Notes under the pieces: model-generated
The model's input: the letters and a program-made list of their open reading frames with translations, nothing else
What the model was told of the DNA's origin: nothing
Database searches by the model: none
Made by a program: the position numbers and the translations under genes
Assembly: GCA_041665545.1 (NCBI GenBank)
Contig: JBAYIQ010000002.1
Span: 2,369-66,368, forward strand
Length of the DNA: 64,000 nucleotides
Source: Patescibacteria group bacterium
Lineage (GTDB): Bacteria; Patescibacteriota; Patescibacteriia; UBA1558; GWA2-36-10
Direction of reading: 5' to 3'
Shown: positions 1 to 64,000 of the stretch, one piece after another
Position numbering within the stretch: position 1 is the first letter of the stretch
Layout: each line of letters begins with the position of its first letter

Positions 1-149
1 AACTGCCGATGATTTATAACGGCGTCTTTGGCTAATTTTTTTCGGGCCAAGTAGCCAGCCACAATAATGGCCGATACCAATATAACCCCATACCAATTGA
101 CATCGATGTTACCGATGTGGAATATTTGCGCCTGAGGACTATATTCTTG
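1..149 (-). CDS. lgt: prolipoprotein diacylglyceryl transferase, N-terminal part (gene continues beyond window start)
   Basis: Reverse-strand translation from ATG at 149-147 gives MWWQEYSPQAQIFHIGNIDVNWYGVILVSAIIVAGYLARKKL..., matching the conserved Lgt N-terminus (HxGPIxIxWYGxxxxxG...). It is not in the ORF track because it is truncated by the window edge. Confidence 0.6.
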
Positions 150-157
150 CCACCACA

Positions 158-940
158 TTATTGTTGATTCTTTAATATAAAGCCAACGACTTCTTCCCAG
201 ACGGCAAATTTTATTTCACCCTCGATAAGAGATCCGTTGACGACATAGCTAGGCGTGCCAACCACCTTGACATTATAACCGCTAGCCACATCCTGCTTGA
301 TTTCTTGCAAATATTTTTCTGAGTCAAGACAATTTTTAAACTGAGTATTGTTGACACCAACTTGTCTGGACAAAGTTACTAAATTTTCCTTGGTAAAACG
401 CTCTGGGTTGGCATCAGTGGCTTGGTTGGCATACAACAAATCTCGGTACTCCCAGTATTTTCCTTGCTCATTGGCGCAATTGGCCGCCAAATGGGCATTC
501 AAGACATTGGGGTGCAGGCCTTCAGTCGGGAAATCTTTGGACACAAAACGCACTACAGAGCCAAACTTAGCTATCAATTGCCTAATGTCTGGCTGATTGT
601 CTTTACAAAATGGACAGCCAAAAGACTCGTAAGCCACCACATAAATCACTGGATCTTCTGCGCCCAGCCAAGGATCATCATCAGTAATTGATTCTAATAT
701 TTTTTCCCTACCATCTTCAAATTGAGCTTTGGTAATCCAAGTACCACTCGCCTCTATATAAGTATCACCATTTTTTAAATGCTGATATTGATTGGCCACT
801 CTCACGACCAAATAAATTGTCGAAGCTAAAGCTAAAAATAAAAAAAATATAATCAGACGCCCCCACCAGCGTTTATACCAACGCCGATAATAACTTTTAC
901 TAACTGCTTGCGACAGTCGCTTTTTTATTTCTTGATCCAT
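158..940 (-). CDS. DsbA-like thiol:disulfide oxidoreductase with N-terminal membrane anchor
   Basis: 260 aa with an N-terminal TM helix, a thioredoxin-fold CPFC active-site motif (FGCPFCKD), and DsbA-family architecture. Confidence 0.75.
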   Translation of the reverse strand: MDQEIKKRLSQAVSKSYYRRWYKRWWGRLIIFFLFLALASTIYLVVRVANQYQHLKNGDTYIEASGTWITKAQFEDGREKILESITDDDPWLGAEDPVIYVVAYESFGCPFCKDNQPDIRQLIAKFGSVVRFVSKDFPTEGLHPNVLNAHLAANCANEQGKYWEYRDLLYANQATDANPERFTKENLVTLSRQVGVNNTQFKNCLDSEKYLQEIKQDVASGYNVKVVGTPSYVVNGSLIEGEIKFAVWEEVVGFILKNQQ

Positions 941-1013
941 ATGTTTTAAGTTGAAAGTATAAAGTTAAAAGTTTCACCCACAGGGCGACCGCCCCCTGGG
1001 CGGTAAAGTAATT

Positions 1014-1149
1014 GTCATTCTGGAGGGACCCTGAGCGACTTGTGGTGAGCGTAGCCGAACCAAGTCGAAGGGGACCGATAGAATCCACGGCATTAAAATT
1101 GGTAGATTCTATCGCTACCCGAGCTAAGCTCGGTTCGCCCCAGAATGAC
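1014..1149. repeat. ~135-nt nested palindromic repeat, copy 1 (outer stem GTCATTCTGG/CCAGAATGAC, inner stem CGATAGAATC/GATTCTATCG, GAGCTAAGCTC mini-palindrome)
   Basis: Inverted repeats read directly from the sequence. It shares both stem sequences with the copies at 24733-24870 and 60606-60767. Intergenic between dsbA-like and gatA. Confidence 0.65.
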
Positions 1150-1165
1150 AGCAAATATAATCTTT

Positions 1166-2617
1166 CTATGTTGTTTTTGCATTAATAATTTTTTCAATGT
1201 ATGATCCGACTTGAAAAAGTTTTTCCTCTTGCCAATAATTAGCCAACAGTTGCAAACCAATGGGCAAATTATTTTTGTCACGCCCGATTGGCAAGGATAG
1301 TCCTGGAATGCCAGCAATATTGGCACCGACTGTAAAAGCATCAGAAAGATACATGGACAAAGGATCGCTGGTTTTTTCACCCAAACGAAAAGCAGTTGTT
1401 GGAGTCGTTGGCGTCAATATAACATCAACTTGAGCAAAAGCTTGACTAAAATCCTCTTTCACTAGGGTGCGTACTTTTTGCGCTTGCTTGTAATAAGCAT
1501 CATAATAGCCGGCCGACAATATATAAGTACCCAACATAATACGGCGTTTAGTTTCTTCACCAAAACCCACTGATCGCACAGATTTGTACCAATCATCTAG
1601 AGATAATTTTTTTTCTTTCCTCAAACCATAGAGCAAGCCGTCAAACTTGGCTAAATTAGAACTCACCTCAGCTGGCATTATCAAATAATAAGCGGCCAAA
1701 GCATAATCCATGTTTGGCAAACTGACCACACTAACTTTCCAACCATCTTTTTTTAATTTAGCAACCACATCATTAATAGCTGTTGTAATTTCGGGTTGTA
1801 TTTTTTGATTGGCATATTCTTTGACCACGCCTAAACGCAAATTTTTTTCTTTTTTTTCACAAGCGCGTGGAAAATCTGGCACCGATCTATCAGCGCTAGT
1901 GCTATCATATTCATCAAAACCAGCCATAGCTTGCAACAAATAAGCGCTATCTTTGACTGTATTGGTCAGTGGACCAACCTGATCCAAGGACGAGGCCATG
2001 GCAATCAAACCATAACGCGATACACGGCCGTAAGTTGGTTTCACGCCCACTACTCCACAAAAAGCCGCTGGCTGTCTAATAGAACCACCAGTATCCGTGC
2101 CCAAAGCCACTGGCGCCAGATTGGCGGCTACAGCAGCGGCTGAGCCACCAGAAGAGCCACCCGGCACGCGAGTAAAGTCACTCGGATTCTTGACCGGGCC
2201 AAAACCAGAATTTTCATTGGACGAGCCCATGGCAAATTCATCACAATTTGTCTTGCCCAAAATAATCACTCCAGCTTTTTTCAAACGCTCCACCGCGGTC
2301 GATGAATATGGCGCAATATAATTTTCCAGCATCTTTGACCCAGCTGTAGCTCTTAAGCCCTCCACCACAATAGTATCTTTGATGGCTATGGGCAGACCCA
2401 AAAGTTTGTTAGGTTTCTTTTTGGCTAAAATAGCATCCACTTTCTTGGCTTCGGCTAGAGCATTTTCATTAATACTAATAAAAGAATTAGTTTTATCTTT
2501 TTTTATATTACTCAAAAAAGCCAAGGTCAATTCCTGAGCGGAAAATTCCTTTTTCTGATAGCCCTTATTTATTTTTTCAATGTCAAATTTTTTTATATCC
2601 ATGCCTTTATTTATCAA
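1166..2617 (-). CDS. gatA: Glu/Asp-tRNA(Gln/Asn) amidotransferase subunit A
   Basis: 483 aa with the amidase signature (GGSSGGSAAAVAA), characteristic GatA length, and gatC immediately upstream and overlapping. Confidence 0.9.
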   Translation of the reverse strand: MINKGMDIKKFDIEKINKGYQKKEFSAQELTLAFLSNIKKDKTNSFISINENALAEAKKVDAILAKKKPNKLLGLPIAIKDTIVVEGLRATAGSKMLENYIAPYSSTAVERLKKAGVIILGKTNCDEFAMGSSNENSGFGPVKNPSDFTRVPGGSSGGSAAAVAANLAPVALGTDTGGSIRQPAAFCGVVGVKPTYGRVSRYGLIAMASSLDQVGPLTNTVKDSAYLLQAMAGFDEYDSTSADRSVPDFPRACEKKEKNLRLGVVKEYANQKIQPEITTAINDVVAKLKKDGWKVSVVSLPNMDYALAAYYLIMPAEVSSNLAKFDGLLYGLRKEKKLSLDDWYKSVRSVGFGEETKRRIMLGTYILSAGYYDAYYKQAQKVRTLVKEDFSQAFAQVDVILTPTTPTTAFRLGEKTSDPLSMYLSDAFTVGANIAGIPGLSLPIGRDKNNLPIGLQLLANYWQEEKLFQVGSYIEKIINAKTT

Positions 2618-2909
2618 ATACTTTTGGTACTACTAACAAATCACCGCTTTTTTTACCCTGATTTAAGTGCTGACCTTTAAAAATTTTTACTTTATCCTCC
2701 CGCCAAACTGATTTTTCCGTACTTACTCCAGTCAAACTTTCGGCAACATTTTCCAGTTTAAGCTTATTTATTTTATCAACATAGGCCATGATCTTACCTA
2801 GCTGTTTGGGGAAACTCAAAAACTCTTTAGCTGATAAATTTAATTTAGCTAGATCCGCAATTTTTTGAATTGTTTTTTTGTCTAAAGCCATAATTATTTT
2901 TTCTTCCAA
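2607..2909 (-). CDS. gatC: Glu/Asp-tRNA amidotransferase subunit C
   Basis: 100 aa, MALDKKTIQKIADLAKLNLS... is typical of GatC, and it is translationally coupled to gatA. Confidence 0.8.
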   Translation of the reverse strand: MEEKIIMALDKKTIQKIADLAKLNLSAKEFLSFPKQLGKIMAYVDKINKLKLENVAESLTGVSTEKSVWREDKVKIFKGQHLNQGKKSGDLLVVPKVFDK

Positions 2910-3481
2910 CTATCAATGTCTAATACCCAAAAAGTGAAAGCCACCAAAACTAGGGTTTCCAAACCAAACAACAAAACATTGAATAGCCACCAATTAATAA
3001 TATACCAGTCGTGCCTAGCACTTACTAGTGGTAATAGTATTATACCAGATAATAAAACACTACCATAATAATCAACTGGCGCAAAAGCCAGCCATCTTTT
3101 GTGCCACCAAATATGCTCTTTTTTGAACTTTTTCAAAGGATAGTGGGGATTCAAAACAAACCACAAAAAATCCCACAACACTACAAAAATAAGAAAAAAA
3201 GATAAAGTCTTAAGCCAATGTTCCCAGGATATGTCTAGACCAAATACATAGGGCAAATGAAAAATCAAAAATACAAAAGTGAACATAGTAATATGATAGC
3301 CAGTTGCCTCTCGCCCACTCATAAAATTTACATACAATTTGATATACCACTTATTGGAGTCTGGACGCCAAGTTGGCAAATTTTTGGCCCAGCCATTGGG
3401 ACCCTCAATCTGAATTTCCAAAATTGCTAAAACTGTAGCAAGAATAAAAATATAAATGTTGGTCAAAATTATTTCTGACAT
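2894..3481 (-). CDS. hypothetical polytopic membrane protein
   Basis: 195 aa with several hydrophobic segments and no recognisable catalytic motif. It overlaps the gatC start by 16 nt. Confidence 0.45.
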   Translation of the reverse strand: MSEIILTNIYIFILATVLAILEIQIEGPNGWAKNLPTWRPDSNKWYIKLYVNFMSGREATGYHITMFTFVFLIFHLPYVFGLDISWEHWLKTLSFFLIFVVLWDFLWFVLNPHYPLKKFKKEHIWWHKRWLAFAPVDYYGSVLLSGIILLPLVSARHDWYIINWWLFNVLLFGLETLVLVAFTFWVLDIDSWKKK

Positions 3482-3485
3482 AATT

Positions 3486-5489
3486 TTATTTATTTTTAAT
3501 TAATTCTATAAACTCCTGTTCATTAATTATTTTAATACTTTTAAATTCTTTAGCTTTTTTTAGCTTGGAGCCCGCCTCAGATCCGGCCACCAGATAATCA
3601 AGATTCTGACTAACACTAGACAAAATCTTGCCACCATTTTGGCGCACTAGAGCTTCGGCCTCGTCTCTAGCCATAGATATTGTACCAGTAAATAAAAATG
3701 TTTGCCCAGCTAGCTGGCCCTTGATTTTATCAATATTTTTTATACTAACACCCAATGACCACAAATGTTGCAATAATTTTTTGTTTTGTTCGTCAGCAAA
3801 CCACTCTACTAATGACTTGGCCATTTCTGGCCCAATATCCGGCAAATCTTCCAGCTCTTCTTGCTTGGCTTGGCTTAATTTATCAATACTATTAAAATGC
3901 TGAGCCAAAGAAATGGCTGTTTCTTCTCCGACATGCCTAATACCCAAAGCATAAATAAAGTTGGCTAGTGGCACTTTTTTACTTTTGGCAATTGACTGTA
4001 ATAAATTATTTATTTTCTTGTCGGCAAAACCCGGTAAACCGCGCAAATCGCCATCACAAAGCTCAAAAATATCAGCGCCAGTCAGCAACAAATTGCGTTC
4101 CGCCAAAAGCTTAACAATACTATTACCCAAGCCCTCAATATTGAATCCCTTTTTGGAAACAAAATGTATCAAGCCCTCTACATTTTTGGCAAAACATTTT
4201 TTGTTAGTACAATAAAAGGCCACCTCGCCTTCTTTTTTGTAAACCGCGCTATGACAGACTGGACATTTTTTTGGAAAAATAAATTTTTTTTCGCGACCAG
4301 TACGCAATTTTGGCAAAACCTGCACAATTTCCGGAATAACATCACCGGCTTTTTGCAAAATAACTGTGTCACCAATACGCACATCTTTGCGCTCAATCTC
4401 ATCTTGGTTGTGCAAAGTAGCGCGAGACACAATCGAGCCAGCCACGGCCACCGGCTGCAAAATAGCCACTGGCGTCAGCGCGCCCGTACGACCAACTTGC
4501 ACTTCAATATCAAGCACGCTAGTTGTCACCTGTTCAGCCGGAAACTTGTAAGCCAGCATCCAGCGTTCGGCTTTGCCGATATGACCCAATTTTTTTTCTT
4601 GAGTAAGTTGGTTGACTACAATCACACTGCCGTCAGTCATAAAATCAAGCTTTTTTCTCTTTTCCTGCCATTTGGCCAAATACTGACCCACGGCCTCTAT
4701 ATCCTGACAAAATTCATTATAGGGACTGGTTTTGAAACCCAATTTTTTTAATATGTCATGCGACTCTTGATGAGTTTTTTGCCCCAAGTCACTAATCAGC
4801 TCAAAAGCAAAACATTGTAATTGTCGGCTAGCCATTATTTTGGGGTCTAGCTGACGGATAGAGCCAGCCGCAATATTGCGCGGATTGGCATAGGGAGCTA
4901 ATCCTTTTTTTTCTTGCTCTTTGTTTATTTTATCAAAAATATTTTTGGTCATGACTGCCTCACCACGCACTTCAATAATATTTAGCAACTTGACCCCGGG
5001 CAAGTCATTCAGCACAAGCGGAATACTTTCAATAGTGCGTAAATTATTTGTCACATCTTCGCCAATTGTGCCATCACCACGAGTCGCTCCTTGTGCAAAA
5101 ATATTTTTCTGATAAGTAAGCACCACCGTCAGACCATCAAGCTTTAACTCACAATAATAACCTTTTATTTTTTCTTTTAATATTTTTTCATTCCTCTCTT
5201 CCCAATCTTTAATATCTTGAGCATCAAAAGCATCTACTAATGACAAAATCTTGGTAGAATGTTGAACTTTTTTAAATTTATCAAGGGCTATTCCGCCGAT
5301 TCGCTGACTAGGAGAATCAGCCCGCAACAAATCCGGCCACTCTTGTTCCAATTTGGCTAACTCATTTTTCAGCGAATCCAAAGCCGCGTCAGATATCTCC
5401 TGACGGTCCAAAACATGGTATAGATAGCGATGATGATTTATCTCTGTGATCAGTTTATCTATTCTTTCCTGAATTTGAGCTTTGGTCAT
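3486..5489 (-). CDS. ligA: NAD-dependent DNA ligase
   Basis: 667 aa with the adenylation motif KLDG (CELKLDGLTV), a Zn-finger Cys cluster (CPVCHS...C), a C-terminal BRCT-like region, and LigA-type length. Confidence 0.92.
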   Translation of the reverse strand: MTKAQIQERIDKLITEINHHRYLYHVLDRQEISDAALDSLKNELAKLEQEWPDLLRADSPSQRIGGIALDKFKKVQHSTKILSLVDAFDAQDIKDWEERNEKILKEKIKGYYCELKLDGLTVVLTYQKNIFAQGATRGDGTIGEDVTNNLRTIESIPLVLNDLPGVKLLNIIEVRGEAVMTKNIFDKINKEQEKKGLAPYANPRNIAAGSIRQLDPKIMASRQLQCFAFELISDLGQKTHQESHDILKKLGFKTSPYNEFCQDIEAVGQYLAKWQEKRKKLDFMTDGSVIVVNQLTQEKKLGHIGKAERWMLAYKFPAEQVTTSVLDIEVQVGRTGALTPVAILQPVAVAGSIVSRATLHNQDEIERKDVRIGDTVILQKAGDVIPEIVQVLPKLRTGREKKFIFPKKCPVCHSAVYKKEGEVAFYCTNKKCFAKNVEGLIHFVSKKGFNIEGLGNSIVKLLAERNLLLTGADIFELCDGDLRGLPGFADKKINNLLQSIAKSKKVPLANFIYALGIRHVGEETAISLAQHFNSIDKLSQAKQEELEDLPDIGPEMAKSLVEWFADEQNKKLLQHLWSLGVSIKNIDKIKGQLAGQTFLFTGTISMARDEAEALVRQNGGKILSSVSQNLDYLVAGSEAGSKLKKAKEFKSIKIINEQEFIELIKNK

Positions 5490-5493
5490 AAGA

Positions 5494-6339
5494 TTACAAG
5501 TCCTTGATAAGCTCTTCTTCTGAAAATATTACATAGCTAAAAATATCCGAAGTGGGCTTGAGAGCAGACATTTTGGCTTGCAAAAGATATTCCGAATTTT
5601 TATATTTTCCTTTTACCTGAGTGAGTGTTTCTGAAAAAATGCTTTCAGTTTGCAAAGAAAAATTTAAGTTACTAACCTCGCCATCAAGTGGCCTAAAAAC
5701 AAACTTATAATATTTATTTGGAGAAAGATTAGTTAAATTTAAATAACTACAATAATCTATAAACGAATCACTACGACAGTCACAAACACTTATGGTTTTT
5801 TGGACATCGGGAGCTGTAAAATTATTAGCAAAAGAATATATTGTTGTTTCTATTCTGTCTGAGGCATGCTCGGGAAAGCAATTATCAATCCTCCACTTAA
5901 GAAAGCTTTCGACTGGGCCAGTGACATACCAGGGCCAAGAAATACCCGTAATACTACCACGAGGATCAACAATGTTAACATGAGCTGGATTGGTATTACT
6001 AACATTAGTAGCCGAAAACTCAGCTGCCCGCAATGAGGTGGTAGCATAAGTATAACTAGCGCCACTACCCAAATCATAAGAATTATTAGTTACGCTCAAA
6101 CCTTCATAAATATCAATATTATTACTCAACTGATCGGTAGTCAAATAATACAGGGCTCTTTCAATGCCGCTTTCAGCTGCATAATAAGAGTTGACCACAT
6201 TGGCCGTATTCAAAGAAACACGTACTTCACCAACAATAATACTATTAATAAAAAGACCGGTCAGCATAGCCACAGACAAAATCATCAAGGTCATGATCAG
6301 TGCAAATCCTTTATTTTTTTTTCTTAGTACCTTAAACAT
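5494..6339 (-). CDS. PilX-like type IV pilus minor pilin / assembly protein
   Basis: 281 aa; the N-terminus MFKVLRKKNKGFALIMTLMILSV...NTANVVNSYYAAESGIERALYY resembles the PilX N-terminal domain, and it is the last gene of the minor-pilin block. Confidence 0.5.
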   Translation of the reverse strand: MFKVLRKKNKGFALIMTLMILSVAMLTGLFINSIIVGEVRVSLNTANVVNSYYAAESGIERALYYLTTDQLSNNIDIYEGLSVTNNSYDLGSGASYTYATTSLRAAEFSATNVSNTNPAHVNIVDPRGSITGISWPWYVTGPVESFLKWRIDNCFPEHASDRIETTIYSFANNFTAPDVQKTISVCDCRSDSFIDYCSYLNLTNLSPNKYYKFVFRPLDGEVSNLNFSLQTESIFSETLTQVKGKYKNSEYLLQAKMSALKPTSDIFSYVIFSEEELIKDL

Positions 6340-6341
6340 AT

Positions 6342-7103
6342 TTATCTTTTGTACACCCGCGAAGAAACCGTAGTTTGTAAGTGGTGACTGGCCTGTTCAA
6401 TTGGCTGAGTGCTAAAATATTTTACCACTAAATTAACCGTCACTTTTGGTTGCTGATTGTTCAAGCCAGTGTCGTCAAAATAGGGATTAGTGGTTGGTGT
6501 CAAATTAAAATCCAAACTAGTTATCTGAACTTTATTATAACTTTGAGACAATAATACGACTGGTGCCTGGCCAGTAGCGATACTACAATTTGAGTAAACA
6601 TTATCAAGATAGAAGCAATCCAATTGAACATAATCAATCTCTATTTCAGTATTATCACTGACGCCATCATATGTGCCATCGTAGAAAAAACCCGCTGTTT
6701 CACCATTTTCTCTAACAAACATCAAGCATTTGGTGTATCTAGCATCAACCGACGAGCAAGCCGAAGTGTCAAAACTAATAATTTCATTATTCTTGATTTC
6801 TCTGCTGATTATTTCCAAAACGTACTGAGCGTTGTTTAATAATACTTGCGAACTCTGAGTTCTTTTTTGGTTGTTGGCAAAAGTACTAAACATCGAAGAA
6901 GCTATGGTGGCAATCACAGAAAAAATTGACACAGCAATCAGCATCTCCACCAAAGAAAACCCAGTACGAGAAACCGTAACATTATTCTTTAAAATCAATA
7001 ATTTTTTAATAATCTTAACCACTCTGGGTGACCAACTTAAACTTATTGGTTTCTCTGACTGGGCAAGCCCATTTTTATTATTAACTTTAATCATTGTCGC
7101 CAA
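6342..7103 (-). CDS. type IV minor pilin (prepilin-type N-terminal domain)
   Basis: Class III signal ...SRTG|FSLVEMLIAVSIFSVIA. The true start may be an internal TTG giving a ~13-aa leader. PilW-like position. Confidence 0.65.
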   Translation of the reverse strand: MATMIKVNNKNGLAQSEKPISLSWSPRVVKIIKKLLILKNNVTVSRTGFSLVEMLIAVSIFSVIATIASSMFSTFANNQKRTQSSQVLLNNAQYVLEIISREIKNNEIISFDTSACSSVDARYTKCLMFVRENGETAGFFYDGTYDGVSDNTEIEIDYVQLDCFYLDNVYSNCSIATGQAPVVLLSQSYNKVQITSLDFNLTPTTNPYFDDTGLNNQQPKVTVNLVVKYFSTQPIEQASHHLQTTVSSRVYKR

Positions 7104-7723
7104 TTATAAATATTTTCTACCACATCAATATGGCTGGTCTTGCTACCATAAGTATATTGGACTCGAGAAGTGACCTGTAAGCCAATTTTTTCTAAACCAA
7201 CACAAAACAGGTCGCTGGATACAGTTTCTATAGGAGCCACTGCGCTTGGAGCTGTGTTGAGGCAAATCGCTTTCAAATTTATCACTCGGCGAAAAACAGT
7301 CTCTTGGCTACTCGCACTATCACTAGTATAAAAACCATTTTTAACATACAGCTTAGACAAAGGATTATTTATAGCATCATCAAAATTACTCTCAACTATT
7401 TGGACTGTATTATTTCCGGTAGAACTGGCATAAGAATAATTAAAATTCAAACCACTATCCCAGTCATACAAATCTATGTCTAGATCGCTTGTATCAATAT
7501 CAATATTGGCCTCACGCGCTAGCCAATTACTGTCGCGAATATTACGCATAATCTCAATACCCTCTCTGGCTAAATCCGCGGCTACCACCCTATTATAATT
7601 TTCTTTAACTGTATTTAAATTATTCAAGGACAAAGAAAAAGCCGCTAAAATGCCAATAAAAAACACCGCAATAGCGATCAATAACTCGACCAAAGTAAAC
7701 CCGGTTAGAGAATCACGACCCAT
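7091..7723 (-). CDS. type IV minor pilin (prepilin-type N-terminal domain)
   Basis: Start refined to the ATG at 7723: MGRDSLTG|FTLVELLIAIAVFFIGILAAF, a canonical prepilin cleavage/methylation motif. PilV-like position. Confidence 0.7.
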   Translation of the reverse strand: MGRDSLTGFTLVELLIAIAVFFIGILAAFSLSLNNLNTVKENYNRVVAADLAREGIEIMRNIRDSNWLAREANIDIDTSDLDIDLYDWDSGLNFNYSYASSTGNNTVQIVESNFDDAINNPLSKLYVKNGFYTSDSASSQETVFRRVINLKAICLNTAPSAVAPIETVSSDLFCVGLEKIGLQVTSRVQYTYGSKTSHIDVVENIYNWRQ

Positions 7724-7914
7724 AAAAATTTTTATACTAGAAAATTTATTTGTAATTTTATTTACTTGCTTACACAAATTAAAATTAATAAAATTCTCTA
7801 ACTGGGTAAAGCCCGTCATGGAGTCGCTAAATTTAAAAATATTTATTCCTGCTAATTTTTTACCCACCATTATTATTACTTTAATATAAAGCCGTAAAAA
7901 TTAATTATTTTTTC

Positions 7915-8856
7915 TTAAATACACGGTAGTGGATCAATATCTCCCAACCATTGACAATCCAGACAGTACCCGTGTACGTGGCTAGGGCAACAATTTGGCG
8001 GATCAACAAGACCACCGCAATCACCGTGTGAATTTATATCAAGACATGAATAAAGCCAACCGATATTAGGACATTCCAGATAATTATCTCTGTCCAGACC
8101 ATCAACTATTTCACATGTTTCAGACTGCATGATATAGCTATCACCGCAAGTGTTAATAATACAGTCTGGCCGGCAACTAGGATCAGACACGCCGTTTACA
8201 GTTGGTTCACAAGCTTCCCCAAGCTCTATAACGTCATTGCCACAAACTGGCCGGTTGGTGTCATAGGTAGTAGACAAATTGCTCCAAGTAAAATCATCGC
8301 TAGTTTTCTGACCGATAGTTATGGTTGATTTATAATAAATAGGCAGTGACTCTTCAAGAAATCCGTAATATATATCTATTTGATATTCACCTGTAGCGCT
8401 AGCATAAAAACCGGCTGGCTCAAAAATATTCTCAGTTTTAAAAACAAATCGTTTTTCACCTGTTGCACCCGTTGCATTAATCGCCGCTTCATAGCCATTA
8501 TAATAATTCGGATCAACCAAGCGAAAAGCCACATTGGCTAAGGTGACTGTTTTTAAAACATTAGAAGTACTACCAGCATATAATTTATAATAGCTTTTAT
8601 CGCCCGCCGTGCCATCACCATTGTGGAAAAAAATGCCATAGCCATTGCTTGGGAAGCTGCCGTTGTAGGTGGCCCTGGTAGCGGCCATGCTTCGCACATA
8701 GCGAATATCAGCCGCCAATCTAGTGGTATCCATCCTTAGTAAGGCAATAGTATCTGGTCTCATGTTGACCACAAAAAAAACAGACATTATGCCAATAATT
8801 ACTATCACAGCCATAACCTCAATCAAAGTAAACGCTGAACTATTATTCCAACGCAT
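7915..8856 (-). CDS. type IV minor pilin with Cys-rich C-terminal domain
   Basis: Start refined to the ATG at 8856: MRWNNSS|AFTLIEVMAVIVIIGIM. The C-terminal 90 aa carry more than 12 Cys. FimT/GspH-like position after pilD. Confidence 0.65.
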   Translation of the reverse strand: MRWNNSSAFTLIEVMAVIVIIGIMSVFFVVNMRPDTIALLRMDTTRLAADIRYVRSMAATRATYNGSFPSNGYGIFFHNGDGTAGDKSYYKLYAGSTSNVLKTVTLANVAFRLVDPNYYNGYEAAINATGATGEKRFVFKTENIFEPAGFYASATGEYQIDIYYGFLEESLPIYYKSTITIGQKTSDDFTWSNLSTTYDTNRPVCGNDVIELGEACEPTVNGVSDPSCRPDCIINTCGDSYIMQSETCEIVDGLDRDNYLECPNIGWLYSCLDINSHGDCGGLVDPPNCCPSHVHGYCLDCQWLGDIDPLPCI

Positions 8857-8860
8857 ATTA

Positions 8861-9640
8861 TTAAAACAATAATAAATTAAAATACCATTTGATAATTTCA
8901 CTGCCATATAGCAAACTAGCAAACGTCGCCACAGTCAAAAAAGTACCAAAAGGCACCCTGTCACTCCACTGTTTTCTTTTGCTCAAAATCAGAAAAATAC
9001 TAATAATACTGCCCAAGGTATAGGCCAAGATCAAAGCCAATAGCACCTGTGGCCAGCCAAGTAGCGCGCCCATCAAAAGCCCAATGCGTATATCTCCCCC
9101 GCCAATCCAACGGCCTTTGGACACCACAAACTGCATTAAGAAAAATCCTGCTCCCACTAGGCAAGCCAGTAAAACTTTAAAAATATTGCCACCCAAAATA
9201 ATATTGAACACAAAGGCAATAACGGCCGCCGGTAAAACTACGGCATCAGCCACCAGATAATATTTCCAATCAAAAACAAAAATTATAATCAAAAAAGCCG
9301 TGGCTACCCACCAGTTGAGCAGTGCCAAGTACTGCCAATAAGTGGCCTGATAAATATCAGGGGGCATGACGCTGGTATACACCAAAACCAAGCTCAGGGC
9401 TGTAAATAACTCCACCAAAGGATATTGGATGGAAAATTTGTGCTTACAATGCCGACACTTGCCTCTTAGATAAAAATAGCTAAAAAAAGGCACCAAATCT
9501 CTGACCATGAGCTGATGCTGACAAAAAAGGCACTTGGATCTTCCCTTAACAAAGGTCTCTTGGCGATGCAAACGAAAAACTACCACATTCAAGAAACTCC
9601 CTAAAAATAGACCAAAAATAAAAATTAAAGCTATTAACAT
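8861..9640 (-). CDS. pilD: prepilin peptidase (A24 family)
   Basis: 259 aa; the N-terminal Cys pairs C-x-x-C...C-x-x-C (CLFCQHQ...CRHCKH) and a polytopic membrane body are typical of PilD/GspO. Confidence 0.85.
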   Translation of the reverse strand: MLIALIFIFGLFLGSFLNVVVFRLHRQETFVKGRSKCLFCQHQLMVRDLVPFFSYFYLRGKCRHCKHKFSIQYPLVELFTALSLVLVYTSVMPPDIYQATYWQYLALLNWWVATAFLIIIFVFDWKYYLVADAVVLPAAVIAFVFNIILGGNIFKVLLACLVGAGFFLMQFVVSKGRWIGGGDIRIGLLMGALLGWPQVLLALILAYTLGSIISIFLILSKRKQWSDRVPFGTFLTVATFASLLYGSEIIKWYFNLLLF

Positions 9641-9688
9641 AATAGCTTTATTATAACATATTTAAGGGCTTGTGGGCTAATGACCTAC

Positions 9689-9794
9689 TTTTGTTCGAGC
9701 AAGGTTACGCAAAGCGGAACCGCATCGAGAACTCTAGTGCAGTCGAAAATTGCATTTCATGGATTTCTCGACTCGCTCCGCTCGCTCGAAGAAA
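9689..9794. repeat. GIY-YIG-associated nested hairpin repeat (TTCGAGC...TCGAGAA...TTCTCGA...GCTCGAA), 3' flank of the GIY-YIG gene
   Basis: Nested inverted repeats are visible; it is near-identical to the solo copy at 24887-24993. Confidence 0.65.
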
Positions 9795-10070
9795 TTACAT
9801 AATTTTACCCCACTGTCCATTAATGAGTTTTTCTTTTTTGATCCTGCTCCAATCTTTTATTTCTTTTTCTCTATATCTCGCACAATCAAAATCATCATAT
9901 TCCTCAACATAGATCAATTTTTTAATCCCATGCTTAGCTGTAAATTTAGAACCTAAACCACTTAAATGTTGATCAAGCCTTTTACTGACATCATTAGTTA
10001 AACCAACGTAATAAAGATCATCCTTGCAGAGGATAATATAAACAAACCATGATTTTTCTTTTTTAGACAT
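9795..10070 (-). CDS. small GIY-YIG nuclease family protein (UPF0213/YhbQ-like)
   Basis: 91 aa; WFVYIILCKDDLYYVGLTNDVSKRLDQH is a GIY-YIG motif. A second, interrupted copy lies at 28537-28815. Confidence 0.75.
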   Translation of the reverse strand: MSKKEKSWFVYIILCKDDLYYVGLTNDVSKRLDQHLSGLGSKFTAKHGIKKLIYVEEYDDFDCARYREKEIKDWSRIKKEKLINGQWGKIM

Positions 10071-10113
10071 CGCTTTTCTTAATAACGATTAGTATGTTTA
10101 TTTGGGTTCTGCT

Positions 10114-10236
10114 TTTTGTTCGAGCGAAGTCGAGAACTAATATTTTATAAACTTCTCGACTCCCCCTTCGGTGTCGCTCGAAGAAATAAGCTTTTGTTCG
10201 AGTAAGGTTATGCGAATCATAACCGCATCGAGAACT
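10114..10236. repeat. GIY-YIG-associated nested hairpin repeats (5' flank unit 10114-10190 plus partial unit 10192-10236)
   Basis: Outer stem TTCGAGCG/CGCTCGAA and inner stem GTCGAGAA/TTCTCGAC. It is the reverse complement of the repeat upstream of the pseudogene copy (28453-28536). Confidence 0.65.
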
Positions 10237-10244
10237 AACAAATC

Positions 10245-10682
10245 TTACAAATCCACGCAATACAGCAACGCTTCTTTCAGGATCCGACAACGGCCACCTT
10301 TGAACTTATTCACACCCCAAGCTGGCCAAGAATTATTCACCGAAAAATCTAGCTGATAATCATCATTCTGAATAGCCAAAGTAGTGTCCTCTGGCCAGAC
10401 AACATTATTAACATAAAATATCTGCGAACCACTTTCATTGACTCCTTGATCAGAAATATACTTAAGCTTATCAATAGTGATTTTGTCAATCTCCGGATAA
10501 GAACGATAAAGAGAATAATATTTTTCCAAAGCCCCGACTAGCAGTCTGGCATTGACTGCTGTCTGCACATCACGACTGCGACTATTGTTGTAATTAGTAA
10601 CTAGTACAATACCAATAATAGCCAAGACCATCAGCCCAATAAAAATTGCTTTAGTTTTTAAACTATATCTATCTAGTATCAT
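10245..10682 (-). CDS. hypothetical membrane-anchored protein, possibly degenerate pilin-like
   Basis: 145 aa with an N-terminal TM helix followed by SRSRDVQTAVNARLLVGALEKYY, which resembles the post-helix region of type IV pilins. There is no canonical G-F-T-L-I-E site. Confidence 0.35.
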   Translation of the reverse strand: MILDRYSLKTKAIFIGLMVLAIIGIVLVTNYNNSRSRDVQTAVNARLLVGALEKYYSLYRSYPEIDKITIDKLKYISDQGVNESGSQIFYVNNVVWPEDTTLAIQNDDYQLDFSVNNSWPAWGVNKFKGGRCRILKEALLYCVDL

Positions 10683-10733
10683 ATTTCTAAATTATTCGAC
10701 CCAGCGTGTCGGCCCGACCTCGCGGGTCTATCC

Positions 10734-11138
10734 TCATATGTCAGTTTTAGTACAGCCATCCTGAGTACAAGTCACAGTCGCAATATCAGTAATAGCACTA
10801 AAAGAAAAACTATTGGCCCCCTGATCACTGTCACAAAGGCCTTCGTCTACACCCATGGGGACGCGTGGCCACTCACTGTCAGAGCCATTACACAAAAGAT
10901 CTTCCTCTTGCCAAACTCGCGTGCCGTCACAAGCCACACCAGTACTATCTCTCAAATCCTGTTGAGCATCCTGACACAAAACAGCGGCCGAAATAAGACC
11001 AGACAAGGCCTTCTCAGCAGCCGCCACGCGCGCCAGCTTCCTGGCTCTATCCATACGCACCACTTGATAAGCCCCTAAGATACCAATAATGGCTATAACT
11101 ACCAATATTTCTATTAAACCAAAACCTTTTCTCTGCAT
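10734..11138 (-). CDS. type IV major pilin (PilA-like), paralog 2
   Basis: Start refined to the ATG at 11138: MQRKG|FGLIEILVVIAIIGILG. It shares an LCQD motif and a Cys pair with the neighbouring pilin. Confidence 0.8.
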   Translation of the reverse strand: MQRKGFGLIEILVVIAIIGILGAYQVVRMDRARKLARVAAAEKALSGLISAAVLCQDAQQDLRDSTGVACDGTRVWQEEDLLCNGSDSEWPRVPMGVDEGLCDSDQGANSFSFSAITDIATVTCTQDGCTKTDI

Positions 11139-11224
11139 ATAATATATTATACCATAATATTTGGAGTAACAAAAAACCCTACGCGAAATAGCGAGGGAAT
11201 TTTGTTTTTGAACTATAATAAATG

Positions 11225-11647
11225 CTACGAACAATAAGTAGCAGTTTGATTGGTAGCAGAAACACAACCATTTTGATTACATGTTATGCTCTCCCATGAA
11301 CCAGGTGTACCTGATTCTAAACCAATCTCCCATGTGCCATTTTGCGGATCCGCCTCAATGACGCAAGGTGTATAACCAGTTGGTGCTGTTGGCCATAATT
11401 GACCAATGGCATTACCAGCCGCTAATCCACAAATATCTGCAGTAACAAGATAAGGATTTAATACAGCAGTGGTGTCTTTATCTTGACACAAAACAATAGC
11501 GCCAGAAAGACTGGAACCCCAAGCTTTGGCAGCGGCTACTTTGGCTTTGTTTCTAGCTTGGTTCAAGTTAACAACGGCCACGACTGACAAAATACCGATA
11601 ATGGCAATAACCACTAACAACTCAATTAAAGTAAAACCTTTTTTCAT
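11225..11647 (-). CDS. type IV major pilin (PilA-like), paralog 1
   Basis: Start refined to the ATG at 11647, preceded by a GGAGGTG RBS: MKKG|FTLIELLVVIAIIGILSVVAVVNLNQARNKAKVAAAKA. Confidence 0.85.
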   Translation of the reverse strand: MKKGFTLIELLVVIAIIGILSVVAVVNLNQARNKAKVAAAKAWGSSLSGAIVLCQDKDTTAVLNPYLVTADICGLAAGNAIGQLWPTAPTGYTPCVIEADPQNGTWEIGLESGTPGSWESITCNQNGCVSATNQTATYCS

Positions 11648-11760
11648 TGTTGTTTCACCTCCCTTCAAATACCCAAGGCAATAATCTATAGCTTGAGATC
11701 CCCAAAGCTCTAAATAAATCCTTGGTTTTTTTAATTATTAAATTAATAAATACTTCTTAT

Positions 11761-11769
11761 ATTATATCA
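11761..11769 (-). promoter_or_regulatory. candidate extended -10 promoter element (TGATATAAT on minus strand) upstream of the major pilin gene
   Basis: The reverse complement of 11761-11769 reads TGATATAAT. A ~110-nt leader with a CCAAGG...CCTTGG palindrome precedes the RBS. Confidence 0.3.
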
Positions 11770-11793
11770 CAAAATAAGCCGAGCAACAATTTG

Positions 11794-13002
11794 CTAATCA
11801 ATATTTTGGGCTACTTTGTACATAGGCAACATAATAGCCGCTACTATACCACCCACACCCACACCCATCAGTATCAAAATTAGTGGCTCAATCAAAGTGG
11901 TCATATTGGCTACCATAGTATTGATTTCTCGACTATAAAAATCACTTAAGCGCTCCAAAATAGTGTCAATGCGACCGGTCTTTTCACCCACAATCATCAT
12001 CTGGGAAAGCATTTTGGGTACAAGGGGAGACTTGGCAAACAAAGTAGAAATAGAATTACCGGCCTCTACCTCAGCCACGGTCTTCATAATCAAATCAGCG
12101 TAAGCTTTGTTGTCCACCACCTCAGCCGTAATACGCAAGGCCATAGAAATCGGCACTCCGCCTTTGATCAGCGTATGCAAGCTCCTCGTAAAACGCACTA
12201 AATATATTTTCTTAAACAGTCCACCAAAGATGGGAATTTTGATCTTGATAGAGTCCCACATATTTTTACCACTTTGGCTCTTGGTCCAATACACAAAAAT
12301 AAAAGCTAATATTAATAATATAAAAAGAATATAATACCAAGAGCTGACCATAAAATCAGAAATAGCAATCAGCCAATTGGTGATAGCTGGCAATTCGGCG
12401 CCGCTTTCTTTGAGCATGGGCGTCAATTTGGGCAAAATATAGACCATCATCAAGACACTGACCCCAACCAAACCCACCAGAATCACCACTGGATAAATCA
12501 TGGCGCCTTTGATGCGAGCCACCAGATCATAATCTTTTTCCATTTGGTCGGCTAGGTACTCCAAGACCTCCTCCAGACGGCCAGAAGTCTCACCGCTTTT
12601 TATCATGGCCACAAAAAAATTGCTGAATATCTTGCTGTGCTTACTCATGGCATCAGATAGCTTCATGCCACCATCCACATCATTGGCAATTTCTATTATC
12701 TTGTCGGTGAACACTGGGTTACTAGTCTGCTGGGACAAAATACGCAAGGCCTGCACAATCGGAATAGTAGCGCTGATCATCACCGCCAACTGCCGAGAAA
12801 ATATCACCAAATCTTTTTGGTTGACTCCGCCGAGATTGATATTGATGCCTTTGAAATTCTTTTTCTTGCCCGCCACCAGTGACAAGACAATCAAACCGCG
12901 CTCACCCAAAAGCTCGGCGGCCTCGTTTTCTCCGGGCGCCTCTACGATGCCCGACAGTGACTCGCCATCCATGCTCCTAGCTCTGTATTTATAAGTGGCC
13001 AT
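11794..13002 (-). CDS. pilC: type IV pilus assembly platform protein (GspF family)
   Basis: 402 aa with two T2SS-F-like domains and polytopic membrane topology; operon position between pilT and the pilins. Confidence 0.88.
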   Translation of the reverse strand: MATYKYRARSMDGESLSGIVEAPGENEAAELLGERGLIVLSLVAGKKKNFKGININLGGVNQKDLVIFSRQLAVMISATIPIVQALRILSQQTSNPVFTDKIIEIANDVDGGMKLSDAMSKHSKIFSNFFVAMIKSGETSGRLEEVLEYLADQMEKDYDLVARIKGAMIYPVVILVGLVGVSVLMMVYILPKLTPMLKESGAELPAITNWLIAISDFMVSSWYYILFILLILAFIFVYWTKSQSGKNMWDSIKIKIPIFGGLFKKIYLVRFTRSLHTLIKGGVPISMALRITAEVVDNKAYADLIMKTVAEVEAGNSISTLFAKSPLVPKMLSQMMIVGEKTGRIDTILERLSDFYSREINTMVANMTTLIEPLILILMGVGVGGIVAAIMLPMYKVAQNID

Positions 13003-13004
13003 AA

Positions 13005-14072
13005 TTATTGTTTGAAATTCTGCTTAAATACTTGCGGGTTTCCTGCTACCTTCATAGCATCTTCAGGGTTGACCTCTCCGGCTTTGACTAGGTCAGACAG
13101 TGATTTGTCAAAATAGACCATACCCTCTTCCCGCGAAGTCTGCATGATGCTATTGAGTTGATAAAGATGATTATCCTTAATACTGGATCTGACGGCTGGG
13201 GTGTTGGTCAGCACTTCGCAAGCCAATCGTAAGCCCCCGCCCACTCGAGGCAATAGTCGCTGGCCAATAGCTACCAACAATACTTCGGCTAGCAGATTCT
13301 GACCCCAAGCTTTTTTGTCCGGCCCCAAGTTGCTGATAAAGCGGTCTAGACTGGAGATGATAGACTCGGTTTCCATGACTATAATGACTAATTTTCCGCT
13401 TTCGACTAGCTCGAGCGCCGACTCTTCCAAACCATCTTCTACCATACCACCGATAAATACCACATCAACATCCTCTTCTTTTATGGCCTCTAGGCCTTTG
13501 AGGTAGCTGGGCGTGTCGCGGCCGACTTGGCGCTGTTCGATGATTGATTGGTTGTTGACAAACAAATATTCAATGGGATTTTCCAATATTTGGATATGGA
13601 GGCCGCGATTGTGATTGAGAGTTTCTATTAAAGAAGCCGCGGTAGTGGTGCGTCCACTGCCAAATGGTCCAGTGATGATGATTAGGCCGGAATTTTTGGT
13701 CAATGCCTGTGTCACTGCTTGGGGTATGCCCAAATCTTTGGGTGACATAATAAAAGGCGGTATCATCCGAAAAGACAGGGCCAAAAATCCTTTTTGATAA
13801 AAAACTTTGGCTCGGTATCTGGCGCGCTCATTCCAAGTATAGACAGTGACCACTTCCCGCTCCTTGGTCAGTCGCTCTAATTCGTCTTTGCTCAAAAATG
13901 ACTCCGCCAAACCATTGATAATATCTGGTGTCATCACCTGCTCTTCACTAACTGTTGATAATTTGCCATCTATCCGCAAAACTGGATTATTGCCAGCCAC
14001 AAGATGCACATCAGTCGCCTTGCGCTCTGAAGCAATGTTTAATATTTTATTGATTAACAAGGTGTCAGTCAT
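13005..14072 (-). CDS. PilT-like retraction ATPase homolog with degenerate catalytic motifs (probable pseudo-ATPase)
   Basis: 355 aa and alignable to PilT along its length, but Walker A is GPFGSGRTT (K->R), the Asp box is LENPIE (D->N), Walker B is FIGGMVED (catalytic E->G), and the His box is GKLVIIVMET (both His lost). Confidence 0.8.
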   Translation of the reverse strand: MTDTLLINKILNIASERKATDVHLVAGNNPVLRIDGKLSTVSEEQVMTPDIINGLAESFLSKDELERLTKEREVVTVYTWNERARYRAKVFYQKGFLALSFRMIPPFIMSPKDLGIPQAVTQALTKNSGLIIITGPFGSGRTTTAASLIETLNHNRGLHIQILENPIEYLFVNNQSIIEQRQVGRDTPSYLKGLEAIKEEDVDVVFIGGMVEDGLEESALELVESGKLVIIVMETESIISSLDRFISNLGPDKKAWGQNLLAEVLLVAIGQRLLPRVGGGLRLACEVLTNTPAVRSSIKDNHLYQLNSIMQTSREEGMVYFDKSLSDLVKAGEVNPEDAMKVAGNPQVFKQNFKQ

Positions 14073-14078
14073 GCTTTA

Positions 14079-14453
14079 TTATTTGTCTAAAATCTTTTTT
14101 ATTTTACCTACTACCTCTGATGGCACAAAATGGGCCTTGATTAGATAATCAGCGGCTCCCAAAGCAAAACATTGATCAATGTGCTCTTTTTCAGAATAAT
14201 TAGTCAGCACAATGACTGGTATCTTACTAGTTTCTTGGCTGGCTTTGATGTTTTTTAACACTTCAAAACCATCCATTTCTGGCAATTTCAAATCCAGCAG
14301 AACCAAATCAGGCAAATCTTTGGCAATCATTTTTAAAGCTTGCACGCCAGTGGTGGCCTGTATGACTTTATAATTTTCCAAATTTAGTTTGGTGGCATAC
14401 ATAGATAATAAAAATCCATCATCCTCTACCACCAGTATCATTTTTTGTTCCAT
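14079..14453 (-). CDS. single-domain response regulator receiver (CheY/PilH-like)
   Basis: 124 aa; MILVVEDDGFL...DLVLLDLKLPEMDG with conserved acidic pocket and phospho-acceptor Asp. It sits inside the pilus operon. Confidence 0.8.
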   Translation of the reverse strand: MEQKMILVVEDDGFLLSMYATKLNLENYKVIQATTGVQALKMIAKDLPDLVLLDLKLPEMDGFEVLKNIKASQETSKIPVIVLTNYSEKEHIDQCFALGAADYLIKAHFVPSEVVGKIKKILDK

Positions 14454-14468
14454 AAAAATTTCTTAATA

Positions 14469-16205
14469 TTAAGATTTGCTGACCCTCATTACTTCTTCCA
14501 AGGTAGTCCAACCCAAAGCAACTTTTATCAAGCCATCTTGCTCCATGGTGATAAAATGCTGTTTTTGTAACTCCGCTTCGGCTTGACGCCTATCAAAGCC
14601 CTTGGCTACTATTTCTTGAAGCTCACGATCAATACTCATGGCCTCGACTATTGATAAACGGCCTTTGTAGCCAGTCTGGCTACAGTTGGGACAGCCCACG
14701 GCTTTATAAAATTTTATATTTTCCACCTTGAAACCACTATAATAAGCTTCCTTGGGTATGGTAGCTAGCTTGCTCTGCACCTGTGCGCTAAGATCGGCTG
14801 GCAACTGACTTTCTACCTTGCAACTATTACACAATTTCCTGACCAAGCGTTGAGCCACGACGGCGTTTAAAGTATTAGCCAGCAAAAATGGCTCCACTTT
14901 CATATCAAACAAACGGGGTATAGCACCCATGCAGTCATTGGTGTGCAAAGTGGTTAAGACTGAGTGTCCAGTCAAACCAGCATGAATGGCTAACTCAGCT
15001 GTTTCATTGTCGCGAATTTCTCCCACCATGATAATATCAGGATCTTGCCTCAAGAGTGAACGCAAACCAGTGGCAAAAGTAAAATTAACCTCGGGCTTGA
15101 TCTGGGCCTGATTGACTCCGGGAATATAGTACTCCACTGGATCTTCCAAGGTAGCAATATTTATATCTTCTTTATTTAAAAAACTCAAAGCCGCATAAAG
15201 AGTGGTTGATTTACCGCTACCGGTAGGCCCTGTCACTAGAAATAGCCCGTGGGGCTCATTGATGCTTTCCATGACAATCTTGGCCTGCAAACCAAAAAAT
15301 CCTAAGTCAGCAAAAGTCGGCGCTTTATCAGGAGTTTCCAAAAGCCGCATAACTACTTTTTCTTGACCCATCAAGGGCAAAGTAGAAACGCGAATATCAA
15401 TTTCTTTGTTGTGGACATTGATGCGAATACGACCATCTTGCGGTATGCGAGTTTCATCAATTTTCAAGTTGGCCATGACTTTGATTCTGGATATCAAGGC
15501 GGCGTGCACATAAATAGGCAAGACAATGGTCGTGTGCAAAATACCGTCAATTCTATATCTAACTCGACTTTGTTTGTTCACTGGCTCAATATGAATATCC
15601 GAAGCGCGCCCTTCAATAGCGTGCCTCAGCACCACCGAAACAATTTTGGAAACTGGAGCGCTTTTGACTACCTCAGATACATCGGTCTGAGCGCCGGTCT
15701 CAACATCCATGGTACCAAATATCTCTTCGGCTGTACCCAGGGCCTCGCCTACTTCATGCCCCAAGGTCTCATATTGCTTGATAGCGCTACGATAGCTGTC
15801 CTGGGAGATGATATAGTACTTGACGCCATATTGTCGCTTGCGAGCCAAAAAATTAAGGGCTTCAACCGCTTTAAGGTCAGTGGGGTCTACTAGGCCGGCT
15901 GATAGATTATCCCCTTCCCGACCAAAAACTACCATATGATAATTATCAGCTAAATCTTGAGGAAAAATATTTAATATTTCACTGGAAATGACTACGCCCA
16001 TCAAAGAACGATATTCCAAACCATAGAAAATACCCTTGGCCTGCGTCCAATCCTCTTCCGATAAAATAACCATCTGCCTGATGGCATTTTCCATATCAGT
16101 AAAAGAAGCGAATTGTTGGTTAGACAATTCGTTGCGTTGAATATCGGTAATATATTGATGGCTAGCCAGCCAGGCCAGTAATTTGTCTGTTTCTTTTTTT
16201 ATCAT
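14469..16205 (-). CDS. pilB: type IV pilus assembly ATPase (GspE family)
   Basis: 578 aa with intact Walker A (GPTGSGKST), Asp box (LEDPVEY), Walker B (MVGEIRD) and His box (GHSVLTTLHTND), plus a tetracysteine CNSC...CPNC. Confidence 0.9.
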   Translation of the reverse strand: MIKKETDKLLAWLASHQYITDIQRNELSNQQFASFTDMENAIRQMVILSEEDWTQAKGIFYGLEYRSLMGVVISSEILNIFPQDLADNYHMVVFGREGDNLSAGLVDPTDLKAVEALNFLARKRQYGVKYYIISQDSYRSAIKQYETLGHEVGEALGTAEEIFGTMDVETGAQTDVSEVVKSAPVSKIVSVVLRHAIEGRASDIHIEPVNKQSRVRYRIDGILHTTIVLPIYVHAALISRIKVMANLKIDETRIPQDGRIRINVHNKEIDIRVSTLPLMGQEKVVMRLLETPDKAPTFADLGFFGLQAKIVMESINEPHGLFLVTGPTGSGKSTTLYAALSFLNKEDINIATLEDPVEYYIPGVNQAQIKPEVNFTFATGLRSLLRQDPDIIMVGEIRDNETAELAIHAGLTGHSVLTTLHTNDCMGAIPRLFDMKVEPFLLANTLNAVVAQRLVRKLCNSCKVESQLPADLSAQVQSKLATIPKEAYYSGFKVENIKFYKAVGCPNCSQTGYKGRLSIVEAMSIDRELQEIVAKGFDRRQAEAELQKQHFITMEQDGLIKVALGWTTLEEVMRVSKS

Positions 16206-16549
16206 GGATTGACCTCAACTTTTGGTTTGTTAAATGGCTCAGGATTCCCCACGCCCTCTTCTATATTTATATTGACACTAAAACCCTGCAATTGCTTGTA
16301 TTGCTCACTATTAAATAAATCGTCCAAACTATTACTACGCACAAAATTTTTATAATTTTCCTCGGTCAAAATCCGCTCTCGCTGAGCATCAACTTTTTGT
16401 TGATTGATTGGCTTGATTTGTCCCATTATTTTCCCCCAAACTTCTATCACTGATATATTTTTTTGCTGTAAATATATAAAGCCGCCAGCCAGAACAATGA
16501 CTAGACCCAAAGTAATTAATTCCCAAGATAATCTTTTTTTACTTTCCAT
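16202..16549 (-). CDS. small membrane-anchored protein (PilP-like position)
   Basis: 115 aa with an N-terminal TM helix; assignment rests on operon position after the pilO-like gene only. Confidence 0.35.
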   Translation of the reverse strand: MESKKRLSWELITLGLVIVLAGGFIYLQQKNISVIEVWGKIMGQIKPINQQKVDAQRERILTEENYKNFVRSNSLDDLFNSEQYKQLQGFSVNINIEEGVGNPEPFNKPKVEVNP

Positions 16550-16552
16550 ATT

Positions 16553-17284
16553 TTATCGATAATATGTCTGGACTGAAAATTGAAATTGCGGTGGAGTTTT
16601 TGAATCTTCCTGCAAAGAAGCAAAATTTACTGTTTGGATATCAGTCAAGCGTAAATTTTTCTCCAAGGCATCCAAAAATTCTTTGAATGACTCATAATAT
16701 GTTTTGTTTTGGCCACCATTGGCTTCTTCCATAGTTACTTCACCATCTGTAGCTTGAGGGCTTATTTTGAAGGCCACCACCAAAGTCTTCAGTGCTATAA
16801 TATTTTTACTTTTCGTGGTGGTGGCAACTTGAGTAGTAGTATTACCATCTTCATCGCTGACTACTACTTGGGGACTAGACTTTTTTTTGTCCTCGCCGTC
16901 AGTGATACTAATATCCAAAAGTTGGAAGCCATATTCCAAGGCCAATCTATCACTCAAAACAAAAAGCTCAGCAATTTGCGGATTGTTGGGTACAATTTCT
17001 TTCAAGCGCTCTAAATCAGCCTGACGATTACTCATAATACCTTCATAAGTAGTCTTCAGGGTCTCTAGATTTTTTAATAATTGCTGACTTTTATCTTTAT
17101 CTACCGAGGTCTGCAGAGCACCCTCGCGTAAAGTATCATTGCTTTTTATTTTTTGTTGAATAAGTATATAGTAACCGCCCAATAGCAAAACTCCCACTAA
17201 AATCGCAGTAATAATAATCCAAAAACGATTGAAGAAAAGCAACAATTGTGAGGGCTGTTCAAATTGTACTTGTTTGTCTGGCAT
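16553..17284 (-). CDS. PilO-like pilus assembly protein
   Basis: 243 aa with an N-terminal TM helix then a coiled-coil region; position after the pilN-like gene. Confidence 0.45.
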   Translation of the reverse strand: MPDKQVQFEQPSQLLLFFNRFWIIITAILVGVLLLGGYYILIQQKIKSNDTLREGALQTSVDKDKSQQLLKNLETLKTTYEGIMSNRQADLERLKEIVPNNPQIAELFVLSDRLALEYGFQLLDISITDGEDKKKSSPQVVVSDEDGNTTTQVATTTKSKNIIALKTLVVAFKISPQATDGEVTMEEANGGQNKTYYESFKEFLDALEKNLRLTDIQTVNFASLQEDSKTPPQFQFSVQTYYR

Positions 17285-17289
17285 AAATA

Positions 17290-18762
17290 TTAGTTTTCTT
17301 GACTATAATAAAATAAGTCTTGATTGAGCGATAAAATAATTTGAAAACTGACCGCACCATCTTTATCTTGTTTGGCACTGGTGATACTGGCCTCCTCCAC
17401 AAATTCTTGAGCTTTTTCAGAATTCAAAACTTTGAGCTGTTTGGCCACACTATCATAGCTATTAGTAGAGGCGTTTAGTGTCAAACCGCCATTAGTACCA
17501 ACTGCCAGGCCCGAATAATAAACATCGCTGACTGTATATTTTTCTAATAAGCTGAAAAAGTGTGTCCAATAAATATGCTTATTTAGGGCATCCTGAACTA
17601 CTCTAATTTCTTGGCCCAGGGTGTTAATATTTTTGTTTAATTCCGAAAAAGTTAATATCTTTTTTTCAATTTCAGATATTTGCTGTTTCTGATTATTTTG
17701 ATTACCTATAATCTTCTGTTGTTCCAACATCAAGTAGCCATAAAGGCCGCCTAATATTGCCAATGACAAGACCAGTCCAAAAGCCAGCAATGAGCCAATT
17801 TGTTTCCAGCTCCTGACTTTGGCGGCAACAGGAATCAAGTCCACTATACCACTAAGCAAAGAATTTTTTTCACCAACTTCCGGCATGTGAAATTTCGGCC
17901 CAGTGGTCAATGGCTTGGGGATGTCGGTGTTGTCTTCTATGGATGCCATTTTCGGTTCTGGCTCTACTGCTTTTGGCGCAATCGGCATGGCAAAATCATT
18001 GACGATTGGCTGGGCTTCAGCTTTTGGTAATTCTGACGTCTGGCTAACTGGCCAGAGTGGAGCGGCACTGACTGGTTGAAGTGGAGCTAAACCCACTTCT
18101 TCACTGACTTTTTTGGTCAGATCAAAATTTGTTTCTGGCTGTGTCGTGACACTTACCTGATCATTTATTTTTTTTGGCTTTAGATCATTGCTGTCAGCGC
18201 TTTCAGCTGACTTATTCAATTCTTGAAGAACCTTGATGCTTGGCTTGGCTTCTGGCTGATGCACACCATTGCCATTGTATTTCAGGCCATTGCTAAGAGC
18301 TGAACTGTCTGATTTTTTGGCTTTTGGCTTTGATTTGAACATGGCCAAAAATCTAGACCAAAAAGACGGACCGTGGGGCTTATTTTCTTTTGACAATTTG
18401 GCTTTTTCCGGCACAAAATCCTGAATATGCTCTTCTATTTTAGCTGACATTTTTTCCGGTACTCGCATATCAATGGAAACAACTTTTGGTTGACTATTGG
18501 TCTTGTCGTCATTATTGTATTTTATACCCTGACCCAAGGCCGAAACAGTCGGCGTGTCTGAAGTGGCTTTTTTGGGCTTTTGATCATGCTTAAATAATTT
18601 TGACCACCAAGAAACTTGCCCACCGCTGAGTTTTGGCTCTTTAAATTTTTCTTTTTTACCAGATATTTTGAAGTCCGGATCAAATTTAAAAATGGGGCGC
18701 TTGGATTTATCCTCTCTAGAGCGTAAATTTTCTGGCATTAGATTAATTTTCTTGTCGTCCAT
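17290..18762 (-). CDS. PilN-like pilus assembly protein with long disordered N-terminal extension
   Basis: 490 aa; a Lys/Pro-rich low-complexity N-terminal half, then a TM helix and a C-terminal PilN-like domain; immediately after pilM. Confidence 0.45.
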   Translation of the reverse strand: MDDKKINLMPENLRSREDKSKRPIFKFDPDFKISGKKEKFKEPKLSGGQVSWWSKLFKHDQKPKKATSDTPTVSALGQGIKYNNDDKTNSQPKVVSIDMRVPEKMSAKIEEHIQDFVPEKAKLSKENKPHGPSFWSRFLAMFKSKPKAKKSDSSALSNGLKYNGNGVHQPEAKPSIKVLQELNKSAESADSNDLKPKKINDQVSVTTQPETNFDLTKKVSEEVGLAPLQPVSAAPLWPVSQTSELPKAEAQPIVNDFAMPIAPKAVEPEPKMASIEDNTDIPKPLTTGPKFHMPEVGEKNSLLSGIVDLIPVAAKVRSWKQIGSLLAFGLVLSLAILGGLYGYLMLEQQKIIGNQNNQKQQISEIEKKILTFSELNKNINTLGQEIRVVQDALNKHIYWTHFFSLLEKYTVSDVYYSGLAVGTNGGLTLNASTNSYDSVAKQLKVLNSEKAQEFVEEASITSAKQDKDGAVSFQIILSLNQDLFYYSQEN

Positions 18763-18772
18763 TTCAAAAAAA

Positions 18773-19873
18773 TTATATATCGCGCATACCTAGGCCAATA
18801 GCCACGGACATGCGTGGACCAATCTCATGCAAAACTGGCTTCAAATCCAAAGGATAAATCACTCTGTCCCAAGGATCACCAATCACCACTGGCAAATTCA
18901 AGATGGTGTTCAAATACTGTGGTAAATTTGGTAAAAAAGCGCTACCACCAGTCAAGACAATCTTATCAATCATGGAATTACCTAGGCGCTGATAACTGTC
19001 AAAAATAAATTTTATTTCATTGATAACTGGTGTCAAAGATTTTTCAATAACCTCTGGAATGTTTTGGGTATTGCCAGCTGACAAACCAAAATCTCGCTTG
19101 AATTGCTCGGCTCGATCTTGGTTGATATTCAAGCTGTTCATAATAGCCTTGGTGATTGACTCACCACCAGTGTCAATACCGCGGTTTAAGACCGGCACTC
19201 CTTCTTCAATAATACAAATATCCGAATTACTGGCGCCAATATCCACTACCATGACCGTGGACAAATCATTGCCAATCAAAGAACGCGACAAGGCAAAGGC
19301 CTCAGTTTCCAAGCTCAATAAATTAAGCTTGGCTTTTCTAAATATATCAATATAGCGGGCTACTAAATTTTTTGGCGCCGCCGTTAATAAAATACGATAA
19401 TTTTTGTCATCATCTTTTTTGGCGGCACTTTGATTTTTTACCAAATCAATACCGGCTACTGGCGTGGCTGTGGCCGCTGATTTTTTCCTCTTACCTAATA
19501 TCTTGTGATCCAAAATCATTTCTTCAATTGGCACGGGAATAAATTTCTTAGCTTCCCACTTGATAGCCGCTTGTAAATCTTTTTTGGGCATGGGTGGCAA
19601 AGTGATAATAAAATTGAACACCGAAAAAGTAGGCAAGGCGGCTACTACCTGCTTGGTTTCCATTTTGGATTTGTGAGCGATCAAATTGATATAATCAGCA
19701 ATAGCTTGGTTATTTTTTTCGGCTGAACCACGCAAAATATTGGCCGCCACCTCAGCGTAACCATAAGTTTTGAGCTTGGCCTGGCCCTTGAAATTTTCCA
19801 GCTCCACCAGCTTGATGCTGGAGGTGCCTATATCAACGCCTAAATAGCTAGTAGTATTAGAAAATAAACCCAT
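18773..19873 (-). CDS. pilM: type IV pilus assembly ATPase-fold protein PilM (actin-like)
   Basis: 366 aa; GVDIGTSSIKLVEL... and ...MVVDIGASNSDICI are actin/FtsA-like phosphate motifs typical of PilM. Confidence 0.85.
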   Translation of the reverse strand: MGLFSNTTSYLGVDIGTSSIKLVELENFKGQAKLKTYGYAEVAANILRGSAEKNNQAIADYINLIAHKSKMETKQVVAALPTFSVFNFIITLPPMPKKDLQAAIKWEAKKFIPVPIEEMILDHKILGKRKKSAATATPVAGIDLVKNQSAAKKDDDKNYRILLTAAPKNLVARYIDIFRKAKLNLLSLETEAFALSRSLIGNDLSTVMVVDIGASNSDICIIEEGVPVLNRGIDTGGESITKAIMNSLNINQDRAEQFKRDFGLSAGNTQNIPEVIEKSLTPVINEIKFIFDSYQRLGNSMIDKIVLTGGSAFLPNLPQYLNTILNLPVVIGDPWDRVIYPLDLKPVLHEIGPRMSVAIGLGMRDI

Positions 19874-19953
19874 AATATTTAAAACAATTTTGTTCCTGCT
19901 TGCTTATCATTCAACTCACATATTATAACACATTTTTTACTCTCCCACCAAAT

Positions 19954-22860
19954 TTAATAACTAGAAAATCTGGGTATAACTCTACTCATGTCCGTCAAGC
20001 CCAATGGCGGATTGGATTGCAGACGTCCATCATTAATAAACCTCTCAGCTGGATCACCGTCAGTATTCACAGAAACTCTACCCAAGACAAACTGTCGAGC
20101 TAAAACACTACCTTTAACTTTTAAAAATTTATCATCATCAATAGGAGTCGAAGCTGTTGTGGATTTAAATCGCCCACAACCAGAAGCGGGACAAGCCGTT
20201 GATCCATTACCCAAAACAATAAATGTGCCTGCAATCTCTGTAACATCTGAATCTACGGAAACATCACCTTTAACTATCCAAACCAAGGAAGGAATTTTTT
20301 TTAAATTATCTATAACACAAGACTCATATCTAATGTCATTTTCTATTTTCATACTACCCTCAACAACGATAATACCAGCCCCGCTTGAACTACTAGCATC
20401 ACCACACTTCACTACCAAATCAGTACCATCACCAAATTTTACTCCATACCCCAAGTTAAATGGGACGCCAGTCACATGAAATACCTGATTATTAAAAGGA
20501 TTATTAAATATGTCATTATTAGCATAATTATTAGAACCAACTGTTTTTTCTTCTATGGCTCCACCGTATTTATTATAATCAACTAAGCCAACAGTTTTAG
20601 CTACGGTAATCAGACCAGTGTAGTCTAGTTTACCCAAAGCATTTGTGTATTTGGTACTACCCAAATTACTCAAAAAATTAATCAGTGGCCTACTCTCCAA
20701 CTCACCTTGATACTTTTCAGTCTTTGACACCTCGCTGACAAAGTTTGTAATAGTGCCACCAGATTCTATCAAATAAGAAGCATTGTATTTATTGATTGGT
20801 GGCTGATAGCGAGTTACTATCCTATTTTTAGAATAAATATTCCCCTTGTCCACTGAAAAATAGGGCTTGGTACTAGTAGAAATACGTGGCGAAAAATTGA
20901 CCCAGCCAAAACCTCTGTTGCCAGACGCACTGGACCAGGCATTGTAGCCCCAGCCACACAAAGTGCTGGCGCTAGATAGACCGTGTTGATTATCATAAAT
21001 CACCCCTCCATCACGATAAAGAGTGGATTTGATGCCAGAACCATCGTCTATCTCACATTTACTACAACGATTGTTATTAAGACCAGAAGCATTGAGAGTG
21101 CAGGAATTAGCTAAATTTTCGATTGTACAGTCTGTGCAGTTAAAACCAGATAAAACCTTTTTTAAATCTCCGGCTTGATGAGCAATACACTTGTCACCAG
21201 TTATGAAACCGTTACACTGAGCATCTGTTGTACAGGTAGTATCTGGCTGTAGTTGGCAAGTCGAACTATTAGCTGAATAATAAAAATATTCCTGACAATT
21301 TTCACAAGTGGACAGAAGATCATCAACCACACAAATATCAGTATTATCAATGCATCCATTCTGGGTAAAGTCGCTACAAGAATTAACACTTTGATCACAA
21401 ATACAACTACCACCAGAAGTTGCGCATTTATATGTTTTTTCTCTATAACAATTAAAGCAACCCCTCAAAGGATTGTTGGTACTAGTGGCTAAGTTGGGAT
21501 TATCATCGTCGTGAGTAATTTGAGTAGATAGAATTGTTGCATTGTCTATATAAAATTTTATAGGAAAACCCAGACGATTGGCTTGACTATATCCATTAGT
21601 GGTAGTGACTGACTCCATTTTGACGATACTGGCGTAACCTTCGTTATCTGAGCCATAGGGATTTAGGGCATTTATGTATTCGGTTGGTGAGTTTGTATAA
21701 TTGTACGGCTCATAGCCCTCCTTACAAATATTTACATCACAACTATTAGGAACATCTAACCAACTCAAGGGAGCGTTGAGCCCGCAATAAAAAAGATCCC
21801 GATCGCCACAGTCAAAATCATAAGCGCAATTTTTTGCTGGAAACGTTGGGTCGTCTGAGCTTATGTCATAGCAAACGCCAGTACCTAAAGCCGAAGAATC
21901 CAAACTAGCCTGCGGGAAAACACACTCCGCGCCACTTGAACAATTTTTATCAAGATAGCACGAAGTCATGGCCGGATCAACAGCCGTAATATCATCAAAA
22001 GGTGGCTTATGACCACGAAAATCATTGAGCACGGCTGTTTGCTTTGGAGAATTATCAAAACAAACTCCTTTTAATAAAAAATATTGATCAGCATCATTTT
22101 CACAGGCAAATTCACAATCATCGTCATTATTGCAAGAACCACCTGATACCAAGCAAGTATTAGCGACGCACGGGTTACCACAATCATTATCATCATTGCA
22201 AGAACTATGTGATATCTGACACTCCTTAGTAATGGTATTACACGAGTTACCACTCGAACAATAATTAGAACTGGAACATGATCCTGAATTAAGACTACCA
22301 GATTCACAGGTTCCCGTAACCATAGTGCACTGACAATAGCTAACATCAACTGTGGCGTTACTCATCAAAACGCCATTTTTCGGAGCATTCGTGCCACCAG
22401 AGTCAGGATCAGAAAAACAAATCCAACCGGGAGTAGTGTAGTTGGACCCAGCAGGAAGATTACCATCCTCATCTGGCTCCAGAGCCGTACTACCGGCCCA
22501 AGCGCAACCTTTTATATAATCCAAATCAACACTCGGTGTGGCTGGATCATTATCGTGATCAACGTTGGGCATGATAGTCATTTTCAAACCCCAAGGACTG
22601 GGTGATGCGCAAGAGCCAGTCCCTAAAGCATAGTTACCATCCGGCTCGCCATCACCATCAAAATCATTGGCACAGCTCAAGGCAATCCAGCCCATAGCGT
22701 CATTCCAAGCCCAACCAACAATTGGCGTGTTATCTTGATAAACATTTTGTATCAGGGCCTTGGTATCCACGGATTTTTGTAACAAAAAAAAGCCAAAAAC
22801 AAAAATCAGCATACTTATCACAATACGACTATAAAAATGATAGTGAAAATCAACTTTCAT
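19954..22860 (-). CDS. large Cys-rich secreted/membrane-anchored protein (putative pilus-associated adhesin)
   Basis: 968 aa with an N-terminal TM anchor and more than 60 Cys in a CxxC / C-rich extracellular body; first large gene upstream of pilM in the same operon. Confidence 0.55.
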   Translation of the reverse strand: MKVDFHYHFYSRIVISMLIFVFGFFLLQKSVDTKALIQNVYQDNTPIVGWAWNDAMGWIALSCANDFDGDGEPDGNYALGTGSCASPSPWGLKMTIMPNVDHDNDPATPSVDLDYIKGCAWAGSTALEPDEDGNLPAGSNYTTPGWICFSDPDSGGTNAPKNGVLMSNATVDVSYCQCTMVTGTCESGSLNSGSCSSSNYCSSGNSCNTITKECQISHSSCNDDNDCGNPCVANTCLVSGGSCNNDDDCEFACENDADQYFLLKGVCFDNSPKQTAVLNDFRGHKPPFDDITAVDPAMTSCYLDKNCSSGAECVFPQASLDSSALGTGVCYDISSDDPTFPAKNCAYDFDCGDRDLFYCGLNAPLSWLDVPNSCDVNICKEGYEPYNYTNSPTEYINALNPYGSDNEGYASIVKMESVTTTNGYSQANRLGFPIKFYIDNATILSTQITHDDDNPNLATSTNNPLRGCFNCYREKTYKCATSGGSCICDQSVNSCSDFTQNGCIDNTDICVVDDLLSTCENCQEYFYYSANSSTCQLQPDTTCTTDAQCNGFITGDKCIAHQAGDLKKVLSGFNCTDCTIENLANSCTLNASGLNNNRCSKCEIDDGSGIKSTLYRDGGVIYDNQHGLSSASTLCGWGYNAWSSASGNRGFGWVNFSPRISTSTKPYFSVDKGNIYSKNRIVTRYQPPINKYNASYLIESGGTITNFVSEVSKTEKYQGELESRPLINFLSNLGSTKYTNALGKLDYTGLITVAKTVGLVDYNKYGGAIEEKTVGSNNYANNDIFNNPFNNQVFHVTGVPFNLGYGVKFGDGTDLVVKCGDASSSSGAGIIVVEGSMKIENDIRYESCVIDNLKKIPSLVWIVKGDVSVDSDVTEIAGTFIVLGNGSTACPASGCGRFKSTTASTPIDDDKFLKVKGSVLARQFVLGRVSVNTDGDPAERFINDGRLQSNPPLGLTDMSRVIPRFSSY

Positions 22861-22867
22861 TAATTAT

Positions 22868-24013
22868 TTAATTTAGCACAACCTTCTTCCAAATATAACC
22901 ACCAAGAGTATTAGTGCTACAAATATACAACTCTCCTGTGTCAGCTCTAAACCAAACTCGGCCTCGTTCAATATTACTATCACAATCAGTGACTAACGGA
23001 TTAGCGATATTACTAACTAACTTGAAAAAATTACTAGTCATTGTCAAATTGCCACCAATATTAACTGCGCCGGTAAATTGCCCAGCCAAACTGCCCGTGT
23101 CTTCAGCCACACCGTTAATCGCTATACCTCCACCGGCAGCTGTACCATAAACTCCATAGGTGCTAACAGCACTACCACGACCCCACAAACCATAAGTGCC
23201 ACCCTCTCCTTTCACCCCGTAGTATCCCCTGCCATAAACACCGGCTCCGCCAACAAAAATAGCGGTATTAGCTTCACCTCTTACTCCGGCTCCATTATTT
23301 GGAAAACCAGAAAAATCGTTGTAACCAGAAATAGCCGGCACAATTCCTGATGTTGTTGAAGCGTAAATTCCTGTTTTAGTATTGCCCCTGACTAATAATT
23401 GATAAGCAGTATCTAGGGTTGTGTTTATGGCTACTTCTCCGGTATCTGCAAAAGTGACTCGGTTTTCATTGCCTTTCCAAAAACGCAAATCATTGGAAGC
23501 GCTATCATGATATATGCCCCAATGACTATCATCGCCTCCTGCCCCACCAGTTTGAATGTCTATTTCTGCATTTTGTGCGGTCGCTAAAACATGCAACCTG
23601 TGGCTCGGAGAATTCGTGCCAATACCGACATTACCACTTGCACTGGGGGTGGTGGTAGTGTAATAAAGTGCCCGGCTAGCAGAATAGTTAATTGCCCAGT
23701 CACTAGCCAAGCTAGCCCCACCGCCACTGACGCCATTGATTGTGCCACTGACCAACAAATTACCATTAACACTGACGTCGTCATTCAAAGTAATAGGACC
23801 ATCAGCGTCAACAATTGTACGAGTGCCTAAATCAAGATCTTGGGCTAAGGGCGTAAAAACAAAATTCTGAAGCAAGCTTGTATTGCTTGGTAAATAATTC
23901 GGCTCAACCCAAGCAGCTTGAACCTGTCTAAGAACTACCAAAACGCTCAAAAAAGAAACAATAACAATCAAGGTAGAAAGTGGCCAATTGGCCATCTGTT
24001 TTTTCTTTAGCAT
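22868..24013 (-). CDS. secreted Gly-rich protein with phage tail-fibre-like repeat motif
   Basis: 381 aa with a signal anchor; GNVGIGTNSPSHRLHV matches the tail-fibre repeat motif (G.vGIGT..P...LhV). It also has a GYG-rich segment and a C-terminal ELYICS...GGYIWKK region. Confidence 0.5.
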   Translation of the reverse strand: MLKKKQMANWPLSTLIVIVSFLSVLVVLRQVQAAWVEPNYLPSNTSLLQNFVFTPLAQDLDLGTRTIVDADGPITLNDDVSVNGNLLVSGTINGVSGGGASLASDWAINYSASRALYYTTTTPSASGNVGIGTNSPSHRLHVLATAQNAEIDIQTGGAGGDDSHWGIYHDSASNDLRFWKGNENRVTFADTGEVAINTTLDTAYQLLVRGNTKTGIYASTTSGIVPAISGYNDFSGFPNNGAGVRGEANTAIFVGGAGVYGRGYYGVKGEGGTYGLWGRGSAVSTYGVYGTAAGGGIAINGVAEDTGSLAGQFTGAVNIGGNLTMTSNFFKLVSNIANPLVTDCDSNIERGRVWFRADTGELYICSTNTLGGYIWKKVVLN

Positions 24014-24171
24014 ATTATTATATTTTTTATTTTTTAACTCTTATATTATAACATATTTGGAAAGCCAATACTAGATTTGTGGATAAATAATAAAATAAAA
24101 CTCTATTTGCCAAAAGAGTCATTATTTTATACAATAAAGAGTGGTATTATAAATATTAAAAATAAACACTT
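24014..24171. promoter_or_regulatory. AT-rich divergent promoter region (pilus operon leftward, lemA rightward)
   Basis: 158-bp AT-rich spacer between divergent genes. Plus-strand candidates are TTGCCA at 24107-24112, a 17-nt spacer and TACAAT at 24130-24135; an alternative is TGgTATTAT at 24144-24152. Confidence 0.4.
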
Positions 24172-24729
24172 ATGCCAACTATCGCTATTATTATCTTGGT
24201 CGTTGTCGTGGCCTTGATACTTTGGGCCATCGGCATCTACAACGGTTTGATCACTCTCAAAAACCGAGTCAAAGAAGCTTGGTCAGACATTGATGTCCAG
24301 CTCAAAAGACGCTATGACTTGATCCCCAACTTGGTTGAGACAGTCAAGGGCTACATGAAGCATGAAGCTGGAGTTTTTGTCAAAGTGACCGAAGCCCGAT
24401 CGACAGCTATGCAAGCCAAGGGCACAGCCGAAAAAGCCAAGGCCGAAAATGCCTTGTCTGAATCACTAAAAAGCTTGTTTGCCGTGGCCGAGGGCTATCC
24501 AGATCTCAAGGCCTCACAAAACTTTTTGCAACTACAAGACGAGATCTCTGACACCGAAAACAAAATTCAGGCCTCTCGCCGCTTCTACAATGGACAGGTG
24601 CGCGACTTCAACACCAAAATCCAGGTCTTCCCTAATAATTTTTTTGCCAACCTGATGCACTTTGTGGCTTTTGAATTTTTTGGAATAGAAAACAAAGAAG
24701 AAAAAGAAAACGTCAAAGTTCAGTTTTAA
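24172..24729 (+). CDS. lemA: LemA family protein
   Basis: 185 aa; N-terminal TM plus the LemA signature region ([38 protein letters not shown]). Confidence 0.85.
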
Positions 24730-24732
24730 TTT

Positions 24733-24870
24733 AAAAAAACCGCCTACCAATTGTCATTCTGGAGCGAAATCCGCAGGACGAAGCGATAGAATCTACAGTT
24801 TGATTAAAACCCGTAGATTCTATCGGTCGCTCCGCTCCCTCCAGAATGACGACGAAACAGGCGGTTTTTT
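24733..24870. repeat. ~135-nt triple-nested palindromic repeat, copy 2 (A7CCGCCT...AGGCGGT6 outermost stem; GTCATTCTGGAG/CTCCAGAATGAC; GCGATAGAATCTAC/GTAGATTCTATCG)
   Basis: All three stem levels were read directly. It is flanked by an A-run and a T-run and so looks like a bidirectional intrinsic terminator, directly downstream of lemA. Confidence 0.7.
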
Positions 24871-24886
24871 ATTTTTAACAACTCTG

Positions 24887-25026
24887 TTTTTGTTCGAGTA
24901 AGGTTACGCGAAGCGAAACCGCATCGAGAACTATAGTGCAGTCGAAAATTATATTTCATGGACTTCTCGACTCCCTACGGTCGCTCGAAGAAAAAAAGTT
25001 ATTATGGATCGCTCAAAGAAATAAGC
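24887..25026. repeat. solo copy of the GIY-YIG-associated nested hairpin repeat (no nuclease gene)
   Basis: Near-identical to 9689-9794 (TTTTGTTCGAGTAAGGTTACGCGAAGCGAAACCGCATCGAGAACT...TTCTCGACTCC...GCTCGAAGAAA), followed by a short terminal motif resembling the 5'-flank repeat. Confidence 0.65.
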
Positions 25027-25089
25027 CCCCCGCAAATTGACACCAAACATCAATAATGTTATATTATCGTAACTATAATCTAAAAAACT

Positions 25090-25968
25090 ATGTATAAGCA
25101 AATTGCTAGTAACAAACGAAAAAGCTACTTATTAATGCTTTTATTTTTCGTGGTTTTGGTAGGCATTGTTTGGGTCTATTCCCAATATTTTGGTACAGAT
25201 TCGGGCTATAGTATGGTTATTTTTGCTGTAATATTGGCCACAGGCATGAACCTAGTCAGCTTTTATGCTGGAGACTCTATTGCCTTGAGTATAGCTGGTG
25301 CTAAGCCAATCAACAAAGAAAAAAATCCTTATGTCTATAGAATGGTAGAAAACCTCAGTATCACAGCTGGACTGCCGATGCCCAAAATATATATTATTTC
25401 TGACCCAGCCATGAATGCTTTTGCTACTGGACGCGACCCCAAGCACGCCTCCATTGCTCTGACCTCTGGCATTATCGAGGGCTTGGAAAATGAAGAGCTA
25501 GAAGGCGTCATTGCTCATGAACTTTCACATGTCAAAAATTATGACATCCGCCTGATGATGATAGTAATAGTCTGTGTTGGCGTCATTGCTCTGCTAGCCG
25601 ACTGGATGACTCGCAGTTTGTTTTGGCGTAACAGGGACAACAATGAACGCGGAAATAACGGAATATTTCTAATTATTGGTTTGGTTTTGGCTATATTATC
25701 TCCAATTTTTGCTAAACTCATCCAGCTAGCTATTTCCCGCAAGCGTGAATTTCTAGCTGATGCTTCGGGTGCGCTTTTGACTCGCTACCCAGAGGGATTG
25801 GCACGCGCTTTGGAGAAAATATCTAGCCAAAAAAAAGCCCTACGCCACGCCAACAAAGCCACCGCCCATCTCTACATTGCCAATCCTTTTGGTAGTGAGA
25901 AAATGGCTAATTTGTTTTCCACACATCCACCGGTGGCAGCACGACTAGCGGCCTTAAGATCTATGTAA
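25090..25968 (+). CDS. htpX: zinc metalloprotease HtpX (M48 family)
   Basis: 292 aa with HELSHV (HExxH) and membrane topology typical of HtpX. Confidence 0.85.
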   Translation: MYKQIASNKRKSYLLMLLFFVVLVGIVWVYSQYFGTDSGYSMVIFAVILATGMNLVSFYAGDSIALSIAGAKPINKEKNPYVYRMVENLSITAGLPMPKIYIISDPAMNAFATGRDPKHASIALTSGIIEGLENEELEGVIAHELSHVKNYDIRLMMIVIVCVGVIALLADWMTRSLFWRNRDNNERGNNGIFLIIGLVLAILSPIFAKLIQLAISRKREFLADASGALLTRYPEGLARALEKISSQKKALRHANKATAHLYIANPFGSEKMANLFSTHPPVAARLAALRSM

Positions 25969-25972
25969 AAAA

Positions 25973-28450
25973 ATGAGTACTCAACCACAAAATATCTTAA
26001 ATAAATTTACTTACCACTTTAAGCGTGTTTTGATTAACGCCCAGAATTTGGCTTTGGCCAAAAAAAATACTGAAATAGAGCCGGAAGATTTGCTAGTTTC
26101 GCTATTTACTACCAAAGGCGCCTTGGGCTCTGATATTTTGATAAAACATAATGTCAAAATTGATTTAGGCAACCCCAATAATAGTATTGATTTTGAAATT
26201 GTAGCTACTGTGGATCCAAGTCATTTACCACAACCCTCTACCCTAGCCCAACGGGTTATTGAACGAGCGGTTATTGCGGCTTACAAATTTCAGCACAAAT
26301 ATGTGGGCACTGAACACTTGCTCTACGGCTTCATGGACACGGCTGATGAAAATATTGCTGTTATTTTACAAAAGGCCAATATCAATTCCCACAATTTGAA
26401 ACAGCACTTGAATATGGTGCTAAAAAGCAACAACAAATTCAATGATTTAAGCGCCGAAGAAAATACTGTCAAAGACTTGGACGCTCTCTTTGATGAAAAC
26501 GCACCCGAGCCAAATCCCCTGGACATCTACACTATCAATCTGACTAGCGCCGAGGTGCAAAAAGACATTGACCCAGTCATCGGTCGCCAAAAAGAATTGG
26601 ATAGATTGATTGAGATCCTATCACGGCGCACAAAAAATAATCCCGTGCTTTTGGGTGATGCTGGCGTGGGCAAAACCGCCATCATTGAAGGTTTGGCCAA
26701 AAGAATTTTGGAAGGCCAAGTGCCTGATGTTTTGCTAAACAAAACTATCTTGAATTTGGATCTATCTGCCCTGATTGCCGGCACTATGTACAGAGGCGAG
26801 TTTGAAAATCGCCTCAAGCAAGTCATTAATGAAATAAAAAACAACCCCAATATAATTATTTTTATTGACGAATTGCACACCATCATGGGCGCAGGAGCGA
26901 CTGCTGGCTCACTGGACGCGGCCAATATCTTGAAGCCGGCTCTGGCCAGGGGCTACTTGCGCTGTATTGGTGCCACTACTTTTGAGGAATACAAAAAACA
27001 CATTGAAACTGACCGCGCTTTGGAAAGACGCTTTCAGTCTGTAGTCATCAATGAATCCAGTGAAAAAGAAACCTTGGAAATTCTCAAGGGTTTGAAAAAA
27101 AATTACGAAAAATTCCACCAAGTCAACATCAAAGACGAGGCCTTGGAGGCGGCTGTACTTTTGAGCAAACGATTTTTGCCAGACAAAAAACTACCAGACA
27201 AGGCCATTGATTTGATTGACGAAGCTTCGGCTCGACTCAAGGTCAGGCAAACCAAACGCAGTCTAGCTAAAGAAATCAGAAAACTAGAAGAACAAGCGCA
27301 AAATTGCCAAAACAATAAACGCCAAGCTATTTTGTCTGAAGATTATTTGGACGCTCTCAAATACCGCGATGAAGAAGAAGTGATATTAACCCAATTGGTC
27401 GGCCTACAAGCCCAAGAAGACAAACAAAAACAATCTAGTCTTGGCGAAATCACAAGCATTGATATTGCCGAAATAATTTCGGAAATGAGCCAAGTACCTG
27501 TAGGCGATCTAACAGCCACTGATCAGCAAAACCTCATCCAATTGGAAGAAAAAATTGGTCGCTATGTTTTTGGTCAAGAAAATGCTCTACAAACCATTGC
27601 TCAAACCATCCGCCAAGCCAAAGCGGGCTTAACTGACAAAAACAAGCCATTGGCTTCATTTATGTTTTTGGGACCATCCGGAGTCGGTAAAACCGAAACT
27701 GCTAAGCAATTAGCCAATTTTGTTTTTGGTGGCAAACATAATTTATTGCGCATTGACATGTCAGAGTTTTCTGAAAGCTTCAATATTTCCAAATTGATTG
27801 GCTCTCCGGCTGGCTATGTGGGCTATCGCGAAGGCAATAAATTGACTGACACCATAAAAAATAAACCCTACACTTTAATATTGTTTGATGAAATTGAAAA
27901 AGCTCACGCTGATATTTTTAATCTGTTATTACCGATCTTAGAGGAGGGCGAATTGACTGATGCTACTGGTCGGACCATAAATTTCCGCAATTGTGTTATT
28001 ATCATGACCTCCAACATTGGCCTGCCAGAATTCAATCACGAAGCAATCATGGGCTTTGATCTTGGTAATGAAAACAACAGCCAGTTCAAACATGTGTCCA
28101 ACAAAGTATTGAGCAGTTTGAGCAAACATTTTCCCCCGGAGTTTATCAACCGCTTAAATGGGGCCGTAGTTTTTGACCCCATCAGCAAAGAAGCGGCCAA
28201 CAAAATAATCAAACAAGAAATCAAACAATTGTCCCAAACCTTGTCTGACCAGGATATACGGCTGACTATACCAGTTAGCGTCACTAATAAATTGCTGACT
28301 ATGGCGCCAGAGTACATTCAGACTGGCGCTCGTGGCTTGAAAAAAATAGTTGATCAGGAATTAGCCAATCCTATAGCTAAAATATTGCTAAGTAAAAAAA
28401 CCAAAAATATCCGCGCCAGCTTGATAAAAGAAAAAATAGTTTTGAAATAA
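25973..28450 (+). CDS. Clp-family AAA+ chaperone, ClpC/ClpB-like (two ATPase domains)
   Basis: 825 aa with an N-terminal Clp repeat region, two Walker A sites (GDAGVGKTAI, GPSGVGKTETA) and a short middle region, so more ClpC-like than ClpB-like. Confidence 0.85.
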   Translation: MSTQPQNILNKFTYHFKRVLINAQNLALAKKNTEIEPEDLLVSLFTTKGALGSDILIKHNVKIDLGNPNNSIDFEIVATVDPSHLPQPSTLAQRVIERAVIAAYKFQHKYVGTEHLLYGFMDTADENIAVILQKANINSHNLKQHLNMVLKSNNKFNDLSAEENTVKDLDALFDENAPEPNPLDIYTINLTSAEVQKDIDPVIGRQKELDRLIEILSRRTKNNPVLLGDAGVGKTAIIEGLAKRILEGQVPDVLLNKTILNLDLSALIAGTMYRGEFENRLKQVINEIKNNPNIIIFIDELHTIMGAGATAGSLDAANILKPALARGYLRCIGATTFEEYKKHIETDRALERRFQSVVINESSEKETLEILKGLKKNYEKFHQVNIKDEALEAAVLLSKRFLPDKKLPDKAIDLIDEASARLKVRQTKRSLAKEIRKLEEQAQNCQNNKRQAILSEDYLDALKYRDEEEVILTQLVGLQAQEDKQKQSSLGEITSIDIAEIISEMSQVPVGDLTATDQQNLIQLEEKIGRYVFGQENALQTIAQTIRQAKAGLTDKNKPLASFMFLGPSGVGKTETAKQLANFVFGGKHNLLRIDMSEFSESFNISKLIGSPAGYVGYREGNKLTDTIKNKPYTLILFDEIEKAHADIFNLLLPILEEGELTDATGRTINFRNCVIIMTSNIGLPEFNHEAIMGFDLGNENNSQFKHVSNKVLSSLSKHFPPEFINRLNGAVVFDPISKEAANKIIKQEIKQLSQTLSDQDIRLTIPVSVTNKLLTMAPEYIQTGARGLKKIVDQELANPIAKILLSKKTKNIRASLIKEKIVLK

Positions 28451-28452
28451 TT

Positions 28453-28536
28453 TTTCTTCGAGCGATCCCGAGCAAAGCCGAGGGAGAGTCGAGAAGTTCT
28501 CGACTGCGCTCGAACAAATATTATATAAGAAAAGCG
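28453..28536. repeat. GIY-YIG-associated nested hairpin repeat (upstream of pseudogene copy)
   Basis: TTTCTTCGAGCGA...GAGTCGAGAAGTTCTCGACTG CGCTCGAACAAA...TAAGAAAAGCG-ATG, with outer and inner palindromes. Confidence 0.65.
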
Positions 28537-28815
28537 ATGATTCCCGTTAGAAATTCCCAATGGTTTGTTTATATTATCCTGTGCAAGGATGATCTTTATT
28601 ATGTTGGCCTAACCAATGACATTAGTAAGAGATTTGATCAACACTTGAGTGGCCTGGGATCAAAATTTACCGCTAAACACGGGGTGAAAGAGTTAGTTTA
28701 TGTGGAGTAATATGATGATTTTGATTGTGCGAGATATAGAGAAAAAGAAATAAAAGATTGGAGCAGGATCAAAAAAGAAAAACTCATTAATGGGCAGTGG
28801 GGTAAAATTATGTAA
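28537..28815 (+). pseudogene. GIY-YIG nuclease family gene interrupted by an in-frame TAA (codon 58; GAA in the intact paralog)
   Basis: Translation MIPVRNSQWFVYIILCKDDLYYVGLTNDISKRFDQHLSGLGSKFTAKHGVKELVYVE*YDDFDCARYREKEIKDWSRIKKEKLINGQWGKIM is ~90% identical to the 9795-10070 product apart from the stop. Confidence 0.7.
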
Positions 28816-28900
28816 TTTCTTCGAGCGACCATGGGGAGTCGAGAAGTTAATGAAATACTAGTTCTCGACTGCGCTCGAACAAATATTATTTAAGAAAACA
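28816..28900. repeat. GIY-YIG-associated nested hairpin repeat (second copy, immediately upstream of the comF-like gene)
   Basis: Same architecture as 28453-28536. Both copies end in ...TAAGAAAA[GCG/CA]ATGATTCC, so the repeat plus ~20 nt of the gene 5' end are duplicated. Confidence 0.65.
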
Positions 28901-29566
28901 ATGATTCCTTTTAGCCAATATCTAAATAATTTTTTAGATTATATATTCCCTCAATTTTGTTTGGGCTGTAAGCAAGAAGGAAATATATTTTGTGATTCTT
29001 GTCTAAACAAATTAGAATTACTACCCGACAACCAGAAACCCTGGCCTGAGGAAAATTTTTTGTTTGATGAGTGCCATATTTGCCTTGATTATCACGATCC
29101 AGTTGTCAAAAAATTAATTAAAAAATATAAATATGGCTATTTTGACAACTTGGCCAATCCAATTGCCGCGGTCTATATCAAAAAAATAAACAATTTAAAT
29201 TTAAATAATGCTTTTATTATCTGCAATGTTCCTCTGCACAAACGCAAAAAGAAAAAACGTGGCTTTGACCAAACCGAATTAATTGCCAAAAAAATTAGTG
29301 CTAATACTCAAATCCCCTATTTTGATTTATTAAACCGCCAGCGTTTCACCAAAGCACAAGCCGAGCTTGATAAAGAGCAACGACAAAAAAATATGTCGCA
29401 AGCTTTTGTGATTAACAAAAAAATTAACTCACTGGAGTTAATTAATCACCCTGTATTATTGATTGACGATATTGCCACCACTGGCACCACTCTGAATGAG
29501 GCCTCTCGTGCCCTCCAACAAGCTGGTTTTAAACAAATTATTTGCCTAGCCTTAGCTAAAAACTAA
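28901..29566 (+). CDS. comFC: ComF-family protein (phosphoribosyltransferase-domain competence protein)
   Basis: 221 aa with an N-terminal Zn-finger (CLGCKQEGNIFCDSC) and a C-terminal PRTase motif (VLLIDDIATTGTTL). Confidence 0.75.
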   Translation: MIPFSQYLNNFLDYIFPQFCLGCKQEGNIFCDSCLNKLELLPDNQKPWPEENFLFDECHICLDYHDPVVKKLIKKYKYGYFDNLANPIAAVYIKKINNLNLNNAFIICNVPLHKRKKKKRGFDQTELIAKKISANTQIPYFDLLNRQRFTKAQAELDKEQRQKNMSQAFVINKKINSLELINHPVLLIDDIATTGTTLNEASRALQQAGFKQIICLALAKN

Positions 29567-29601
29567 AAACGCAGCCTATACAATTTTTTCTGGTGATTCC
29601 A

Positions 29602-30153
29602 TTATTTAAATTCACTAAAGGTAATTACAGAAAGATTGTCCATATTGTGGCCATAGTGCTTGAAAACTTCCCGCGCATCGCCATCAAATCTTTTTTCCCA
29701 ATCAATCTCTAGTTGATTACAGATATTTTTTAGAGATTCCACTGACGCTCCTTCCAGCTCCACATAAGCTGGTGTCTTTGGCCAGGTGTCAATATCAATA
29801 ATTACATCGCCAAGTTGGAATGTGTGTCGATATTTTTCTATTTGTCGTATAGCCCTTAATCCAATTTTATTAAAAAGTTCCGAACATTTATTTAAATCCG
29901 ATACTTCCAGTTCAATTTCCTCAGCACTGTCTACTGTCTGTTTTTCGTTACTTTTATAGGTCAGCTTTATTTTACCTTTGGTTTTTCGGAGTCGTACAAA
30001 TTTATTCTTCCCCTTCCATGACATAGCTTGATCATAGAAAATTATTTCCTCCAGTTTTTCCTCATCTTTATCAATAGCGCCAAGCGAAACGAGTTTTTTC
30101 ATGAGCTCGTCTTTGTTTATATCAAGAAATCTTGTTTCTATTTCTTTTTCCAT
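29602..30153 (-). CDS. CYTH-domain protein (CyaB/ThTPase-like)
   Basis: 183 aa; the N-terminal EIETRFL motif and the alternating acidic/basic beta-strand pattern of CYTH domains. Confidence 0.6.
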   Translation of the reverse strand: MEKEIETRFLDINKDELMKKLVSLGAIDKDEEKLEEIIFYDQAMSWKGKNKFVRLRKTKGKIKLTYKSNEKQTVDSAEEIELEVSDLNKCSELFNKIGLRAIRQIEKYRHTFQLGDVIIDIDTWPKTPAYVELEGASVESLKNICNQLEIDWEKRFDGDAREVFKHYGHNMDNLSVITFSEFK

Positions 30154-30248
30154 AATATCTGTTTAAAAAACTTGGCGGAGAGTGAAGCCCGCCGTCGCTT
30201 CGCTTTGGCGGTACTTTGGCGGGTAAAGATTCTCACCGATAAATAATC

Positions 30249-30338
30249 TGGCGGAGAGTGAGGGATTCGAACCCCCGATCCCCTTGCAGGGATAACAGTT
30301 TTCAAGACTGTCGCATTCGACCGCTCTGCCAACTCTCC
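30249..30338 (-). tRNA. tRNA-Ser (anticodon TGA), 90 nt including encoded CCA
   Basis: Manual cloverleaf: acceptor GGAGAGT/ACTCTCC, anticodon stem ACAGT/ACTGT, loop CTTGAAA, long variable arm, T-loop TTCGAAT, 3' GCCA. Confidence 0.8.
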
Positions 30339-30445
30339 GGGTCTATAATAAATTGTAAGCTTTGTTGTTTTTTATTAGTAAGTGGTTGAGGGTTTGAAAA
30401 ACCCGAAACCACGAGCGAGCCCAAGCTATGCTTGGGCGAGTCGAG

Positions 30446-30521
30446 TGGTGACCCCGGCAGGAATCGAACCTGCAACCTTTTGGACCGCAACCAAACGCTC
30501 TATCCATTGAGCTACGAGGCC
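30446..30521 (-). tRNA. tRNA-Arg (anticodon GCG), 76 nt including CCA
   Basis: Manual cloverleaf: D-stem GCTC/GAGC, anticodon stem TTTGG/CCAAA, loop TTGCGGT, 5-nt variable loop, T-arm GCAGG TTCGATT CCTGC, 3' ACCA. Confidence 0.7.
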
Positions 30522-30533
30522 ATGTTAAAAAAA

Positions 30534-31145
30534 TTATTGGTTTATTTTTGTTTTACGAAATTTTTTGCGGAAGTAATAAAAAATTAAAGCCAGAACCGCA
30601 ATTATTAAAATAACATCTAACACTTCGCTGTATTTACGAACCAAAGCCCAATTATCTCCTAAAGAGTAGCCAGCATAAGCCAATATTGAATTCCAAAGGC
30701 CAGCTCCCAAAGTGGTGTAGATAATAAATTTTCCTAATTTCATTTTGCCAGTGCCAGCGGGAATGGAAATCAAGTGTCTAACTATTGGAATAAAACGGCT
30801 AATAAAAATTGTTTTATCCCCAAATTTATTAAAAAAATTTTCAGTTTTTACTAAATGATGTTCATTGAGTAAAAACCATTTACCGTATTTAATTATCAAA
30901 GGGCGTCCACCATATAGACCCAAGCCATAGGAAAGCAGTGAGCCGATAATACTACCAATGGTGCTGCTAATAACAATTAAGACAAAAGACATCTGTCCAG
31001 AATGCCACAGGAAGCCAGCAAAAGGCATGACCGCCTCACTGGGCACGGGCAGTATCATGCTCTCCAAAACCATCAAAAATCCTAAGCCATAATAAGAACC
31101 AGCCGAAATAATATTAGTGAAAAGATCAACCAGGTATTCAACCAT
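30534..31145 (-). CDS. dedA: DedA family membrane protein
   Basis: 203 aa; GLGFLMVLESMILPVPSE is the DedA/SNARE-associated signature. Confidence 0.8.
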   Translation of the reverse strand: MVEYLVDLFTNIISAGSYYGLGFLMVLESMILPVPSEAVMPFAGFLWHSGQMSFVLIVISSTIGSIIGSLLSYGLGLYGGRPLIIKYGKWFLLNEHHLVKTENFFNKFGDKTIFISRFIPIVRHLISIPAGTGKMKLGKFIIYTTLGAGLWNSILAYAGYSLGDNWALVRKYSEVLDVILIIAVLALIFYYFRKKFRKTKINQ

Positions 31146-31181
31146 TTTTTATTTTTTAATTTAAACTAGTTTATTCGACAC

Positions 31182-31273
31182 TAAATTATGGTGGCGGAGA
31201 GGGCGAGATTCGAACTCGCGGACCAGTTTAACCCGGTCAACAACTTAGCAGGTTGCTGCTTTAAGCCACTCAG
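31182..31273 (-). tRNA. tRNA-Ser (anticodon GCT), 92 nt including CCA
   Basis: Manual cloverleaf: acceptor GGAGAGG/CCTCTCC, anticodon loop CTGCTAA, long variable arm TGACCGGGTTAAACTGGTC, T-loop TTCGAAT. Confidence 0.8.
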
Positions 31274-31487
31274 CCACCTCTCCACAGTAATACATCAATT
31301 AAATTTCCCGAAAAAATTTATTACAAATAAAATATAAATTGGCAATTAAGCCCCGTATATGAGCGTAGCGAATTGTACGGGGCACCTCTCCGTGCATAAA
31401 TCAGCTTATATAGTAATATATTTTGTTGATTTTGGCAAGGGTGCTAATGTTCAAAATAAACAGCCTATTTTTTGTTTACCAAACATA

Positions 31488-31516
31488 TTGACACTGCATT
31501 TTGGCTGTGATATATT
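31488..31516 (+). promoter_or_regulatory. near-consensus sigma70 promoter (TTGACA, 17 nt, TATATT with TGn extension)
   Basis: TTGACA at 31488-31493, a 17-nt spacer, and TGaTATATT ending at 31516, about 50 nt upstream of the GGGAGG RBS and ATG at 31568. Confidence 0.6.
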
Positions 31517-31567
31517 GCCTTGTTATCAATCAGAACCTACCACCATCAACCCTTGGGAGGCGTGCAA

Positions 31568-32101
31568 ATGTCTAGGGTCAAAAAGGTGTGCCTGATCGTT
31601 CCCTTGGCCTGTGATCTGGCTGAGCAAGGCCGCAAGCTTGGACCCGAATCAATCTGGCGCTTGAGAAAAGCGCTCGGAGTCTATTACTCAAAACTAGCCG
31701 ACGGCTGGCAGGTCATGTTCACCTTCAGCGCTGGCATGGCTCCGCCCAAAAGCTGTCCCAATCAGACCATGTCCATGAGTTTTCTTCAGCGGCAATTCTT
31801 AAGCTATTTAGGAGTTGCCGACCAACACATGGGCTACACCACCAAACCAAGCTGGGGAAGCCGTGCCGAAATGGCCGAGGCCTTGACTCAGGCCAACACC
31901 ATGGGTCAAGGAGAAATCGAAGTCATCTTCGTCTCCAGCTGGTACCACCTGCCCCGCCTGCGCCTACTTCTCCGCCAGCACCTTGGGGCTGAAAAGGCCA
32001 GACTCAACATCACTATCAGCTTCAATGCTTCTCGCGGTCGGCTCATCAACGCCCTCAAGGAGCCAGCCAAGTTGTTGGTGCAGTTCTTGGGCCTAGCGTG
32101 A
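31568..32101 (+). CDS. DUF218 (YdcF/ElyC/SanA-like) domain protein encoded by a GC-rich (~55-60%) gene
   Basis: Start refined to the ATG at 31568 after a GGGAGG RBS; SSWYHLPR resembles the DUF218 signature. Composition is strongly atypical for this window. Confidence 0.55.
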   Translation: MSRVKKVCLIVPLACDLAEQGRKLGPESIWRLRKALGVYYSKLADGWQVMFTFSAGMAPPKSCPNQTMSMSFLQRQFLSYLGVADQHMGYTTKPSWGSRAEMAEALTQANTMGQGEIEVIFVSSWYHLPRLRLLLRQHLGAEKARLNITISFNASRGRLINALKEPAKLLVQFLGLA

Positions 32102-32117
32102 GCCCTCGTTGTGTGTG

Positions 32118-32155
32118 CGGCGGCGATCCATCGGGATCGCCGCCGCCTTTTTTAT
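32118..32155 (+). terminator. Rho-independent terminator (13-bp GC stem GCGGCGGCGATCC/GGATCGCCGCCGC, 4-nt loop, T7 tail)
   Basis: Read directly from the sequence, 17 nt after the stop of the GC-rich gene. Confidence 0.85.
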
Positions 32156-32196
32156 TTTCCGGCTAATATGTTATAATATAGGCATAATATAAAAAT

Positions 32197-32793
32197 ATGG
32201 CTAATGAAAAAAAAGAACCAACAGATGCTAAGGAAACTAGCAACCAAATCGGTAATTATGTCGATTATGGACAAATTTTGGCTTCCTGGCAGTTTCCCGA
32301 ACACATAAAACACGAACGTAGCTTAAAGTGGTATGTTTTCTTTTTTCTGATACTAGCGGCCATTATTTTGGTCTCAATAGTTGGACTAGACATTACTTTT
32401 TTTAGGATCGCCGGCGGACCATTTGCCCTGACCATTGATAAAGGTAATTATTTATTCGTGATTTTGATTGTTTTGTTCCTGATACTGTATTTTTACTATG
32501 AACGCAAAGAAATAGAAAATATAGTTATATTTTTGACTGAAGATGGTGTGGTTATCAACAACAAATTAATTGAATATAGCTCCTTGGACCACTTTTATAT
32601 TGTCTATTATCCACCAAAAATACAAAATCTATACTTACAGCCCAAAAATATACTACGACCAGTGATTGTCGTACCCTTGGAAAATGAAAATCCAATTGAA
32701 GTCCGAGAAATTTTACTGCGCTACCTCGAAGAAAATCTAGAAAAGGAAGAAATGCCAGCCAGCGAGTCCTTATCAAAAGTTTTAAAATTATAA
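32197..32793 (+). CDS. hypothetical membrane protein
   Basis: 198 aa with two hydrophobic segments and no recognised motif. Confidence 0.4.
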   Translation: MANEKKEPTDAKETSNQIGNYVDYGQILASWQFPEHIKHERSLKWYVFFFLILAAIILVSIVGLDITFFRIAGGPFALTIDKGNYLFVILIVLFLILYFYYERKEIENIVIFLTEDGVVINNKLIEYSSLDHFYIVYYPPKIQNLYLQPKNILRPVIVVPLENENPIEVREILLRYLEENLEKEEMPASESLSKVLKL

Positions 32794-32852
32794 TTACTAA
32801 TACACCCTTCTAACAATAAGCTGAACCTCGCGTTCAGCTTATTTGGCCTAAT

Positions 32853-34985
32853 ATGGCAAAAAATTTTTTTTATCATACTCCTCTCTCTGAATTGCACGCT
32901 ATAACTTCTGGCCTGCAAAAAGATTTTAATAAATTAGAAATAAAAACAGTCGGCGATCTGCTGTGGTATTTTCCTTTTAGATATGACGACTTAAGTGAAG
33001 TAAAAAAAATTAGCGAGCTGACTGATGACGAGCTAACTACTATCAAAGTAAGTATTTTAAAAATACGCTCTTTTCGCTCTTGGAAAAGAAAAATAATGAT
33101 TACCGAAATCGTAGTCACTGATGGTGAGGAACAATTGACCGCTACTTGGTTTAATCAAAAATTTGTCAGCCAAATATTAAAAATCGGCGATGAAGTTTTT
33201 TTGAACGGCAAACTGCAAATGAAGGGCACCAAATATCTAATGTCCAATCCTAGCTATGAAAAAGTCAAAGACCGACCTCTGCATAGCGCCCGCTTGGTGC
33301 CCAACTATCATCTCAGTGGGAAAATAACCCAAAAACAATTGCGTTTTGTGATTGATAAGGCCCTAAAAATAGCCCCTAGCGTCGAAGACCCCTTTCCCGT
33401 GGAAATATTAAACAAAGAAAAATACCCCTGGCTGTTTGAAGCCCTAGAGCAAATTCATTTTCCCGGTGATTTAGTTCATTTGGAAAAAGCCATTCAAAGA
33501 CTAAAATTTCAAGAGCTATTTTATCTGCAACTCAAATACCAGCTAGCCAAAAAAGATTACCAAAACAACCCCACTTATCAAATACCAACTGCTAAAATAT
33601 TTTTAAATAAAATAATCAAAAATTTACCATTCCGACTGACCGCTGATCAGCTAGAATCCTTAGATGAAGTATTGAGCGATATTGCTAAAACCCAACCCAT
33701 GAATCGACTGTTGGAGGGCGATGTTGGCTCGGGCAAGACAATAGTGGCCATGCTATCTGCTTTTAGCGTCATAAAAAACGGACAGCAAGTGGCTTTCATG
33801 GCGCCCACTGAAATATTGGCCCGCCAACACTACCTAAATGCTCTGAAATTATGGCCCACGCTTTTAGCCAAAAATACCGCCCTATTGAGCAGTAGCCAAC
33901 AATTAGTGGGCTTGGAAGAAAAATCAACTAAACAAAATATTTCTAAATTATTAGCCAATGGCAAAATAAAATTAATTTTTGGCACCCATAGCTTGATTCA
34001 AGATAATATTTCTTTTAAAGATTTGGCTCTAGTAATTATCGACGAACAGCATCGTTTTGGCGTCAAACAAAGACAGGCCTTGAAAACAAAAAATAATAAC
34101 AATTTTGTGCCACATCTTTTGTCTATGACCGCCACACCCATTCCTCGCACTCTGTCACTCACTCTCTATGGCGATCTAGATATTTCTTTGATTAAAAGCA
34201 AACCACTAGGTAGACAAATTGTAAAAACTTTTCTAGTGCCAGAAAAAAAACGGCTTGATGCTTATAATTTTATCCGCGAAAAAATAAAAGCCGGTCAACA
34301 AGCTTTTATTATCTGTCCGCTAATAGATGAAAGTGACCCGTCTCGCCAACCAGCTTCGCCAGCGAAGCTGGGCGAGGGCAAGGCCGAGGCGGACAAACTG
34401 GGCGCCAAATCAGTACTTAAAGAATACGAAAAAATAAAAAATGAAATTTTCCCAGATTTAAATATTGCCATGCTCCATGGCCAGATGTCAGCCGAAGAAA
34501 AAAATGCTGTCATGACTGATTTCAAAGCCAAAAAAAGCTCCATATTGGTAGCCACCTCTGTCATTGAGGTTGGGGTGGATATACCGGGTGCAACTTTGAT
34601 GCTTATCGAAAGCGCCGAAAGATTCGGACTGTCACAACTGCATCAATTCCGTGGCCGAGTTGGTCGTAATGATTTGGAAAGTTTTTGCCTGCTTTTTACT
34701 AGCGACCCCACCAAACAAACCACTAAACGACTCCAAATTTTGACATCAGAAAATGATGGTTTCAAGCTAGCGGAATTGGACTTGGAGCTCCGAGGCAGTG
34801 GCTCGATATTTGGTACCAAACAAACCGGCTTGATGCCCTTAAAAATTGCCACTCTTACCGACACTGTCTTATTAAAAAAAGCCCAAGAGTGGGCTCGGAA
34901 AATAATAACTAATAAAAAGTATCGCTCACAAACTCAGGTCGTAAAACTGCTTGAGGATCTAAAAACCGAAATGCATTTGGAATAA
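32853..34985 (+). CDS. recG: ATP-dependent DNA helicase RecG
   Basis: 710 aa with an N-terminal wedge/OB region and helicase motifs GDVGSGKT, DEQHRFG and QLHQFRGRVGR. Confidence 0.9.
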   Translation: MAKNFFYHTPLSELHAITSGLQKDFNKLEIKTVGDLLWYFPFRYDDLSEVKKISELTDDELTTIKVSILKIRSFRSWKRKIMITEIVVTDGEEQLTATWFNQKFVSQILKIGDEVFLNGKLQMKGTKYLMSNPSYEKVKDRPLHSARLVPNYHLSGKITQKQLRFVIDKALKIAPSVEDPFPVEILNKEKYPWLFEALEQIHFPGDLVHLEKAIQRLKFQELFYLQLKYQLAKKDYQNNPTYQIPTAKIFLNKIIKNLPFRLTADQLESLDEVLSDIAKTQPMNRLLEGDVGSGKTIVAMLSAFSVIKNGQQVAFMAPTEILARQHYLNALKLWPTLLAKNTALLSSSQQLVGLEEKSTKQNISKLLANGKIKLIFGTHSLIQDNISFKDLALVIIDEQHRFGVKQRQALKTKNNNNFVPHLLSMTATPIPRTLSLTLYGDLDISLIKSKPLGRQIVKTFLVPEKKRLDAYNFIREKIKAGQQAFIICPLIDESDPSRQPASPAKLGEGKAEADKLGAKSVLKEYEKIKNEIFPDLNIAMLHGQMSAEEKNAVMTDFKAKKSSILVATSVIEVGVDIPGATLMLIESAERFGLSQLHQFRGRVGRNDLESFCLLFTSDPTKQTTKRLQILTSENDGFKLAELDLELRGSGSIFGTKQTGLMPLKIATLTDTVLLKKAQEWARKIITNKKYRSQTQVVKLLEDLKTEMHLE

Positions 34986-34986
34986 A

Positions 34987-35916
34987 CTAATCACCTCCAC
35001 AACGACTAGCGTCTATACCCCACTCACCTCCTACTGGCGCACACTTATCAGCACGATAAGGTATGTCCTCACAACACCAGGTTCTAGAATCTGGATTATT
35101 TTCAATTTGACAATCACTATTACTAGAACATGATTTTGTTCTTAAATCTGAACAAATTGTGCTCCAATAACAAACCTCACCTAGTGGAGAGGTGCCATTT
35201 TTAAAATTTTTACCATAACAGGCATTAACGCGGCAGTTTGGTTCATCCAAAGCATCCATGAAATATCTAATACCTTCATAACCACTTGAGGAGTAGGTTC
35301 TTTCTGATGAAATGGGAAATTCTATTTGCAGACAATCTATAACCGTACTTGGTGCTGTGGCAGCTACTGCTGTTGTATCTAGGCATTTGCCAGTAGCCGT
35401 GGCATCAAGGGCTATCTGTTCTGGAGTGGCCTTTACCCACTTACAACTAGGTGCTGGACAAGATTTTTCTATAGTAAACACCGAACAAGTAAGTTTTGGT
35501 AAATCCCTGTTCAGTGGCTCAAAAGATACTAAACGCTGACTAATTAGTGATAACAATATATAGCCCCCAAACAAAAGAGCCAAACCAATCAAGGTGCTAT
35601 TGATCTTGTCTCGAGCACTAGATATTTTGGATGAATTACCACCAGCCAGTAACCACTCCCAGCCAGCATAGACCAACATAAACATAGCCACCACCCCAGC
35701 AAACATACCGCCATAGCGGTATATACCAACAATGTATTTGGCTAAAGATGAGCCATCAACTAAAAATGGCTCTCCGGCTGTATAAAGCCCAGGAATAGTC
35801 ATGGATGGTATAAACTCTAGTGGCGTAGTATTTTCCTTATCAGCGGCTATTACAATATTGGCCAACACAAAACCAAGAGAAAAAATCAGCAATAAAATTA
35901 TTTTTTTATTTTTCAT
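34987..35916 (-). CDS. VirB2/TrbC-like pilin-fold membrane protein with Cys-rich C-terminal domain (paralog A)
   Basis: 309 aa with a signal peptide and two hydrophobic helices separated by a short polar loop (GMFAGVVAMFMLVYAGWEWLLAGG-NSSKISSARDKIN-STLIGLALLFGGYILLSLIS). The C-terminus has ~18 Cys. The N-terminal 150 aa are near-identical to 35932-36978. Confidence 0.45.
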   Translation of the reverse strand: MKNKKIILLLIFSLGFVLANIVIAADKENTTPLEFIPSMTIPGLYTAGEPFLVDGSSLAKYIVGIYRYGGMFAGVVAMFMLVYAGWEWLLAGGNSSKISSARDKINSTLIGLALLFGGYILLSLISQRLVSFEPLNRDLPKLTCSVFTIEKSCPAPSCKWVKATPEQIALDATATGKCLDTTAVAATAPSTVIDCLQIEFPISSERTYSSSGYEGIRYFMDALDEPNCRVNACYGKNFKNGTSPLGEVCYWSTICSDLRTKSCSSNSDCQIENNPDSRTWCCEDIPYRADKCAPVGGEWGIDASRCGGD

Positions 35917-35931
35917 GAAAAAATTCTATAA

Positions 35932-36978
35932 TCAATTTAATTGAAAGTGCCACCATTCGGTATCAAGTTGTTTAAAACCAGCACTACGCATTGTTTGAAG
36001 CAAAACCCATTGAGCATCATACAATCCAGGTACTCCGGCGCAAGGAGCAGGATTGGAGTGATTGTCCATGGCGCAATTGTATGCTTTGTTAATATACCCA
36101 CAGGTATCAACCGTGGAATTCTTAATGCAAATATCCACCGCTGTTCCAGTTTGGTGAGGAGCATCACAACCTGGTTTAGCCGCTTCATTACACGAGCGAC
36201 AACCAGTGGGACAAGTATTACCATCCTTATTAATATAACAATCATACAACTCCTTTTGTAAGGCCGTTGTACGATAAGCGCTATTTATTTGTAAACTATG
36301 CCCAGGATAGGCATTCAAAAATATTACTGCACTTCCTAGAGCTGAAATTGTCGGGCCAGTCAACCTGCAATCGGTGCACTCCGAACTAAGAATAATACCA
36401 CTAACTTGTATCGGCTTAACCAATGACTCTGAAGGACAAGCCGTAGACGCCAACGACAAAGCGTCTTTACAAAAACCCAAAACTTTTGGATCTTTTGCCA
36501 ACTCCTCGGCTGTAGCTGGAATCCAAAAACATCTAGCTTTGGTGCATTCATCTGGTTTACTAAAAGCCATACAAATTGCTTTCACATCAGGCAAAGCTGT
36601 ATTCAGTGGTTTAAATTTTACTAAATTTTCGCTAATCAAAGAAAGCAAAATATAGCCACCAAATAAAAGTGCTAAGCCAATCAGCGTGCCATTGATCTTG
36701 TCTCGAGCACTAGATATTTTGGATGAGTTACCCCCAGCCAGTAGCCATTCCCAGCCAGCATAGACCAGCATAAACATAGCCACCACGCCAGCAAACATAC
36801 CACCATAACGGTAAATGCCAACAATATATCTGGCTAAAGTTCCTCCATCTACCGTAACTTCCTTTGTGAATTCACTACCGGGTATATCGATGCTCGGTTT
36901 GAATTCTATAGCCATTACTAAAAGCGGCAAAAATATTGCTGTTACAAAATAAAAAGTTATTAAAAACTTTTTTAACAT
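35932..36978 (-). CDS. fusion protein: VirB2/TrbC-like membrane module plus C-terminal peptidase M15 (VanY/D-Ala-D-Ala carboxypeptidase-like) domain (paralog B)
   Basis: 348 aa with the same N-terminal module as paralog A. The C-terminus carries LAS/M15 zinc-hydrolase motifs SAYRTTALQKELY, HQTGTAVDI and EWWHFQ. Confidence 0.55.
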   Translation of the reverse strand: MLKKFLITFYFVTAIFLPLLVMAIEFKPSIDIPGSEFTKEVTVDGGTLARYIVGIYRYGGMFAGVVAMFMLVYAGWEWLLAGGNSSKISSARDKINGTLIGLALLFGGYILLSLISENLVKFKPLNTALPDVKAICMAFSKPDECTKARCFWIPATAEELAKDPKVLGFCKDALSLASTACPSESLVKPIQVSGIILSSECTDCRLTGPTISALGSAVIFLNAYPGHSLQINSAYRTTALQKELYDCYINKDGNTCPTGCRSCNEAAKPGCDAPHQTGTAVDICIKNSTVDTCGYINKAYNCAMDNHSNPAPCAGVPGLYDAQWVLLQTMRSAGFKQLDTEWWHFQLN

Positions 36979-38213
36979 TATTTTAATCTTATGCCTTGCA
37001 AAGTCCCACTATTTCTATCCATAAAATACAACATAGTGCCATCAGCCGAAACTGATAAATTGTAAGCAGAGTAGGCACCCTCAGAGCCGACTGGACTAGC
37101 TAGTAAAGTTTTTACACCAGAATTCAAATCCACACGATAAAAATTGTCTGGATACTGATAGGATATTTCTGGATAAATACCGGCTCCGCGGGGTAGACCT
37201 TGAGGCACTGCACAAAACATAGTTGATTCGTCAGTATAGGTGCATTTATCTGGCCAAGTATTGATGCTAAGTGATACTTTGAGATCTCCCATTTCTCCGG
37301 TCTTACCACTAGTCACCCACAAATTAGGCAAATAATCAGTCTGCGTATTGTACACGCTATAAACCAAGGAATTGCCGGCTGGTGACCACTTGGAAACAAA
37401 ACCAGAACCAGCGACCTCAAAAGCTTTGAGACTTTCGCCATTCAAGCCAATGGGGTACACCATTTGTCGCAAATTATCAATACTTTTTTCATGCAAAGCG
37501 GCAACTTGGTTGTCCGGCGAATAAACTATTTGCGTACTGTATGACTTGTCGCCAAGTTTTTCTACCAAAGCCAAACCCGAGCCATCATCTTTGGCTGATA
37601 TAATCCAATTATTATCTGAATCATTTTGACTGGCGTCACTAAACCATTTAGCGGTTATGGCATCGCCCTGTTTGCTAAAAGAAAATTCCTCCATTTCTTT
37701 GGGCAAGGTCACTTGTTTTTCTTGCTTAAAATTATACAAAACATTGGCACCATCTGGATACTCAATAATTGCTTTTTCTCCGCTATTGCTCCAAGTAACG
37801 TTAGACACACCATAAAATAACTTGTCACTCAACAATTCTATTTGACCATTGGCGTTTATCTTAAAAAATTGCTGTTTGGTCTGATCATAAAAATTTATAC
37901 CACTAGTGCTTTTGACCAAACCAACCACTGAATCGGCTATGACTTTGTTGACCTCAGTCAGTCCGCCACTAGCTACTTTGGAAACCTTGCTATTATCAAA
38001 CTGCTGCCCCGGCAAAATCGGTATAGTGTTGGTATTACCATTGGTCGTCTGTGGAGTACCTGTGGCAATATTTGGCAAATTACCACCACTGATATTGTTA
38101 TTATTCTGATTAGCTGGTGGAACTGATCGAAAAAATACCCAGTACAGGGCAAAACCCAAACCCAAAACCGCTAGCACAAACAAAGTCACAATCAATATTT
38201 TTTTTAGACTCAT
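36978..38213 (-). CDS. membrane-anchored extracellular PD40/TolB-like beta-propeller protein
   Basis: 411 aa with an N-terminal TM helix and repeated YSPDNQ..., WSPAGNSLVY, SADGTMLYF motifs typical of PD40 repeats. Confidence 0.4.
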   Translation of the reverse strand: MSLKKILIVTLFVLAVLGLGFALYWVFFRSVPPANQNNNNISGGNLPNIATGTPQTTNGNTNTIPILPGQQFDNSKVSKVASGGLTEVNKVIADSVVGLVKSTSGINFYDQTKQQFFKINANGQIELLSDKLFYGVSNVTWSNSGEKAIIEYPDGANVLYNFKQEKQVTLPKEMEEFSFSKQGDAITAKWFSDASQNDSDNNWIISAKDDGSGLALVEKLGDKSYSTQIVYSPDNQVAALHEKSIDNLRQMVYPIGLNGESLKAFEVAGSGFVSKWSPAGNSLVYSVYNTQTDYLPNLWVTSGKTGEMGDLKVSLSINTWPDKCTYTDESTMFCAVPQGLPRGAGIYPEISYQYPDNFYRVDLNSGVKTLLASPVGSEGAYSAYNLSVSADGTMLYFMDRNSGTLQGIRLK

Positions 38214-38257
38214 CGGGTTAGAAATTAATTTATATTATTATTTTTTTTAATCATTTT

Positions 38258-38821
38258 TTATTCACCCTTTAAAATACCCCAAAATACTTTCCAGAAAATA
38301 CTACTCAAATTACTAAGCGTCTCTAATGGATTTTCATAAACTTGAACCATGAGGGTAATGCCCAGCATTATCATGTTAAAAATCGTAAAAATCACCAACA
38401 AGCCAATGAGCCACAATATTATTTCCCCCATACCCAATTTCGGAATAATCTTGGAGCCGAAAATGTTGCCAGCGATAAACTGCACGGTCCAAATCAAAAC
38501 CGTCAAGAATGCCAGAATGACCGTAGCCCCCATAGCCATGTTGACCGCTCGCCAAGTCAATTTTTGGGCTATTTCTTTTTTTATTTTTTCTTCGGCCTGT
38601 TGTTGTAAAACATTGCCATCCTTCTCGCCTTCTTGCTGTTTGGCCTTACCACGCAAAGATTCCAAACGTCGACGCAAAAATCCCTGACTTTTTTCCTCTT
38701 GTTCGGCTACTGGGTCTAGCTCCTCTGCTGTATCCGGCACAGAACTAGAAGCTACTCGACGAGCCGCTGCTAAATCCCTTTGATAATTTGCCTGTAAAAC
38801 TTCGGCCATAATTATTGCCAA
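38258..38821 (-). CDS. hypothetical membrane protein (cytoplasmic N-terminus, 3 C-terminal TM helices)
   Basis: 187 aa; hydrophobicity pattern only. Confidence 0.35.
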   Translation of the reverse strand: MAIIMAEVLQANYQRDLAAARRVASSSVPDTAEELDPVAEQEEKSQGFLRRRLESLRGKAKQQEGEKDGNVLQQQAEEKIKKEIAQKLTWRAVNMAMGATVILAFLTVLIWTVQFIAGNIFGSKIIPKLGMGEIILWLIGLLVIFTIFNMIMLGITLMVQVYENPLETLSNLSSIFWKVFWGILKGE

Positions 38822-39411
38822 TAAGCTGCGTCAACTAACCACTGCTTATCACTTTTTACTAAATTAACTTTTATATCTTGATATAATGTATTAGAAACTA
38901 ATTTACCATCCACCGACTTTGTTTCTTGTCTTTGAGTCTGGACCGTAATATCTGCCCGACTAGCAGAAATACTATTCACCTTCTGGGAAATACTCTTAGT
39001 GGTAATTCCTGTATAGCTTGTGGCCTTATAATCCATTTCTAAATTTTTTAAATAAATAGCCATCTTGTCAGTACACTGACCGAGAACTTGCTTGATATTT
39101 TCTCCTGGCAAGTCCGAGGAATAAGTGCCATAACGCTCAGCAAAATTCAGGGCTGTTTGGATGGCCAATAATTCGTCATTACTAACAATTGGCGACACTT
39201 CTTTGTATTGCAAATTGGCACTAGCCGGTTTAAACTCTGGCAATTGGTTACTATTTTTATCATTGGGCTTTTGTCCAAAATCAGTCAATTTGAAGGCCAA
39301 GAACAGAGCCACGGCAACTATTATAACCACCAAGGCAATTATAATTATTTTTTTTCTTTTTACTGCATCCATATATTTTATATTTACCCCGTTAAATAGA
39401 ATTAAAGCCAC
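38812..39411 (-). CDS. bitopic membrane protein (possible VirB8-like role, speculative)
   Basis: 199 aa with an N-terminal TM helix then a ~150-aa extracytoplasmic domain; directly downstream of the VirB4-like gene. Confidence 0.3.
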   Translation of the reverse strand: MALILFNGVNIKYMDAVKRKKIIIIALVVIIVAVALFLAFKLTDFGQKPNDKNSNQLPEFKPASANLQYKEVSPIVSNDELLAIQTALNFAERYGTYSSDLPGENIKQVLGQCTDKMAIYLKNLEMDYKATSYTGITTKSISQKVNSISASRADITVQTQRQETKSVDGKLVSNTLYQDIKVNLVKSDKQWLVDAAYWQ

Positions 39412-39519
39412 GCTTTAATTCTAAATTTATTTTATTAGTGTATTTTGTTTTCATAAAACCATTATTTATTTCTTGCTTAAATATATTACTTGGAAAATAA
39501 ATTTATTTAACGGGGTGAA

Positions 39520-41427
39520 TTATTTTTCTTCCGCGATCATAGATTCCTCAAACTCTTTTTTGGATTGCTCAATTTCCAACAACTGTCTAGGGTCAGAAGT
39601 GATGATTAGATGTTCAGCGTATGAGGCCTGCACTTTGATAGCGGCGTGCTTGGCTCCAGCAAAAAATATACCCTCGCCCACTCCTGATTCTAAGAGTAAA
39701 TATTTTTCCCCTTCAGTCAACATGAATGTCTTTTGGATCAAATTGACAGCGGCTGGTGACTGCTTGAGCAACAATTGCATTGAAGAGTTGGTGACGATGG
39801 CATTACCAAATGGCGAAGTCAAAAAGTCATTGACATCTTGAGTGATGGTAGTGACGCCAAGATAATACTTACGACAACGCTTGACCAGAGCAAACATAAA
39901 TTTGGCACTATCATCATGACGCATCATAATCCAAGCTTCGTCAACTACCAAAATGCGCCGTTTCAATTCACTACGAATAATATTCCAAATATAGTTCACA
40001 ATAACATACATGGCAATTGGCCGGAGCTCATCTTCCAAGTCCCTGATACAAAAGACGATCAATTGATTGTTGACCTTGACATTGGTTGGACTATTGAATA
40101 GACCGGAAAAAGTACCTTCAGTATATTTCTTGATCCTCAAAGCCATATCTTCTCCGCCCTCCATGCTGAGTAAAACCTCTTCCAAATCAGACATCAACGG
40201 TGGCTCAATATTACTCAAATCACTGGCTGGCGTAATATCTTTTTTGGCATAAGTCTCGATCAAGGCCCGATCCAATAAAGAATCCTCAGTATTGGTGACA
40301 TTACCTATCATCAAGCGAATCAAGCCTTTGAGAGTAATTACCGCGCTACGCAATATATCCTCTGGTTTGCTATCGCCACCAATACCACGCGGTAGATCAA
40401 AAGGATTGAGCTTGCTTTCGGAGTTCAAAGACACGTTGATATAGGCGCCGTTGACAGCTTCTGACAAGTGCTGATATTCATTCTCTGGGTCAATGATAAT
40501 CACATCAGTGCCCAACATCAAGGAACGCAATACTTCTAGCTTGATGGCGTAACTTTTGCCAGCACCCGAAGTAGCGAAAACGACCATATTGGCATTTTGC
40601 AAACTAAAACGATCAAATAATATCAAACTATTGTTGTGACGATTGATACCGTACAAAATTCCTTGATCAGAGGTCAGTTCAGAGGACACAAAGGGAAAAG
40701 ACGAAGCAATCGGTGAACTGTTCATGTTGGTGGTGATCCCCAGCTCGTCATTACCCAAAGGCAAAGTAGAGTTGAAGCCCTGTTCAGCTTGCCACAAAGC
40801 CCGGCGAGAATAAATCAACTGTGTGCCTAGTAAATTTTCAATGCGATCAGAGACAAGATCTAATTCTGTTTTGTCTTTGGCGTACAAAGTAATATAAAGG
40901 GCAAATTGAAAAAACTTTTCACTGCCTTGCGACAAGCTATCACGCAATCCCTCAATATCTCTCAAAGCAATTTCGGCAATAGGATCGCGTGGCGCTCCTT
41001 TTTCGGCATCAGCCATAATTTGCGCTTCCATGGTACCGACTTTGTTTCTCAATTGCTTCAAGACTAGCCGTATATTCATGGGATAAAAATACATGCTAAT
41101 GTCCAAAGTCAAACTTTCATTGATAATGGGCGCAAACCAACCAATAGACACATAACGCGGATAAGTGACCACAAATATTGTGCGTAAAAAAATATCATTG
41201 AGCTGCAAAAAAGTACTCTCAATTTTCATGGCCGCCGGAGCGATGATATCGCGCACTGAAACAATGCCTTCGCGCAAAACTTTTTCCGCTTCCAAAAGCT
41301 CTTTGTCACTCTCCTCTTTTTGCTTATGGCTGGCTTGGGCCTTTAGGGCTTGAAAACGTGCCGCTCCTTCTTCAGCGTTCTTATCGGCGGCTTGTTTTAT
41401 TTGGTTGGCTTCAAACATTGGTCTCAA
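39520..41427 (-). CDS. VirB4/TrbE/CagE-family type IV secretion ATPase, ATPase domain ORF
   Basis: 635 aa with Walker A FATSGAGKSY, Walker B ILVVDEAW and GVTTITQDVNDF, plus the conserved YPRYVSIGWF region of VirB4. Confidence 0.75.
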   Translation of the reverse strand: MRPMFEANQIKQAADKNAEEGAARFQALKAQASHKQKEESDKELLEAEKVLREGIVSVRDIIAPAAMKIESTFLQLNDIFLRTIFVVTYPRYVSIGWFAPIINESLTLDISMYFYPMNIRLVLKQLRNKVGTMEAQIMADAEKGAPRDPIAEIALRDIEGLRDSLSQGSEKFFQFALYITLYAKDKTELDLVSDRIENLLGTQLIYSRRALWQAEQGFNSTLPLGNDELGITTNMNSSPIASSFPFVSSELTSDQGILYGINRHNNSLILFDRFSLQNANMVVFATSGAGKSYAIKLEVLRSLMLGTDVIIIDPENEYQHLSEAVNGAYINVSLNSESKLNPFDLPRGIGGDSKPEDILRSAVITLKGLIRLMIGNVTNTEDSLLDRALIETYAKKDITPASDLSNIEPPLMSDLEEVLLSMEGGEDMALRIKKYTEGTFSGLFNSPTNVKVNNQLIVFCIRDLEDELRPIAMYVIVNYIWNIIRSELKRRILVVDEAWIMMRHDDSAKFMFALVKRCRKYYLGVTTITQDVNDFLTSPFGNAIVTNSSMQLLLKQSPAAVNLIQKTFMLTEGEKYLLLESGVGEGIFFAGAKHAAIKVQASYAEHLIITSDPRQLLEIEQSKKEFEESMIAEEK

Positions 41428-42097
41428 TATTTAATTTACTTATATCTTCTAGGGGTTGTTTTTGAAATAAATTTGGATTGTAGCTATTGTAATAAACTTC
41501 AATTAATTCCTGCGTCTTGAGCCGTTCACTGCGCAAACCCAAACTAGCTAAACCAGACTGGATGAAACTACAACGCTTGTCTAGTTGGGCGCTAAATTCA
41601 TCAAGTCGCTTGCGACTTAAACGCACTATTTTAGCTGAGGAAAAAACTGCTCCAAAACGATTGACAAATTTGCGACCCTTGTCGCTTACTGGATTATAGG
41701 GCACCACCACATAAAATCTTTTGCTCATGATTTTTTCTAGGGTCAAAAGCTCTAGCACAAACTGTCGATAATCAGCGGTTTGGATGCGCAATAATTCATT
41801 GGTCTGCTCTTTTTCTACTTTTTTTAGACGATTAAGATAATCATCAATATTAAGTGGCCGTGACTGAATCAATACTTGCAAAGGATAGTCCAAGGTATTC
41901 AAAAAACTCACATAGCCAGAAATAATAGCCGCTTGCTCGTCTTCTGATTTGAGATCAAAATTTATAGAGGAAACCAAGAGTACTCCCCGCACCGTGCCAT
42001 CATTCAAAATCACCAAGTCATCACGCACCTCGGCAATGTCCAAAAATCTTTGAGTGGAAACTTGTGGCTTATTACCAGCCAACTTTTTACTACGCAT
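41411..42097 (-). CDS. VirB4 N-terminal (CagE_TrbE_VirB-like) domain encoded as a separate ORF
   Basis: 228 aa; FLDIAEVRDDLVILNDGTVRGVLLVSSINFDLKSEDEQAAIISGYVSFLNTL matches the VirB4 N-domain pattern. It overlaps the ATPase ORF by 17 nt in a different frame. Confidence 0.5.
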   Translation of the reverse strand: MRSKKLAGNKPQVSTQRFLDIAEVRDDLVILNDGTVRGVLLVSSINFDLKSEDEQAAIISGYVSFLNTLDYPLQVLIQSRPLNIDDYLNRLKKVEKEQTNELLRIQTADYRQFVLELLTLEKIMSKRFYVVVPYNPVSDKGRKFVNRFGAVFSSAKIVRLSRKRLDEFSAQLDKRCSFIQSGLASLGLRSERLKTQELIEVYYNSYNPNLFQKQPLEDISKLNIETNV

Positions 42098-42101
42098 ATT
42101 A

Positions 42102-42572
42102 TTATTTATTTATTTTTCCGTTTGGTAAATTATTCATGGTATTGGCCAACAGTTCTCCTTGATATACTCCGCCAGTATCAATAATCAATGATAGTTCTGA
42201 TAATTTTTTGCCGGTCACCATTGTTTTGGGAGCTATTGTTTGCACTACTAAATTTTCATCTTTATTTTTGCGCTCTTCAATTTTAATATATTCTTTTTTC
42301 CAAATCCGCAATCTCGGTCTTTTCAAAGTCTGGATAAGGGACAACAAAAACATAGGAAAAATAGCACCATTTATTTTAACAAAACCAAAGATTACTATTA
42401 ACAAAATAATAACTATAGTCTGCGTCAAAAACAAAGCAAAATCAGCCAAACGATAACTAATAAATATAAAAAGAGCCCCAACGATAACAATGGCAAACTG
42501 CCGGACAGTAATCGGTCCCCAGATTCTATCCTCGGCATCAATAAATTGTGGCACAATAAAACGATTTTGCAT
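42102..42572 (-). CDS. PrgI/VirB3-like two-TM membrane protein
   Basis: 156 aa with two adjacent TM helices near the N-terminus; located immediately upstream of the VirB4 ORFs, as VirB3 and PrgI are. Confidence 0.4.
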   Translation of the reverse strand: MQNRFIVPQFIDAEDRIWGPITVRQFAIVIVGALFIFISYRLADFALFLTQTIVIILLIVIFGFVKINGAIFPMFLLSLIQTLKRPRLRIWKKEYIKIEERKNKDENLVVQTIAPKTMVTGKKLSELSLIIDTGGVYQGELLANTMNNLPNGKINK

Positions 42573-42577
42573 AAAAG

Positions 42578-43789
42578 CTAAAAGCGTAATAATTTATTTA
42601 AATCGCCAATGGCGTTAAACTCTTCGATGGTCAAAACTTCTTGGCCGGCGGCTTTTTGTTCGGCAATCAGCTGGGATACCTCCTGACCCTTCATCAAGCT
42701 GGAAGCGCCTAGATCCAAATATAGCTTGTAGACTGGGCTTTTACGCCAAGCAGCAATACCCATTGTTTTTTTGGTTACTGACTCCTTTTCTAAAATATTG
42801 ATTTTCTGCAACAACTTCTGGGCTCTCTCAGATGCTGTATTACCATAGCGCCTAAAAGTAGACAAAAGCATATTTTCTAATTCCTGCACTGGGCCAGTCA
42901 AAACTGCTTTTTCTTTGCCCGAAGCTAAATTAGCTTTGGCCACCACATCAGACATCAGTGGCTTGACTGGACTAATCTGCTCCCCGCGCATGACTTTGGG
43001 CATAGATGGTGTACTGACTATCTCTGGAATCTGTTCCTCTACTTTTGGTTTAAGCTCAACTTTTATTGGTTCAATTTTTGGTGGCTCGGGTTTCTTTTCT
43101 TCCACAAAATCCGTGGCCATTTTGACTGGAGGAAAAGCATCTATAATCTCTGGTTTAGCTGGTTTTTTAGGTAATTCGGCCACGTCTTTTTTGATATCAC
43201 TCTGCCTGACTACCAAGCCACCTTCAGCCTCTATCCTTTCTTTGATGCCTTTGACTATAGAACCAATGTGGTCAATCACTTGATTGGATAAATTGTGGCC
43301 ATTGGAAAACACCTTTTCAATCAAGTATCCTCTACTAATAATATAATTCTTTCGATTGCGAAAATAATCAAACAAAATATTATTAAAAATTTCTTGATTA
43401 TTTTTGTCCAAAAGTAAATTATTTTTTTCCGCTATTCTTTGAGTGATTTTTTCCAAACTATACTTCTTACTCTCATCCGTGGGTAAATTTAAATTAAAAT
43501 TTTCAATCTGTTCGTGGTCTTCCGGATGAAAAACAAAAATAGCCGGCTCGTGCGCCTGTCCGCCACCATGAAAAAAATCAAAATTAGCATCAAGCGGAGC
43601 AACATTGAGGGTGGTCAATTCATGTGGAGGAGCTATTTCCAAAACAGTCCTACTATCTACGGGCCTGATGTCACTGGGTGGAGTATTTTTTGTCTGGTGA
43701 TAGGGTTTTAGACGCCCAGACAAATCTCTAACCAATAAATCATCAACCCAAGGTACACTGGTGCTTGTTTGGCTTAAAAAATCAGGCAT
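42578..43789 (-). CDS. hypothetical protein with Pro/Lys-rich linker (first gene of the VirB4 operon)
   Basis: 403 aa with no TM helix and a PEPPKIEPIKVELKPKVEE low-complexity segment. Confidence 0.35.
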   Translation of the reverse strand: MPDFLSQTSTSVPWVDDLLVRDLSGRLKPYHQTKNTPPSDIRPVDSRTVLEIAPPHELTTLNVAPLDANFDFFHGGGQAHEPAIFVFHPEDHEQIENFNLNLPTDESKKYSLEKITQRIAEKNNLLLDKNNQEIFNNILFDYFRNRKNYIISRGYLIEKVFSNGHNLSNQVIDHIGSIVKGIKERIEAEGGLVVRQSDIKKDVAELPKKPAKPEIIDAFPPVKMATDFVEEKKPEPPKIEPIKVELKPKVEEQIPEIVSTPSMPKVMRGEQISPVKPLMSDVVAKANLASGKEKAVLTGPVQELENMLLSTFRRYGNTASERAQKLLQKINILEKESVTKKTMGIAAWRKSPVYKLYLDLGASSLMKGQEVSQLIAEQKAAGQEVLTIEEFNAIGDLNKLLRF

Positions 43790-44056
43790 TGGCTGTCATT
43801 TATATTGTTATATTATAACATATTTTAGGTCCATAAGCCAATGGAATACTTTTCGCCTCGCGCTTGAGCGCGAGGCGTCTAAATTGTTCATTTCATCCCT
43901 CGAAGCATTGTTCTATTTTTCTGCCAAGTGAGATTAAAAAAATTCACTTGGCCGTTTTTTCAAAACAAAAACTTGAAAAACTAGGCAAAGAGGGATAATA
44001 AAATTCTCCCCAAGTGCCTGACTTAAAAGGAGAATTTTATTTAGTAAAAAATTATA

Positions 44057-44614
44057 TTAAGCTCGAGATACGTATTCGCCTGTTTCCGTATTTATGATCA
44101 ATGTATCGCCACTTTTTATAAAAAGCGGTGTCCGGACTTCCAAACCAGTTTCCAAAATCACAGCTTTGGTCACAGCTCCGGCGCTATTGCCCTTGACTCC
44201 TTCGGGAGCAGAAACGACTTTTAGATTAATCTTGGCTGGCAAGGATACAGCCACTGGCTTGTCATTGAAAACCATAACATCAACCTCTTGGCCTTCTTTC
44301 AAATATTTTTCCATGTCATTCAGCTCTTTTTTGTTGAACTGAAATTGCTCAAAGTCGGCGGCATCCATAAAAAAATAATCATCACCCTGAGCATAAAGAT
44401 AGCTGGCATGACGTCGAGCGGTATCGGCAATTTCCACAGTATCAGATCCGGAAAAAGATTTTTCCAAAGTATTGCCATTGACCAAATTCTTCAACTTGGT
44501 TTTGACTACTGCTCCACCTCTAGCCACCTTGATGTGCTGATTGGAAACAATCTGGTAAGGGTCATTGTTGACCACAATAATCTTACCGACTTTTAAATCG
44601 CTTAAACTACCCAT
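44057..44614 (-). CDS. efp: elongation factor P
   Basis: Start refined to the ATG at 44614 (MGSLSDLKVGKII...); KOW-like N-terminal domain plus two OB domains, and EF-P length. Confidence 0.85.
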   Translation of the reverse strand: MGSLSDLKVGKIIVVNNDPYQIVSNQHIKVARGGAVVKTKLKNLVNGNTLEKSFSGSDTVEIADTARRHASYLYAQGDDYFFMDAADFEQFQFNKKELNDMEKYLKEGQEVDVMVFNDKPVAVSLPAKINLKVVSAPEGVKGNSAGAVTKAVILETGLEVRTPLFIKSGDTLIINTETGEYVSRA

Positions 44615-44618
44615 AATA

Positions 44619-44840
44619 TTATCGTGAAACAAAAGGCAATAAAGCCATAAATCTGGCTCGCTTGATTACTTGAGCTAATTTGCGTTGGTGTTTGGAACAA
44701 ACGCCATTTCTCCTCTTGGGAGTAATTTTCCCGTAAGAAGAAACATATTTCTGTATTTGTTGCCAATCTTTGTAATCAATCTCTAATTGATTATTGACGC
44801 AAAAATTGCAGTGTTTAGTGTTACTTTGCTTATTATGCAT
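44619..44840 (-). CDS. rpsR: 30S ribosomal protein S18
   Basis: Start refined to the ATG at 44840; CNFCVNN...[41 protein letters not shown] is the S18 signature. Confidence 0.85.
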
Positions 44841-44974
44841 ATATTTTAGTTTAAAGTTACAAGTTGAAAGTTGCAAGTACCACCCCTGTGGCAGTAGAGT
44901 AAAAGTTAATTACTTTATCACCCAGAGGGCGATCACCCTTTGGGTGATACTTTTTACTTGCTACTTTTTACTAT

Positions 44975-45460
44975 TTAGAATGGTATATCCTCGATACTAA
45001 TTTCTTCCTCATTGGACTCGGGCGCGGGTTGAACACCTTCGGACACGTTGGGCATATTGTTGGTGTAACTTGCTTGCCGATCAGTGGCGCGCGGAGCGCT
45101 TGGAACTTGGTAATCCTGATTGCTATTGCCACCAGCGCGATCAAGCATGATCATGTTTTCAGCAATAATCTCTGTGCGATAACGCTTGACGCCATTGGGA
45201 TCATCCCAAGACCTGGTCTGCATCCGACCTTCGATGTAGACTTTGGAGCCCTTTTTCAAATATTGGCTAGTGATCTCCGCCAAACGACGCCAGGCCACAA
45301 CATTGTGAAACTCCGCTTTTTCTTGGCGTACTCCAGCTTGATCTTTCCAGACAAAATTGGTAGCCACAGAAAAACTAGTGACATTTTGGCCACCAGTAGT
45401 GGAGCGCATTTCTGGATCACGCACCACATTACCGATAATCATTGCTTTGTTGAGATTCAT
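44975..45460 (-). CDS. ssb: single-stranded DNA-binding protein
   Basis: 161 aa with an OB fold (MNLNKAMIIGNVVRDPEMR...) and the C-terminal acidic tail ending DIPF. Confidence 0.9.
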   Translation of the reverse strand: MNLNKAMIIGNVVRDPEMRSTTGGQNVTSFSVATNFVWKDQAGVRQEKAEFHNVVAWRRLAEITSQYLKKGSKVYIEGRMQTRSWDDPNGVKRYRTEIIAENMIMLDRAGGNSNQDYQVPSAPRATDRQASYTNNMPNVSEGVQPAPESNEEEISIEDIPF

Positions 45461-45471
45461 ATTTTTTATGA

Positions 45472-45975
45472 TTAATCAACTTTTGGCTCTTTGGCCAATA
45501 TCGCATCCAGTTGTTTATCAATGTCATCCAAAACAACTTTCGGCTTAACCACGGGCTTATCCTCTGCCTTCTTGACCTGAGCCATTGGTCGCAAAGGGCG
45601 AGTCATTGGTCGTCTGGCCTTCTTGGCAAAGTCTGGCTTAGTAGTCTGTTGCCAACGCAAAATTTCTGAGCTAGTAGCAACTTTTTGGCGCTTGACTATC
45701 AAGTGACGCAAAATGTTATTGTCTAGCTTCAAATCATGATCTAATAACTTAACAGCTTTTTGTTCTGTTTCGTCAAAAGAAAATTCCACGTAAAAATAAA
45801 AACCGTGCTTTTGTTTTTTAATCGGATAAGCTAGCTTTCGCCGGCCACCCGGATAAAAATCGTGCACAATTTTAGCGTTGATTTTTTTTAGATAGCCCAA
45901 AACCTGCTCCTGAACCTGTTTGTGTTCGGTTTCAGGAACATTAGGATTGACTATCAAACCTAATTCGTAGTGCAT
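45472..45975 (-). CDS. rpsF: 30S ribosomal protein S6 (with basic C-terminal extension)
   Basis: Start refined to the ATG at 45975 (MHYELGLIVNPN...); rpsF-ssb-rpsR synteny. Confidence 0.85.
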   Translation of the reverse strand: MHYELGLIVNPNVPETEHKQVQEQVLGYLKKINAKIVHDFYPGGRRKLAYPIKKQKHGFYFYVEFSFDETEQKAVKLLDHDLKLDNNILRHLIVKRQKVATSSEILRWQQTTKPDFAKKARRPMTRPLRPMAQVKKAEDKPVVKPKVVLDDIDKQLDAILAKEPKVD

Positions 45976-46194
45976 AGTATGGATCTTAATTACCTTAGCT
46001 GATAAATCAGGCAAGGGTCAACCGAGGCAAGCTCGGCCACATGGTTAATTAAATACCCAAATTTTTGAGCAATTTGGATTCGGCTACTTTACCACAATGA
46101 AAACTAAAAGTCAACACCCAAAACAACCCGCCGGGTAACCCGGCGGGTTGGCAAAAAGATTGCCTAATATACTATTTTTTACTATTATTAAGCC

Positions 46195-47376
46195 ATGCCA
46201 AAATATATTTTAATCACTGGCCAGTCGCGAGATCTAGCTCAAGCTGAGATCTGGTCTGTTTTCAATAAACAAGCAAAAAACTTAGAATTTCACCCTAATT
46301 ATTGCTTGTTGGAGCTTGATTTAGATGCTGAACAGCTAATGAACCGCTTAGGTGGCACTATCAAGATAGCTAAATATTTAGCTAGTTTTGACAATCTAAA
46401 TCAACTGACTACTGATTGGTGGGCAAAAAATTTGGATAAAAAAGATAATAAAATTAATTTTGGTTTTAGTCTTTATGGCGGACAAAATAAAAAATATTTA
46501 CCAATCAAAAAAATTGCGCTGTCTGTAAAAAAAGAATTATCAGCCCAAGGGTATAAGAGCCGTCTAGTCACCAGCCAAGAGTTAGAACTATCCTCAGTAG
46601 TGGTCAAAAAAAATAATTTATTGGGTAATGAACTATTAATTATCCCTGATTCCGACAAGTACATTATCGGGCTGACTCAGGCCGTGCAAGATTTTGAAGA
46701 CTATGCTGAACGCGATATGAATAGACCCGGACGCGACGATAGATCGGGTATGCTACCGCCCAAAGTAGCCAAAATGATGGTCAACTTGTTGGGAGCAGAA
46801 ACTAAAGAAATTTTACTAGACCCTTTTTGTGGCTCAGGTACGGTCTTACAAGAAGCTGTAATTTTGGGCTACAAAAAATTGTTAGGCACAGACAAGAGTG
46901 CCAAAGCCATTGAGGACAGCCAAAAAAATCTAGCCTGGCTAAAAAAACAATACCAATATTCTTTTGAGGCCAAAATTATAAAAGCTGACGCTGAAAATTT
47001 AAGCAAATATTTATCACCCCACTCGGCTGACTACTTGGTGAGCGAGCCGTTTATGGGCTCGGCTCCAGAAATTATGAAAAAAAATAATTTGAGCTACTTT
47101 CATGATTTGAGTCAAGAATTGGCTGGGCTTTATTTCTACTCTTTTCAAGAATTTTATAAAATATTAAAACCGGGTGGAAAAATAATTTTTGTTTTTCCAA
47201 TTTTCAATGTCCAAGATATAAAAATAGACACTCTAGATATAAAACGAATAGAAAAAATCGGTTTCAAAAATATTGGGCTACCAATAAATTTTAAATCAGC
47301 AAAAAACGGGCAGATTGTCTATCAACGCCCGCAACAAAAAGTGTCCCGCCAAATTACTATTTGGGAAAAAATATAA
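46195..47376 (+). CDS. SAM-dependent RNA methyltransferase, UPF0020/RlmL-like (putative N2-guanine or N6-adenine)
   Basis: 393 aa with SAM motif I DPFCGSGTVLQEA and motif IV SEPFMG ([DNS]PP[FY]-like). Confidence 0.6.
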   Translation: MPKYILITGQSRDLAQAEIWSVFNKQAKNLEFHPNYCLLELDLDAEQLMNRLGGTIKIAKYLASFDNLNQLTTDWWAKNLDKKDNKINFGFSLYGGQNKKYLPIKKIALSVKKELSAQGYKSRLVTSQELELSSVVVKKNNLLGNELLIIPDSDKYIIGLTQAVQDFEDYAERDMNRPGRDDRSGMLPPKVAKMMVNLLGAETKEILLDPFCGSGTVLQEAVILGYKKLLGTDKSAKAIEDSQKNLAWLKKQYQYSFEAKIIKADAENLSKYLSPHSADYLVSEPFMGSAPEIMKKNNLSYFHDLSQELAGLYFYSFQEFYKILKPGGKIIFVFPIFNVQDIKIDTLDIKRIEKIGFKNIGLPINFKSAKNGQIVYQRPQQKVSRQITIWEKI

Positions 47377-47387
47377 TTTTTGTCATT

Positions 47388-47645
47388 GCGCACATTATCT
47401 GTGCGTCACCCCGCACTGACCACGTTAAACGCGTCATCCCGCACTTGTTGCGGGATCTAACCAAAAATAATGACACGCTAGATTCCTGCCTGCGCCCCCT
47501 TCGCCGCGAGGCGAGCGGGAATGACGACAAAAAGCATGAGAATGACAACTTTAAGTATGTCATTGCGAGCGAACGTAGTGAGCGTGGCAATCTACAGCTT
47601 TTGGATTGCTTCGTCGCCTGCGGACTCCTCGCAATGACGAATCAT
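47388..47645. repeat. array of ~5 degenerate 35-45-bp hairpin repeat units (GTCATTGCGAGCGAAC...GCAATC / GTCATCCCGCACTTGTTGCGGGATC type), some in inverted orientation
   Basis: Read directly; the units at 47559-47593 and 47602-47637 are inverted copies. The array lies between convergent genes and generates the spurious ORFs 47357-47590(-) and 47361-47651(+). Confidence 0.6.
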
Positions 47646-47657
47646 GATTAACATAAA

Positions 47658-48899
47658 TCAATTATCCTGCCAGCTGAGCTGGTTTTTTGTCACTTGCAAA
47701 TTACGCCACTTGAGCTGACCATCTTTTTGATCAAGGTAAGTCACTTGACCAGATTGTGCCCACTGACTGGTCAGATAAAAAGCGGCCACGGCTGATTCTA
47801 GTTCTGACAAACGCAATTTTTCGGCTAAGATTAGCTCCAAAAACAAACGCCGACCCAAGAGCTTATCTTGATTGCTACCAAACCATAAGCCAATATCATT
47901 GCCATAGCGCACGCCAATAAATCTTTTCAAAATACTTATGAAGCGACTATCCTCACTAATCAAACTATCTAGGGCCTTGTGACTGACTAGTACTTTCAAA
48001 CAGCTCAATACTTTTTCTTTGTCATTCATAGCCACGGCATTCCACAAAATATCCCGCACTTTATAAATATCATTTCCCGCTTCTGATAAAACAAAACTTT
48101 CTGGCAAAAGCAATTGATCTAGTTTGTTGACATTATTATTGAGGTTGGCAATAGCTGTTTCGATATTAATTACTTCGGGAGCTTGTTCATCTTTTTCCTG
48201 CTTTAGCTCAGCCCACAAAACGCCCTCTTGATTCTCAATATCAATGGGCATATTTTCATCATAGGACAACAAGAAACAGCGCAAAGATTCTCGCTCTTTG
48301 GGATCAAGCTCTAGGGCATTGGGACTTTTGGCTAGATATTGCGCGCGTTGCAAGGAGTTGTGATAGCCAGCGCCAAGATAATGCACGTAGTCTTTGATCC
48401 AGTTGTCTAGAGTAGGCATCAAGCGCCGAAAATCAGTGCCCGCAATCTTTTTGGCTGAAATGCGTAACTCTACAAAATCATCATAATCGGACATAAATTG
48501 CTTGACTGTGCCGTGAGCATGCTCAGGAAATAATTTTTTTTGCAAAGTGACGCTTTTTAAATGTATTGCTTTGGGTACTTTGCCACCCAAACGCAAAATA
48601 AGACGATCAACATTACCTAAATAATCTTGGATAGGCCAAAAAATATTTAGAGCAATGTCTAATGAAATAGCTCTTAGGTCATAATAACTTGCCCGCTCCA
48701 TCTCTTCCAAGCGTACCGGAAAATCAAGTACAGATATTTTCTTTAAAAAAACTAAATTTACCAAGTCCATGATAAAAAAAGTCTGAGTATTGTTTAAAGG
48801 ATAACGTCCAAAAATCTGAATATTTTTATTAATCAGCTCATCACTGGAAATATATTCCCGAATTTCATCGGGAAGATTCTTTAGATCATCTATAAACAT
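47658..48899 (-). CDS. hypothetical cytoplasmic protein
   Basis: 413 aa with no TM helix and no recognised motif. Confidence 0.35.
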   Translation of the reverse strand: MFIDDLKNLPDEIREYISSDELINKNIQIFGRYPLNNTQTFFIMDLVNLVFLKKISVLDFPVRLEEMERASYYDLRAISLDIALNIFWPIQDYLGNVDRLILRLGGKVPKAIHLKSVTLQKKLFPEHAHGTVKQFMSDYDDFVELRISAKKIAGTDFRRLMPTLDNWIKDYVHYLGAGYHNSLQRAQYLAKSPNALELDPKERESLRCFLLSYDENMPIDIENQEGVLWAELKQEKDEQAPEVINIETAIANLNNNVNKLDQLLLPESFVLSEAGNDIYKVRDILWNAVAMNDKEKVLSCLKVLVSHKALDSLISEDSRFISILKRFIGVRYGNDIGLWFGSNQDKLLGRRLFLELILAEKLRLSELESAVAAFYLTSQWAQSGQVTYLDQKDGQLKWRNLQVTKNQLSWQDN

Positions 48900-48906
48900 T
48901 TAAAAA

Positions 48907-51435
48907 TTAGGTTATTCCTTGCTTCTCCTCTAGTAGCTTCAATTGAGCTGTAGTTAATCCCTTGTCAGCAATTGGCGAATGAGGAGTTCCAGCAACTACT
49001 GGATTCATCTTTACTAATCTTGTTAATTGACTTCTATCCAGTTTCAAAAGATCGTCAAACCTTAAGGTCTGAGCAAATTTTGATAAGTCTGCATCATTCA
49101 CTGCCCCCGAGTTAGGGTCAGCAAAAGCTAAATGTCCATACTTCAAATCATTATGAGCTAACTGCCCTTGAGCTGCAAATTTTGCATCAACAGCTGACAT
49201 TCCTTTGGCAACACCAACTTTTACTAAATCGGGTATTTGACTAACAAAGTTAGCTATAATATCTGACTCCTGAATATCACCCTTATTTATAGATGGTATA
49301 TTAATTATATTTTGGATGCGTCCCATTCTAATCTGATTATTAACAATCTCCTTTCGCTGGGTATCAGTATTTGATAGATTGTACATTTCGGCTGTCTTAC
49401 CAGGACTGGCATGACCAGCAACATCTCTAAATAGAGCTGATTTTTCGTCAATTTTAATCAAATCCTCTGCTTTGGTAGTTGTGGCCAAATTCTTAGCAAA
49501 TTTTGCTCGCTGTACATCATTGGCTTTAGCATATTCGGCATTAATACTACTCTTTGTCCCATCTTTCGCGTCAAATTTACCCAACAACAACATTGCTTTA
49601 CCAAAATCTGACTTATCGTCATCGATGGTGCCAACTAGCTTACCACTACGTACGTGCTTATCCAACTCATCCATAAAATAATCACGCATTTCTTTTGTCA
49701 TGGACTCTGCACCGCTAGTAACGGCCTTAAAATCCTCACTGAGTAATCTTTGGGTCTGTGCTAAACTCATGCCCTGAGGATTCATCTTGCTCAGTGTAGC
49801 GGCAACACCATTAGCAGTAATTTGTTTTTCAAAACTTTCAGGAGTGGCTACAGCCATACTTCTAGCACGCAACCTTTCTAGTGATTTGTAATCACCAGCT
49901 GCTTCAAAGTCTTTAGCCATGTCTTCAGCTCTTTTGGGATCAATGGCCTTTTTACCTTCTAAGTCAAGTTTTGCTAAATTTGCTTTAGCTTCACGCTTAC
50001 CCATAAATCCAACACCTTTAGCCACTGTCTCATTATATTCTTTAATTTGCTCATCAGACATGCCTTCAAACCGCTTGTCATATTTGGTCTGCTTTCTCTG
50101 CCTGCGACTAGATTCTTTGGCTTGCAGTGCTAGGCCAGTCCTTTGCATAGCGCCAATACCCAAAGCTCCACCCATAACTGCCAAACCCTTGCCCGTAAAA
50201 CCACCTGCTTGACCCACAAAACCTTTAGCTCCGCCTTCTCCGCTAGTGCCTTGCCAAGCTAGCCTGGTTGCTCCTCCAACTGCAAAACCAGCGGCGCCAA
50301 TAGTAGCACCCCGGCCAATGCGACTACCCCACTTCTGCAAGCTGTTTGAGGCCTTGCCAGCCACCGAGGCACCGGCGGCGCCTGAAGAAGCGGCAAACTT
50401 CAAGCCAGCCATAAGTAGCGTAATAGCAATCACAAAATTCAACATATTGGCTGTATCGGCTACTTCACTAACAACTGTATCGTATGTTTTAGTCTCATTT
50501 ACATATTTAGTACCATCTGGTGCTGTTGTATTTTCAGGAAAAGAACTGGCGATACTGCCCTGACCTACAATACTAAAAGCCAGCCACATAAAAAAAGCCA
50601 AAGCCGGACCAGTGGTCAAATTCTTGGATAACTCAGTTTCCCACTGCCCGTAATAGCTACTGGTTTTGGGAAAAGCGCGAGCCAAAAAAGCCATTGGCGC
50701 TAAAATAATCAAAATCCAAAAGCTAATAATACGCATAACAAACATAATCAGTATCACACCCATAATAACTGTAGTAATGATCATCATAATACCGCCCAAA
50801 ATCATGGCCATTAAATAAGATACTCCCGTATAAGTGCCAGTAACCCCACTAGGAAGATTCATTATTTTTTGCAAACCTAAAGCAACTACGTAATTACCAG
50901 CCAGATTCTCAAGAACTGGCGCTAGAAATGTCAAAGTTATGACTTGCGAAAAATCAATTAATAAAGCAACAATTGACTTGCTAAAATTTATCAAAATAGC
51001 CATAAGTAGTAGCTTTGACAAAAGCTGGCGATAGCCAAAACCCTGCACCTGTAAAATAGTACCAAAGGCCATAAGCAGGAGGATCAAAATAAAAAACATA
51101 TTAGCCAAATCACGCACTGTTACCCAAGCTTGTTTTACCTGATCTTGACCAGTAAAATTATTATAGGTTCCAACTGTATTAAACATTTTTATCTCCAACA
51201 GCAAAATGACACTGGGTAGCTTGATGGTAAAAAGATAAACAATGGTTCCAAGTTGTTTGGCTAGCCAATCGCCTGTATCGGCGGTAATTTTATTATTTAT
51301 AAATCCTTGCACCAAATTACCTGCGACATTTGTTGCATCTGCCTGAGCTTCAGCAAATTGCGGCACAAAAGTAACAAAAGTAAAACTGGCCAACAAAATC
51401 ATCAGCAAATACTTGGGCTTTTTAAATAAATTCAT
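48907..51435 (-). CDS. VirB6/TrbL-like polytopic membrane protein with Gly-rich hydrophilic C-terminal half
   Basis: 842 aa with a signal-like N-terminus, about 8 TM helices in the first ~340 aa, then a Gly/Ala-rich segment and a long hydrophilic tail. Confidence 0.4.
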   Translation of the reverse strand: MNLFKKPKYLLMILLASFTFVTFVPQFAEAQADATNVAGNLVQGFINNKITADTGDWLAKQLGTIVYLFTIKLPSVILLLEIKMFNTVGTYNNFTGQDQVKQAWVTVRDLANMFFILILLLMAFGTILQVQGFGYRQLLSKLLLMAILINFSKSIVALLIDFSQVITLTFLAPVLENLAGNYVVALGLQKIMNLPSGVTGTYTGVSYLMAMILGGIMMIITTVIMGVILIMFVMRIISFWILIILAPMAFLARAFPKTSSYYGQWETELSKNLTTGPALAFFMWLAFSIVGQGSIASSFPENTTAPDGTKYVNETKTYDTVVSEVADTANMLNFVIAITLLMAGLKFAASSGAAGASVAGKASNSLQKWGSRIGRGATIGAAGFAVGGATRLAWQGTSGEGGAKGFVGQAGGFTGKGLAVMGGALGIGAMQRTGLALQAKESSRRQRKQTKYDKRFEGMSDEQIKEYNETVAKGVGFMGKREAKANLAKLDLEGKKAIDPKRAEDMAKDFEAAGDYKSLERLRARSMAVATPESFEKQITANGVAATLSKMNPQGMSLAQTQRLLSEDFKAVTSGAESMTKEMRDYFMDELDKHVRSGKLVGTIDDDKSDFGKAMLLLGKFDAKDGTKSSINAEYAKANDVQRAKFAKNLATTTKAEDLIKIDEKSALFRDVAGHASPGKTAEMYNLSNTDTQRKEIVNNQIRMGRIQNIINIPSINKGDIQESDIIANFVSQIPDLVKVGVAKGMSAVDAKFAAQGQLAHNDLKYGHLAFADPNSGAVNDADLSKFAQTLRFDDLLKLDRSQLTRLVKMNPVVAGTPHSPIADKGLTTAQLKLLEEKQGIT

Positions 51436-51471
51436 AAATATGTTTTATTATTCTAATGATATTTTTTTCGA

Positions 51472-54400
51472 CTATTGAAGTACCACGATCCAGCCGGCAA
51501 AAGAGGTCCAAGCACTCCAGTTTCCCCAGTTGTCCTGTACCCTGACTGTCGGCTTATAGCATGAAGCATTATCAATGTAAGGCTCGTTCATTGGTGTGGA
51601 AATGTCACCGTCACACAAATCTCCCTGACCACCAAGCTGATAATCATGATAAAAAGTCTTGTAGGCCTCACGGCAAGCTCGCTCCGTGCCACCAAAACCC
51701 TGCTTAGTAGTAAGAATTTGGCCGGGCAGTGGAGCATCAACATTACAATCAGGTATATTGTTTTTGTACTTGCCGGGTATGGTGGTGATGGCGCTACCAT
51801 CTCCCCAGTCAACCTCGATACTTTTGACTGGCATGTGATCGGGGTGGGCATAATAATAAAACTTGAGCGAAGCAAAGAAAGATTGTTTAGCCTCAATACT
51901 GCCACCCTGCGCCTCGTTGACTGTCACACCATTAATCACTACTTTATTTGCGTCGCGACAAACATCCGAGCCACAAACTGTCAAAATCCGCGGTACAAAA
52001 TCTGGACCAGCCAGAGTGTTTTGGCCACGAGTTGCGGCCGCGCCAACATAAATATTATCTACTGTGTATGGCTCATAGACACTATTTGTATTATTCCACT
52101 GCATGTTATAAACCCGATAAAACATGTAAGCCAACTGAGTATGAGCTGCCGTCAAATCAGTTGATAAATTGCCTGTACCGGGCGCATAAAAAGTAGCGGC
52201 CGCTAGCGGTGAAAAAGTGCTGGCATTTACTGGCACGCGAACATTGACTACATCTTTGCCTAAATAGCCCAAAGCTGAACCAAAATGAGTAAATTTGTTA
52301 TTTTCACCAGTGATGCTGGCATAATTAACATTAGAATTTTGGATGAACCCAGACTTGTAATAATAGGACAGCCAAGTATTTGGCGTGGGATAATTGTTGC
52401 GTCCTGAATTGCCACTGCCGGTTTCATTGCGCCACCAAATATCCGTCCTAACCCAAGATTTGTCACCTTCAGAGTCAAGATCAACCACAATCTTACACTG
52501 CTGATAACAGGCCATGCCTGTACAGGTCCTGCCAGACATTTCGGCTGTATAAAATGCTGAATCTGCATCACATGGAACATCACACGACTTATCGGGAAAT
52601 GGTGTTGGATTTGAAACCGCTGTAACACCAGTAAATATATCTGACTGCAGACAGCCATCGATAGAGCTCTCATCCACCAACCAAGTATCAAGACCATCTT
52701 CTACTCTGGTCACATTGCCAAGGGCTTGGGCTATCAAGCCATTGTAAAGTGTATCATCAGGATCAACGCCTTGCCTTATTTTTAAACCACCGGTGGCGCT
52801 AGCTATACTTATTGGTTCGACACTTAGGATGTTACTAAGACAACCAGTTACTGAATTCACATCACGCATGGTTGTACCATCTGCTGACCAAGTGTCGCTA
52901 CCATAAATGATAGAGCCATAATCCACACACAAATAAGGAGAAGAAATATCTTCCACACAGTTCACAAAAGCGCAGCCCGGCACAGAGTCTGAGCCACATG
53001 AAGCTTCTAGAGCCCTATAGGGGTCTGAAGTCATCAAGCACGCTCGCCCTTTTGCTGGCGCTTCAGGCGCTCCACATATTGGCCCCGTGCCACTCACAAC
53101 ATCGGCTAATTCGGCTTTGACATAATAATTCCAAGATCCGGGATTACAAAACCCTTGATAAACTTGGTGATAAGGCCCATTAAGACATGTATCACTCGTA
53201 CTCGTGCAAGCATTTGACGCGTCATCTGGCCTATCAGGTTCGGCAGTGACTGAGCTAACACAGCCGGTAGTAGGATCGCTCGTTGTGTCACCGATATAAA
53301 TTCTGGCATCCTCATCACCATCTCCGAACCGGTCTATATTTTCATCATAATAAAACAAGTCTATTTTATTTGTTCCCGTATCAAAAAGATTCCTTAAGAC
53401 AGATTTATCAACAACTGGCATCTTGGATAAGTCATTACCCGGCGTCAGGACAAAATCTTCCACTGAAAACTTGGCCCCCTCATAAGAGACGCCCACGCTT
53501 AAGTCTCTTTTTTCTATATATTCAAAGGTGTAAGGTGGAGTGCTTGGTGGTGATGAGTCATAATGATTCATTTTCTCTGGCCGTAAATAGTTGTAGCTTA
53601 TCAAACTACTATTGCCAGCTATACTATTCGCTAAAATTTTTGAACCAGCTGGTATACGTATCAGCAGATTGCAATTCCGAGGGTCAGTACCACCACGACG
53701 ACCACAATATATTCTACTTTCCTGCAATATATAGGGCTCAGTCACTGAACAAAATAATGCCTCCCGACCACCCGGTTCATAATACCCAGCTTCACGGTAA
53801 TTATCATACAGTGAATTAGTACCACTTATCTGGTCAGCTGGATACCACTGGTTGCAATAATTAGTACCACCAGTGTCATTGACCACTTTGGAGTTGGCAT
53901 CATACTCTAGACAAATACCTGACCAATTAAATATAGTTTCGGCTTTTACTTTCTTATCACAAGTTCCATCACTTCTGGAAGTGCCATCGGTATTGTAAGT
54001 ATCACACAAATTATTTTGCGCAAAACCAGCACTGTCCACACAATCAACATTAGTATCAGTATTACCCGAACTACAAATACCTCCCGGACTGGGGAAATTC
54101 TTTGGATAATATCTGACCGTACCACCAGCGCCATAAGTCACCTTGATATAGGTAGCTTCACAGCCATTAGGTGAAGCCGTGATTGGTTCTACCTGATCAA
54201 CCTCACACATATTAGCACCAGCATAAGATTGGAGACGATCGAGACGACCAGAGTCTGGCGAGATAGATCCAGGGAAGGGCGAATCAGATTGGGCATAGCC
54301 CCTAGTTTCTACTCCCAAAGCTTTATTAGTATCAACTACCGGATTGAGTAAACAACGACTGCCACGACACACGCCATTAAACAAATCACCAGCAATGACT

Positions 54401-57400
54401 GCTGTACAATCCGTCCCCTCTCCGCTACAACCTGAGCCATTGTATACCAGTTGTGGCAATGGCGCAGTAGCTGAACCAGCATTGGTCACACCTAATGTGG
54501 CTATCGGCAACATATTTGGTATAGAGTAGCCGGTGTATTCCTCATCGCCAAACTGCATATGATTGTCTGCCCCTGTAGATCGATTTTGATAATTATCGAC
54601 AGTCAAGGCCTGGATTGTTGGCGTTGCCCATTCACCACACTTAGTAACATTATTTTTACTATCAAATTCTGTGCAAGTTCCTATATCAGCACAAACGACT
54701 TTGTATCTATTATTATCATTGTCCCAGACAACCGAAGAAGAGCGACAAGCCAGCCACTCGCTACACTGACGATCTTTGCGGACTTTAAGCAAAACATTGG
54801 AGTCAAGATTACAAGGTGGATCAAGAGTGGTGTCAGTCGGATCACAAGTCACCGGGCTAACTGCCGTGCCTTTAGAAACATTGAGATTATAACTTTGGAC
54901 AGCGTCATAGTTGAGATTCACCATGGTATGATCGCTGTTCCAATTATTGGCTTCCTTGAACAAAACGCAACCATTATTTTCATTGACTTGACCATTGCAA
55001 CTGGCCTTATCTATTTTTTCATTATTATAATAATAGTAGGGTTGACATTCTGCTGAATTGGGATTAAGGGTAAAGGTACCACCAGCCCCACTGCAATTTA
55101 ACTCATCAGTAATGCCTATACACTCGGTTGCTGCCAGTGTGGCACAATCACTACAAGTACCCACACCGCAACCAATAGGATCAGTTGGGTCATAAAAAGT
55201 TGTGCAGAGGTTTTTATCAGCTGGACAAGAGGCCACATTTTCGCCTAAGGCAAAGTCCGCCGCATCATAAGCATTGTCGGTATCCAAGCAACCCAAAGGC
55301 AGTGGGTCTTTGAGGTTGGCCGTCTTGAACCAACCAGTTATTATATTGTTACCAACAGTCACATTGGACTGGTAGGTACAGGTCTCAGTTCTCGGGTCTT
55401 TAAAATAATACGCTCCTTTATCAGAAGAATATTCTTCACAATACAAGTCATCACTGAAGCACAAAGATGAAACATATTGATCGGGATCGTTTATTTTGTA
55501 AACCGTTGGCAAATAGCTAGAAATGGTCCTATCGGGCAGACCCAAGGCCTGACAACCCTGATAGACTGCTGGACAGTATTTTCTATTATCTGGCACCAAG
55601 TAAGTAATGCTGTCAGCTGGCACTGTAATCTGCGAAGGATCAGTTGGGTTATTGTGAAATGTTTCCGTAAATGGATTGTCAGAATTATGAGTATCTACCA
55701 CCGCCATACAACCAATGGCCTCTACGCGACATAAATTCTGGAATGACTTTAAGTTATATTTATTGTTATTGGTGTCAGTGTATGTCTGGCAACCTAGATG
55801 ATAACCAACATAGGGGGTATCACAAGACACTGGTGTCTGCCAAGAATTCCTAATGACATAGATATTACCAGCTACTTCTTTGAGTATGATATTGTCCAGA
55901 AACACACTGCCGTTTTCATTGGCCGCATTACGCCCGGAAGAAAATACAATTTTTGCGCTATTGAGATTATAAGCTGTTGGATCAAGTTGATCGAAATATT
56001 GGGTAACAGTATAGTATTGCCAATTATTAGCTGGTATATTCTGTAATGAAGCATCAGTACCCATACTTATTGGAAATAAAACCTCTCCTCCCGAACTATT
56101 TGTCACCGATAGATTCCAGGCGACCTGTCCGAGCGATACTGATGGCTTCATCCACCAAGACAACTTATATTGCTTGTTATTTTGGATCGCCCCTACGGCA
56201 ACCTGAGCTACGCCATTGGTCCTGTCTAATTTTAGAGAGTGCCCATTTCTTTCCAATGATTCGCTGGACAAGTCTAACACTGTTCCCATCAAGCCCTGCC
56301 AAGGCGTATAAGCGGCGCGCTCAAAATCATCAGTAAATATATTACGGACATTGTTGGCGGTATTGCCATAGTAAGCACGACAACCGTTTTGAGCAGCTGA
56401 GCATTTGTTGCTCAACGACGGTGTAGCTCGATAAACGACATTGGGATTTAGTGTTCTTCGATAGTCGTGACAATCATCGCTGGCAAAAATTACCCGGTCT
56501 TGTAGACGATAAAAACTATTGCCAGCTGGATTAAAAAATTGTCGACAATTAGCGTTAACGCTTGGGTCATCAAGTAAGCTGGCTGTCTCTGTTCCGCAAG
56601 CAGCGACTGTCACCCCAACTCCATTATCATTACAAGCGTTACTACCCGACAAAATATTAGTGCATGGTGCATAAACAGTGCCAGTTGGTAATACTGTAGG
56701 CACATTGCTAGGCAAGGCCTTCCAAGCTCTGATTTGATAACCAGCCACATCAGTGCCTTCCCAAGTGATATAATCTTCTCCTTGATCAACAGACACACAT
56801 TGTCTTAGATAAGTATAATATTCTTTGCCCTCACCGCCAGCAGCCACAGCGTCAACATTGGTGAACTCTTCACAGCCAGCCACTGTCGCTGAACAAGATT
56901 TAGCTGTAGATGGTATAAAATTATAATAATTAAAATCAGCAGTTGGATTTTCAATTAAGTCAAAATTATCTGGCTCTTCGGCAAAACTAGCATAGCCCAC
57001 ACATTCGTTGGGACATAAATCGTTTTGCGAAATAACAGCTGGGATCATGGGGTCGCCATTTGAAGGAGTATAGCCCTGACAACCAATTTCTTGAGCAGTG
57101 CACATAAAGCGACTGCCATTCATATATATTTTTAAATCATTACCATAATTCGAATAAGCTGAAGCCGCGCGAGGTTCACTAACTGCTTCTATTTTAAAAT
57201 TGTCAAAATAAGAAGGCAAAAAACTAACATTGTTAGCATCATACGACCCGAAACCGATCATACATTTGACACTACTGCCAGTATTAAAAGTTCCACTAAT
57301 AACCGCATATTCCGTAGTACTAAGTTCACTGGCCGGTACCATTATATTAGCCTCATCAAACAAATTACCCGCCGAATCATTAGTTATACGGGTTGCCGGA

Positions 57401-59745
57401 ATTGAACCATCTGGAGAAAATATGCCACCATAATTATCATTGGCATCTTTGCAATCATCAATCATAATTCTAGCATATCCTGGATTCTCAGCTCCCGGGA
57501 CTCTCCTAACGGCTATGGACACAATATAATTAGTATTTGGTCGCACAGAAAATCTACCAGGACTAATTTGATCAATAAAAAAATAATCTTCATTAATATT
57601 AGCCAACAAAGCTTTTGAACCACTCACTCCCTCTCCATCCACCAAATTGTTTGGTATGAATGTGGTGGGATGTGCTCCTACGTTAACAAAGTTATCTGGT
57701 AAATTATCGTTGTTTGTGTCTGTTTCAAAATCACCATTAGCCACTAGATTCGCTCCAGTATCAACAGCCATGACCATATATTCAGAACAGCCCGCATAAT
57801 CAGCCGGACAAGTAGCTGATTTGTTGTTCAAAAATAAATCATTAGTATCGGTGGCTATATCTTGGAGAACCCAATCACCATCATTATTTTTTTCTTGCGA
57901 GTAGCGCTTGCAACCAGCTTGATCAGCCGAGCAATAGTCCAGTGATTGTTCCAGATAGGACGCCACTGGTAAATTATCATTTTGAAAAGTCAGACAGCCC
58001 GAATAAATATCACCATCCACACATTCATCACCAGTGAAACGCCAAATATTTTCAGACTTAGTGCAATAGCCATATTCACCAGCTAGACAATTACCCTGAT
58101 CATCCTCACGCAAACAAGTTTTGATATCAGCGCAGTACTGCTGACGATTGCTAGTATCTGGCGACTCTAAGACTGGGGAATAAACATAGGCATTACACAA
58201 GGCTGGCGGGGATTTCAATATCCAATAAGGGTCTATCAAATGATAATATGGATTATTTGTCTCGCCTACGGCTGGTTTAATTTTACATTTTCCAGTATTT
58301 TCCTCAAAACAATCCATGGCCTGTTGTAAAGTGGTCGGTGATGTCATTGGACTGCGTAGAGCGGCCATTTCCCAACCCGTCGGAATAATATTGGCTTTTC
58401 TTAATTTTACTAAATTGCTATAACACAAAGCGTCTTTGTAGCACTCTTTATTGGCATTACGTAAAGTTTCATCACTACCAATGAGTGGCAGACTGCCACT
58501 GATCAAACCATTGTCTATGGCTTCCTGTAAAGTAGTCCGACTAGCCAGAGCTTCTAGAAAATCCGCAGAAATTACACAGTTGTCTGGCTTACGAAAATCT
58601 ACTTCTTCGGGACAAATAGCAAATTCATCCAAAATATTATAGGCCTCCAAAGTTTCTGGCTGTATTTTTTGGAAATCCACAAATAAACCGCCACCACTTG
58701 TTTTATCAACACTAGCCCCGCCTCGAAGTTGAGCCAAAAGACTAGATCGCAAACTAGGATTAGTGGCTTTTTTGCCACCCAAGACTGACCACATGCCGTC
58801 CTTAATCCAACGGTTCATCAATTTGGAAGTAAAAGTATTAACAAAAATATTACCAGCCGTCTTCATAATCGTACCAATAACACCGACCTCTTTTTTTAGG
58901 GCACTATCAGTAACTTTACTGGTGTCTGTCTCAGCCACCACATTGAAAGTGACACCCTGCAGTTGTAAAATAGCCATACAACTAGTCTTTATTTCCTCAG
59001 TAATAGGCGTGGTATTGTCCAGATATCCCTGGCACTTTCTGGTTAATTCCTTTTTAGCCTCGATTGCCTCGGACTCTTTTTGCTCAGCTGACTGACTTAA
59101 CTTGGCAAAAACACCTAAATCAGTTTGCTCCAAAGAAAATCCATTAGCAAAAAAATCTTCCAAGCCCTGACTACCGCCCCTAGTATCAAGCTGGACTTTA
59201 ATCAAGTCAGCCGTAAAATTATCACCAAATTTGCTCCATTCTCTTTTTACCTTAGTCCAATCACAAGTTGGTCTAGGTGGAGCTTTGCTATCAATCAAAG
59301 ATAAGGTCAAAGATAACTTAACTGACAATGAGGGATCACAAAGATTAAAGCCCAAATCCTCAAAACTGTTCTGACTAATTTGACCAATAAATTCTCCCAA
59401 AGCCGCGTCCCGAGCAGTTTGCAAACTCTTGGTAAAACTTTCTCTTTCAAACAATGGTGTCCGGCCGGGTCCGCTGGTCGCCAAGTTGTTGGCCAAATCA
59501 TAAGCCAACTTGTTAGCAAAGGTTGACAAAGTTCTGTTGATAATTTGGGTGACTATAGAGCCTTGAGCTGCTTCTACGGCTGTTTTTGCCCTAGTCCAGA
59601 GCCACTCTTGATAACGAGGCCAATCATACATCACCCATACCGGACCACCGAAGCCAAAACCTTGAGCTGGTCTACTAACCAAAATCACTGAAGTAGCTAG
59701 TAATATCCCGATGATGACTAATATTAATTTTTTGTAACCCGACAT
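51472..59745 (-). CDS. giant (2757 aa) Cys-rich secreted/surface protein
   Basis: N-terminal signal/TM anchor (MSGYKKLILVIIGILLATSVILVS); more than 150 Cys spread through an otherwise hydrophilic, Asn/Thr/Gly/Asp-rich body; a single uninterrupted 8.3-kb ORF. Confidence 0.7.
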   Translation of the reverse strand: MSGYKKLILVIIGILLATSVILVSRPAQGFGFGGPVWVMYDWPRYQEWLWTRAKTAVEAAQGSIVTQIINRTLSTFANKLAYDLANNLATSGPGRTPLFERESFTKSLQTARDAALGEFIGQISQNSFEDLGFNLCDPSLSVKLSLTLSLIDSKAPPRPTCDWTKVKREWSKFGDNFTADLIKVQLDTRGGSQGLEDFFANGFSLEQTDLGVFAKLSQSAEQKESEAIEAKKELTRKCQGYLDNTTPITEEIKTSCMAILQLQGVTFNVVAETDTSKVTDSALKKEVGVIGTIMKTAGNIFVNTFTSKLMNRWIKDGMWSVLGGKKATNPSLRSSLLAQLRGGASVDKTSGGGLFVDFQKIQPETLEAYNILDEFAICPEEVDFRKPDNCVISADFLEALASRTTLQEAIDNGLISGSLPLIGSDETLRNANKECYKDALCYSNLVKLRKANIIPTGWEMAALRSPMTSPTTLQQAMDCFEENTGKCKIKPAVGETNNPYYHLIDPYWILKSPPALCNAYVYSPVLESPDTSNRQQYCADIKTCLREDDQGNCLAGEYGYCTKSENIWRFTGDECVDGDIYSGCLTFQNDNLPVASYLEQSLDYCSADQAGCKRYSQEKNNDGDWVLQDIATDTNDLFLNNKSATCPADYAGCSEYMVMAVDTGANLVANGDFETDTNNDNLPDNFVNVGAHPTTFIPNNLVDGEGVSGSKALLANINEDYFFIDQISPGRFSVRPNTNYIVSIAVRRVPGAENPGYARIMIDDCKDANDNYGGIFSPDGSIPATRITNDSAGNLFDEANIMVPASELSTTEYAVISGTFNTGSSVKCMIGFGSYDANNVSFLPSYFDNFKIEAVSEPRAASAYSNYGNDLKIYMNGSRFMCTAQEIGCQGYTPSNGDPMIPAVISQNDLCPNECVGYASFAEEPDNFDLIENPTADFNYYNFIPSTAKSCSATVAGCEEFTNVDAVAAGGEGKEYYTYLRQCVSVDQGEDYITWEGTDVAGYQIRAWKALPSNVPTVLPTGTVYAPCTNILSGSNACNDNGVGVTVAACGTETASLLDDPSVNANCRQFFNPAGNSFYRLQDRVIFASDDCHDYRRTLNPNVVYRATPSLSNKCSAAQNGCRAYYGNTANNVRNIFTDDFERAAYTPWQGLMGTVLDLSSESLERNGHSLKLDRTNGVAQVAVGAIQNNKQYKLSWWMKPSVSLGQVAWNLSVTNSSGGEVLFPISMGTDASLQNIPANNWQYYTVTQYFDQLDPTAYNLNSAKIVFSSGRNAANENGSVFLDNIILKEVAGNIYVIRNSWQTPVSCDTPYVGYHLGCQTYTDTNNNKYNLKSFQNLCRVEAIGCMAVVDTHNSDNPFTETFHNNPTDPSQITVPADSITYLVPDNRKYCPAVYQGCQALGLPDRTISSYLPTVYKINDPDQYVSSLCFSDDLYCEEYSSDKGAYYFKDPRTETCTYQSNVTVGNNIITGWFKTANLKDPLPLGCLDTDNAYDAADFALGENVASCPADKNLCTTFYDPTDPIGCGVGTCSDCATLAATECIGITDELNCSGAGGTFTLNPNSAECQPYYYYNNEKIDKASCNGQVNENNGCVLFKEANNWNSDHTMVNLNYDAVQSYNLNVSKGTAVSPVTCDPTDTTLDPPCNLDSNVLLKVRKDRQCSEWLACRSSSVVWDNDNNRYKVVCADIGTCTEFDSKNNVTKCGEWATPTIQALTVDNYQNRSTGADNHMQFGDEEYTGYSIPNMLPIATLGVTNAGSATAPLPQLVYNGSGCSGEGTDCTAVIAGDLFNGVCRGSRCLLNPVVDTNKALGVETRGYAQSDSPFPGSISPDSGRLDRLQSYAGANMCEVDQVEPITASPNGCEATYIKVTYGAGGTVRYYPKNFPSPGGICSSGNTDTNVDCVDSAGFAQNNLCDTYNTDGTSRSDGTCDKKVKAETIFNWSGICLEYDANSKVVNDTGGTNYCNQWYPADQISGTNSLYDNYREAGYYEPGGREALFCSVTEPYILQESRIYCGRRGGTDPRNCNLLIRIPAGSKILANSIAGNSSLISYNYLRPEKMNHYDSSPPSTPPYTFEYIEKRDLSVGVSYEGAKFSVEDFVLTPGNDLSKMPVVDKSVLRNLFDTGTNKIDLFYYDENIDRFGDGDEDARIYIGDTTSDPTTGCVSSVTAEPDRPDDASNACTSTSDTCLNGPYHQVYQGFCNPGSWNYYVKAELADVVSGTGPICGAPEAPAKGRACLMTSDPYRALEASCGSDSVPGCAFVNCVEDISSPYLCVDYGSIIYGSDTWSADGTTMRDVNSVTGCLSNILSVEPISIASATGGLKIRQGVDPDDTLYNGLIAQALGNVTRVEDGLDTWLVDESSIDGCLQSDIFTGVTAVSNPTPFPDKSCDVPCDADSAFYTAEMSGRTCTGMACYQQCKIVVDLDSEGDKSWVRTDIWWRNETGSGNSGRNNYPTPNTWLSYYYKSGFIQNSNVNYASITGENNKFTHFGSALGYLGKDVVNVRVPVNASTFSPLAAATFYAPGTGNLSTDLTAAHTQLAYMFYRVYNMQWNNTNSVYEPYTVDNIYVGAAATRGQNTLAGPDFVPRILTVCGSDVCRDANKVVINGVTVNEAQGGSIEAKQSFFASLKFYYYAHPDHMPVKSIEVDWGDGSAITTIPGKYKNNIPDCNVDAPLPGQILTTKQGFGGTERACREAYKTFYHDYQLGGQGDLCDGDISTPMNEPYIDNASCYKPTVRVQDNWGNWSAWTSFAGWIVVLQ

Positions 59746-59764
59746 AGAGTTATTTTATATTTAT

Positions 59765-60544
59765 TTATTTTTTTAATAAATTATCCCTAAACTCGGTTAA
59801 TTCCTGAGTAGTCATTTTATTGATGTCAGCTTCATTGGCTCCTGGTTGTAGTAACAAAAACTTCCTGACTTGCTCTGGAGTAGTGGTAGCTGTCCACGAT
59901 TCAGCCGGTATGATTTCGCTATCGGATATGGCCTGAAAAATTTCCATCAAATCATCATCAGTTAGATTATTCAACTCGTCTTGAGTCATGCCATTATCCA
60001 ACAAAAACTGCCTAAATTCATTGAGCGCCGCTGTACGCAAAGTCAAATCAGTGTTGATAGAGGTATCTTGTAAAATATCAGACAATCTGTTTTCTGGAGT
60101 AATTAGGGCCAGCAGACTACAATCCTCTCCCGGAGGACAGGTGGGATCAGCACCGCTTTTTACTTCTTCAAAATCAGAAACCCCGTCACTGTCAGTGTCT
60201 TCCAGAAAAATACTGGTCCTAGTCTGGTAGAGCTCAGTAAAGTCTGATAAGCCATCGCGATCGGTATCCTTATTTTTCAGTTCCTCCAGGGACACCTCAG
60301 TGTTTTGGTTGGTGTTTAATTCTTTTTGTATAAAGTCAGGAATGACATAACCAACATTTTTTTTGACATTGCCATACCAGTAGTTGACCACAAACAAAAA
60401 TAAAGCTCCAGCCACTAGTACTAGAACTAAAAATAAACCCTTTTTGGGCTTGGATCCAGAAAAATAATGCTCTTCTGAGGCATTAATCAAGTCACTGGTA
60501 TCAACCTCTTCATCGATGTTGATTCGATGCAATTGTTTGGCCAT
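59765..60544 (-). CDS. membrane-anchored protein with thrombospondin type-3-like Ca-binding repeats
   Basis: 259 aa with one TM helix (LFLVLVLVAGALFLFVV) and DTDRDGLSDFTE / DTDSDGVSDFEE repeats. Confidence 0.5.
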   Translation of the reverse strand: MAKQLHRINIDEEVDTSDLINASEEHYFSGSKPKKGLFLVLVLVAGALFLFVVNYWYGNVKKNVGYVIPDFIQKELNTNQNTEVSLEELKNKDTDRDGLSDFTELYQTRTSIFLEDTDSDGVSDFEEVKSGADPTCPPGEDCSLLALITPENRLSDILQDTSINTDLTLRTAALNEFRQFLLDNGMTQDELNNLTDDDLMEIFQAISDSEIIPAESWTATTTPEQVRKFLLLQPGANEADINKMTTQELTEFRDNLLKK

Positions 60545-60605
60545 TTATTCGCCTTTAAGTTTTTATAATTATAACATAAAAACCAAAATAAACCAAAATA
60601 AAAAA

Positions 60606-60767
60606 CCACTAACTTCTTTTGGTCATTCTGGAGCGCCGTCGAGCTAAGCTCGACAAGCGATAGAATCCAAAACTCTATTTAAAATTTGTAGATTCTATCG
60701 ATCGCTCCGCCTCCGCCAGCTGGCGGATAGCGGAGCTCTCTCCAGAATGACGACGCAAAGTGAGTGG
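60606..60767. repeat. ~135-nt nested palindromic repeat, copy 3 (GTCATTCTGGAG/CTCCAGAATGAC; GCGATAGAATC/GATTCTATCG; GAGCTAAGCTC; CCGCCAGCTGGCGG)
   Basis: Read directly; it shares both stems with copies 1 and 2 and has an additional outermost imperfect stem CCACTAACTT/AAGTGAGTGG. Confidence 0.65.
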
Positions 60768-60788
60768 TAATTTAAATAAATAAAATAA

Positions 60789-61631
60789 TTATTTTTCGTA
60801 CAACAATTCTGCCAATTTTACCCAAAGCTTAGCCTCCAAATTCTCAGCACGAACATTTTCGCTAAGACCCATTTTTTGAAAAGCTTTTGACAAAGATTCT
60901 TTATCCAAATCTTGGTCACTGAGCAAATTATTGACCAATTTTTTTCTTTTTTTGGCAAAGCCACGTTTAATCAATTGCCAGGTTTTCTTTTCATCCACTG
61001 GATAAGACCATTTTTTTATACCAAAAATATGAATTACAGCCGAATCAACTTTTGGCTCTGGCCAGAAACTTTTTTTACTGACCAGGCGCAAAATTTCCAC
61101 TTGTCCATAAAGTTGTACGGCTAGTGCCAGTAAACTCATTTTTTTGTCCTTGGCTTCTATTCTTTGAGCTACTTCTTTTTGGACCATCAGAGTCAGACTT
61201 TGGGGCACTGGATCAAAAGCTACAAATCTTTGGATAAATTTACCCGTCAGATAGTAGGGAATATTGGCTACAATCTTATAGTTGGTTTTTTTATATTGAG
61301 CTAGAATAGCTTGCCATTGTTTTGGACTCAAGGTCAAAATATCTTGCCATTGCAAATTAATATTATTATTCACTTTGGCAATTTTGGCTAAAGGTGTTTT
61401 AAAACTTTTTTCTATTTCAAAAGCCACTACTCCATCAGCTTTGGCTGCTAATTTTTGAGTCAAGGCCCCAAGCCCAGGCCCCACTTCCAAAACTAAATCA
61501 TCTTTACTAACCTTGGCTTTGACAACAATGTCATCCAACACTTCTTCATCCAGCAAAAAATTTTGACCGCGTAATTTATTGGGGGTCAAGTCATAGCGCT
61601 GAAGTAAATATTTTATTTCTTCTTTGGTCAT
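60789..61631 (-). CDS. rsmA: 16S rRNA (adenine1518/1519-N6)-dimethyltransferase
   Basis: 280 aa; GQNFLLD... and VLEVGPGLGALT (SAM motif I) are the KsgA signature. Confidence 0.85.
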   Translation of the reverse strand: MTKEEIKYLLQRYDLTPNKLRGQNFLLDEEVLDDIVVKAKVSKDDLVLEVGPGLGALTQKLAAKADGVVAFEIEKSFKTPLAKIAKVNNNINLQWQDILTLSPKQWQAILAQYKKTNYKIVANIPYYLTGKFIQRFVAFDPVPQSLTLMVQKEVAQRIEAKDKKMSLLALAVQLYGQVEILRLVSKKSFWPEPKVDSAVIHIFGIKKWSYPVDEKKTWQLIKRGFAKKRKKLVNNLLSDQDLDKESLSKAFQKMGLSENVRAENLEAKLWVKLAELLYEK

Positions 61632-62813
61632 TTAAAGTAGCATATATAACAAAGTCATGGCCCCAGCGAGCACAAATATGAGCTTGAAAGCTAAAATCTC
61701 ACTGGGTATAAAAAACAAAGCAACATAGATCAATAAAATAGCCAGCAATTTGCCAATCACTAAACTCATTTCAAAAAATACCACCCGCGTCATGATGTGT
61801 TGATGGCTGTCTGAAGTAATAATTTTGGCTCGATCATAGGTAATGGTGGTCAGTGGCACGCTCAAAGTATTTTTGCCTAGACGAGAAAAAGTGTCTAAGA
61901 AAAAAACGCCCGTAGCATTGACTATGAATATCCTAATAAACCAAGACAGTGAATAAAAAGCGCTACTTAAGGAAAGAATTTGTTTTTTATTATTTTTGTC
62001 AGTCAGTTTCCCCACATACAAAGTAACCATTGAGGTGACCAAGGTAGCTAGAGCCACTACCACGCCCAAATCAAAAACATCGCCTATTATTTTAGAAATA
62101 AAAACTGGCCAAATTACCAAAACCACAAATTCTTCGCCAAAGCCCAAATAAGCCAAAAATTCTTGCCGATGTTCTTTGCGAAACAGCGCTTTAAAGCTTT
62201 TGAAATAACTAAAGTGCTCACGCGTAAAAACTTCCTTGGTTATTAAAATCGGTATATTGGAAGCGAAAAAAATTATTGATACCAAGGCAAAAAGTATACC
62301 ATAACCAAACTGGACAATGATAAAACCAGCTAAAGCCGGGCCAATAATATATACCAAAGAAGTAGCCACGGTCATCAAACTAATTTCGCGACCCTCCTCG
62401 TCTTTTCCAATATACTTGGCAAAATTGGCATGATAAGCTGGCCAATAAAATAATTTTTGTAAAGTCAAAATAAAAGCCGCCACATAAAAAAATGGCGGAT
62501 AAAATTGCACAAAATAAAGGGAAATATAAAACAAAGCGTAAAGCGAGGTGCCAATCGCCAAGCTAGCTTCATAGCCATAACGTTTGGCAAATTTGGCGCC
62601 CAAGGGCATCAGCACCATATAGGCCACATAGGTGACCAAATAAAATGAGACTATTTTCTGCAATTGGTAGCCAATTTGATATAAATATACTGGCTCCCAA
62701 AACATGACCATGGCTAAACCAAAATTAACAATGATGGTAGAAAAATAAAGCTCGCGCACTTGCTGGCGAACTTTGCATGGTAGCCATGATGAAAAAAATC
62801 CCAAATTCAACAT
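61632..62813 (-). CDS. MFS-type transporter
   Basis: 393 aa with about 12 TM helices in a two-times-six arrangement. Confidence 0.55.
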   Translation of the reverse strand: MLNLGFFSSWLPCKVRQQVRELYFSTIIVNFGLAMVMFWEPVYLYQIGYQLQKIVSFYLVTYVAYMVLMPLGAKFAKRYGYEASLAIGTSLYALFYISLYFVQFYPPFFYVAAFILTLQKLFYWPAYHANFAKYIGKDEEGREISLMTVATSLVYIIGPALAGFIIVQFGYGILFALVSIIFFASNIPILITKEVFTREHFSYFKSFKALFRKEHRQEFLAYLGFGEEFVVLVIWPVFISKIIGDVFDLGVVVALATLVTSMVTLYVGKLTDKNNKKQILSLSSAFYSLSWFIRIFIVNATGVFFLDTFSRLGKNTLSVPLTTITYDRAKIITSDSHQHIMTRVVFFEMSLVIGKLLAILLIYVALFFIPSEILAFKLIFVLAGAMTLLYMLL

Positions 62814-62822
62814 ATTTTTGTT

Positions 62823-63431
62823 TTACTCTTTTATTATTATTTTTCCCTGACGAAGTATTTTTGTTTTACCAGCCTCACTCTTGATAATGGTAGAAGGCAA
62901 AGTCAATGGTAAATTTCCGGCATTGATAAGAAGATCCGGCTTTACATTACAATGACTAAATTGCTCTTTGATCTGTTCAATATTATAGATAGCTTTTTGC
63001 CCAGAAATATTAGCCGAGGTGCTGACAAGCGGATTAGCAAATATTTTGCTTAAGGCCAAACAAAAAATATTACTGGAAATTCGTAAAGCCAATGTTTCTG
63101 GAAAATAACTTTTTTGGCCAAATAATTTAAAAGGCAAAACCACGGTGAGCGGCCCAGGCCAGTACTGAGCTACCAATTGCCTAATTTTATCATCAAAAAT
63201 TACCAACTTTTCAGCAGCTTCTAAATCAGCCACAATGACTGGTAGCGGCTTGTCTGCCTGACGCTGTTTGATAGCACAAATTTTGTTGACCGCCTCTTCA
63301 TTAAAATAATCAGCACCCAAACCATAGGCCGTTTCGGTGGGATAAACAATCACTCCGCCTTGAGCCAGTACTTCTGCGGCCTGGGCCGCAGTACTTTCCA
63401 AATTATTTTCGCGTAAAAATATTTCCTGCAT
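62823..63431 (-). CDS. tsaC: L-threonylcarbamoyladenylate synthase (YrdC/Sua5 family)
   Basis: 202 aa; VIVYPTETAYGLGADYFNEEAVNKICAIKQRQADKPLPVIV is the YrdC signature. Confidence 0.8.
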   Translation of the reverse strand: MQEIFLRENNLESTAAQAAEVLAQGGVIVYPTETAYGLGADYFNEEAVNKICAIKQRQADKPLPVIVADLEAAEKLVIFDDKIRQLVAQYWPGPLTVVLPFKLFGQKSYFPETLALRISSNIFCLALSKIFANPLVSTSANISGQKAIYNIEQIKEQFSHCNVKPDLLINAGNLPLTLPSTIIKSEAGKTKILRQGKIIIKE

Positions 63432-64000
63432 TAAAAAACAATACTAATAATTTTATTTTTGATATAAATAAATTTTTTCACTTTATTATTGGCCAATATA
63501 TTTTGCACTTTTTGCCTGGCCAAAATTTGTTTTTGCAAATCAACACTATCTTCGGTATCCATTGGTAACTCTATTGTGTCGCGCACTTTGCCGTTGATCT
63601 GAATAGCAATGGTCAACAGTTGTTTTTTGACCAAATTCTCATCATATTTTGGCCAGGACTCATGGGCCAAACTATGCTTGTGACCCAAAAGTTGCCACAA
63701 TTCTTCAGCCATATGTGGCGCAAAAGGTGAAATCATGACAACTAATTTTGACCAAATATTTTGATCAATTTTGGCTTCCTTATCAAGCGCATTGGCCAAT
63801 ATCATAAGCTGAGAAATGGCGGTATTAAAATGCATTTGGCTAATGTCTTCACCAATTTTTTTTATACTTTGATTTAATAATTGCTCAATTTCAGTTGAAG
63901 TGTCGCTTTTTTTACTAAGCTTGGCTTGCAAATTCCAAACTTTATTAACAAAACGATAAGCCCCCACCACTCCCTGATCATCCCAAGCAATGGGTTGGTC
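63431..64000 (-). CDS. leuS: leucyl-tRNA synthetase, C-terminal anticodon-binding region (gene continues beyond window end)
   Basis: FNTAISQLMILANAL, PFAPHMAEELW and IQINGKVRD are LeuS C-terminal motifs; the ORF is open to the window edge. Confidence 0.8.
   Translation of the reverse strand, partial: DQPIAWDDQGVVGAYRFVNKVWNLQAKLSKKSDTSTEIEQLLNQSIKKIGEDISQMHFNTAISQLMILANALDKEAKIDQNIWSKLVVMISPFAPHMAEELWQLLGHKHSLAHESWPKYDENLVKKQLLTIAIQINGKVRDTIELPMDTEDSVDLQKQILARQKVQNILANNKVKKFIYIKNKIISIVF

Follow-up and report, generated by a model that had tools for sequence, protein, structure and literature searches.

Here we ask what two adjacent genes of a Patescibacteria (CPR) genome, both lying on the 64,000-nucleotide stretch of DNA that we analysed (hereafter the window), contribute to the T4SS operon that they close, given that each joins the same pilin-like module to a different C-terminal head. 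The rationale behind this question is that, of all secretion machineries, the T4SS with its VirB2-like pilins alone has been shown to be indispensable to a cultivated Patescibacterium living as an epibiont, the T4SS and arrays of such pilins being essential in S. epibionticum, and that in the main survey the VirB1-type wall hydrolase was missing from most genomes with VirB2-like pilins (PMC12102498, PMC12857230, PMC10633639). The reading that we favour, with a probability of roughly 0.6, is that both proteins are pilin-like T4SS subunits displaying extracellular heads, and that the M15 peptidase head of one of them performs a VirB1-like opening of the cell wall.

The two genes, ORF A and ORF B (Table 1), start and end exactly where a preliminary description of the locus had placed them. 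The ATG of ORF B overlaps the stop codon of the upstream gene (TAATG), for which reason we preferred the 348-aa start over the 327-aa call of NCBI. One protein on record (P0001), named 'M15 family metallopeptidase' by NCBI, shows 100% identity to ORF B, and ORF A is identical to a 'hypothetical protein' (P0022). The genes share a DNA repeat, its copies offset by 1092 nt throughout (35560-35740 versus 36652-36832, 161/181 = 89% identical), which bears out the identity of about 90% noticed before but moves its second interval (36640-36810) by 12-22 nt. Likewise, the near-identity previously attributed to the N-terminal ~150 aa holds for about 70 aa (A 56-125 versus B 46-115, 68/70 identical), whereas the proteins as a whole are 58% identical over 187 aa, with about 37% identity from the signal peptide through the first ~30 residues of the mature protein and about 38% in the four-Cys linker of ~60 aa that follows the hairpin. 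Over the 66-codon core, nucleotide identity is 87% and amino acid identity 97% (dS 0.78, dN 0.02).

Table 1. Features of the gene pair and of the T4SS operon, with positions counted from the first letter of the window.
Feature	Coordinates	Strand	Description and evidence
ORF A	34987..35916	-	309 aa; predicted signal peptide, pilin-like hairpin, 4-Cys linker, Cys-rich head
A, Cys-rich head, residues 191-309	34990..35346	-	11 Cys; C-x-x-N-x-D-C ... W-C-C ... C
A, residues 26-126	35539..35841	-	FxPxxxIPG motif and pilin-like hairpin; AF2 helices, TM-like segments
Near-identical DNA core, A copy	35542..35751	-	matches B copy
ORF B	35932..36978	-	348 aa; predicted signal peptide, pilin-like hairpin, 4-Cys linker, M15 peptidase head
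B, predicted LAS/M15 zinc peptidase head, residues 181-348	35935..36438	-	12 Cys; Pfam, orthologues, Foldseek, PDB profile
B, four-Cys linker domain, residues 117-180	36439..36630	-	alignments to A, Cys counts, AF2
B, residues 24-116	36631..36909	-	FxPxIxIPG motif and two-helix hydrophobic hairpin, basic loop GGNSSKISSARDK; AF2, TM-like segments, PF18895
Near-identical DNA core, B copy	36634..36843	-	181/210 identical to 35542-35751, offset 1092
B, predicted signal peptide, residues 1-23	36910..36978	-	hydrophobic segment 6-24; AF2 helix 2-21
Upstream operon gene u411	36978..38213	-	411 aa; N-terminal TM helix (6-24) and probable beta-propeller
Small membrane proteins u199 and u187	38258..39411	-	199 aa, 1 TM, and 187 aa, 2 TM; T4SS operon
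VirB4-like ATPase, monoderm CD1110 type	39520..41427	-	PF19044 101 bits; NF045971 344 bits, cut-off 325
TrsD-like protein	41411..42097	-	NF041427 TrsD E 3.1e-10, below cut-off; resembles VirB4 N-terminal part
PrgI (VirB3-like) membrane protein	42102..42572	-	PF12666 35.2 bits, cut-off 27; two TM segments
u403, first gene of the conserved cluster	42578..43789	-	403 aa; no recognisable domain

Hydropathy analysis showed in both proteins an N-terminal signal segment followed by TM-like hairpin segments, which the AF2 models rendered as helices at residues 47-80 and 85-115 of B and 57-90 and 95-128 of A; in B, Sec cleavage is predicted after ...LVMA and before IEFKPS. Searched as single sequences against PF18895 (T4SS_pilin), A scored 15.5 and B 14.6 bits, under the gathering score of 26.6, and the isolated module of B reached 17.2 bits. 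At the family level, by contrast, PF18895 was matched by 26 of 26 related modules (best E 2.7e-9), so that the VirB2-like nature proposed earlier for the module stands for the family while the scores of the two proteins themselves fall short. A profile built from the module matched 64,589 cluster representatives and, among the best 131 matches scanned, PF18895 was present in 124 and TrbC (PF04956) in nine, both models covering the same segments. The same profile retrieved no solved pilin from the PDB sequences, even at E <= 10, and the VirB2/TrbC link therefore derives from the Pfam cross-hits; likewise, when the full-length models were searched by fold, the hairpin matched generic helical hairpins and no solved T4SS pilin. 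At the level of the family, these profile matches identify the shared module as a divergent T4SS_pilin (VirB2/TrbC-like) hairpin. After the hairpin there remain about 230 residues in B and about 180 in A, and because of these long extensions A and B contain a pilin-family module without being canonical pilins. A globular head on each subunit may be incompatible with the way in which known conjugative pili are packed, so that the hairpin may do no more than anchor or dock the protein; that the hairpins polymerise into a pilus is something we infer.

The motifs that had been quoted for the C-terminal half of B are all in place (SAYR at 233, HQTGTAVD at 275, EWWH at 341), and the assignment of this half to the LAS/M15 peptidases was upheld. 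The head passed the Pfam cut-offs for both PF01427 (Peptidase_M15, 31.3 bits against 27) and PF02557 (VanY, 26.7 against 25). It has the zinc ligands H-x6-D and the His of E-x-x-H, the catalytic Glu and the substrate-binding Arg (SxxR), and the residues concerned (R236, H275, D282, E341 and H344) are invariant across 23 orthologues of B; among its 12 Cys, three are invariant across the family and several more nearly so. The AF2 model of B has a pLDDT of 82, rising to 89-95 over most of the M15 domain and to 83-88 over residues 130-170 of the linker. Foldseek searches with this model gave VanX (1r44) at E 1.8e-6, followed by VanXYc (4oak), LdcB (4jid/4mph) and ChiX (5opz), with the hedgehog N-terminal domain also among the matches. 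The best structural match, VanX, is a dipeptidase and not a wall hydrolase, an observation that counts against a wall-hydrolase role. A profile search of the PDB with the head found VanX at 2.3e-7, then YodJ and LdcB. By profile, residues and modelled fold, the C-terminus of B is a genuine LAS/M15 zinc peptidase, and it most likely cuts peptidoglycan stem peptides, although its activity and substrate are read from these likenesses. No equivalog of a named enzyme was recognised for the head in NCBIfam (39.9, 22.7, 19.6 and 18.8 bits against cut-offs of 176-320), and Pfam detected no SLT domain in A or B.

Examination of the matches to a profile of the M15 head separated two sets of proteins. 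All those reaching at least 95 bits are proteins of 327-371 aa, plus a 210-aa fragment (P0021), and every one has a precomputed PF18895 match or a pilin module by alignment, whereas free-standing M15 proteins scored at most 69 bits. The pilin-M15 fusions thus appear, by profile score, to form a dedicated clade separate from the free-standing M15 proteins. The module also carries other cargo, as had been suspected from the window. P0023, a close relative, keeps 84% identity from residue 1 to residue 194, after which an unrelated head follows, and among the best 131 module matches we found SLT in eight, VanY in six and Peptidase_M15 in four, 3D in two, and Amidase_5 and NlpC/P60 in one each. Judged by these domain matches, the heads are exchangeable on the pilin module, and at least five catalytic families of wall hydrolases have been built onto it. 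T4SS pilins and M15 enzymes are each already known; no description of pilin-hydrolase fusions was found in the searchable literature, and the pilin-M15 fusion was apparently undescribed before.

The distribution of cysteines provides a second view of the architecture of both proteins. B has 16 and A 15, all of them after the hairpin and none before it, in agreement with the Cys-rich C-terminus noticed earlier for A, and the loop of the hairpin carries K, R and K. The predicted topology places the ends of the hairpin outside, its basic loop in the cytoplasm and the heads in the extracytoplasmic space. A sequence search with the C-terminal region of A alone returned two proteins only, word-index searches being too insensitive for a fast-evolving domain, and we therefore examined this family by local jackhmmer over the collected proteins; the domain is conserved and Cys-rich, with no solved relative found. 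NCBIfam likewise gave no match for A, nor for u411, u187, u199, PrgI or u403. The Cys-rich head of A evolves fast and is exchangeable, and its most plausible function is that of a binding or adhesin module.

The genes upstream place the pair in a precise context. The order EFP-u403-PrgI-TrsD-VirB4-u199-u187-u411-pilin(s)-RecG is conserved in 18 syntenic genomes, in all of which the pilin gene or genes close the VirB4 operon; u411, which matches PD40 weakly (13.2 bits, below cut-off), lies immediately upstream of them in 18/18 loci, and u403 is syntenic in the loci that reach far enough upstream. A and B are hence the terminal genes of a chromosomal T4SS operon of the monoderm type (MPF-FATA-like). 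Besides B, no other wall-opening candidate was found in the operon, and the role in wall remodelling that had been suggested by analogy with VirB1 agrees with the finding that both genes close this conserved unit. Nevertheless, the locus, fixed in other respects, differs among genomes in how many pilin genes it holds and of what type, and several syntenic genomes keep the T4SS with no M15 copy within the fetched locus, so that a universal requirement for the M15 head is improbable.

Membership in a T4SS operon might also mean that A and B are soluble effectors translocated through the secretion channel into a target cell, as the preliminary description had proposed for the hydrolase, and the X-Tfe systems of Xanthomonas are indeed a known case of antibacterial T4SSs by which peptidoglycan hydrolases are delivered. 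Both proteins, however, bear Sec-type signal peptides and two membrane helices, and all their cysteines are predicted to be extracytoplasmic. This combination argues for Sec export and oxidative folding outside the cell rather than for recruitment from the cytoplasm. Moreover, Pfam and NCBIfam scans found no VirD4-type coupling protein in the cluster, and we consider delivery as an effector highly unlikely.

Analysis of the syntenic loci also bears on the age of the pair, which had been thought to result from a recent duplication. If a tandem duplication had happened recently and one C-terminal domain had then been replaced, this would explain 181 bp of core DNA that are 89% identical, and heads are truly replaced on this scaffold, as P0023 demonstrates. 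Yet at least 7-8 other assemblies (L001-L005, L007, L010 and L021) carry the M15-plus-Cys pair with its gene order unchanged, and among these VirB4 identity descends to 79% and the M15 orthologues are only 44-71% identical. Gene type, not genome, determines how the pre-core and linker regions group, the signal peptide and pre-core being 28% identical within a genome against 52-55% between orthologues, and such type-specific flanks exclude independent duplications in the other genomes. The core behaves in the opposite manner, with 91% identity within a genome against 80-81% between genomes, whether M15-type copies, Cys-type copies or one of each are compared. In neighbour-joining analysis of the cores the two copies of L007 and the two copies of L012 were each joined with 100% bootstrap, the four copies of the window and L001 formed one clade (99.4%), and monophyly of the M15-type was recovered in 0/500 replicates; the cores of L002 and L004, on the other hand, still group by gene type. 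Core dS also differs widely among pairs, being 0.08 in L007, 0.28 in L001 and 0.78 in the window. We rejected a recent duplication, which we regard as very improbable, on the strength of this core dS, the type-specific flanks and the neighbour-joining grouping. The evolution of the pair is instead mosaic and concerted: only the hairpin core has been homogenised while everything around it diverges, and its near-identity is best explained, from the sequence comparisons, by episodic gene conversion together with purifying selection.

A repeat of this kind may raise the suspicion of a collapsed or chimeric assembly, a possibility that had itself been put forward as fatal to the N-terminal similarity. 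Assemblies can jump at this repeat, since in L019 (3x coverage) a chimeric gene joins the 5' half of an M15-type copy to the 3' half of a Cys-type copy inside it. The copies in the window, by contrast, differ at 11-14% of the core bases, depending on the interval, their longest exact common run is 36 nt, and both ORFs are intact. Both proteins are furthermore on record from contigs of ~161.6 kb (A from NCBI, JGI and ENA; B in an NCBI record that is 21 residues shorter at the N-terminus), and the same arrangement recurs in the at least 7-8 assemblies mentioned above, leaving an artefact with a negligible probability.

Could B simply be a membrane-anchored DD- or LD-carboxypeptidase of the cell's own peptidoglycan, with the hairpin as a mere anchor and its place in the operon a coincidence? 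Its closest solved relatives VanX, VanY and LdcB act in stem-peptide metabolism, and in NCBI and JGI its orthologues go by the plain name of M15 peptidase or D-Ala-D-Ala dipeptidase. A coincidence is difficult to reconcile with genes that come last in the VirB4 operon of every one of the 18 syntenic genomes and with a start codon that overlaps the preceding stop. An anchor of the T4SS_pilin family in concerted evolution with that of a paralogue is not predicted for a generic anchor either, and the restriction of all high-scoring M15 heads to pilin fusions, as well as the range of hydrolase families on the same module, points away from an ordinary wall enzyme, which we hold to be improbable.

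Taking these results together, the favoured reading can be set out as follows. A and B would each consist of a Sec signal peptide, a VirB2/TrbC-family hairpin, a four-Cys linker and a disulfide-rich extracellular head, and the head of B would supply the wall-opening that VirB1, PrgK, TraG or TcpG gives in other T4SSs. Since they share the hairpin, the same machinery would handle both proteins and they would probably co-assemble; if the hairpins polymerise, the heads would face outside, as the termini are outward in solved VirB2 pili. That the hairpins have to match would then be the reason why the core has been kept near-identical, by gene conversion and purifying selection, while its surroundings diverged, and concerted evolution limited to one region, combined with head exchange, is what one would expect of different cargo-bearing subunits that have to fit into a single assembly.

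Whether the head of B acts on the cell's own wall or on that of a host, which we can only infer, is the one point that separates this reading from another in which A and B are a host-directed weapon or adhesin, their heads carried on a filament built by the T4SS or held at the site of contact, the M15 domain digesting host peptidoglycan and the Cys-rich head recognising the host surface. Patescibacteria in culture live as obligate epibionts, and S. epibionticum requires the T4SS and pilin array for its epibiotic growth; close relatives exchange heads after residue 194, the varying number and type of pilin genes at a fixed locus is typical of host-range determinants, and the many disulfides would suit an exposed extracellular domain. 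A filament and its reach to the host wall are nonetheless suppositions drawn by analogy, the M15 head is fairly conserved (44-71%) and belongs to an old dedicated clade, resembling a housekeeping assembly factor more than an arms-race protein, and the T4SS is kept in genomes without an M15 copy at the locus. We therefore see the host-directed role as a serious but distinctly less probable possibility. More speculative still, and in our opinion rather doubtful, is a conjugative-type pilus decorated with enzymes, in which each VirB2-like subunit would bear a hydrolase or a Cys-rich binding head, boring through and gripping the host wall, with gene conversion keeping the hairpins interchangeable. 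If true, such a pilus would account at once for the 'missing VirB1' of Patescibacteria T4SSs, for pilin arrays being essential to epibiotic growth and for the way in which ultrasmall epibionts breach host envelopes.

On the more conservative reading of B as a wall-opening subunit of its own T4SS, the design of a pilin hairpin with an enzyme head may explain how these T4SSs cope without the standard wall-opening enzyme. Hydrolases on the pilin module, and a pilin-M15 clade that ends a conserved operon, offer a testable answer to where wall-opening comes from.

Comparison with known systems locates the two proteins more precisely. Canonical mature conjugative pilins measure about 7-12 kDa and have no extra domain. 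A and B share with them (VirB2, TraA, TrbC, TrwL and the archaeal CedA1/TedC) the signal peptide, the hydrophobic hairpin with its short basic loop, a co-encoded VirB4 and termini expected at the outer face of the filament; at ~32-36 kDa the mature A and B are, however, far larger than any characterised VirB2-family pilin, and they have no sequence-level match to solved pilins. As regards catalysis, the head of B has in common with VanX/DdpX, VanY/VanXY, LdcB and ChiX (MEROPS M15) the LAS fold as modelled, the H-x6-D ... E-x-x-H signature and SxxR, but it differs from VanX, VanY and LdcB in falling far under the equivalog cut-offs, in its 12 Cys, in being fused to a pilin and in belonging to a clade apart from free-standing M15 proteins.

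The VirB2-like arrays of Patescibacteria (Quinonero-Coronel et al. 2025, PMC12102498; Wang et al. 2023, PMC10633639) are the nearest counterpart, coming from the same phylum, from an MPF-FATA-like operon (PrgI, TrsD, VirB4) and from tandem pilin genes beside virB4, with PF18895 shared at the family level. Published arrays comprise 2-11 divergent pilins (mean identity 25%, maximum 54%), with fused domains unmentioned (PMC12102498, PMC10633639), whereas the hairpin cores of A and B are 97% identical and are followed by an extracellular extension of ~230 aa in B, enzymatic by prediction, or ~180 aa in A. Their PF18895 E-values (0.018 and 0.036) miss the detection threshold used for those arrays (i-E < 0.001), and lineages with such hairpins would accordingly be scored as pilin-less under standard thresholds.

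Finally, B resembles the wall-opening components of other T4SSs, VirB1 (SLT) in diderms and PrgK, TraG(pIP501) and TcpG in monoderms, in being encoded in a T4SS operon, in joining an N-terminal membrane anchor to an extracytoplasmic peptidoglycan-hydrolase domain (predicted in the case of B) and in the function proposed, to make an opening in the wall for the apparatus. It departs from them in its catalytic domain, which is an M15/LAS metallopeptidase by prediction instead of SLT, CHAP or LytM, and in its anchor, a pilin-family hairpin that, unlike the anchors of VirB1, PrgK, TraG and TcpG, is common to a second, non-enzymatic paralogue.

The reading best supported by our analysis is that A and B, two adjacent ORFs separated by 15 nt and carrying a Cys-rich and an M15 peptidase head, respectively, are pilin-family subunits of a T4SS displaying extracellular heads. 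Both are the final genes of a tightly packed operon on whose end the RecG gene converges and whose make-up agrees with published descriptions of the MPF-FATA-like T4SS of Patescibacteria. Systems of that type commonly include arrays of VirB2-like pilins and mostly lack relaxases, coupling proteins and VirB1 (PMC12102498); for S. epibionticum both the T4SS and its pilins have proved essential (PMC10633639, PMC12857230). VirB4 function is apparently split, with the TrsD-like protein matching the N-terminal part of VirB4 models and its gene overlapping that of the 635-aa ATPase by 17 nt.

Position, strand and annotation of the operon genes, in operon order, and of other gene groups in the window
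Feature	Position	Strand	Remarks
403-aa protein, function unassigned	first in operon	minus	
PrgI (VirB3-like)	second in operon	minus	
TrsD-like	41411-42097	minus	228 aa
VirB4 ATPase, monoderm CD1110 type	39520-41427	minus	NF045971 344 bits, cut-off 325
Two small membrane proteins	between VirB4 and 411-aa gene	minus	
411-aa protein	36978-38213	minus	TM helix and probable beta-propeller; PD40 match only 13 bits
B	35932-36978	minus	348 aa
A	34987-35916	minus	309 aa
Type IV pilus cluster	5494-19873	minus	about 15 kb from T4SS operon
Three consecutive large ORFs	47658-59745	minus	413, 842 and 2757 aa

The type IV pilus cluster comprises genes for PilX_N and N-methyl pilin-like proteins, PilC (T2SSF), PilT-like and PilB-like ATPases (T2SSE, MshEN) and PilM. 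None of the three large ORFs, the longest of which encodes a giant protein just upstream of the T4SS region, has a Pfam match at E <= 0.01.

The ATG of B shares bases with the stop of the preceding gene (TAATG), and we therefore favour the 348-aa reading, with its predicted signal peptide, over the 327 aa annotated by NCBI. The identical database protein (P0001, 'M15 family metallopeptidase') starts 21 codons further downstream (window 36916-36978, B residues 1-21), a choice that deletes the predicted signal peptide, and its orthologues P0002-P0004 are annotated with the longer start; the protein identical to A (P0022) is named 'hypothetical protein'. These exact matches, both on ~161-kb contigs, put the window in a metagenome-assembled genome of Patescibacteria (CPR).

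A and B share 58% identity over 187 aa (BLASTP), and a codon-wise scan confined their near-identity to ~70 residues (A 56-125 against B 46-115, 68/70 identical), so that the approximately 150 nearly identical residues of the preliminary description were an overstatement. That description was right about ~90% DNA identity (35560-35740 against 36652-36832, 161/181 = 89%, with 1092 nt separating corresponding bases throughout) but misplaced the second interval by 12-22 nt, and the peptidase motifs it quoted are all found in B. The longest exact run between the copies is 36 nt. An assembly artefact was considered and excluded.

Both proteins open with a hydrophobic signal-peptide-like segment; an almost unvarying motif, F-x-P-x-x-x-I-P-G, comes next, and then two long hydrophobic helices with a basic connecting loop GGNSSKISSARDK. 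Beyond this hairpin lies a common ~60-aa four-Cys linker (about 38% identity), and only past it does divergence become complete. Because all cysteines (16/16 in B, 15/15 in A) follow the hairpin and the loop is basic, the sequences fit a predicted topology in which the two termini lie outside and the loop is cytoplasmic. That A and B are classical translocated effectors is unlikely, since both have a Sec-type signal, a membrane hairpin and predicted disulfides. Against PF18895 (Pfam T4SS_pilin) the single sequences score 15.5 and 14.6 bits, below the gathering score of 26.6, and published detection thresholds would leave A and B uncalled as pilins. At the family level 26/26 related modules match PF18895; a profile of the module retrieved 64,589 cluster representatives out of 1.84 billion, and 124 of the 131 best matches scanned hit PF18895 and nine also TrbC/VirB2, over the same segments. 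Family-level evidence for the pilin assignment is much stronger than the single-sequence scores; no solved pilin was detectable by sequence for the module. Several database proteins (P0055, P0057, P0059, P0060, P0061, P0085, P0097, P0107) carry 5-17 tandem T4SS_pilin modules per predicted protein, with 17 stretches in the 1775 aa of P0060; these could be true 'polypilin' polyproteins, or a wrong stop-codon table could have joined tandem pilin genes by read-through.

The head of B (residues 181-348) behaves under profile search as the M15 domain first proposed, passing the curated cut-offs of both Peptidase_M15 (31.3 bits, cut-off 27) and VanY (26.7 bits, cut-off 25). Aligning 23 full-length orthologues showed R236, H275, D282, E341 and H344 to be invariant, as are W342/W343 and several cysteines; these first five residues correspond to the SxxR, H-x6-D and E-x-x-H signature of the LAS enzymes. 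The AlphaFold2 model built from this alignment (mean pLDDT 82; 89-95 across most of the head) has its best PDB matches in VanX, VanXYc, LdcB, ChiX, a hedgehog N-terminal domain and an endolysin, and a sequence profile also detects VanX, YodJ and LdcB; comparison with named enzymes gave no equivalog and fixes no cleaved bond. Every match of at least 95 bits to the M15-head profile was pilin-fused and free-standing M15 proteins reached at most 69 bits, so the fusion is an old, dedicated clade and no one-off.

Relatives carry varied C-terminal cargo on this module: the fused Pfam domains among the 131 best matches scanned are SLT (8), VanY (6) / Peptidase_M15 (4), 3D (2), Amidase_5 (1) and NlpC/P60 (1), and most others end in Cys-rich tails that Pfam does not recognise. 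The conserved domain that forms the head of A (residues ~191-309; 11 Cys in A) occurs in ~35/184 pilin-module proteins examined; it is confidently modelled and no PDB relative was found. The Cys-rich family alignment holds about 15-20 conserved Cys positions over the whole extracellular part. In a close relative the orthologue of A (P0023, locus L021) matches A at 84% of residues 1-194 before changing to an unrelated Cys-rich head, DNA similarity ending at window 35389 and returning for 32 nt right past the stop codon. At L021 8927-9323 the pilin gene is followed by just 32 nt that match the 3' end of RecG and then by another ORF, which we take, from the motif HWHFLL seen by eye, to resemble a REP/IS200-type tyrosine transposase; there are hints of rearrangement beside the variable head.

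In a synteny scan of one genome per species (18 loci), the gene order from EFP to RecG was identical wherever contigs reach far enough, VirB4 identity was 79-98% and the sole variable position was the pilin slot. This slot holds M15 and Cys-rich pilins in the window, L001-L005, L007 and L010, and also in L021; one Cys-rich pilin in L009, L011, L013-L017 and apparently L008; and two in L012 and L018. Directly upstream of the pilin gene(s) in the window and all of L001-L018 lies the 411-aa gene, often with overlapping stop and start, and its product may be a partner dedicated to the pilin-like proteins. The records of L001, L003, L004, L006, L008 and L012 are titled 'uncultured Gammaproteobacteria bacterium' despite a typical Patescibacteria T4SS locus, probably a taxonomic mislabel in third-party assemblies.

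The M15-then-Cys pair recurs where the M15 proteins share only 44-71% identity with B, and the sequences are mosaic. Gene type (M, M15 head; C, Cys-rich head) sets the grouping of the signal peptide and pre-core residues (identity within genomes, M against C, 28%; between genomes, M-M 55%, C-C 52%, M-C 29%) and of the linker (34%, 45%, 37% and 30% in the same order); the hairpin core carries no trace of orthology, and its copies are most alike within genomes (91%, 81%, 80% and 80%). Paralogous-core dS was 0.08 in L007, 0.28 in L001, 0.36 in L012, 0.78 in the window and >1.3 in L002 and L004. A neighbour-joining tree of core codons (500 bootstrap replicates) gave 100% to the L007 pair and to the L012 pair, and 99.4% to a clade of all four copies from the window and L001; cores grouped by type in L002/L004 only, and M-type monophyly occurred in 0/500 replicates. 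Because of this recurrence across divergent genomes, the mosaic flanks and the dS and tree pattern of the core, the duplication is old, contrary to the recent event of the preliminary description. The near-identity is instead best accounted for by episodic gene conversion confined to the hairpin, atop strong purifying selection (dN 0.02), and the latest homogenisation in the window is not recent. At L019 (322-1218; ENA ERZ781237, 3x coverage) one chimeric pilin gene joins an M-type 5' half to a C-type 3' half with the crossover inside the core, at a stretch of ~80 nt over which the paralogues of that population are identical (comparison with L020 and L005). Whether recombinational deletion or assembly jump, the chimera marks the repeat as either prone to recombination or easily confused. 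B could also be viewed as a plain housekeeping carboxypeptidase, but this is unlikely because its operon position is invariable and its anchor is of the pilin family and evolves concertedly.

If A and B are T4SS pilin-family subunits, the M15 head would supply a VirB1-like wall-opening activity, the Cys-rich head of A would probably have a binding function, and the matching hairpins would allow both to be handled by, or co-assembled in, the same structure. A host-directed version, in which the wall cut is the host's instead of the cell's own, we regard as the less likely one. The main weaknesses of the subunit reading are the sub-threshold single-sequence pilin scores, heads that are large for known pilus packing and several syntenic genomes with no M15 copy at the locus. 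Our literature search found no description of wall hydrolases fused to a pilin module, of a dedicated pilin-M15 clade or of hairpin-limited concerted evolution with head exchange; the components are already known, namely the Patescibacteria T4SS, VirB2-like pilins, M15 peptidases and T4SS-associated wall hydrolases.

Follow-up and report, generated by a model that had tools for sequence, protein, structure and literature searches.

On our best reading, positions 47658 to 60544 of the window, by which we mean the whole analyzed stretch of 64,000 nucleotides, are the upstream half of a chromosomal type IV secretion system (T4SS) locus in a Patescibacteria bacterium, probably of class ABY1. Within this interval lie four co-directional minus-strand genes, transcribed in the order TSP3-repeat protein (p259), giant cysteine-rich protein, p842, and p413. 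With intergenic gaps of 19, 36, and 7 nt in that order, they form one tightly spaced transcription unit. The earlier note saw the shared direction but counted three genes, overlooking a 413-aa ORF (47658-48899, minus strand), and it placed the TSP3 gene third; because the whole unit is read from the minus strand, this gene is in fact the first. Judged from sequence, the ORFs are real and the genes far beyond chance, since the giant family comprises 1,326 representative clusters at 50% identity (1,119 at E<=1e-30) and the 842-aa family has >577 species-level relatives. The features of the unit are as follows.

59765-60544, minus strand: p259, 259 aa, first gene of the operon, bitopic membrane protein
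60383-60439, minus strand: single TM of p259 (residues 36-54)
60164-60268, minus strand: two Ca-binding loops of p259, DTDRDGLSDFTE (residues 93-104) and DTDSDGVSDFEE (residues 116-127)
51472-59745, minus strand: giant, 8,274 nt, 2,757 aa, predicted to be secreted, 102 Cys
59659-59745, minus strand: Sec-type signal peptide of the giant (residues 1-29, putative cleavage)
57124-57771, minus strand: CBM-like beta-jelly-roll domain 1 of the giant (residues 659-874), with CBM22/CBM16/CBM4 structural matches
55849-56346, minus strand: CBM-like beta-jelly-roll domain 2 of the giant (residues 1134-1299), with structural and profile matches
48907-51435, minus strand: p842, 842 aa, extended VirB6/TrbL-like T4SS membrane subunit
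Residues 1-30 of p842, minus strand: signal-like N terminus
50386-51345, minus strand: helical TM domain of p842 (residues 31-350), with ~7 hydrophobic helices in residues 60-350
50116-50385, minus strand: Gly/Ala-rich linker of p842 (residues 351-440; 47% G+A over residues 350-440)
Residues 441-842 of p842, minus strand: basic, hydrophilic C-terminal domain
47658-48899, minus strand: p413, 413 aa, last gene of the operon, predicted to be cytoplasmic

The other half of the locus lies downstream on the same strand, and its gene order recurs in related loci.

35932-43789, minus strand: other half of the T4SS locus, comprising the genes below
42578-43789, minus strand: p403
42102-42572, minus strand: PrgI/VirB3
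41411-42097, minus strand: TrsD-like protein, which resembles the VirB4 N terminus
39520-41427, minus strand: VirB4, CD1110 type (344 bits against a cutoff of 325)
38812-39411, minus strand: p199, bitopic
38258-38821, minus strand: p187
36978-38213, minus strand: p411
35932-36978, minus strand: M15/VanY peptidase

A VirB4-type gene cluster is thus present close to the module, as had been claimed; the distance, given before as 5 kb, is 3.9 kb up to the start codon (43789) of the next gene of the cluster, with virB4 6.2 kb away. In this window the two halves are separated by five unrelated genes, a methyltransferase gene and rpsF-ssb-rpsR-efp. Most relatives have p842 and p413 immediately ahead of the p403, PrgI/VirB3, TrsD-like, and VirB4 genes; in this lineage, the five genes have been inserted between the halves. 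The p413 protein is highly conserved and Patescibacteria specific, and it has no known domain. Its homologue lies within the contiguous T4SS operon of a related locus, L007 (hhalign probability, 98.8%; E, 4.8e-17).

Indirect routes identify p842 as a divergent VirB6/TrbL channel subunit, of the extended kind, that belongs to the T4SS already known from Patescibacteria: a homologue matches TrbL, the structure model matches VirB6, and PrgI/VirB4 genes lie downstream. The p842 sequence itself had zero matches in Pfam and NCBIfam, even at E<=1. Of 30 family members, 5 matched Pfam TrbL; the homologue P0116 scored 27.8 bits against the curated (gathering) cutoff of 25.9 and covered profile positions 11 to 209 of 215. 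Several homologues also carry a precomputed match to TrbL_3 (PF19590). For the AlphaFold model of residues 1 to 400 (pLDDT, 82.5; pTM, 0.76), the best-ranked PDB structures were R388 TrwI/VirB6, with weak scores (E, 0.016; TM, 0.37 to 0.47). The family is confined to Patescibacteria, and in distant relatives the p842 homologue shares one operon with PrgI/VirB3 and VirB4. The earlier description of a polytopic protein with a Gly-rich hydrophilic tail agrees with the ORF, its ~7 helices, and the Gly/Ala stretch followed by a hydrophilic tail. The VirB6/TrbL call holds through homologues, a weak fold match, and operon context, but not through a profile match of p842 itself.

We compared the neighborhood across the 80 loci of the relatives closest to p842, a set that biases the locus percentages toward close lineages. 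Of 48 informative loci, 44 had PrgI/VirB4 genes downstream of the p842 homologue, and 29 of these 44 lacked intervening housekeeping genes. Two loci (L005 and L007) have contiguous T4SS operons.

The giant has one N-terminal hydrophobic segment and no second TM, consistent with the signal-anchor-like start and 8.3-kb length given in the earlier note. The family consensus of its signal peptide ends in P-x-P-A-x-A-Q, and the giant contains no LPXTG. The cysteine count is 102 (3.7%), not >150 as had been stated. A C-x6-C-x2-[YF] motif occurs ~11 times, and 75 of the 102 cysteines are shared by >=80% of 24 homologues, at identities down to 26%. Homology in the family is full length, among proteins of 2,500 to 3,500 aa, and family size is constant. 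The invariant cysteine framework and constant length point to a probable scaffold. The giant model matched CBM22/16/4 folds (TM up to 0.71; E, ~1e-7; rmsd, 3.4 Å), with moderate model confidence overall (pLDDT, 63.6) and values below 50 in the Cys-rich parts. The giant's own CBM_4_9 match (residues 1136 to 1219; E=0.13; 13 bits) is below the Pfam threshold, which giant homologues do pass. In the comparison of 24 homologues, the CBM-like regions were the most variable parts of the protein, and domain 1 was the least conserved part, with a column identity of 0.18 to 0.31.

The first gene of the unit encodes the small TM protein with TSP3-like Ca repeats that had been noted from the sequence, with one TM and two repeats. 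Both repeats follow the pattern D-x-D-x-D-G-x-x-D-x-x-E and are kept at >=70% across 30 homologues. Together with a conserved CPxGxxC, these TSP3-type Ca-binding repeats lie in the extracytoplasmic domain of p259, which scored 19.1 bits against the TSP3_bac profile (E=1.2e-3), under the cutoff of 25. In related loci, the p259 homologue is immediately 5' of the giant gene.

On gene neighborhood and domain folds only, we infer that the giant is a Sec-exported, disulfide-stapled, host-glycan-binding scaffold that works with the T4SS. According to this model, Sec would export the giant, and oxidative folding would yield a rigid scaffold with roughly 51 disulfides; the window encodes a DsbA-like oxidoreductase (158-940). 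The scaffold would present two fast-evolving CBM-like lectin domains, which may bind glycans on the host-cell surface, and would be retained on the cell surface close to the VirB6 channel, perhaps via the membrane-anchored, Ca2+-binding p259. The giant would then fill the need of monoderm T4SSs for an adhesin or contact element. By the positive-inside rule, the basic C-terminal domain of p842 is predicted to be cytoplasmic and could contact p413 and VirB4 there. The role in host attachment or delivery suggested earlier is plausible, and the CBM-like domains lend it some structural support. We consider the reading of the whole as a T4SS locus with the giant as its contact element somewhat better than an even chance. 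Earlier work describes the Patescibacteria T4SS and finds it essential in Southlakia (PMC10633639), and adhesins such as PrgB were not detected in Patescibacteria (PMC12102498); the text of the latter paper does not mention a giant or cysteine-rich partner. If the model is true, the giant may be the host-contact part so far missing from this system.

Alternatively, only p842 and p413 may be T4SS parts, with the TSP3 protein and the giant forming an independent cell envelope or host adhesion module (a surface scaffold, a lectin-like adhesin, or an S-layer-associated protein) that sits beside T4SS genes only through the conserved gene order of reduced genomes. Gene order is indeed broadly conserved in these small genomes, where housekeeping genes too hold conserved positions, and ksgA is linked to the TSP3-giant pair just as tightly. 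Moreover, the KsgA-TSP3-giant trio is intact without an adjacent VirB6-like gene in two loci (L088 and L089), the giant and the VirB6-like gene are unlinked in at least one genome (distant locus tags WC348_01885 and WC348_01360), the L005 T4SS operon has no giant within 10 kb upstream, and other genes spanning 0.6 to 5.7 kb separate the giant from virB6 in 24/59 loci. In contrast, 51/61 loci from different species have the giant upstream of the VirB6-like gene, in the same orientation and no more than 6 kb away, and in 35/59 loci it abuts that gene directly (gaps of ~30 nt or overlaps); in the window, we found no convincing terminator in the 36-nt gap between the giant and p842. Linkage of the giant and TSP3 genes to T4SS genes is frequent but not universal, and we regard an independent module as possible but distinctly the less probable reading.

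The giant could instead be a secreted enzyme or toxin acting on host cell wall polysaccharides, its CBM-like domains targeting an unrecognized catalytic part. CBM4/9/16/22-like domains are usually found with glycoside hydrolases, and ~1,550 residues of the giant have neither model nor annotation. Pfam, NCBIfam, and PDB sequence searches of the giant and three homologues found no catalytic family, and the scaffold-like features of the protein also argue against an enzyme, which we consider improbable.

Gram-positive conjugative elements encode large surface adhesins upstream of channel genes, for example, PrgB of pCF10. Despite this precedent, and the fact that VirB4, PrgI, and the TrsD-like protein are closest to monoderm conjugation machinery, it is very improbable that the region belongs to a conjugative or integrative mobile element with a mating-pair-formation adhesin: the window ORFs that were scanned include neither a relaxase nor a VirD4-type coupling protein, ribosomal protein, efp, ssb, and ksgA genes are interspersed through the locus in an order shared by many species, GC content is even throughout the region, and PMC12102498 likewise concludes against such an element for this clade.

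Among known systems, the locus is closest to the chromosomal, MPF-FATA-related T4SS of Patescibacteria (CPR) (Wang et al. 2023, PMC10633639; Quinonero-Coronel et al. 2025, PMC12102498). The shared core is a CD1110-type VirB4, a separate TrsD-like protein, PrgI/VirB3, VirB6, and a downstream peptidoglycan peptidase, and in both cases a relaxase and coupling protein are absent nearby. As reported for class ABY1, the locus is chromosomal and adjoins ksgA, with comF and recG close. Unlike the systems as described, it is split by five unrelated genes, and neither paper mentions the giant cysteine-rich protein, the TSP3 membrane protein, or the p413 family. A non-rigorous look recognized no VirB2-like pilin array in the window. 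p842 resembles the VirB6/TrbL family, particularly extended VirB6 proteins such as those of the Rickettsiales rvh system (FEMS review, PMC12857230), in its polytopic helical N-terminal domain, large hydrophilic C-terminal extension, and encoding alongside VirB3 and VirB4. It differs in having no direct profile match, a Gly/Ala-rich linker, a monoderm host, and a Patescibacteria-only family.

Like the surface adhesins of Gram-positive conjugative T4SSs, such as PrgB of pCF10, the giant is large, exported, encoded upstream of channel genes, equipped with a lectin-like beta-sandwich domain, and proposed to make target cell contact. Unlike them, it lacks an LPXTG sortase signal and a PrgB-type domain match, has a conserved framework of 102 Cys, and is 2 to 3 times larger; in size and sequence it is conserved between species rather than variable. 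Its two domains share the beta-jelly-roll fold of CBM4/9/16/22, without the glycoside hydrolase usually attached. Large cysteine-rich extracellular proteins with a proposed role in cell attachment have been described in CPR genomes (Peregrinibacteria), where they average 1,655 aa and ~7% Cys, are strain variable, and lie in a 14-gene cluster (Anantharaman et al. 2016, PMC4736985). The giant resembles them in being large and cysteine rich, with a signal peptide, no functional prediction, and a proposed attachment role. By description, its family is set apart from them as apparently single copy, fixed in locus, conserved over its full length, and linked to a T4SS.

The region from 47658 to 60544 contains four closely spaced ORFs, all on the minus strand, with intergenic gaps of 19, 36, and 7 nt:

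59765-60544, minus strand: p259, a TSP3-repeat membrane protein, first in transcription order
51472-59745, minus strand: the giant, a 2,757-aa Cys-rich secreted protein, second in transcription order
48907-51435, minus strand: p842, an 842-aa VirB6/TrbL-like protein, third in transcription order
47658-48899, minus strand: p413, a 413-aa protein, fourth in transcription order

The end of this unit is bounded by a convergent methyltransferase gene, and a promoter and terminator scan of the region was uninformative. In the source Patescibacteria MAG, the NCBI locus tags are WCV69_01750 to WCV69_01760. An earlier note on this DNA described three codirectional genes; the genes are codirectional, but there are four of them, p413 having been missed, and their order differs. 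Its descriptions of a polytopic 842-aa protein with a hydrophilic tail and of a small TM protein with TSP3-like repeats agree with what we found, whereas its count of more than 150 Cys in the giant was too high, the actual number being 102 (3.7%). Scans of p259, the giant, p842, and p413 against Pfam and NCBIfam gave no match above threshold, and PDB sequence and profile searches with the giant, p842, p413, and p403 (the product of the first T4SS-cluster gene upstream of PrgI) gave no useful match. We show that the operon as a whole combines four products: p842 as an extended VirB6, p413 as a conserved partner in the cytoplasm, the giant as a secreted Cys-rich protein that carries CBM-like domains, and p259 as a bitopic, Ca-binding membrane protein.

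p842 begins with a signal-like N terminus, and its first 350 residues contain about seven hydrophobic helices; a stretch rich in Gly and Ala (residues 350-440, 47% G+A) then leads into a long hydrophilic tail. Hydropathy and an AlphaFold model place an all-helical, polytopic bundle with at least five TM segments in residues 52-350. The model, for which 117 sequences were used, covers residues 1-400 with a pLDDT of 82.5 and a pTM of 0.76. Among 350,542 PDB chains, those of TrwI/VirB6 from the R388 T4SS matched it best, although these matches were weak (E 0.016, TM 0.37-0.47). The earlier reading of this protein as TrbL/VirB6-like failed for its own sequence and stood for its family. We found no Pfam or NCBIfam match to the p842 TM domain down to E<=1, and a PDB profile search returned low-complexity matches only. 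In contrast, the homolog P0116 (E 1e-37) passes the Pfam TrbL profile PF04610 (27.8 bits; cutoff, 25.9), with profile positions 11-209 of 215 aligned to residues 130-345, the region equivalent to that of p842. A second homolog, P0099, scored 23.8 bits, TrbL was matched at E<=0.01 by 5 of 30 aligned family members, and several members carry precomputed TrbL_3 matches. In L005 and L007, two distantly related loci, a VirB6-like gene lies in one operon with genes for PrgI/VirB3, a TrsD-like protein, and VirB4. Because of the family-level TrbL matches, the gene context, and the weak fold match, we concluded that p842 is very probably the VirB6 of the window's T4SS. Its long C-terminal extension resembles that of the "extended VirB6" proteins, as they are termed in a review of T4SS nomenclature (PMC12857230). 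Residues 350-460 contain 16 K+R versus 4 D+E, and the loop at 295-330 is acidic; this charge pattern suggests that the extension is cytoplasmic and the topology N-out, C-in.

A T4SS core of the monoderm type lies in the window downstream of the four-gene operon. VirB4 (635 aa) is of the CD1110/FATA type (NF045971 conju_CD1110, 344 bits; cutoff, 325; E 1.8e-102), and PrgI matches PF12666 (35.2 bits; cutoff, 27). A 228-aa TrsD-like protein resembles the VirB4 N terminus (NF041427, E 3.1e-10, under its cutoff), and its homologs in related loci carry PF26593 TraC-like. The TrsD-like gene and the start of virB4 overlap by 17 nt (41411-41427), and a split TrsD/VirB4 arrangement has been reported for Patescibacteria (PMC10633639, PMC12102498). 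The scanned ORFs of the window yielded neither a relaxase nor a coupling protein. The core is accompanied by the following:

35932-39411, minus strand: genes for three membrane proteins and an M15/VanY peptidase, downstream of virB4
42578-43789, minus strand: p403 gene; product without TM and without a Pfam or PDB match
43790-47657: methyltransferase gene (plus strand) and rpsF-ssb-rpsR-efp, which split the T4SS locus

In almost all related loci, the p403 gene immediately precedes the PrgI gene; it is an unrecognized conserved member of the T4SS cluster. The bitopic protein p199 has a weak SpoIIIAH match (E 0.0085) and is possibly a VirB8-like or ring-forming protein. p187 has two C-terminal TMs, and p411 has one TM and a beta-rich ectodomain. 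The M15/VanY peptidase may be a VirB1 analog.

Two further features lie on the same strand:

5494-19873, minus strand: complete type IV pilus cluster (PilX_N protein, three N_methyl pilins, A24 prepilin peptidase, PilC [T2SSF], PilT-like ATPase, PilB ATPase, and PilM)
19954-24013, minus strand: genes for 968-aa and 381-aa proteins that adjoin the pilus cluster and have no Pfam match

With the pilus cluster and the T4SS, the window therefore contains both envelope machines reported to be essential in Saccharibacteria.

To place the operon among its relatives, we searched a set in which each species is represented by one genome. More than 577 p842 relatives were identified, and gene content at the best 80 loci was determined by tblastn with the window proteins. 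Among these best 80 of more than 577, a choice by score that biases the fractions, 51 of the 61 loci in which 9 kb or more of DNA precedes the VirB6-like gene have a giant homolog there on the same strand, the giant ORF abuts the start of the VirB6-like gene in 35 of 59 loci (0.6 to 5.7 kb separate them in the others), and PrgI/VirB4 lie downstream of the VirB6-like gene in 44 of the 48 loci with sufficient DNA. This shows that the four-gene operon belongs to, or adjoins, the T4SS locus in most relatives, with the caveat that the order of housekeeping genes is also conserved in these genomes. The S6, SSB, and EF-P genes are present between the VirB6-like gene and PrgI/VirB4 in 15 of 44 loci and absent from that interval in 29 of 44; thus, the window's T4SS locus has been split by insertion. 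The split arrangement is common to the window's closer relatives, and the housekeeping block is inverted in loci L006 and L065. Many of the loci (L008, L011, L012, and L019 among them) come from records titled "uncultured Gammaproteobacteria bacterium" or "Rickettsiaceae" despite Patescibacteria-specific synteny, and these titles are probably taxonomic mislabels.

The linkage of the giant to secretion genes that the earlier note anticipated in relatives thus holds for most loci but breaks down in L088, L089, and one genome (WC348). These exceptions bear on the main alternative, which we consider rather improbable, that the TSP3-giant pair is an independent envelope or adhesion module. In L088 and L089, a KsgA-TSP3-giant trio is kept with no VirB6-like gene following, and in L090 one occurs 6 kb further along. 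In the WC348 genome, the giant and the VirB6-like gene (WC348_01885, WC348_01360) lie on separate contigs or at a great distance from each other, and L005 has the T4SS operon with no giant nearby. Two minor alternatives are that the locus is a mobile element, where we found conserved housekeeping neighbors of the T4SS cluster and a chromosomal context, and that the giant is an enzyme.

We return to the giant as a T4SS-linked protein. A word-indexed search found 70 homologs of 2,500 to 3,500 aa that aligned over their full length at 26-82% identity, and an exhaustive search expanded the family to 1,326 clusters (50% identity), of which 1,119 had E<=1e-30. Judged by names, the family occurs in Patescibacteria and Parcubacteria-type genomes only. 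The N terminus is a Sec-type signal with a family consensus ending in P-x-P-A-x-A-Q. The Cys residues come in pairs, and 75 of the 102 are kept in at least 80% of 24 homologs. A C-x6-C-x2-[YF] motif, often C-[SP]-A-x3-G-C, is found in about 11 copies in residues 605-2187 (e.g., CSADQAGCKRY and CPADYAGCSEY), and model confidence for the C-x6-C elements is below 50. Internal repeats, which the earlier note had raised, were not borne out: self-BLAST of the giant found no domain repeats beyond these short motifs. Therefore, the short motifs aside, the giant is not a repeat-type adhesin, and we excluded this candidate. Elsewhere in the window is a gene with a possible bearing on Cys-rich proteins:

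158-940, minus strand: DsbA-like thioredoxin gene (Thioredoxin_4, E 2e-23; DSBA, E 3e-13)

Its product is a plausible oxidase for the giant and for other exported Cys-rich proteins, and would give the giant a means of forming disulfides.

Searches of the giant sequence against Pfam, NCBIfam, and the PDB found nothing past a weak CBM_4_9 match (13 bits, under the gathering cutoff of 25.9), whereas the homologs P0132, P0167, and P0189 pass that threshold (29-36 bits). An AlphaFold model of residues 400-1599, built from 27 sequences and of moderate confidence (pLDDT 63.6), contains beta-sandwich domains at residues 659-874 and 919-1309. These have a beta-jelly-roll fold and match CBM22, CBM16, and CBM4 modules, the best match being 4xuo_A (CBM22; TM 0.71, rmsd 3.4 Å, E 9e-8), with 2zex_A (CBM16) at TM 0.70. 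The giant is a conserved protein that varies most in its CBM-like regions, the pattern that would be expected of ligand-recognition modules on a fixed scaffold. We also observed a PKD-like VDWGDGS motif near the C terminus (residues 2645-2651).

p259 is a single-TM protein with two exact copies of a D-x-D-x-D-G-x-x-D-x-x-E repeat, both kept in 30 homologs. These Ca-binding repeats (60164-60268) are TSP3-like by motif and score 19.1 bits against PF18884 (TSP3), under its cutoff of 25. They begin 23 residues apart (residues 93 and 116), a spacing that resembles that of dockerins, which have duplicated Ca-binding segments. P0189 is the sole giant homolog with a Dockerin_1 domain (32.9 bits, above threshold). 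By analogy, a cohesin-dockerin-like tether between p259 and the giant is conceivable. The p413 family is highly conserved (41-86% identity), predicted to be cytoplasmic, and about 415 aa long; it is found in Patescibacteria only and has no known domain. In L007, the contiguous operon includes a p413 homolog (hhalign probability, 98.8%).

We propose that the giant would form a rigid, disulfide-stapled extracellular scaffold that binds host surface glycans through its predicted CBM-like domains and acts on the outer side of the T4SS channel; p259 may serve as its Ca2+-dependent tether. We lean somewhat toward this account as a whole, the T4SS-coupled role of the giant included. More speculatively, and with considerable doubt, the giant docked by p259 could be an integral extracellular part of the T4SS in ABY1/Paceibacteria-type lineages, a stalk or contact device in place of a pilus or adhesin, which would recognize host glycans via swappable CBM-like domains and bring the VirB6 channel up against the host envelope. 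In that case, a large fraction of the uncultivated ultrasmall bacteria would have their host range set by the giant family. The giant is a testable candidate host-contact element of the T4SS, and its variable lectin-like domains could explain host specificity.

The T4SS is needed for epibiotic growth of Southlakia epibionticum, and no T4SS before that of Patescibacteria had been shown to be essential for the growth of its owner (PMC10633639). A survey of Patescibacteria did not detect PrgB-type adhesins and found VirB6 homologs scarce or absent in some classes (PMC12102498). The giant differs from the PrgB-type adhesins of Gram-positive T4SSs, which have an LPXTG anchor and a PrgB/polymer-adhesin domain: it has no LPXTG motif (LPxT[GAS]) and no second TM, and no Pfam or NCBIfam match to a PrgB/polymer-adhesin domain was found. 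We found no description of the giant family or its partners in that survey, its supplements, or the other literature text searched, and the supplements do not mention CBM_4_9, TSP3, or TrbL. The locus adds a VirB6 family that is large, divergent, and for the most part missed by standard profiles, along with three conserved partner genes without prior description. The T4SS and its VirB6 are of a known kind; the partners (giant, TSP3 protein, and p413) appear to be undescribed. The published Patescibacteria T4SSs are MPF-FATA related, with a split TrsD/VirB4 and without a relaxase, and are chromosomal near ksgA (PMC10633639, PMC12102498) and, in class ABY1, near comF and recG (PMC12102498); the window locus matches them, and comF and recG are both present in the window.
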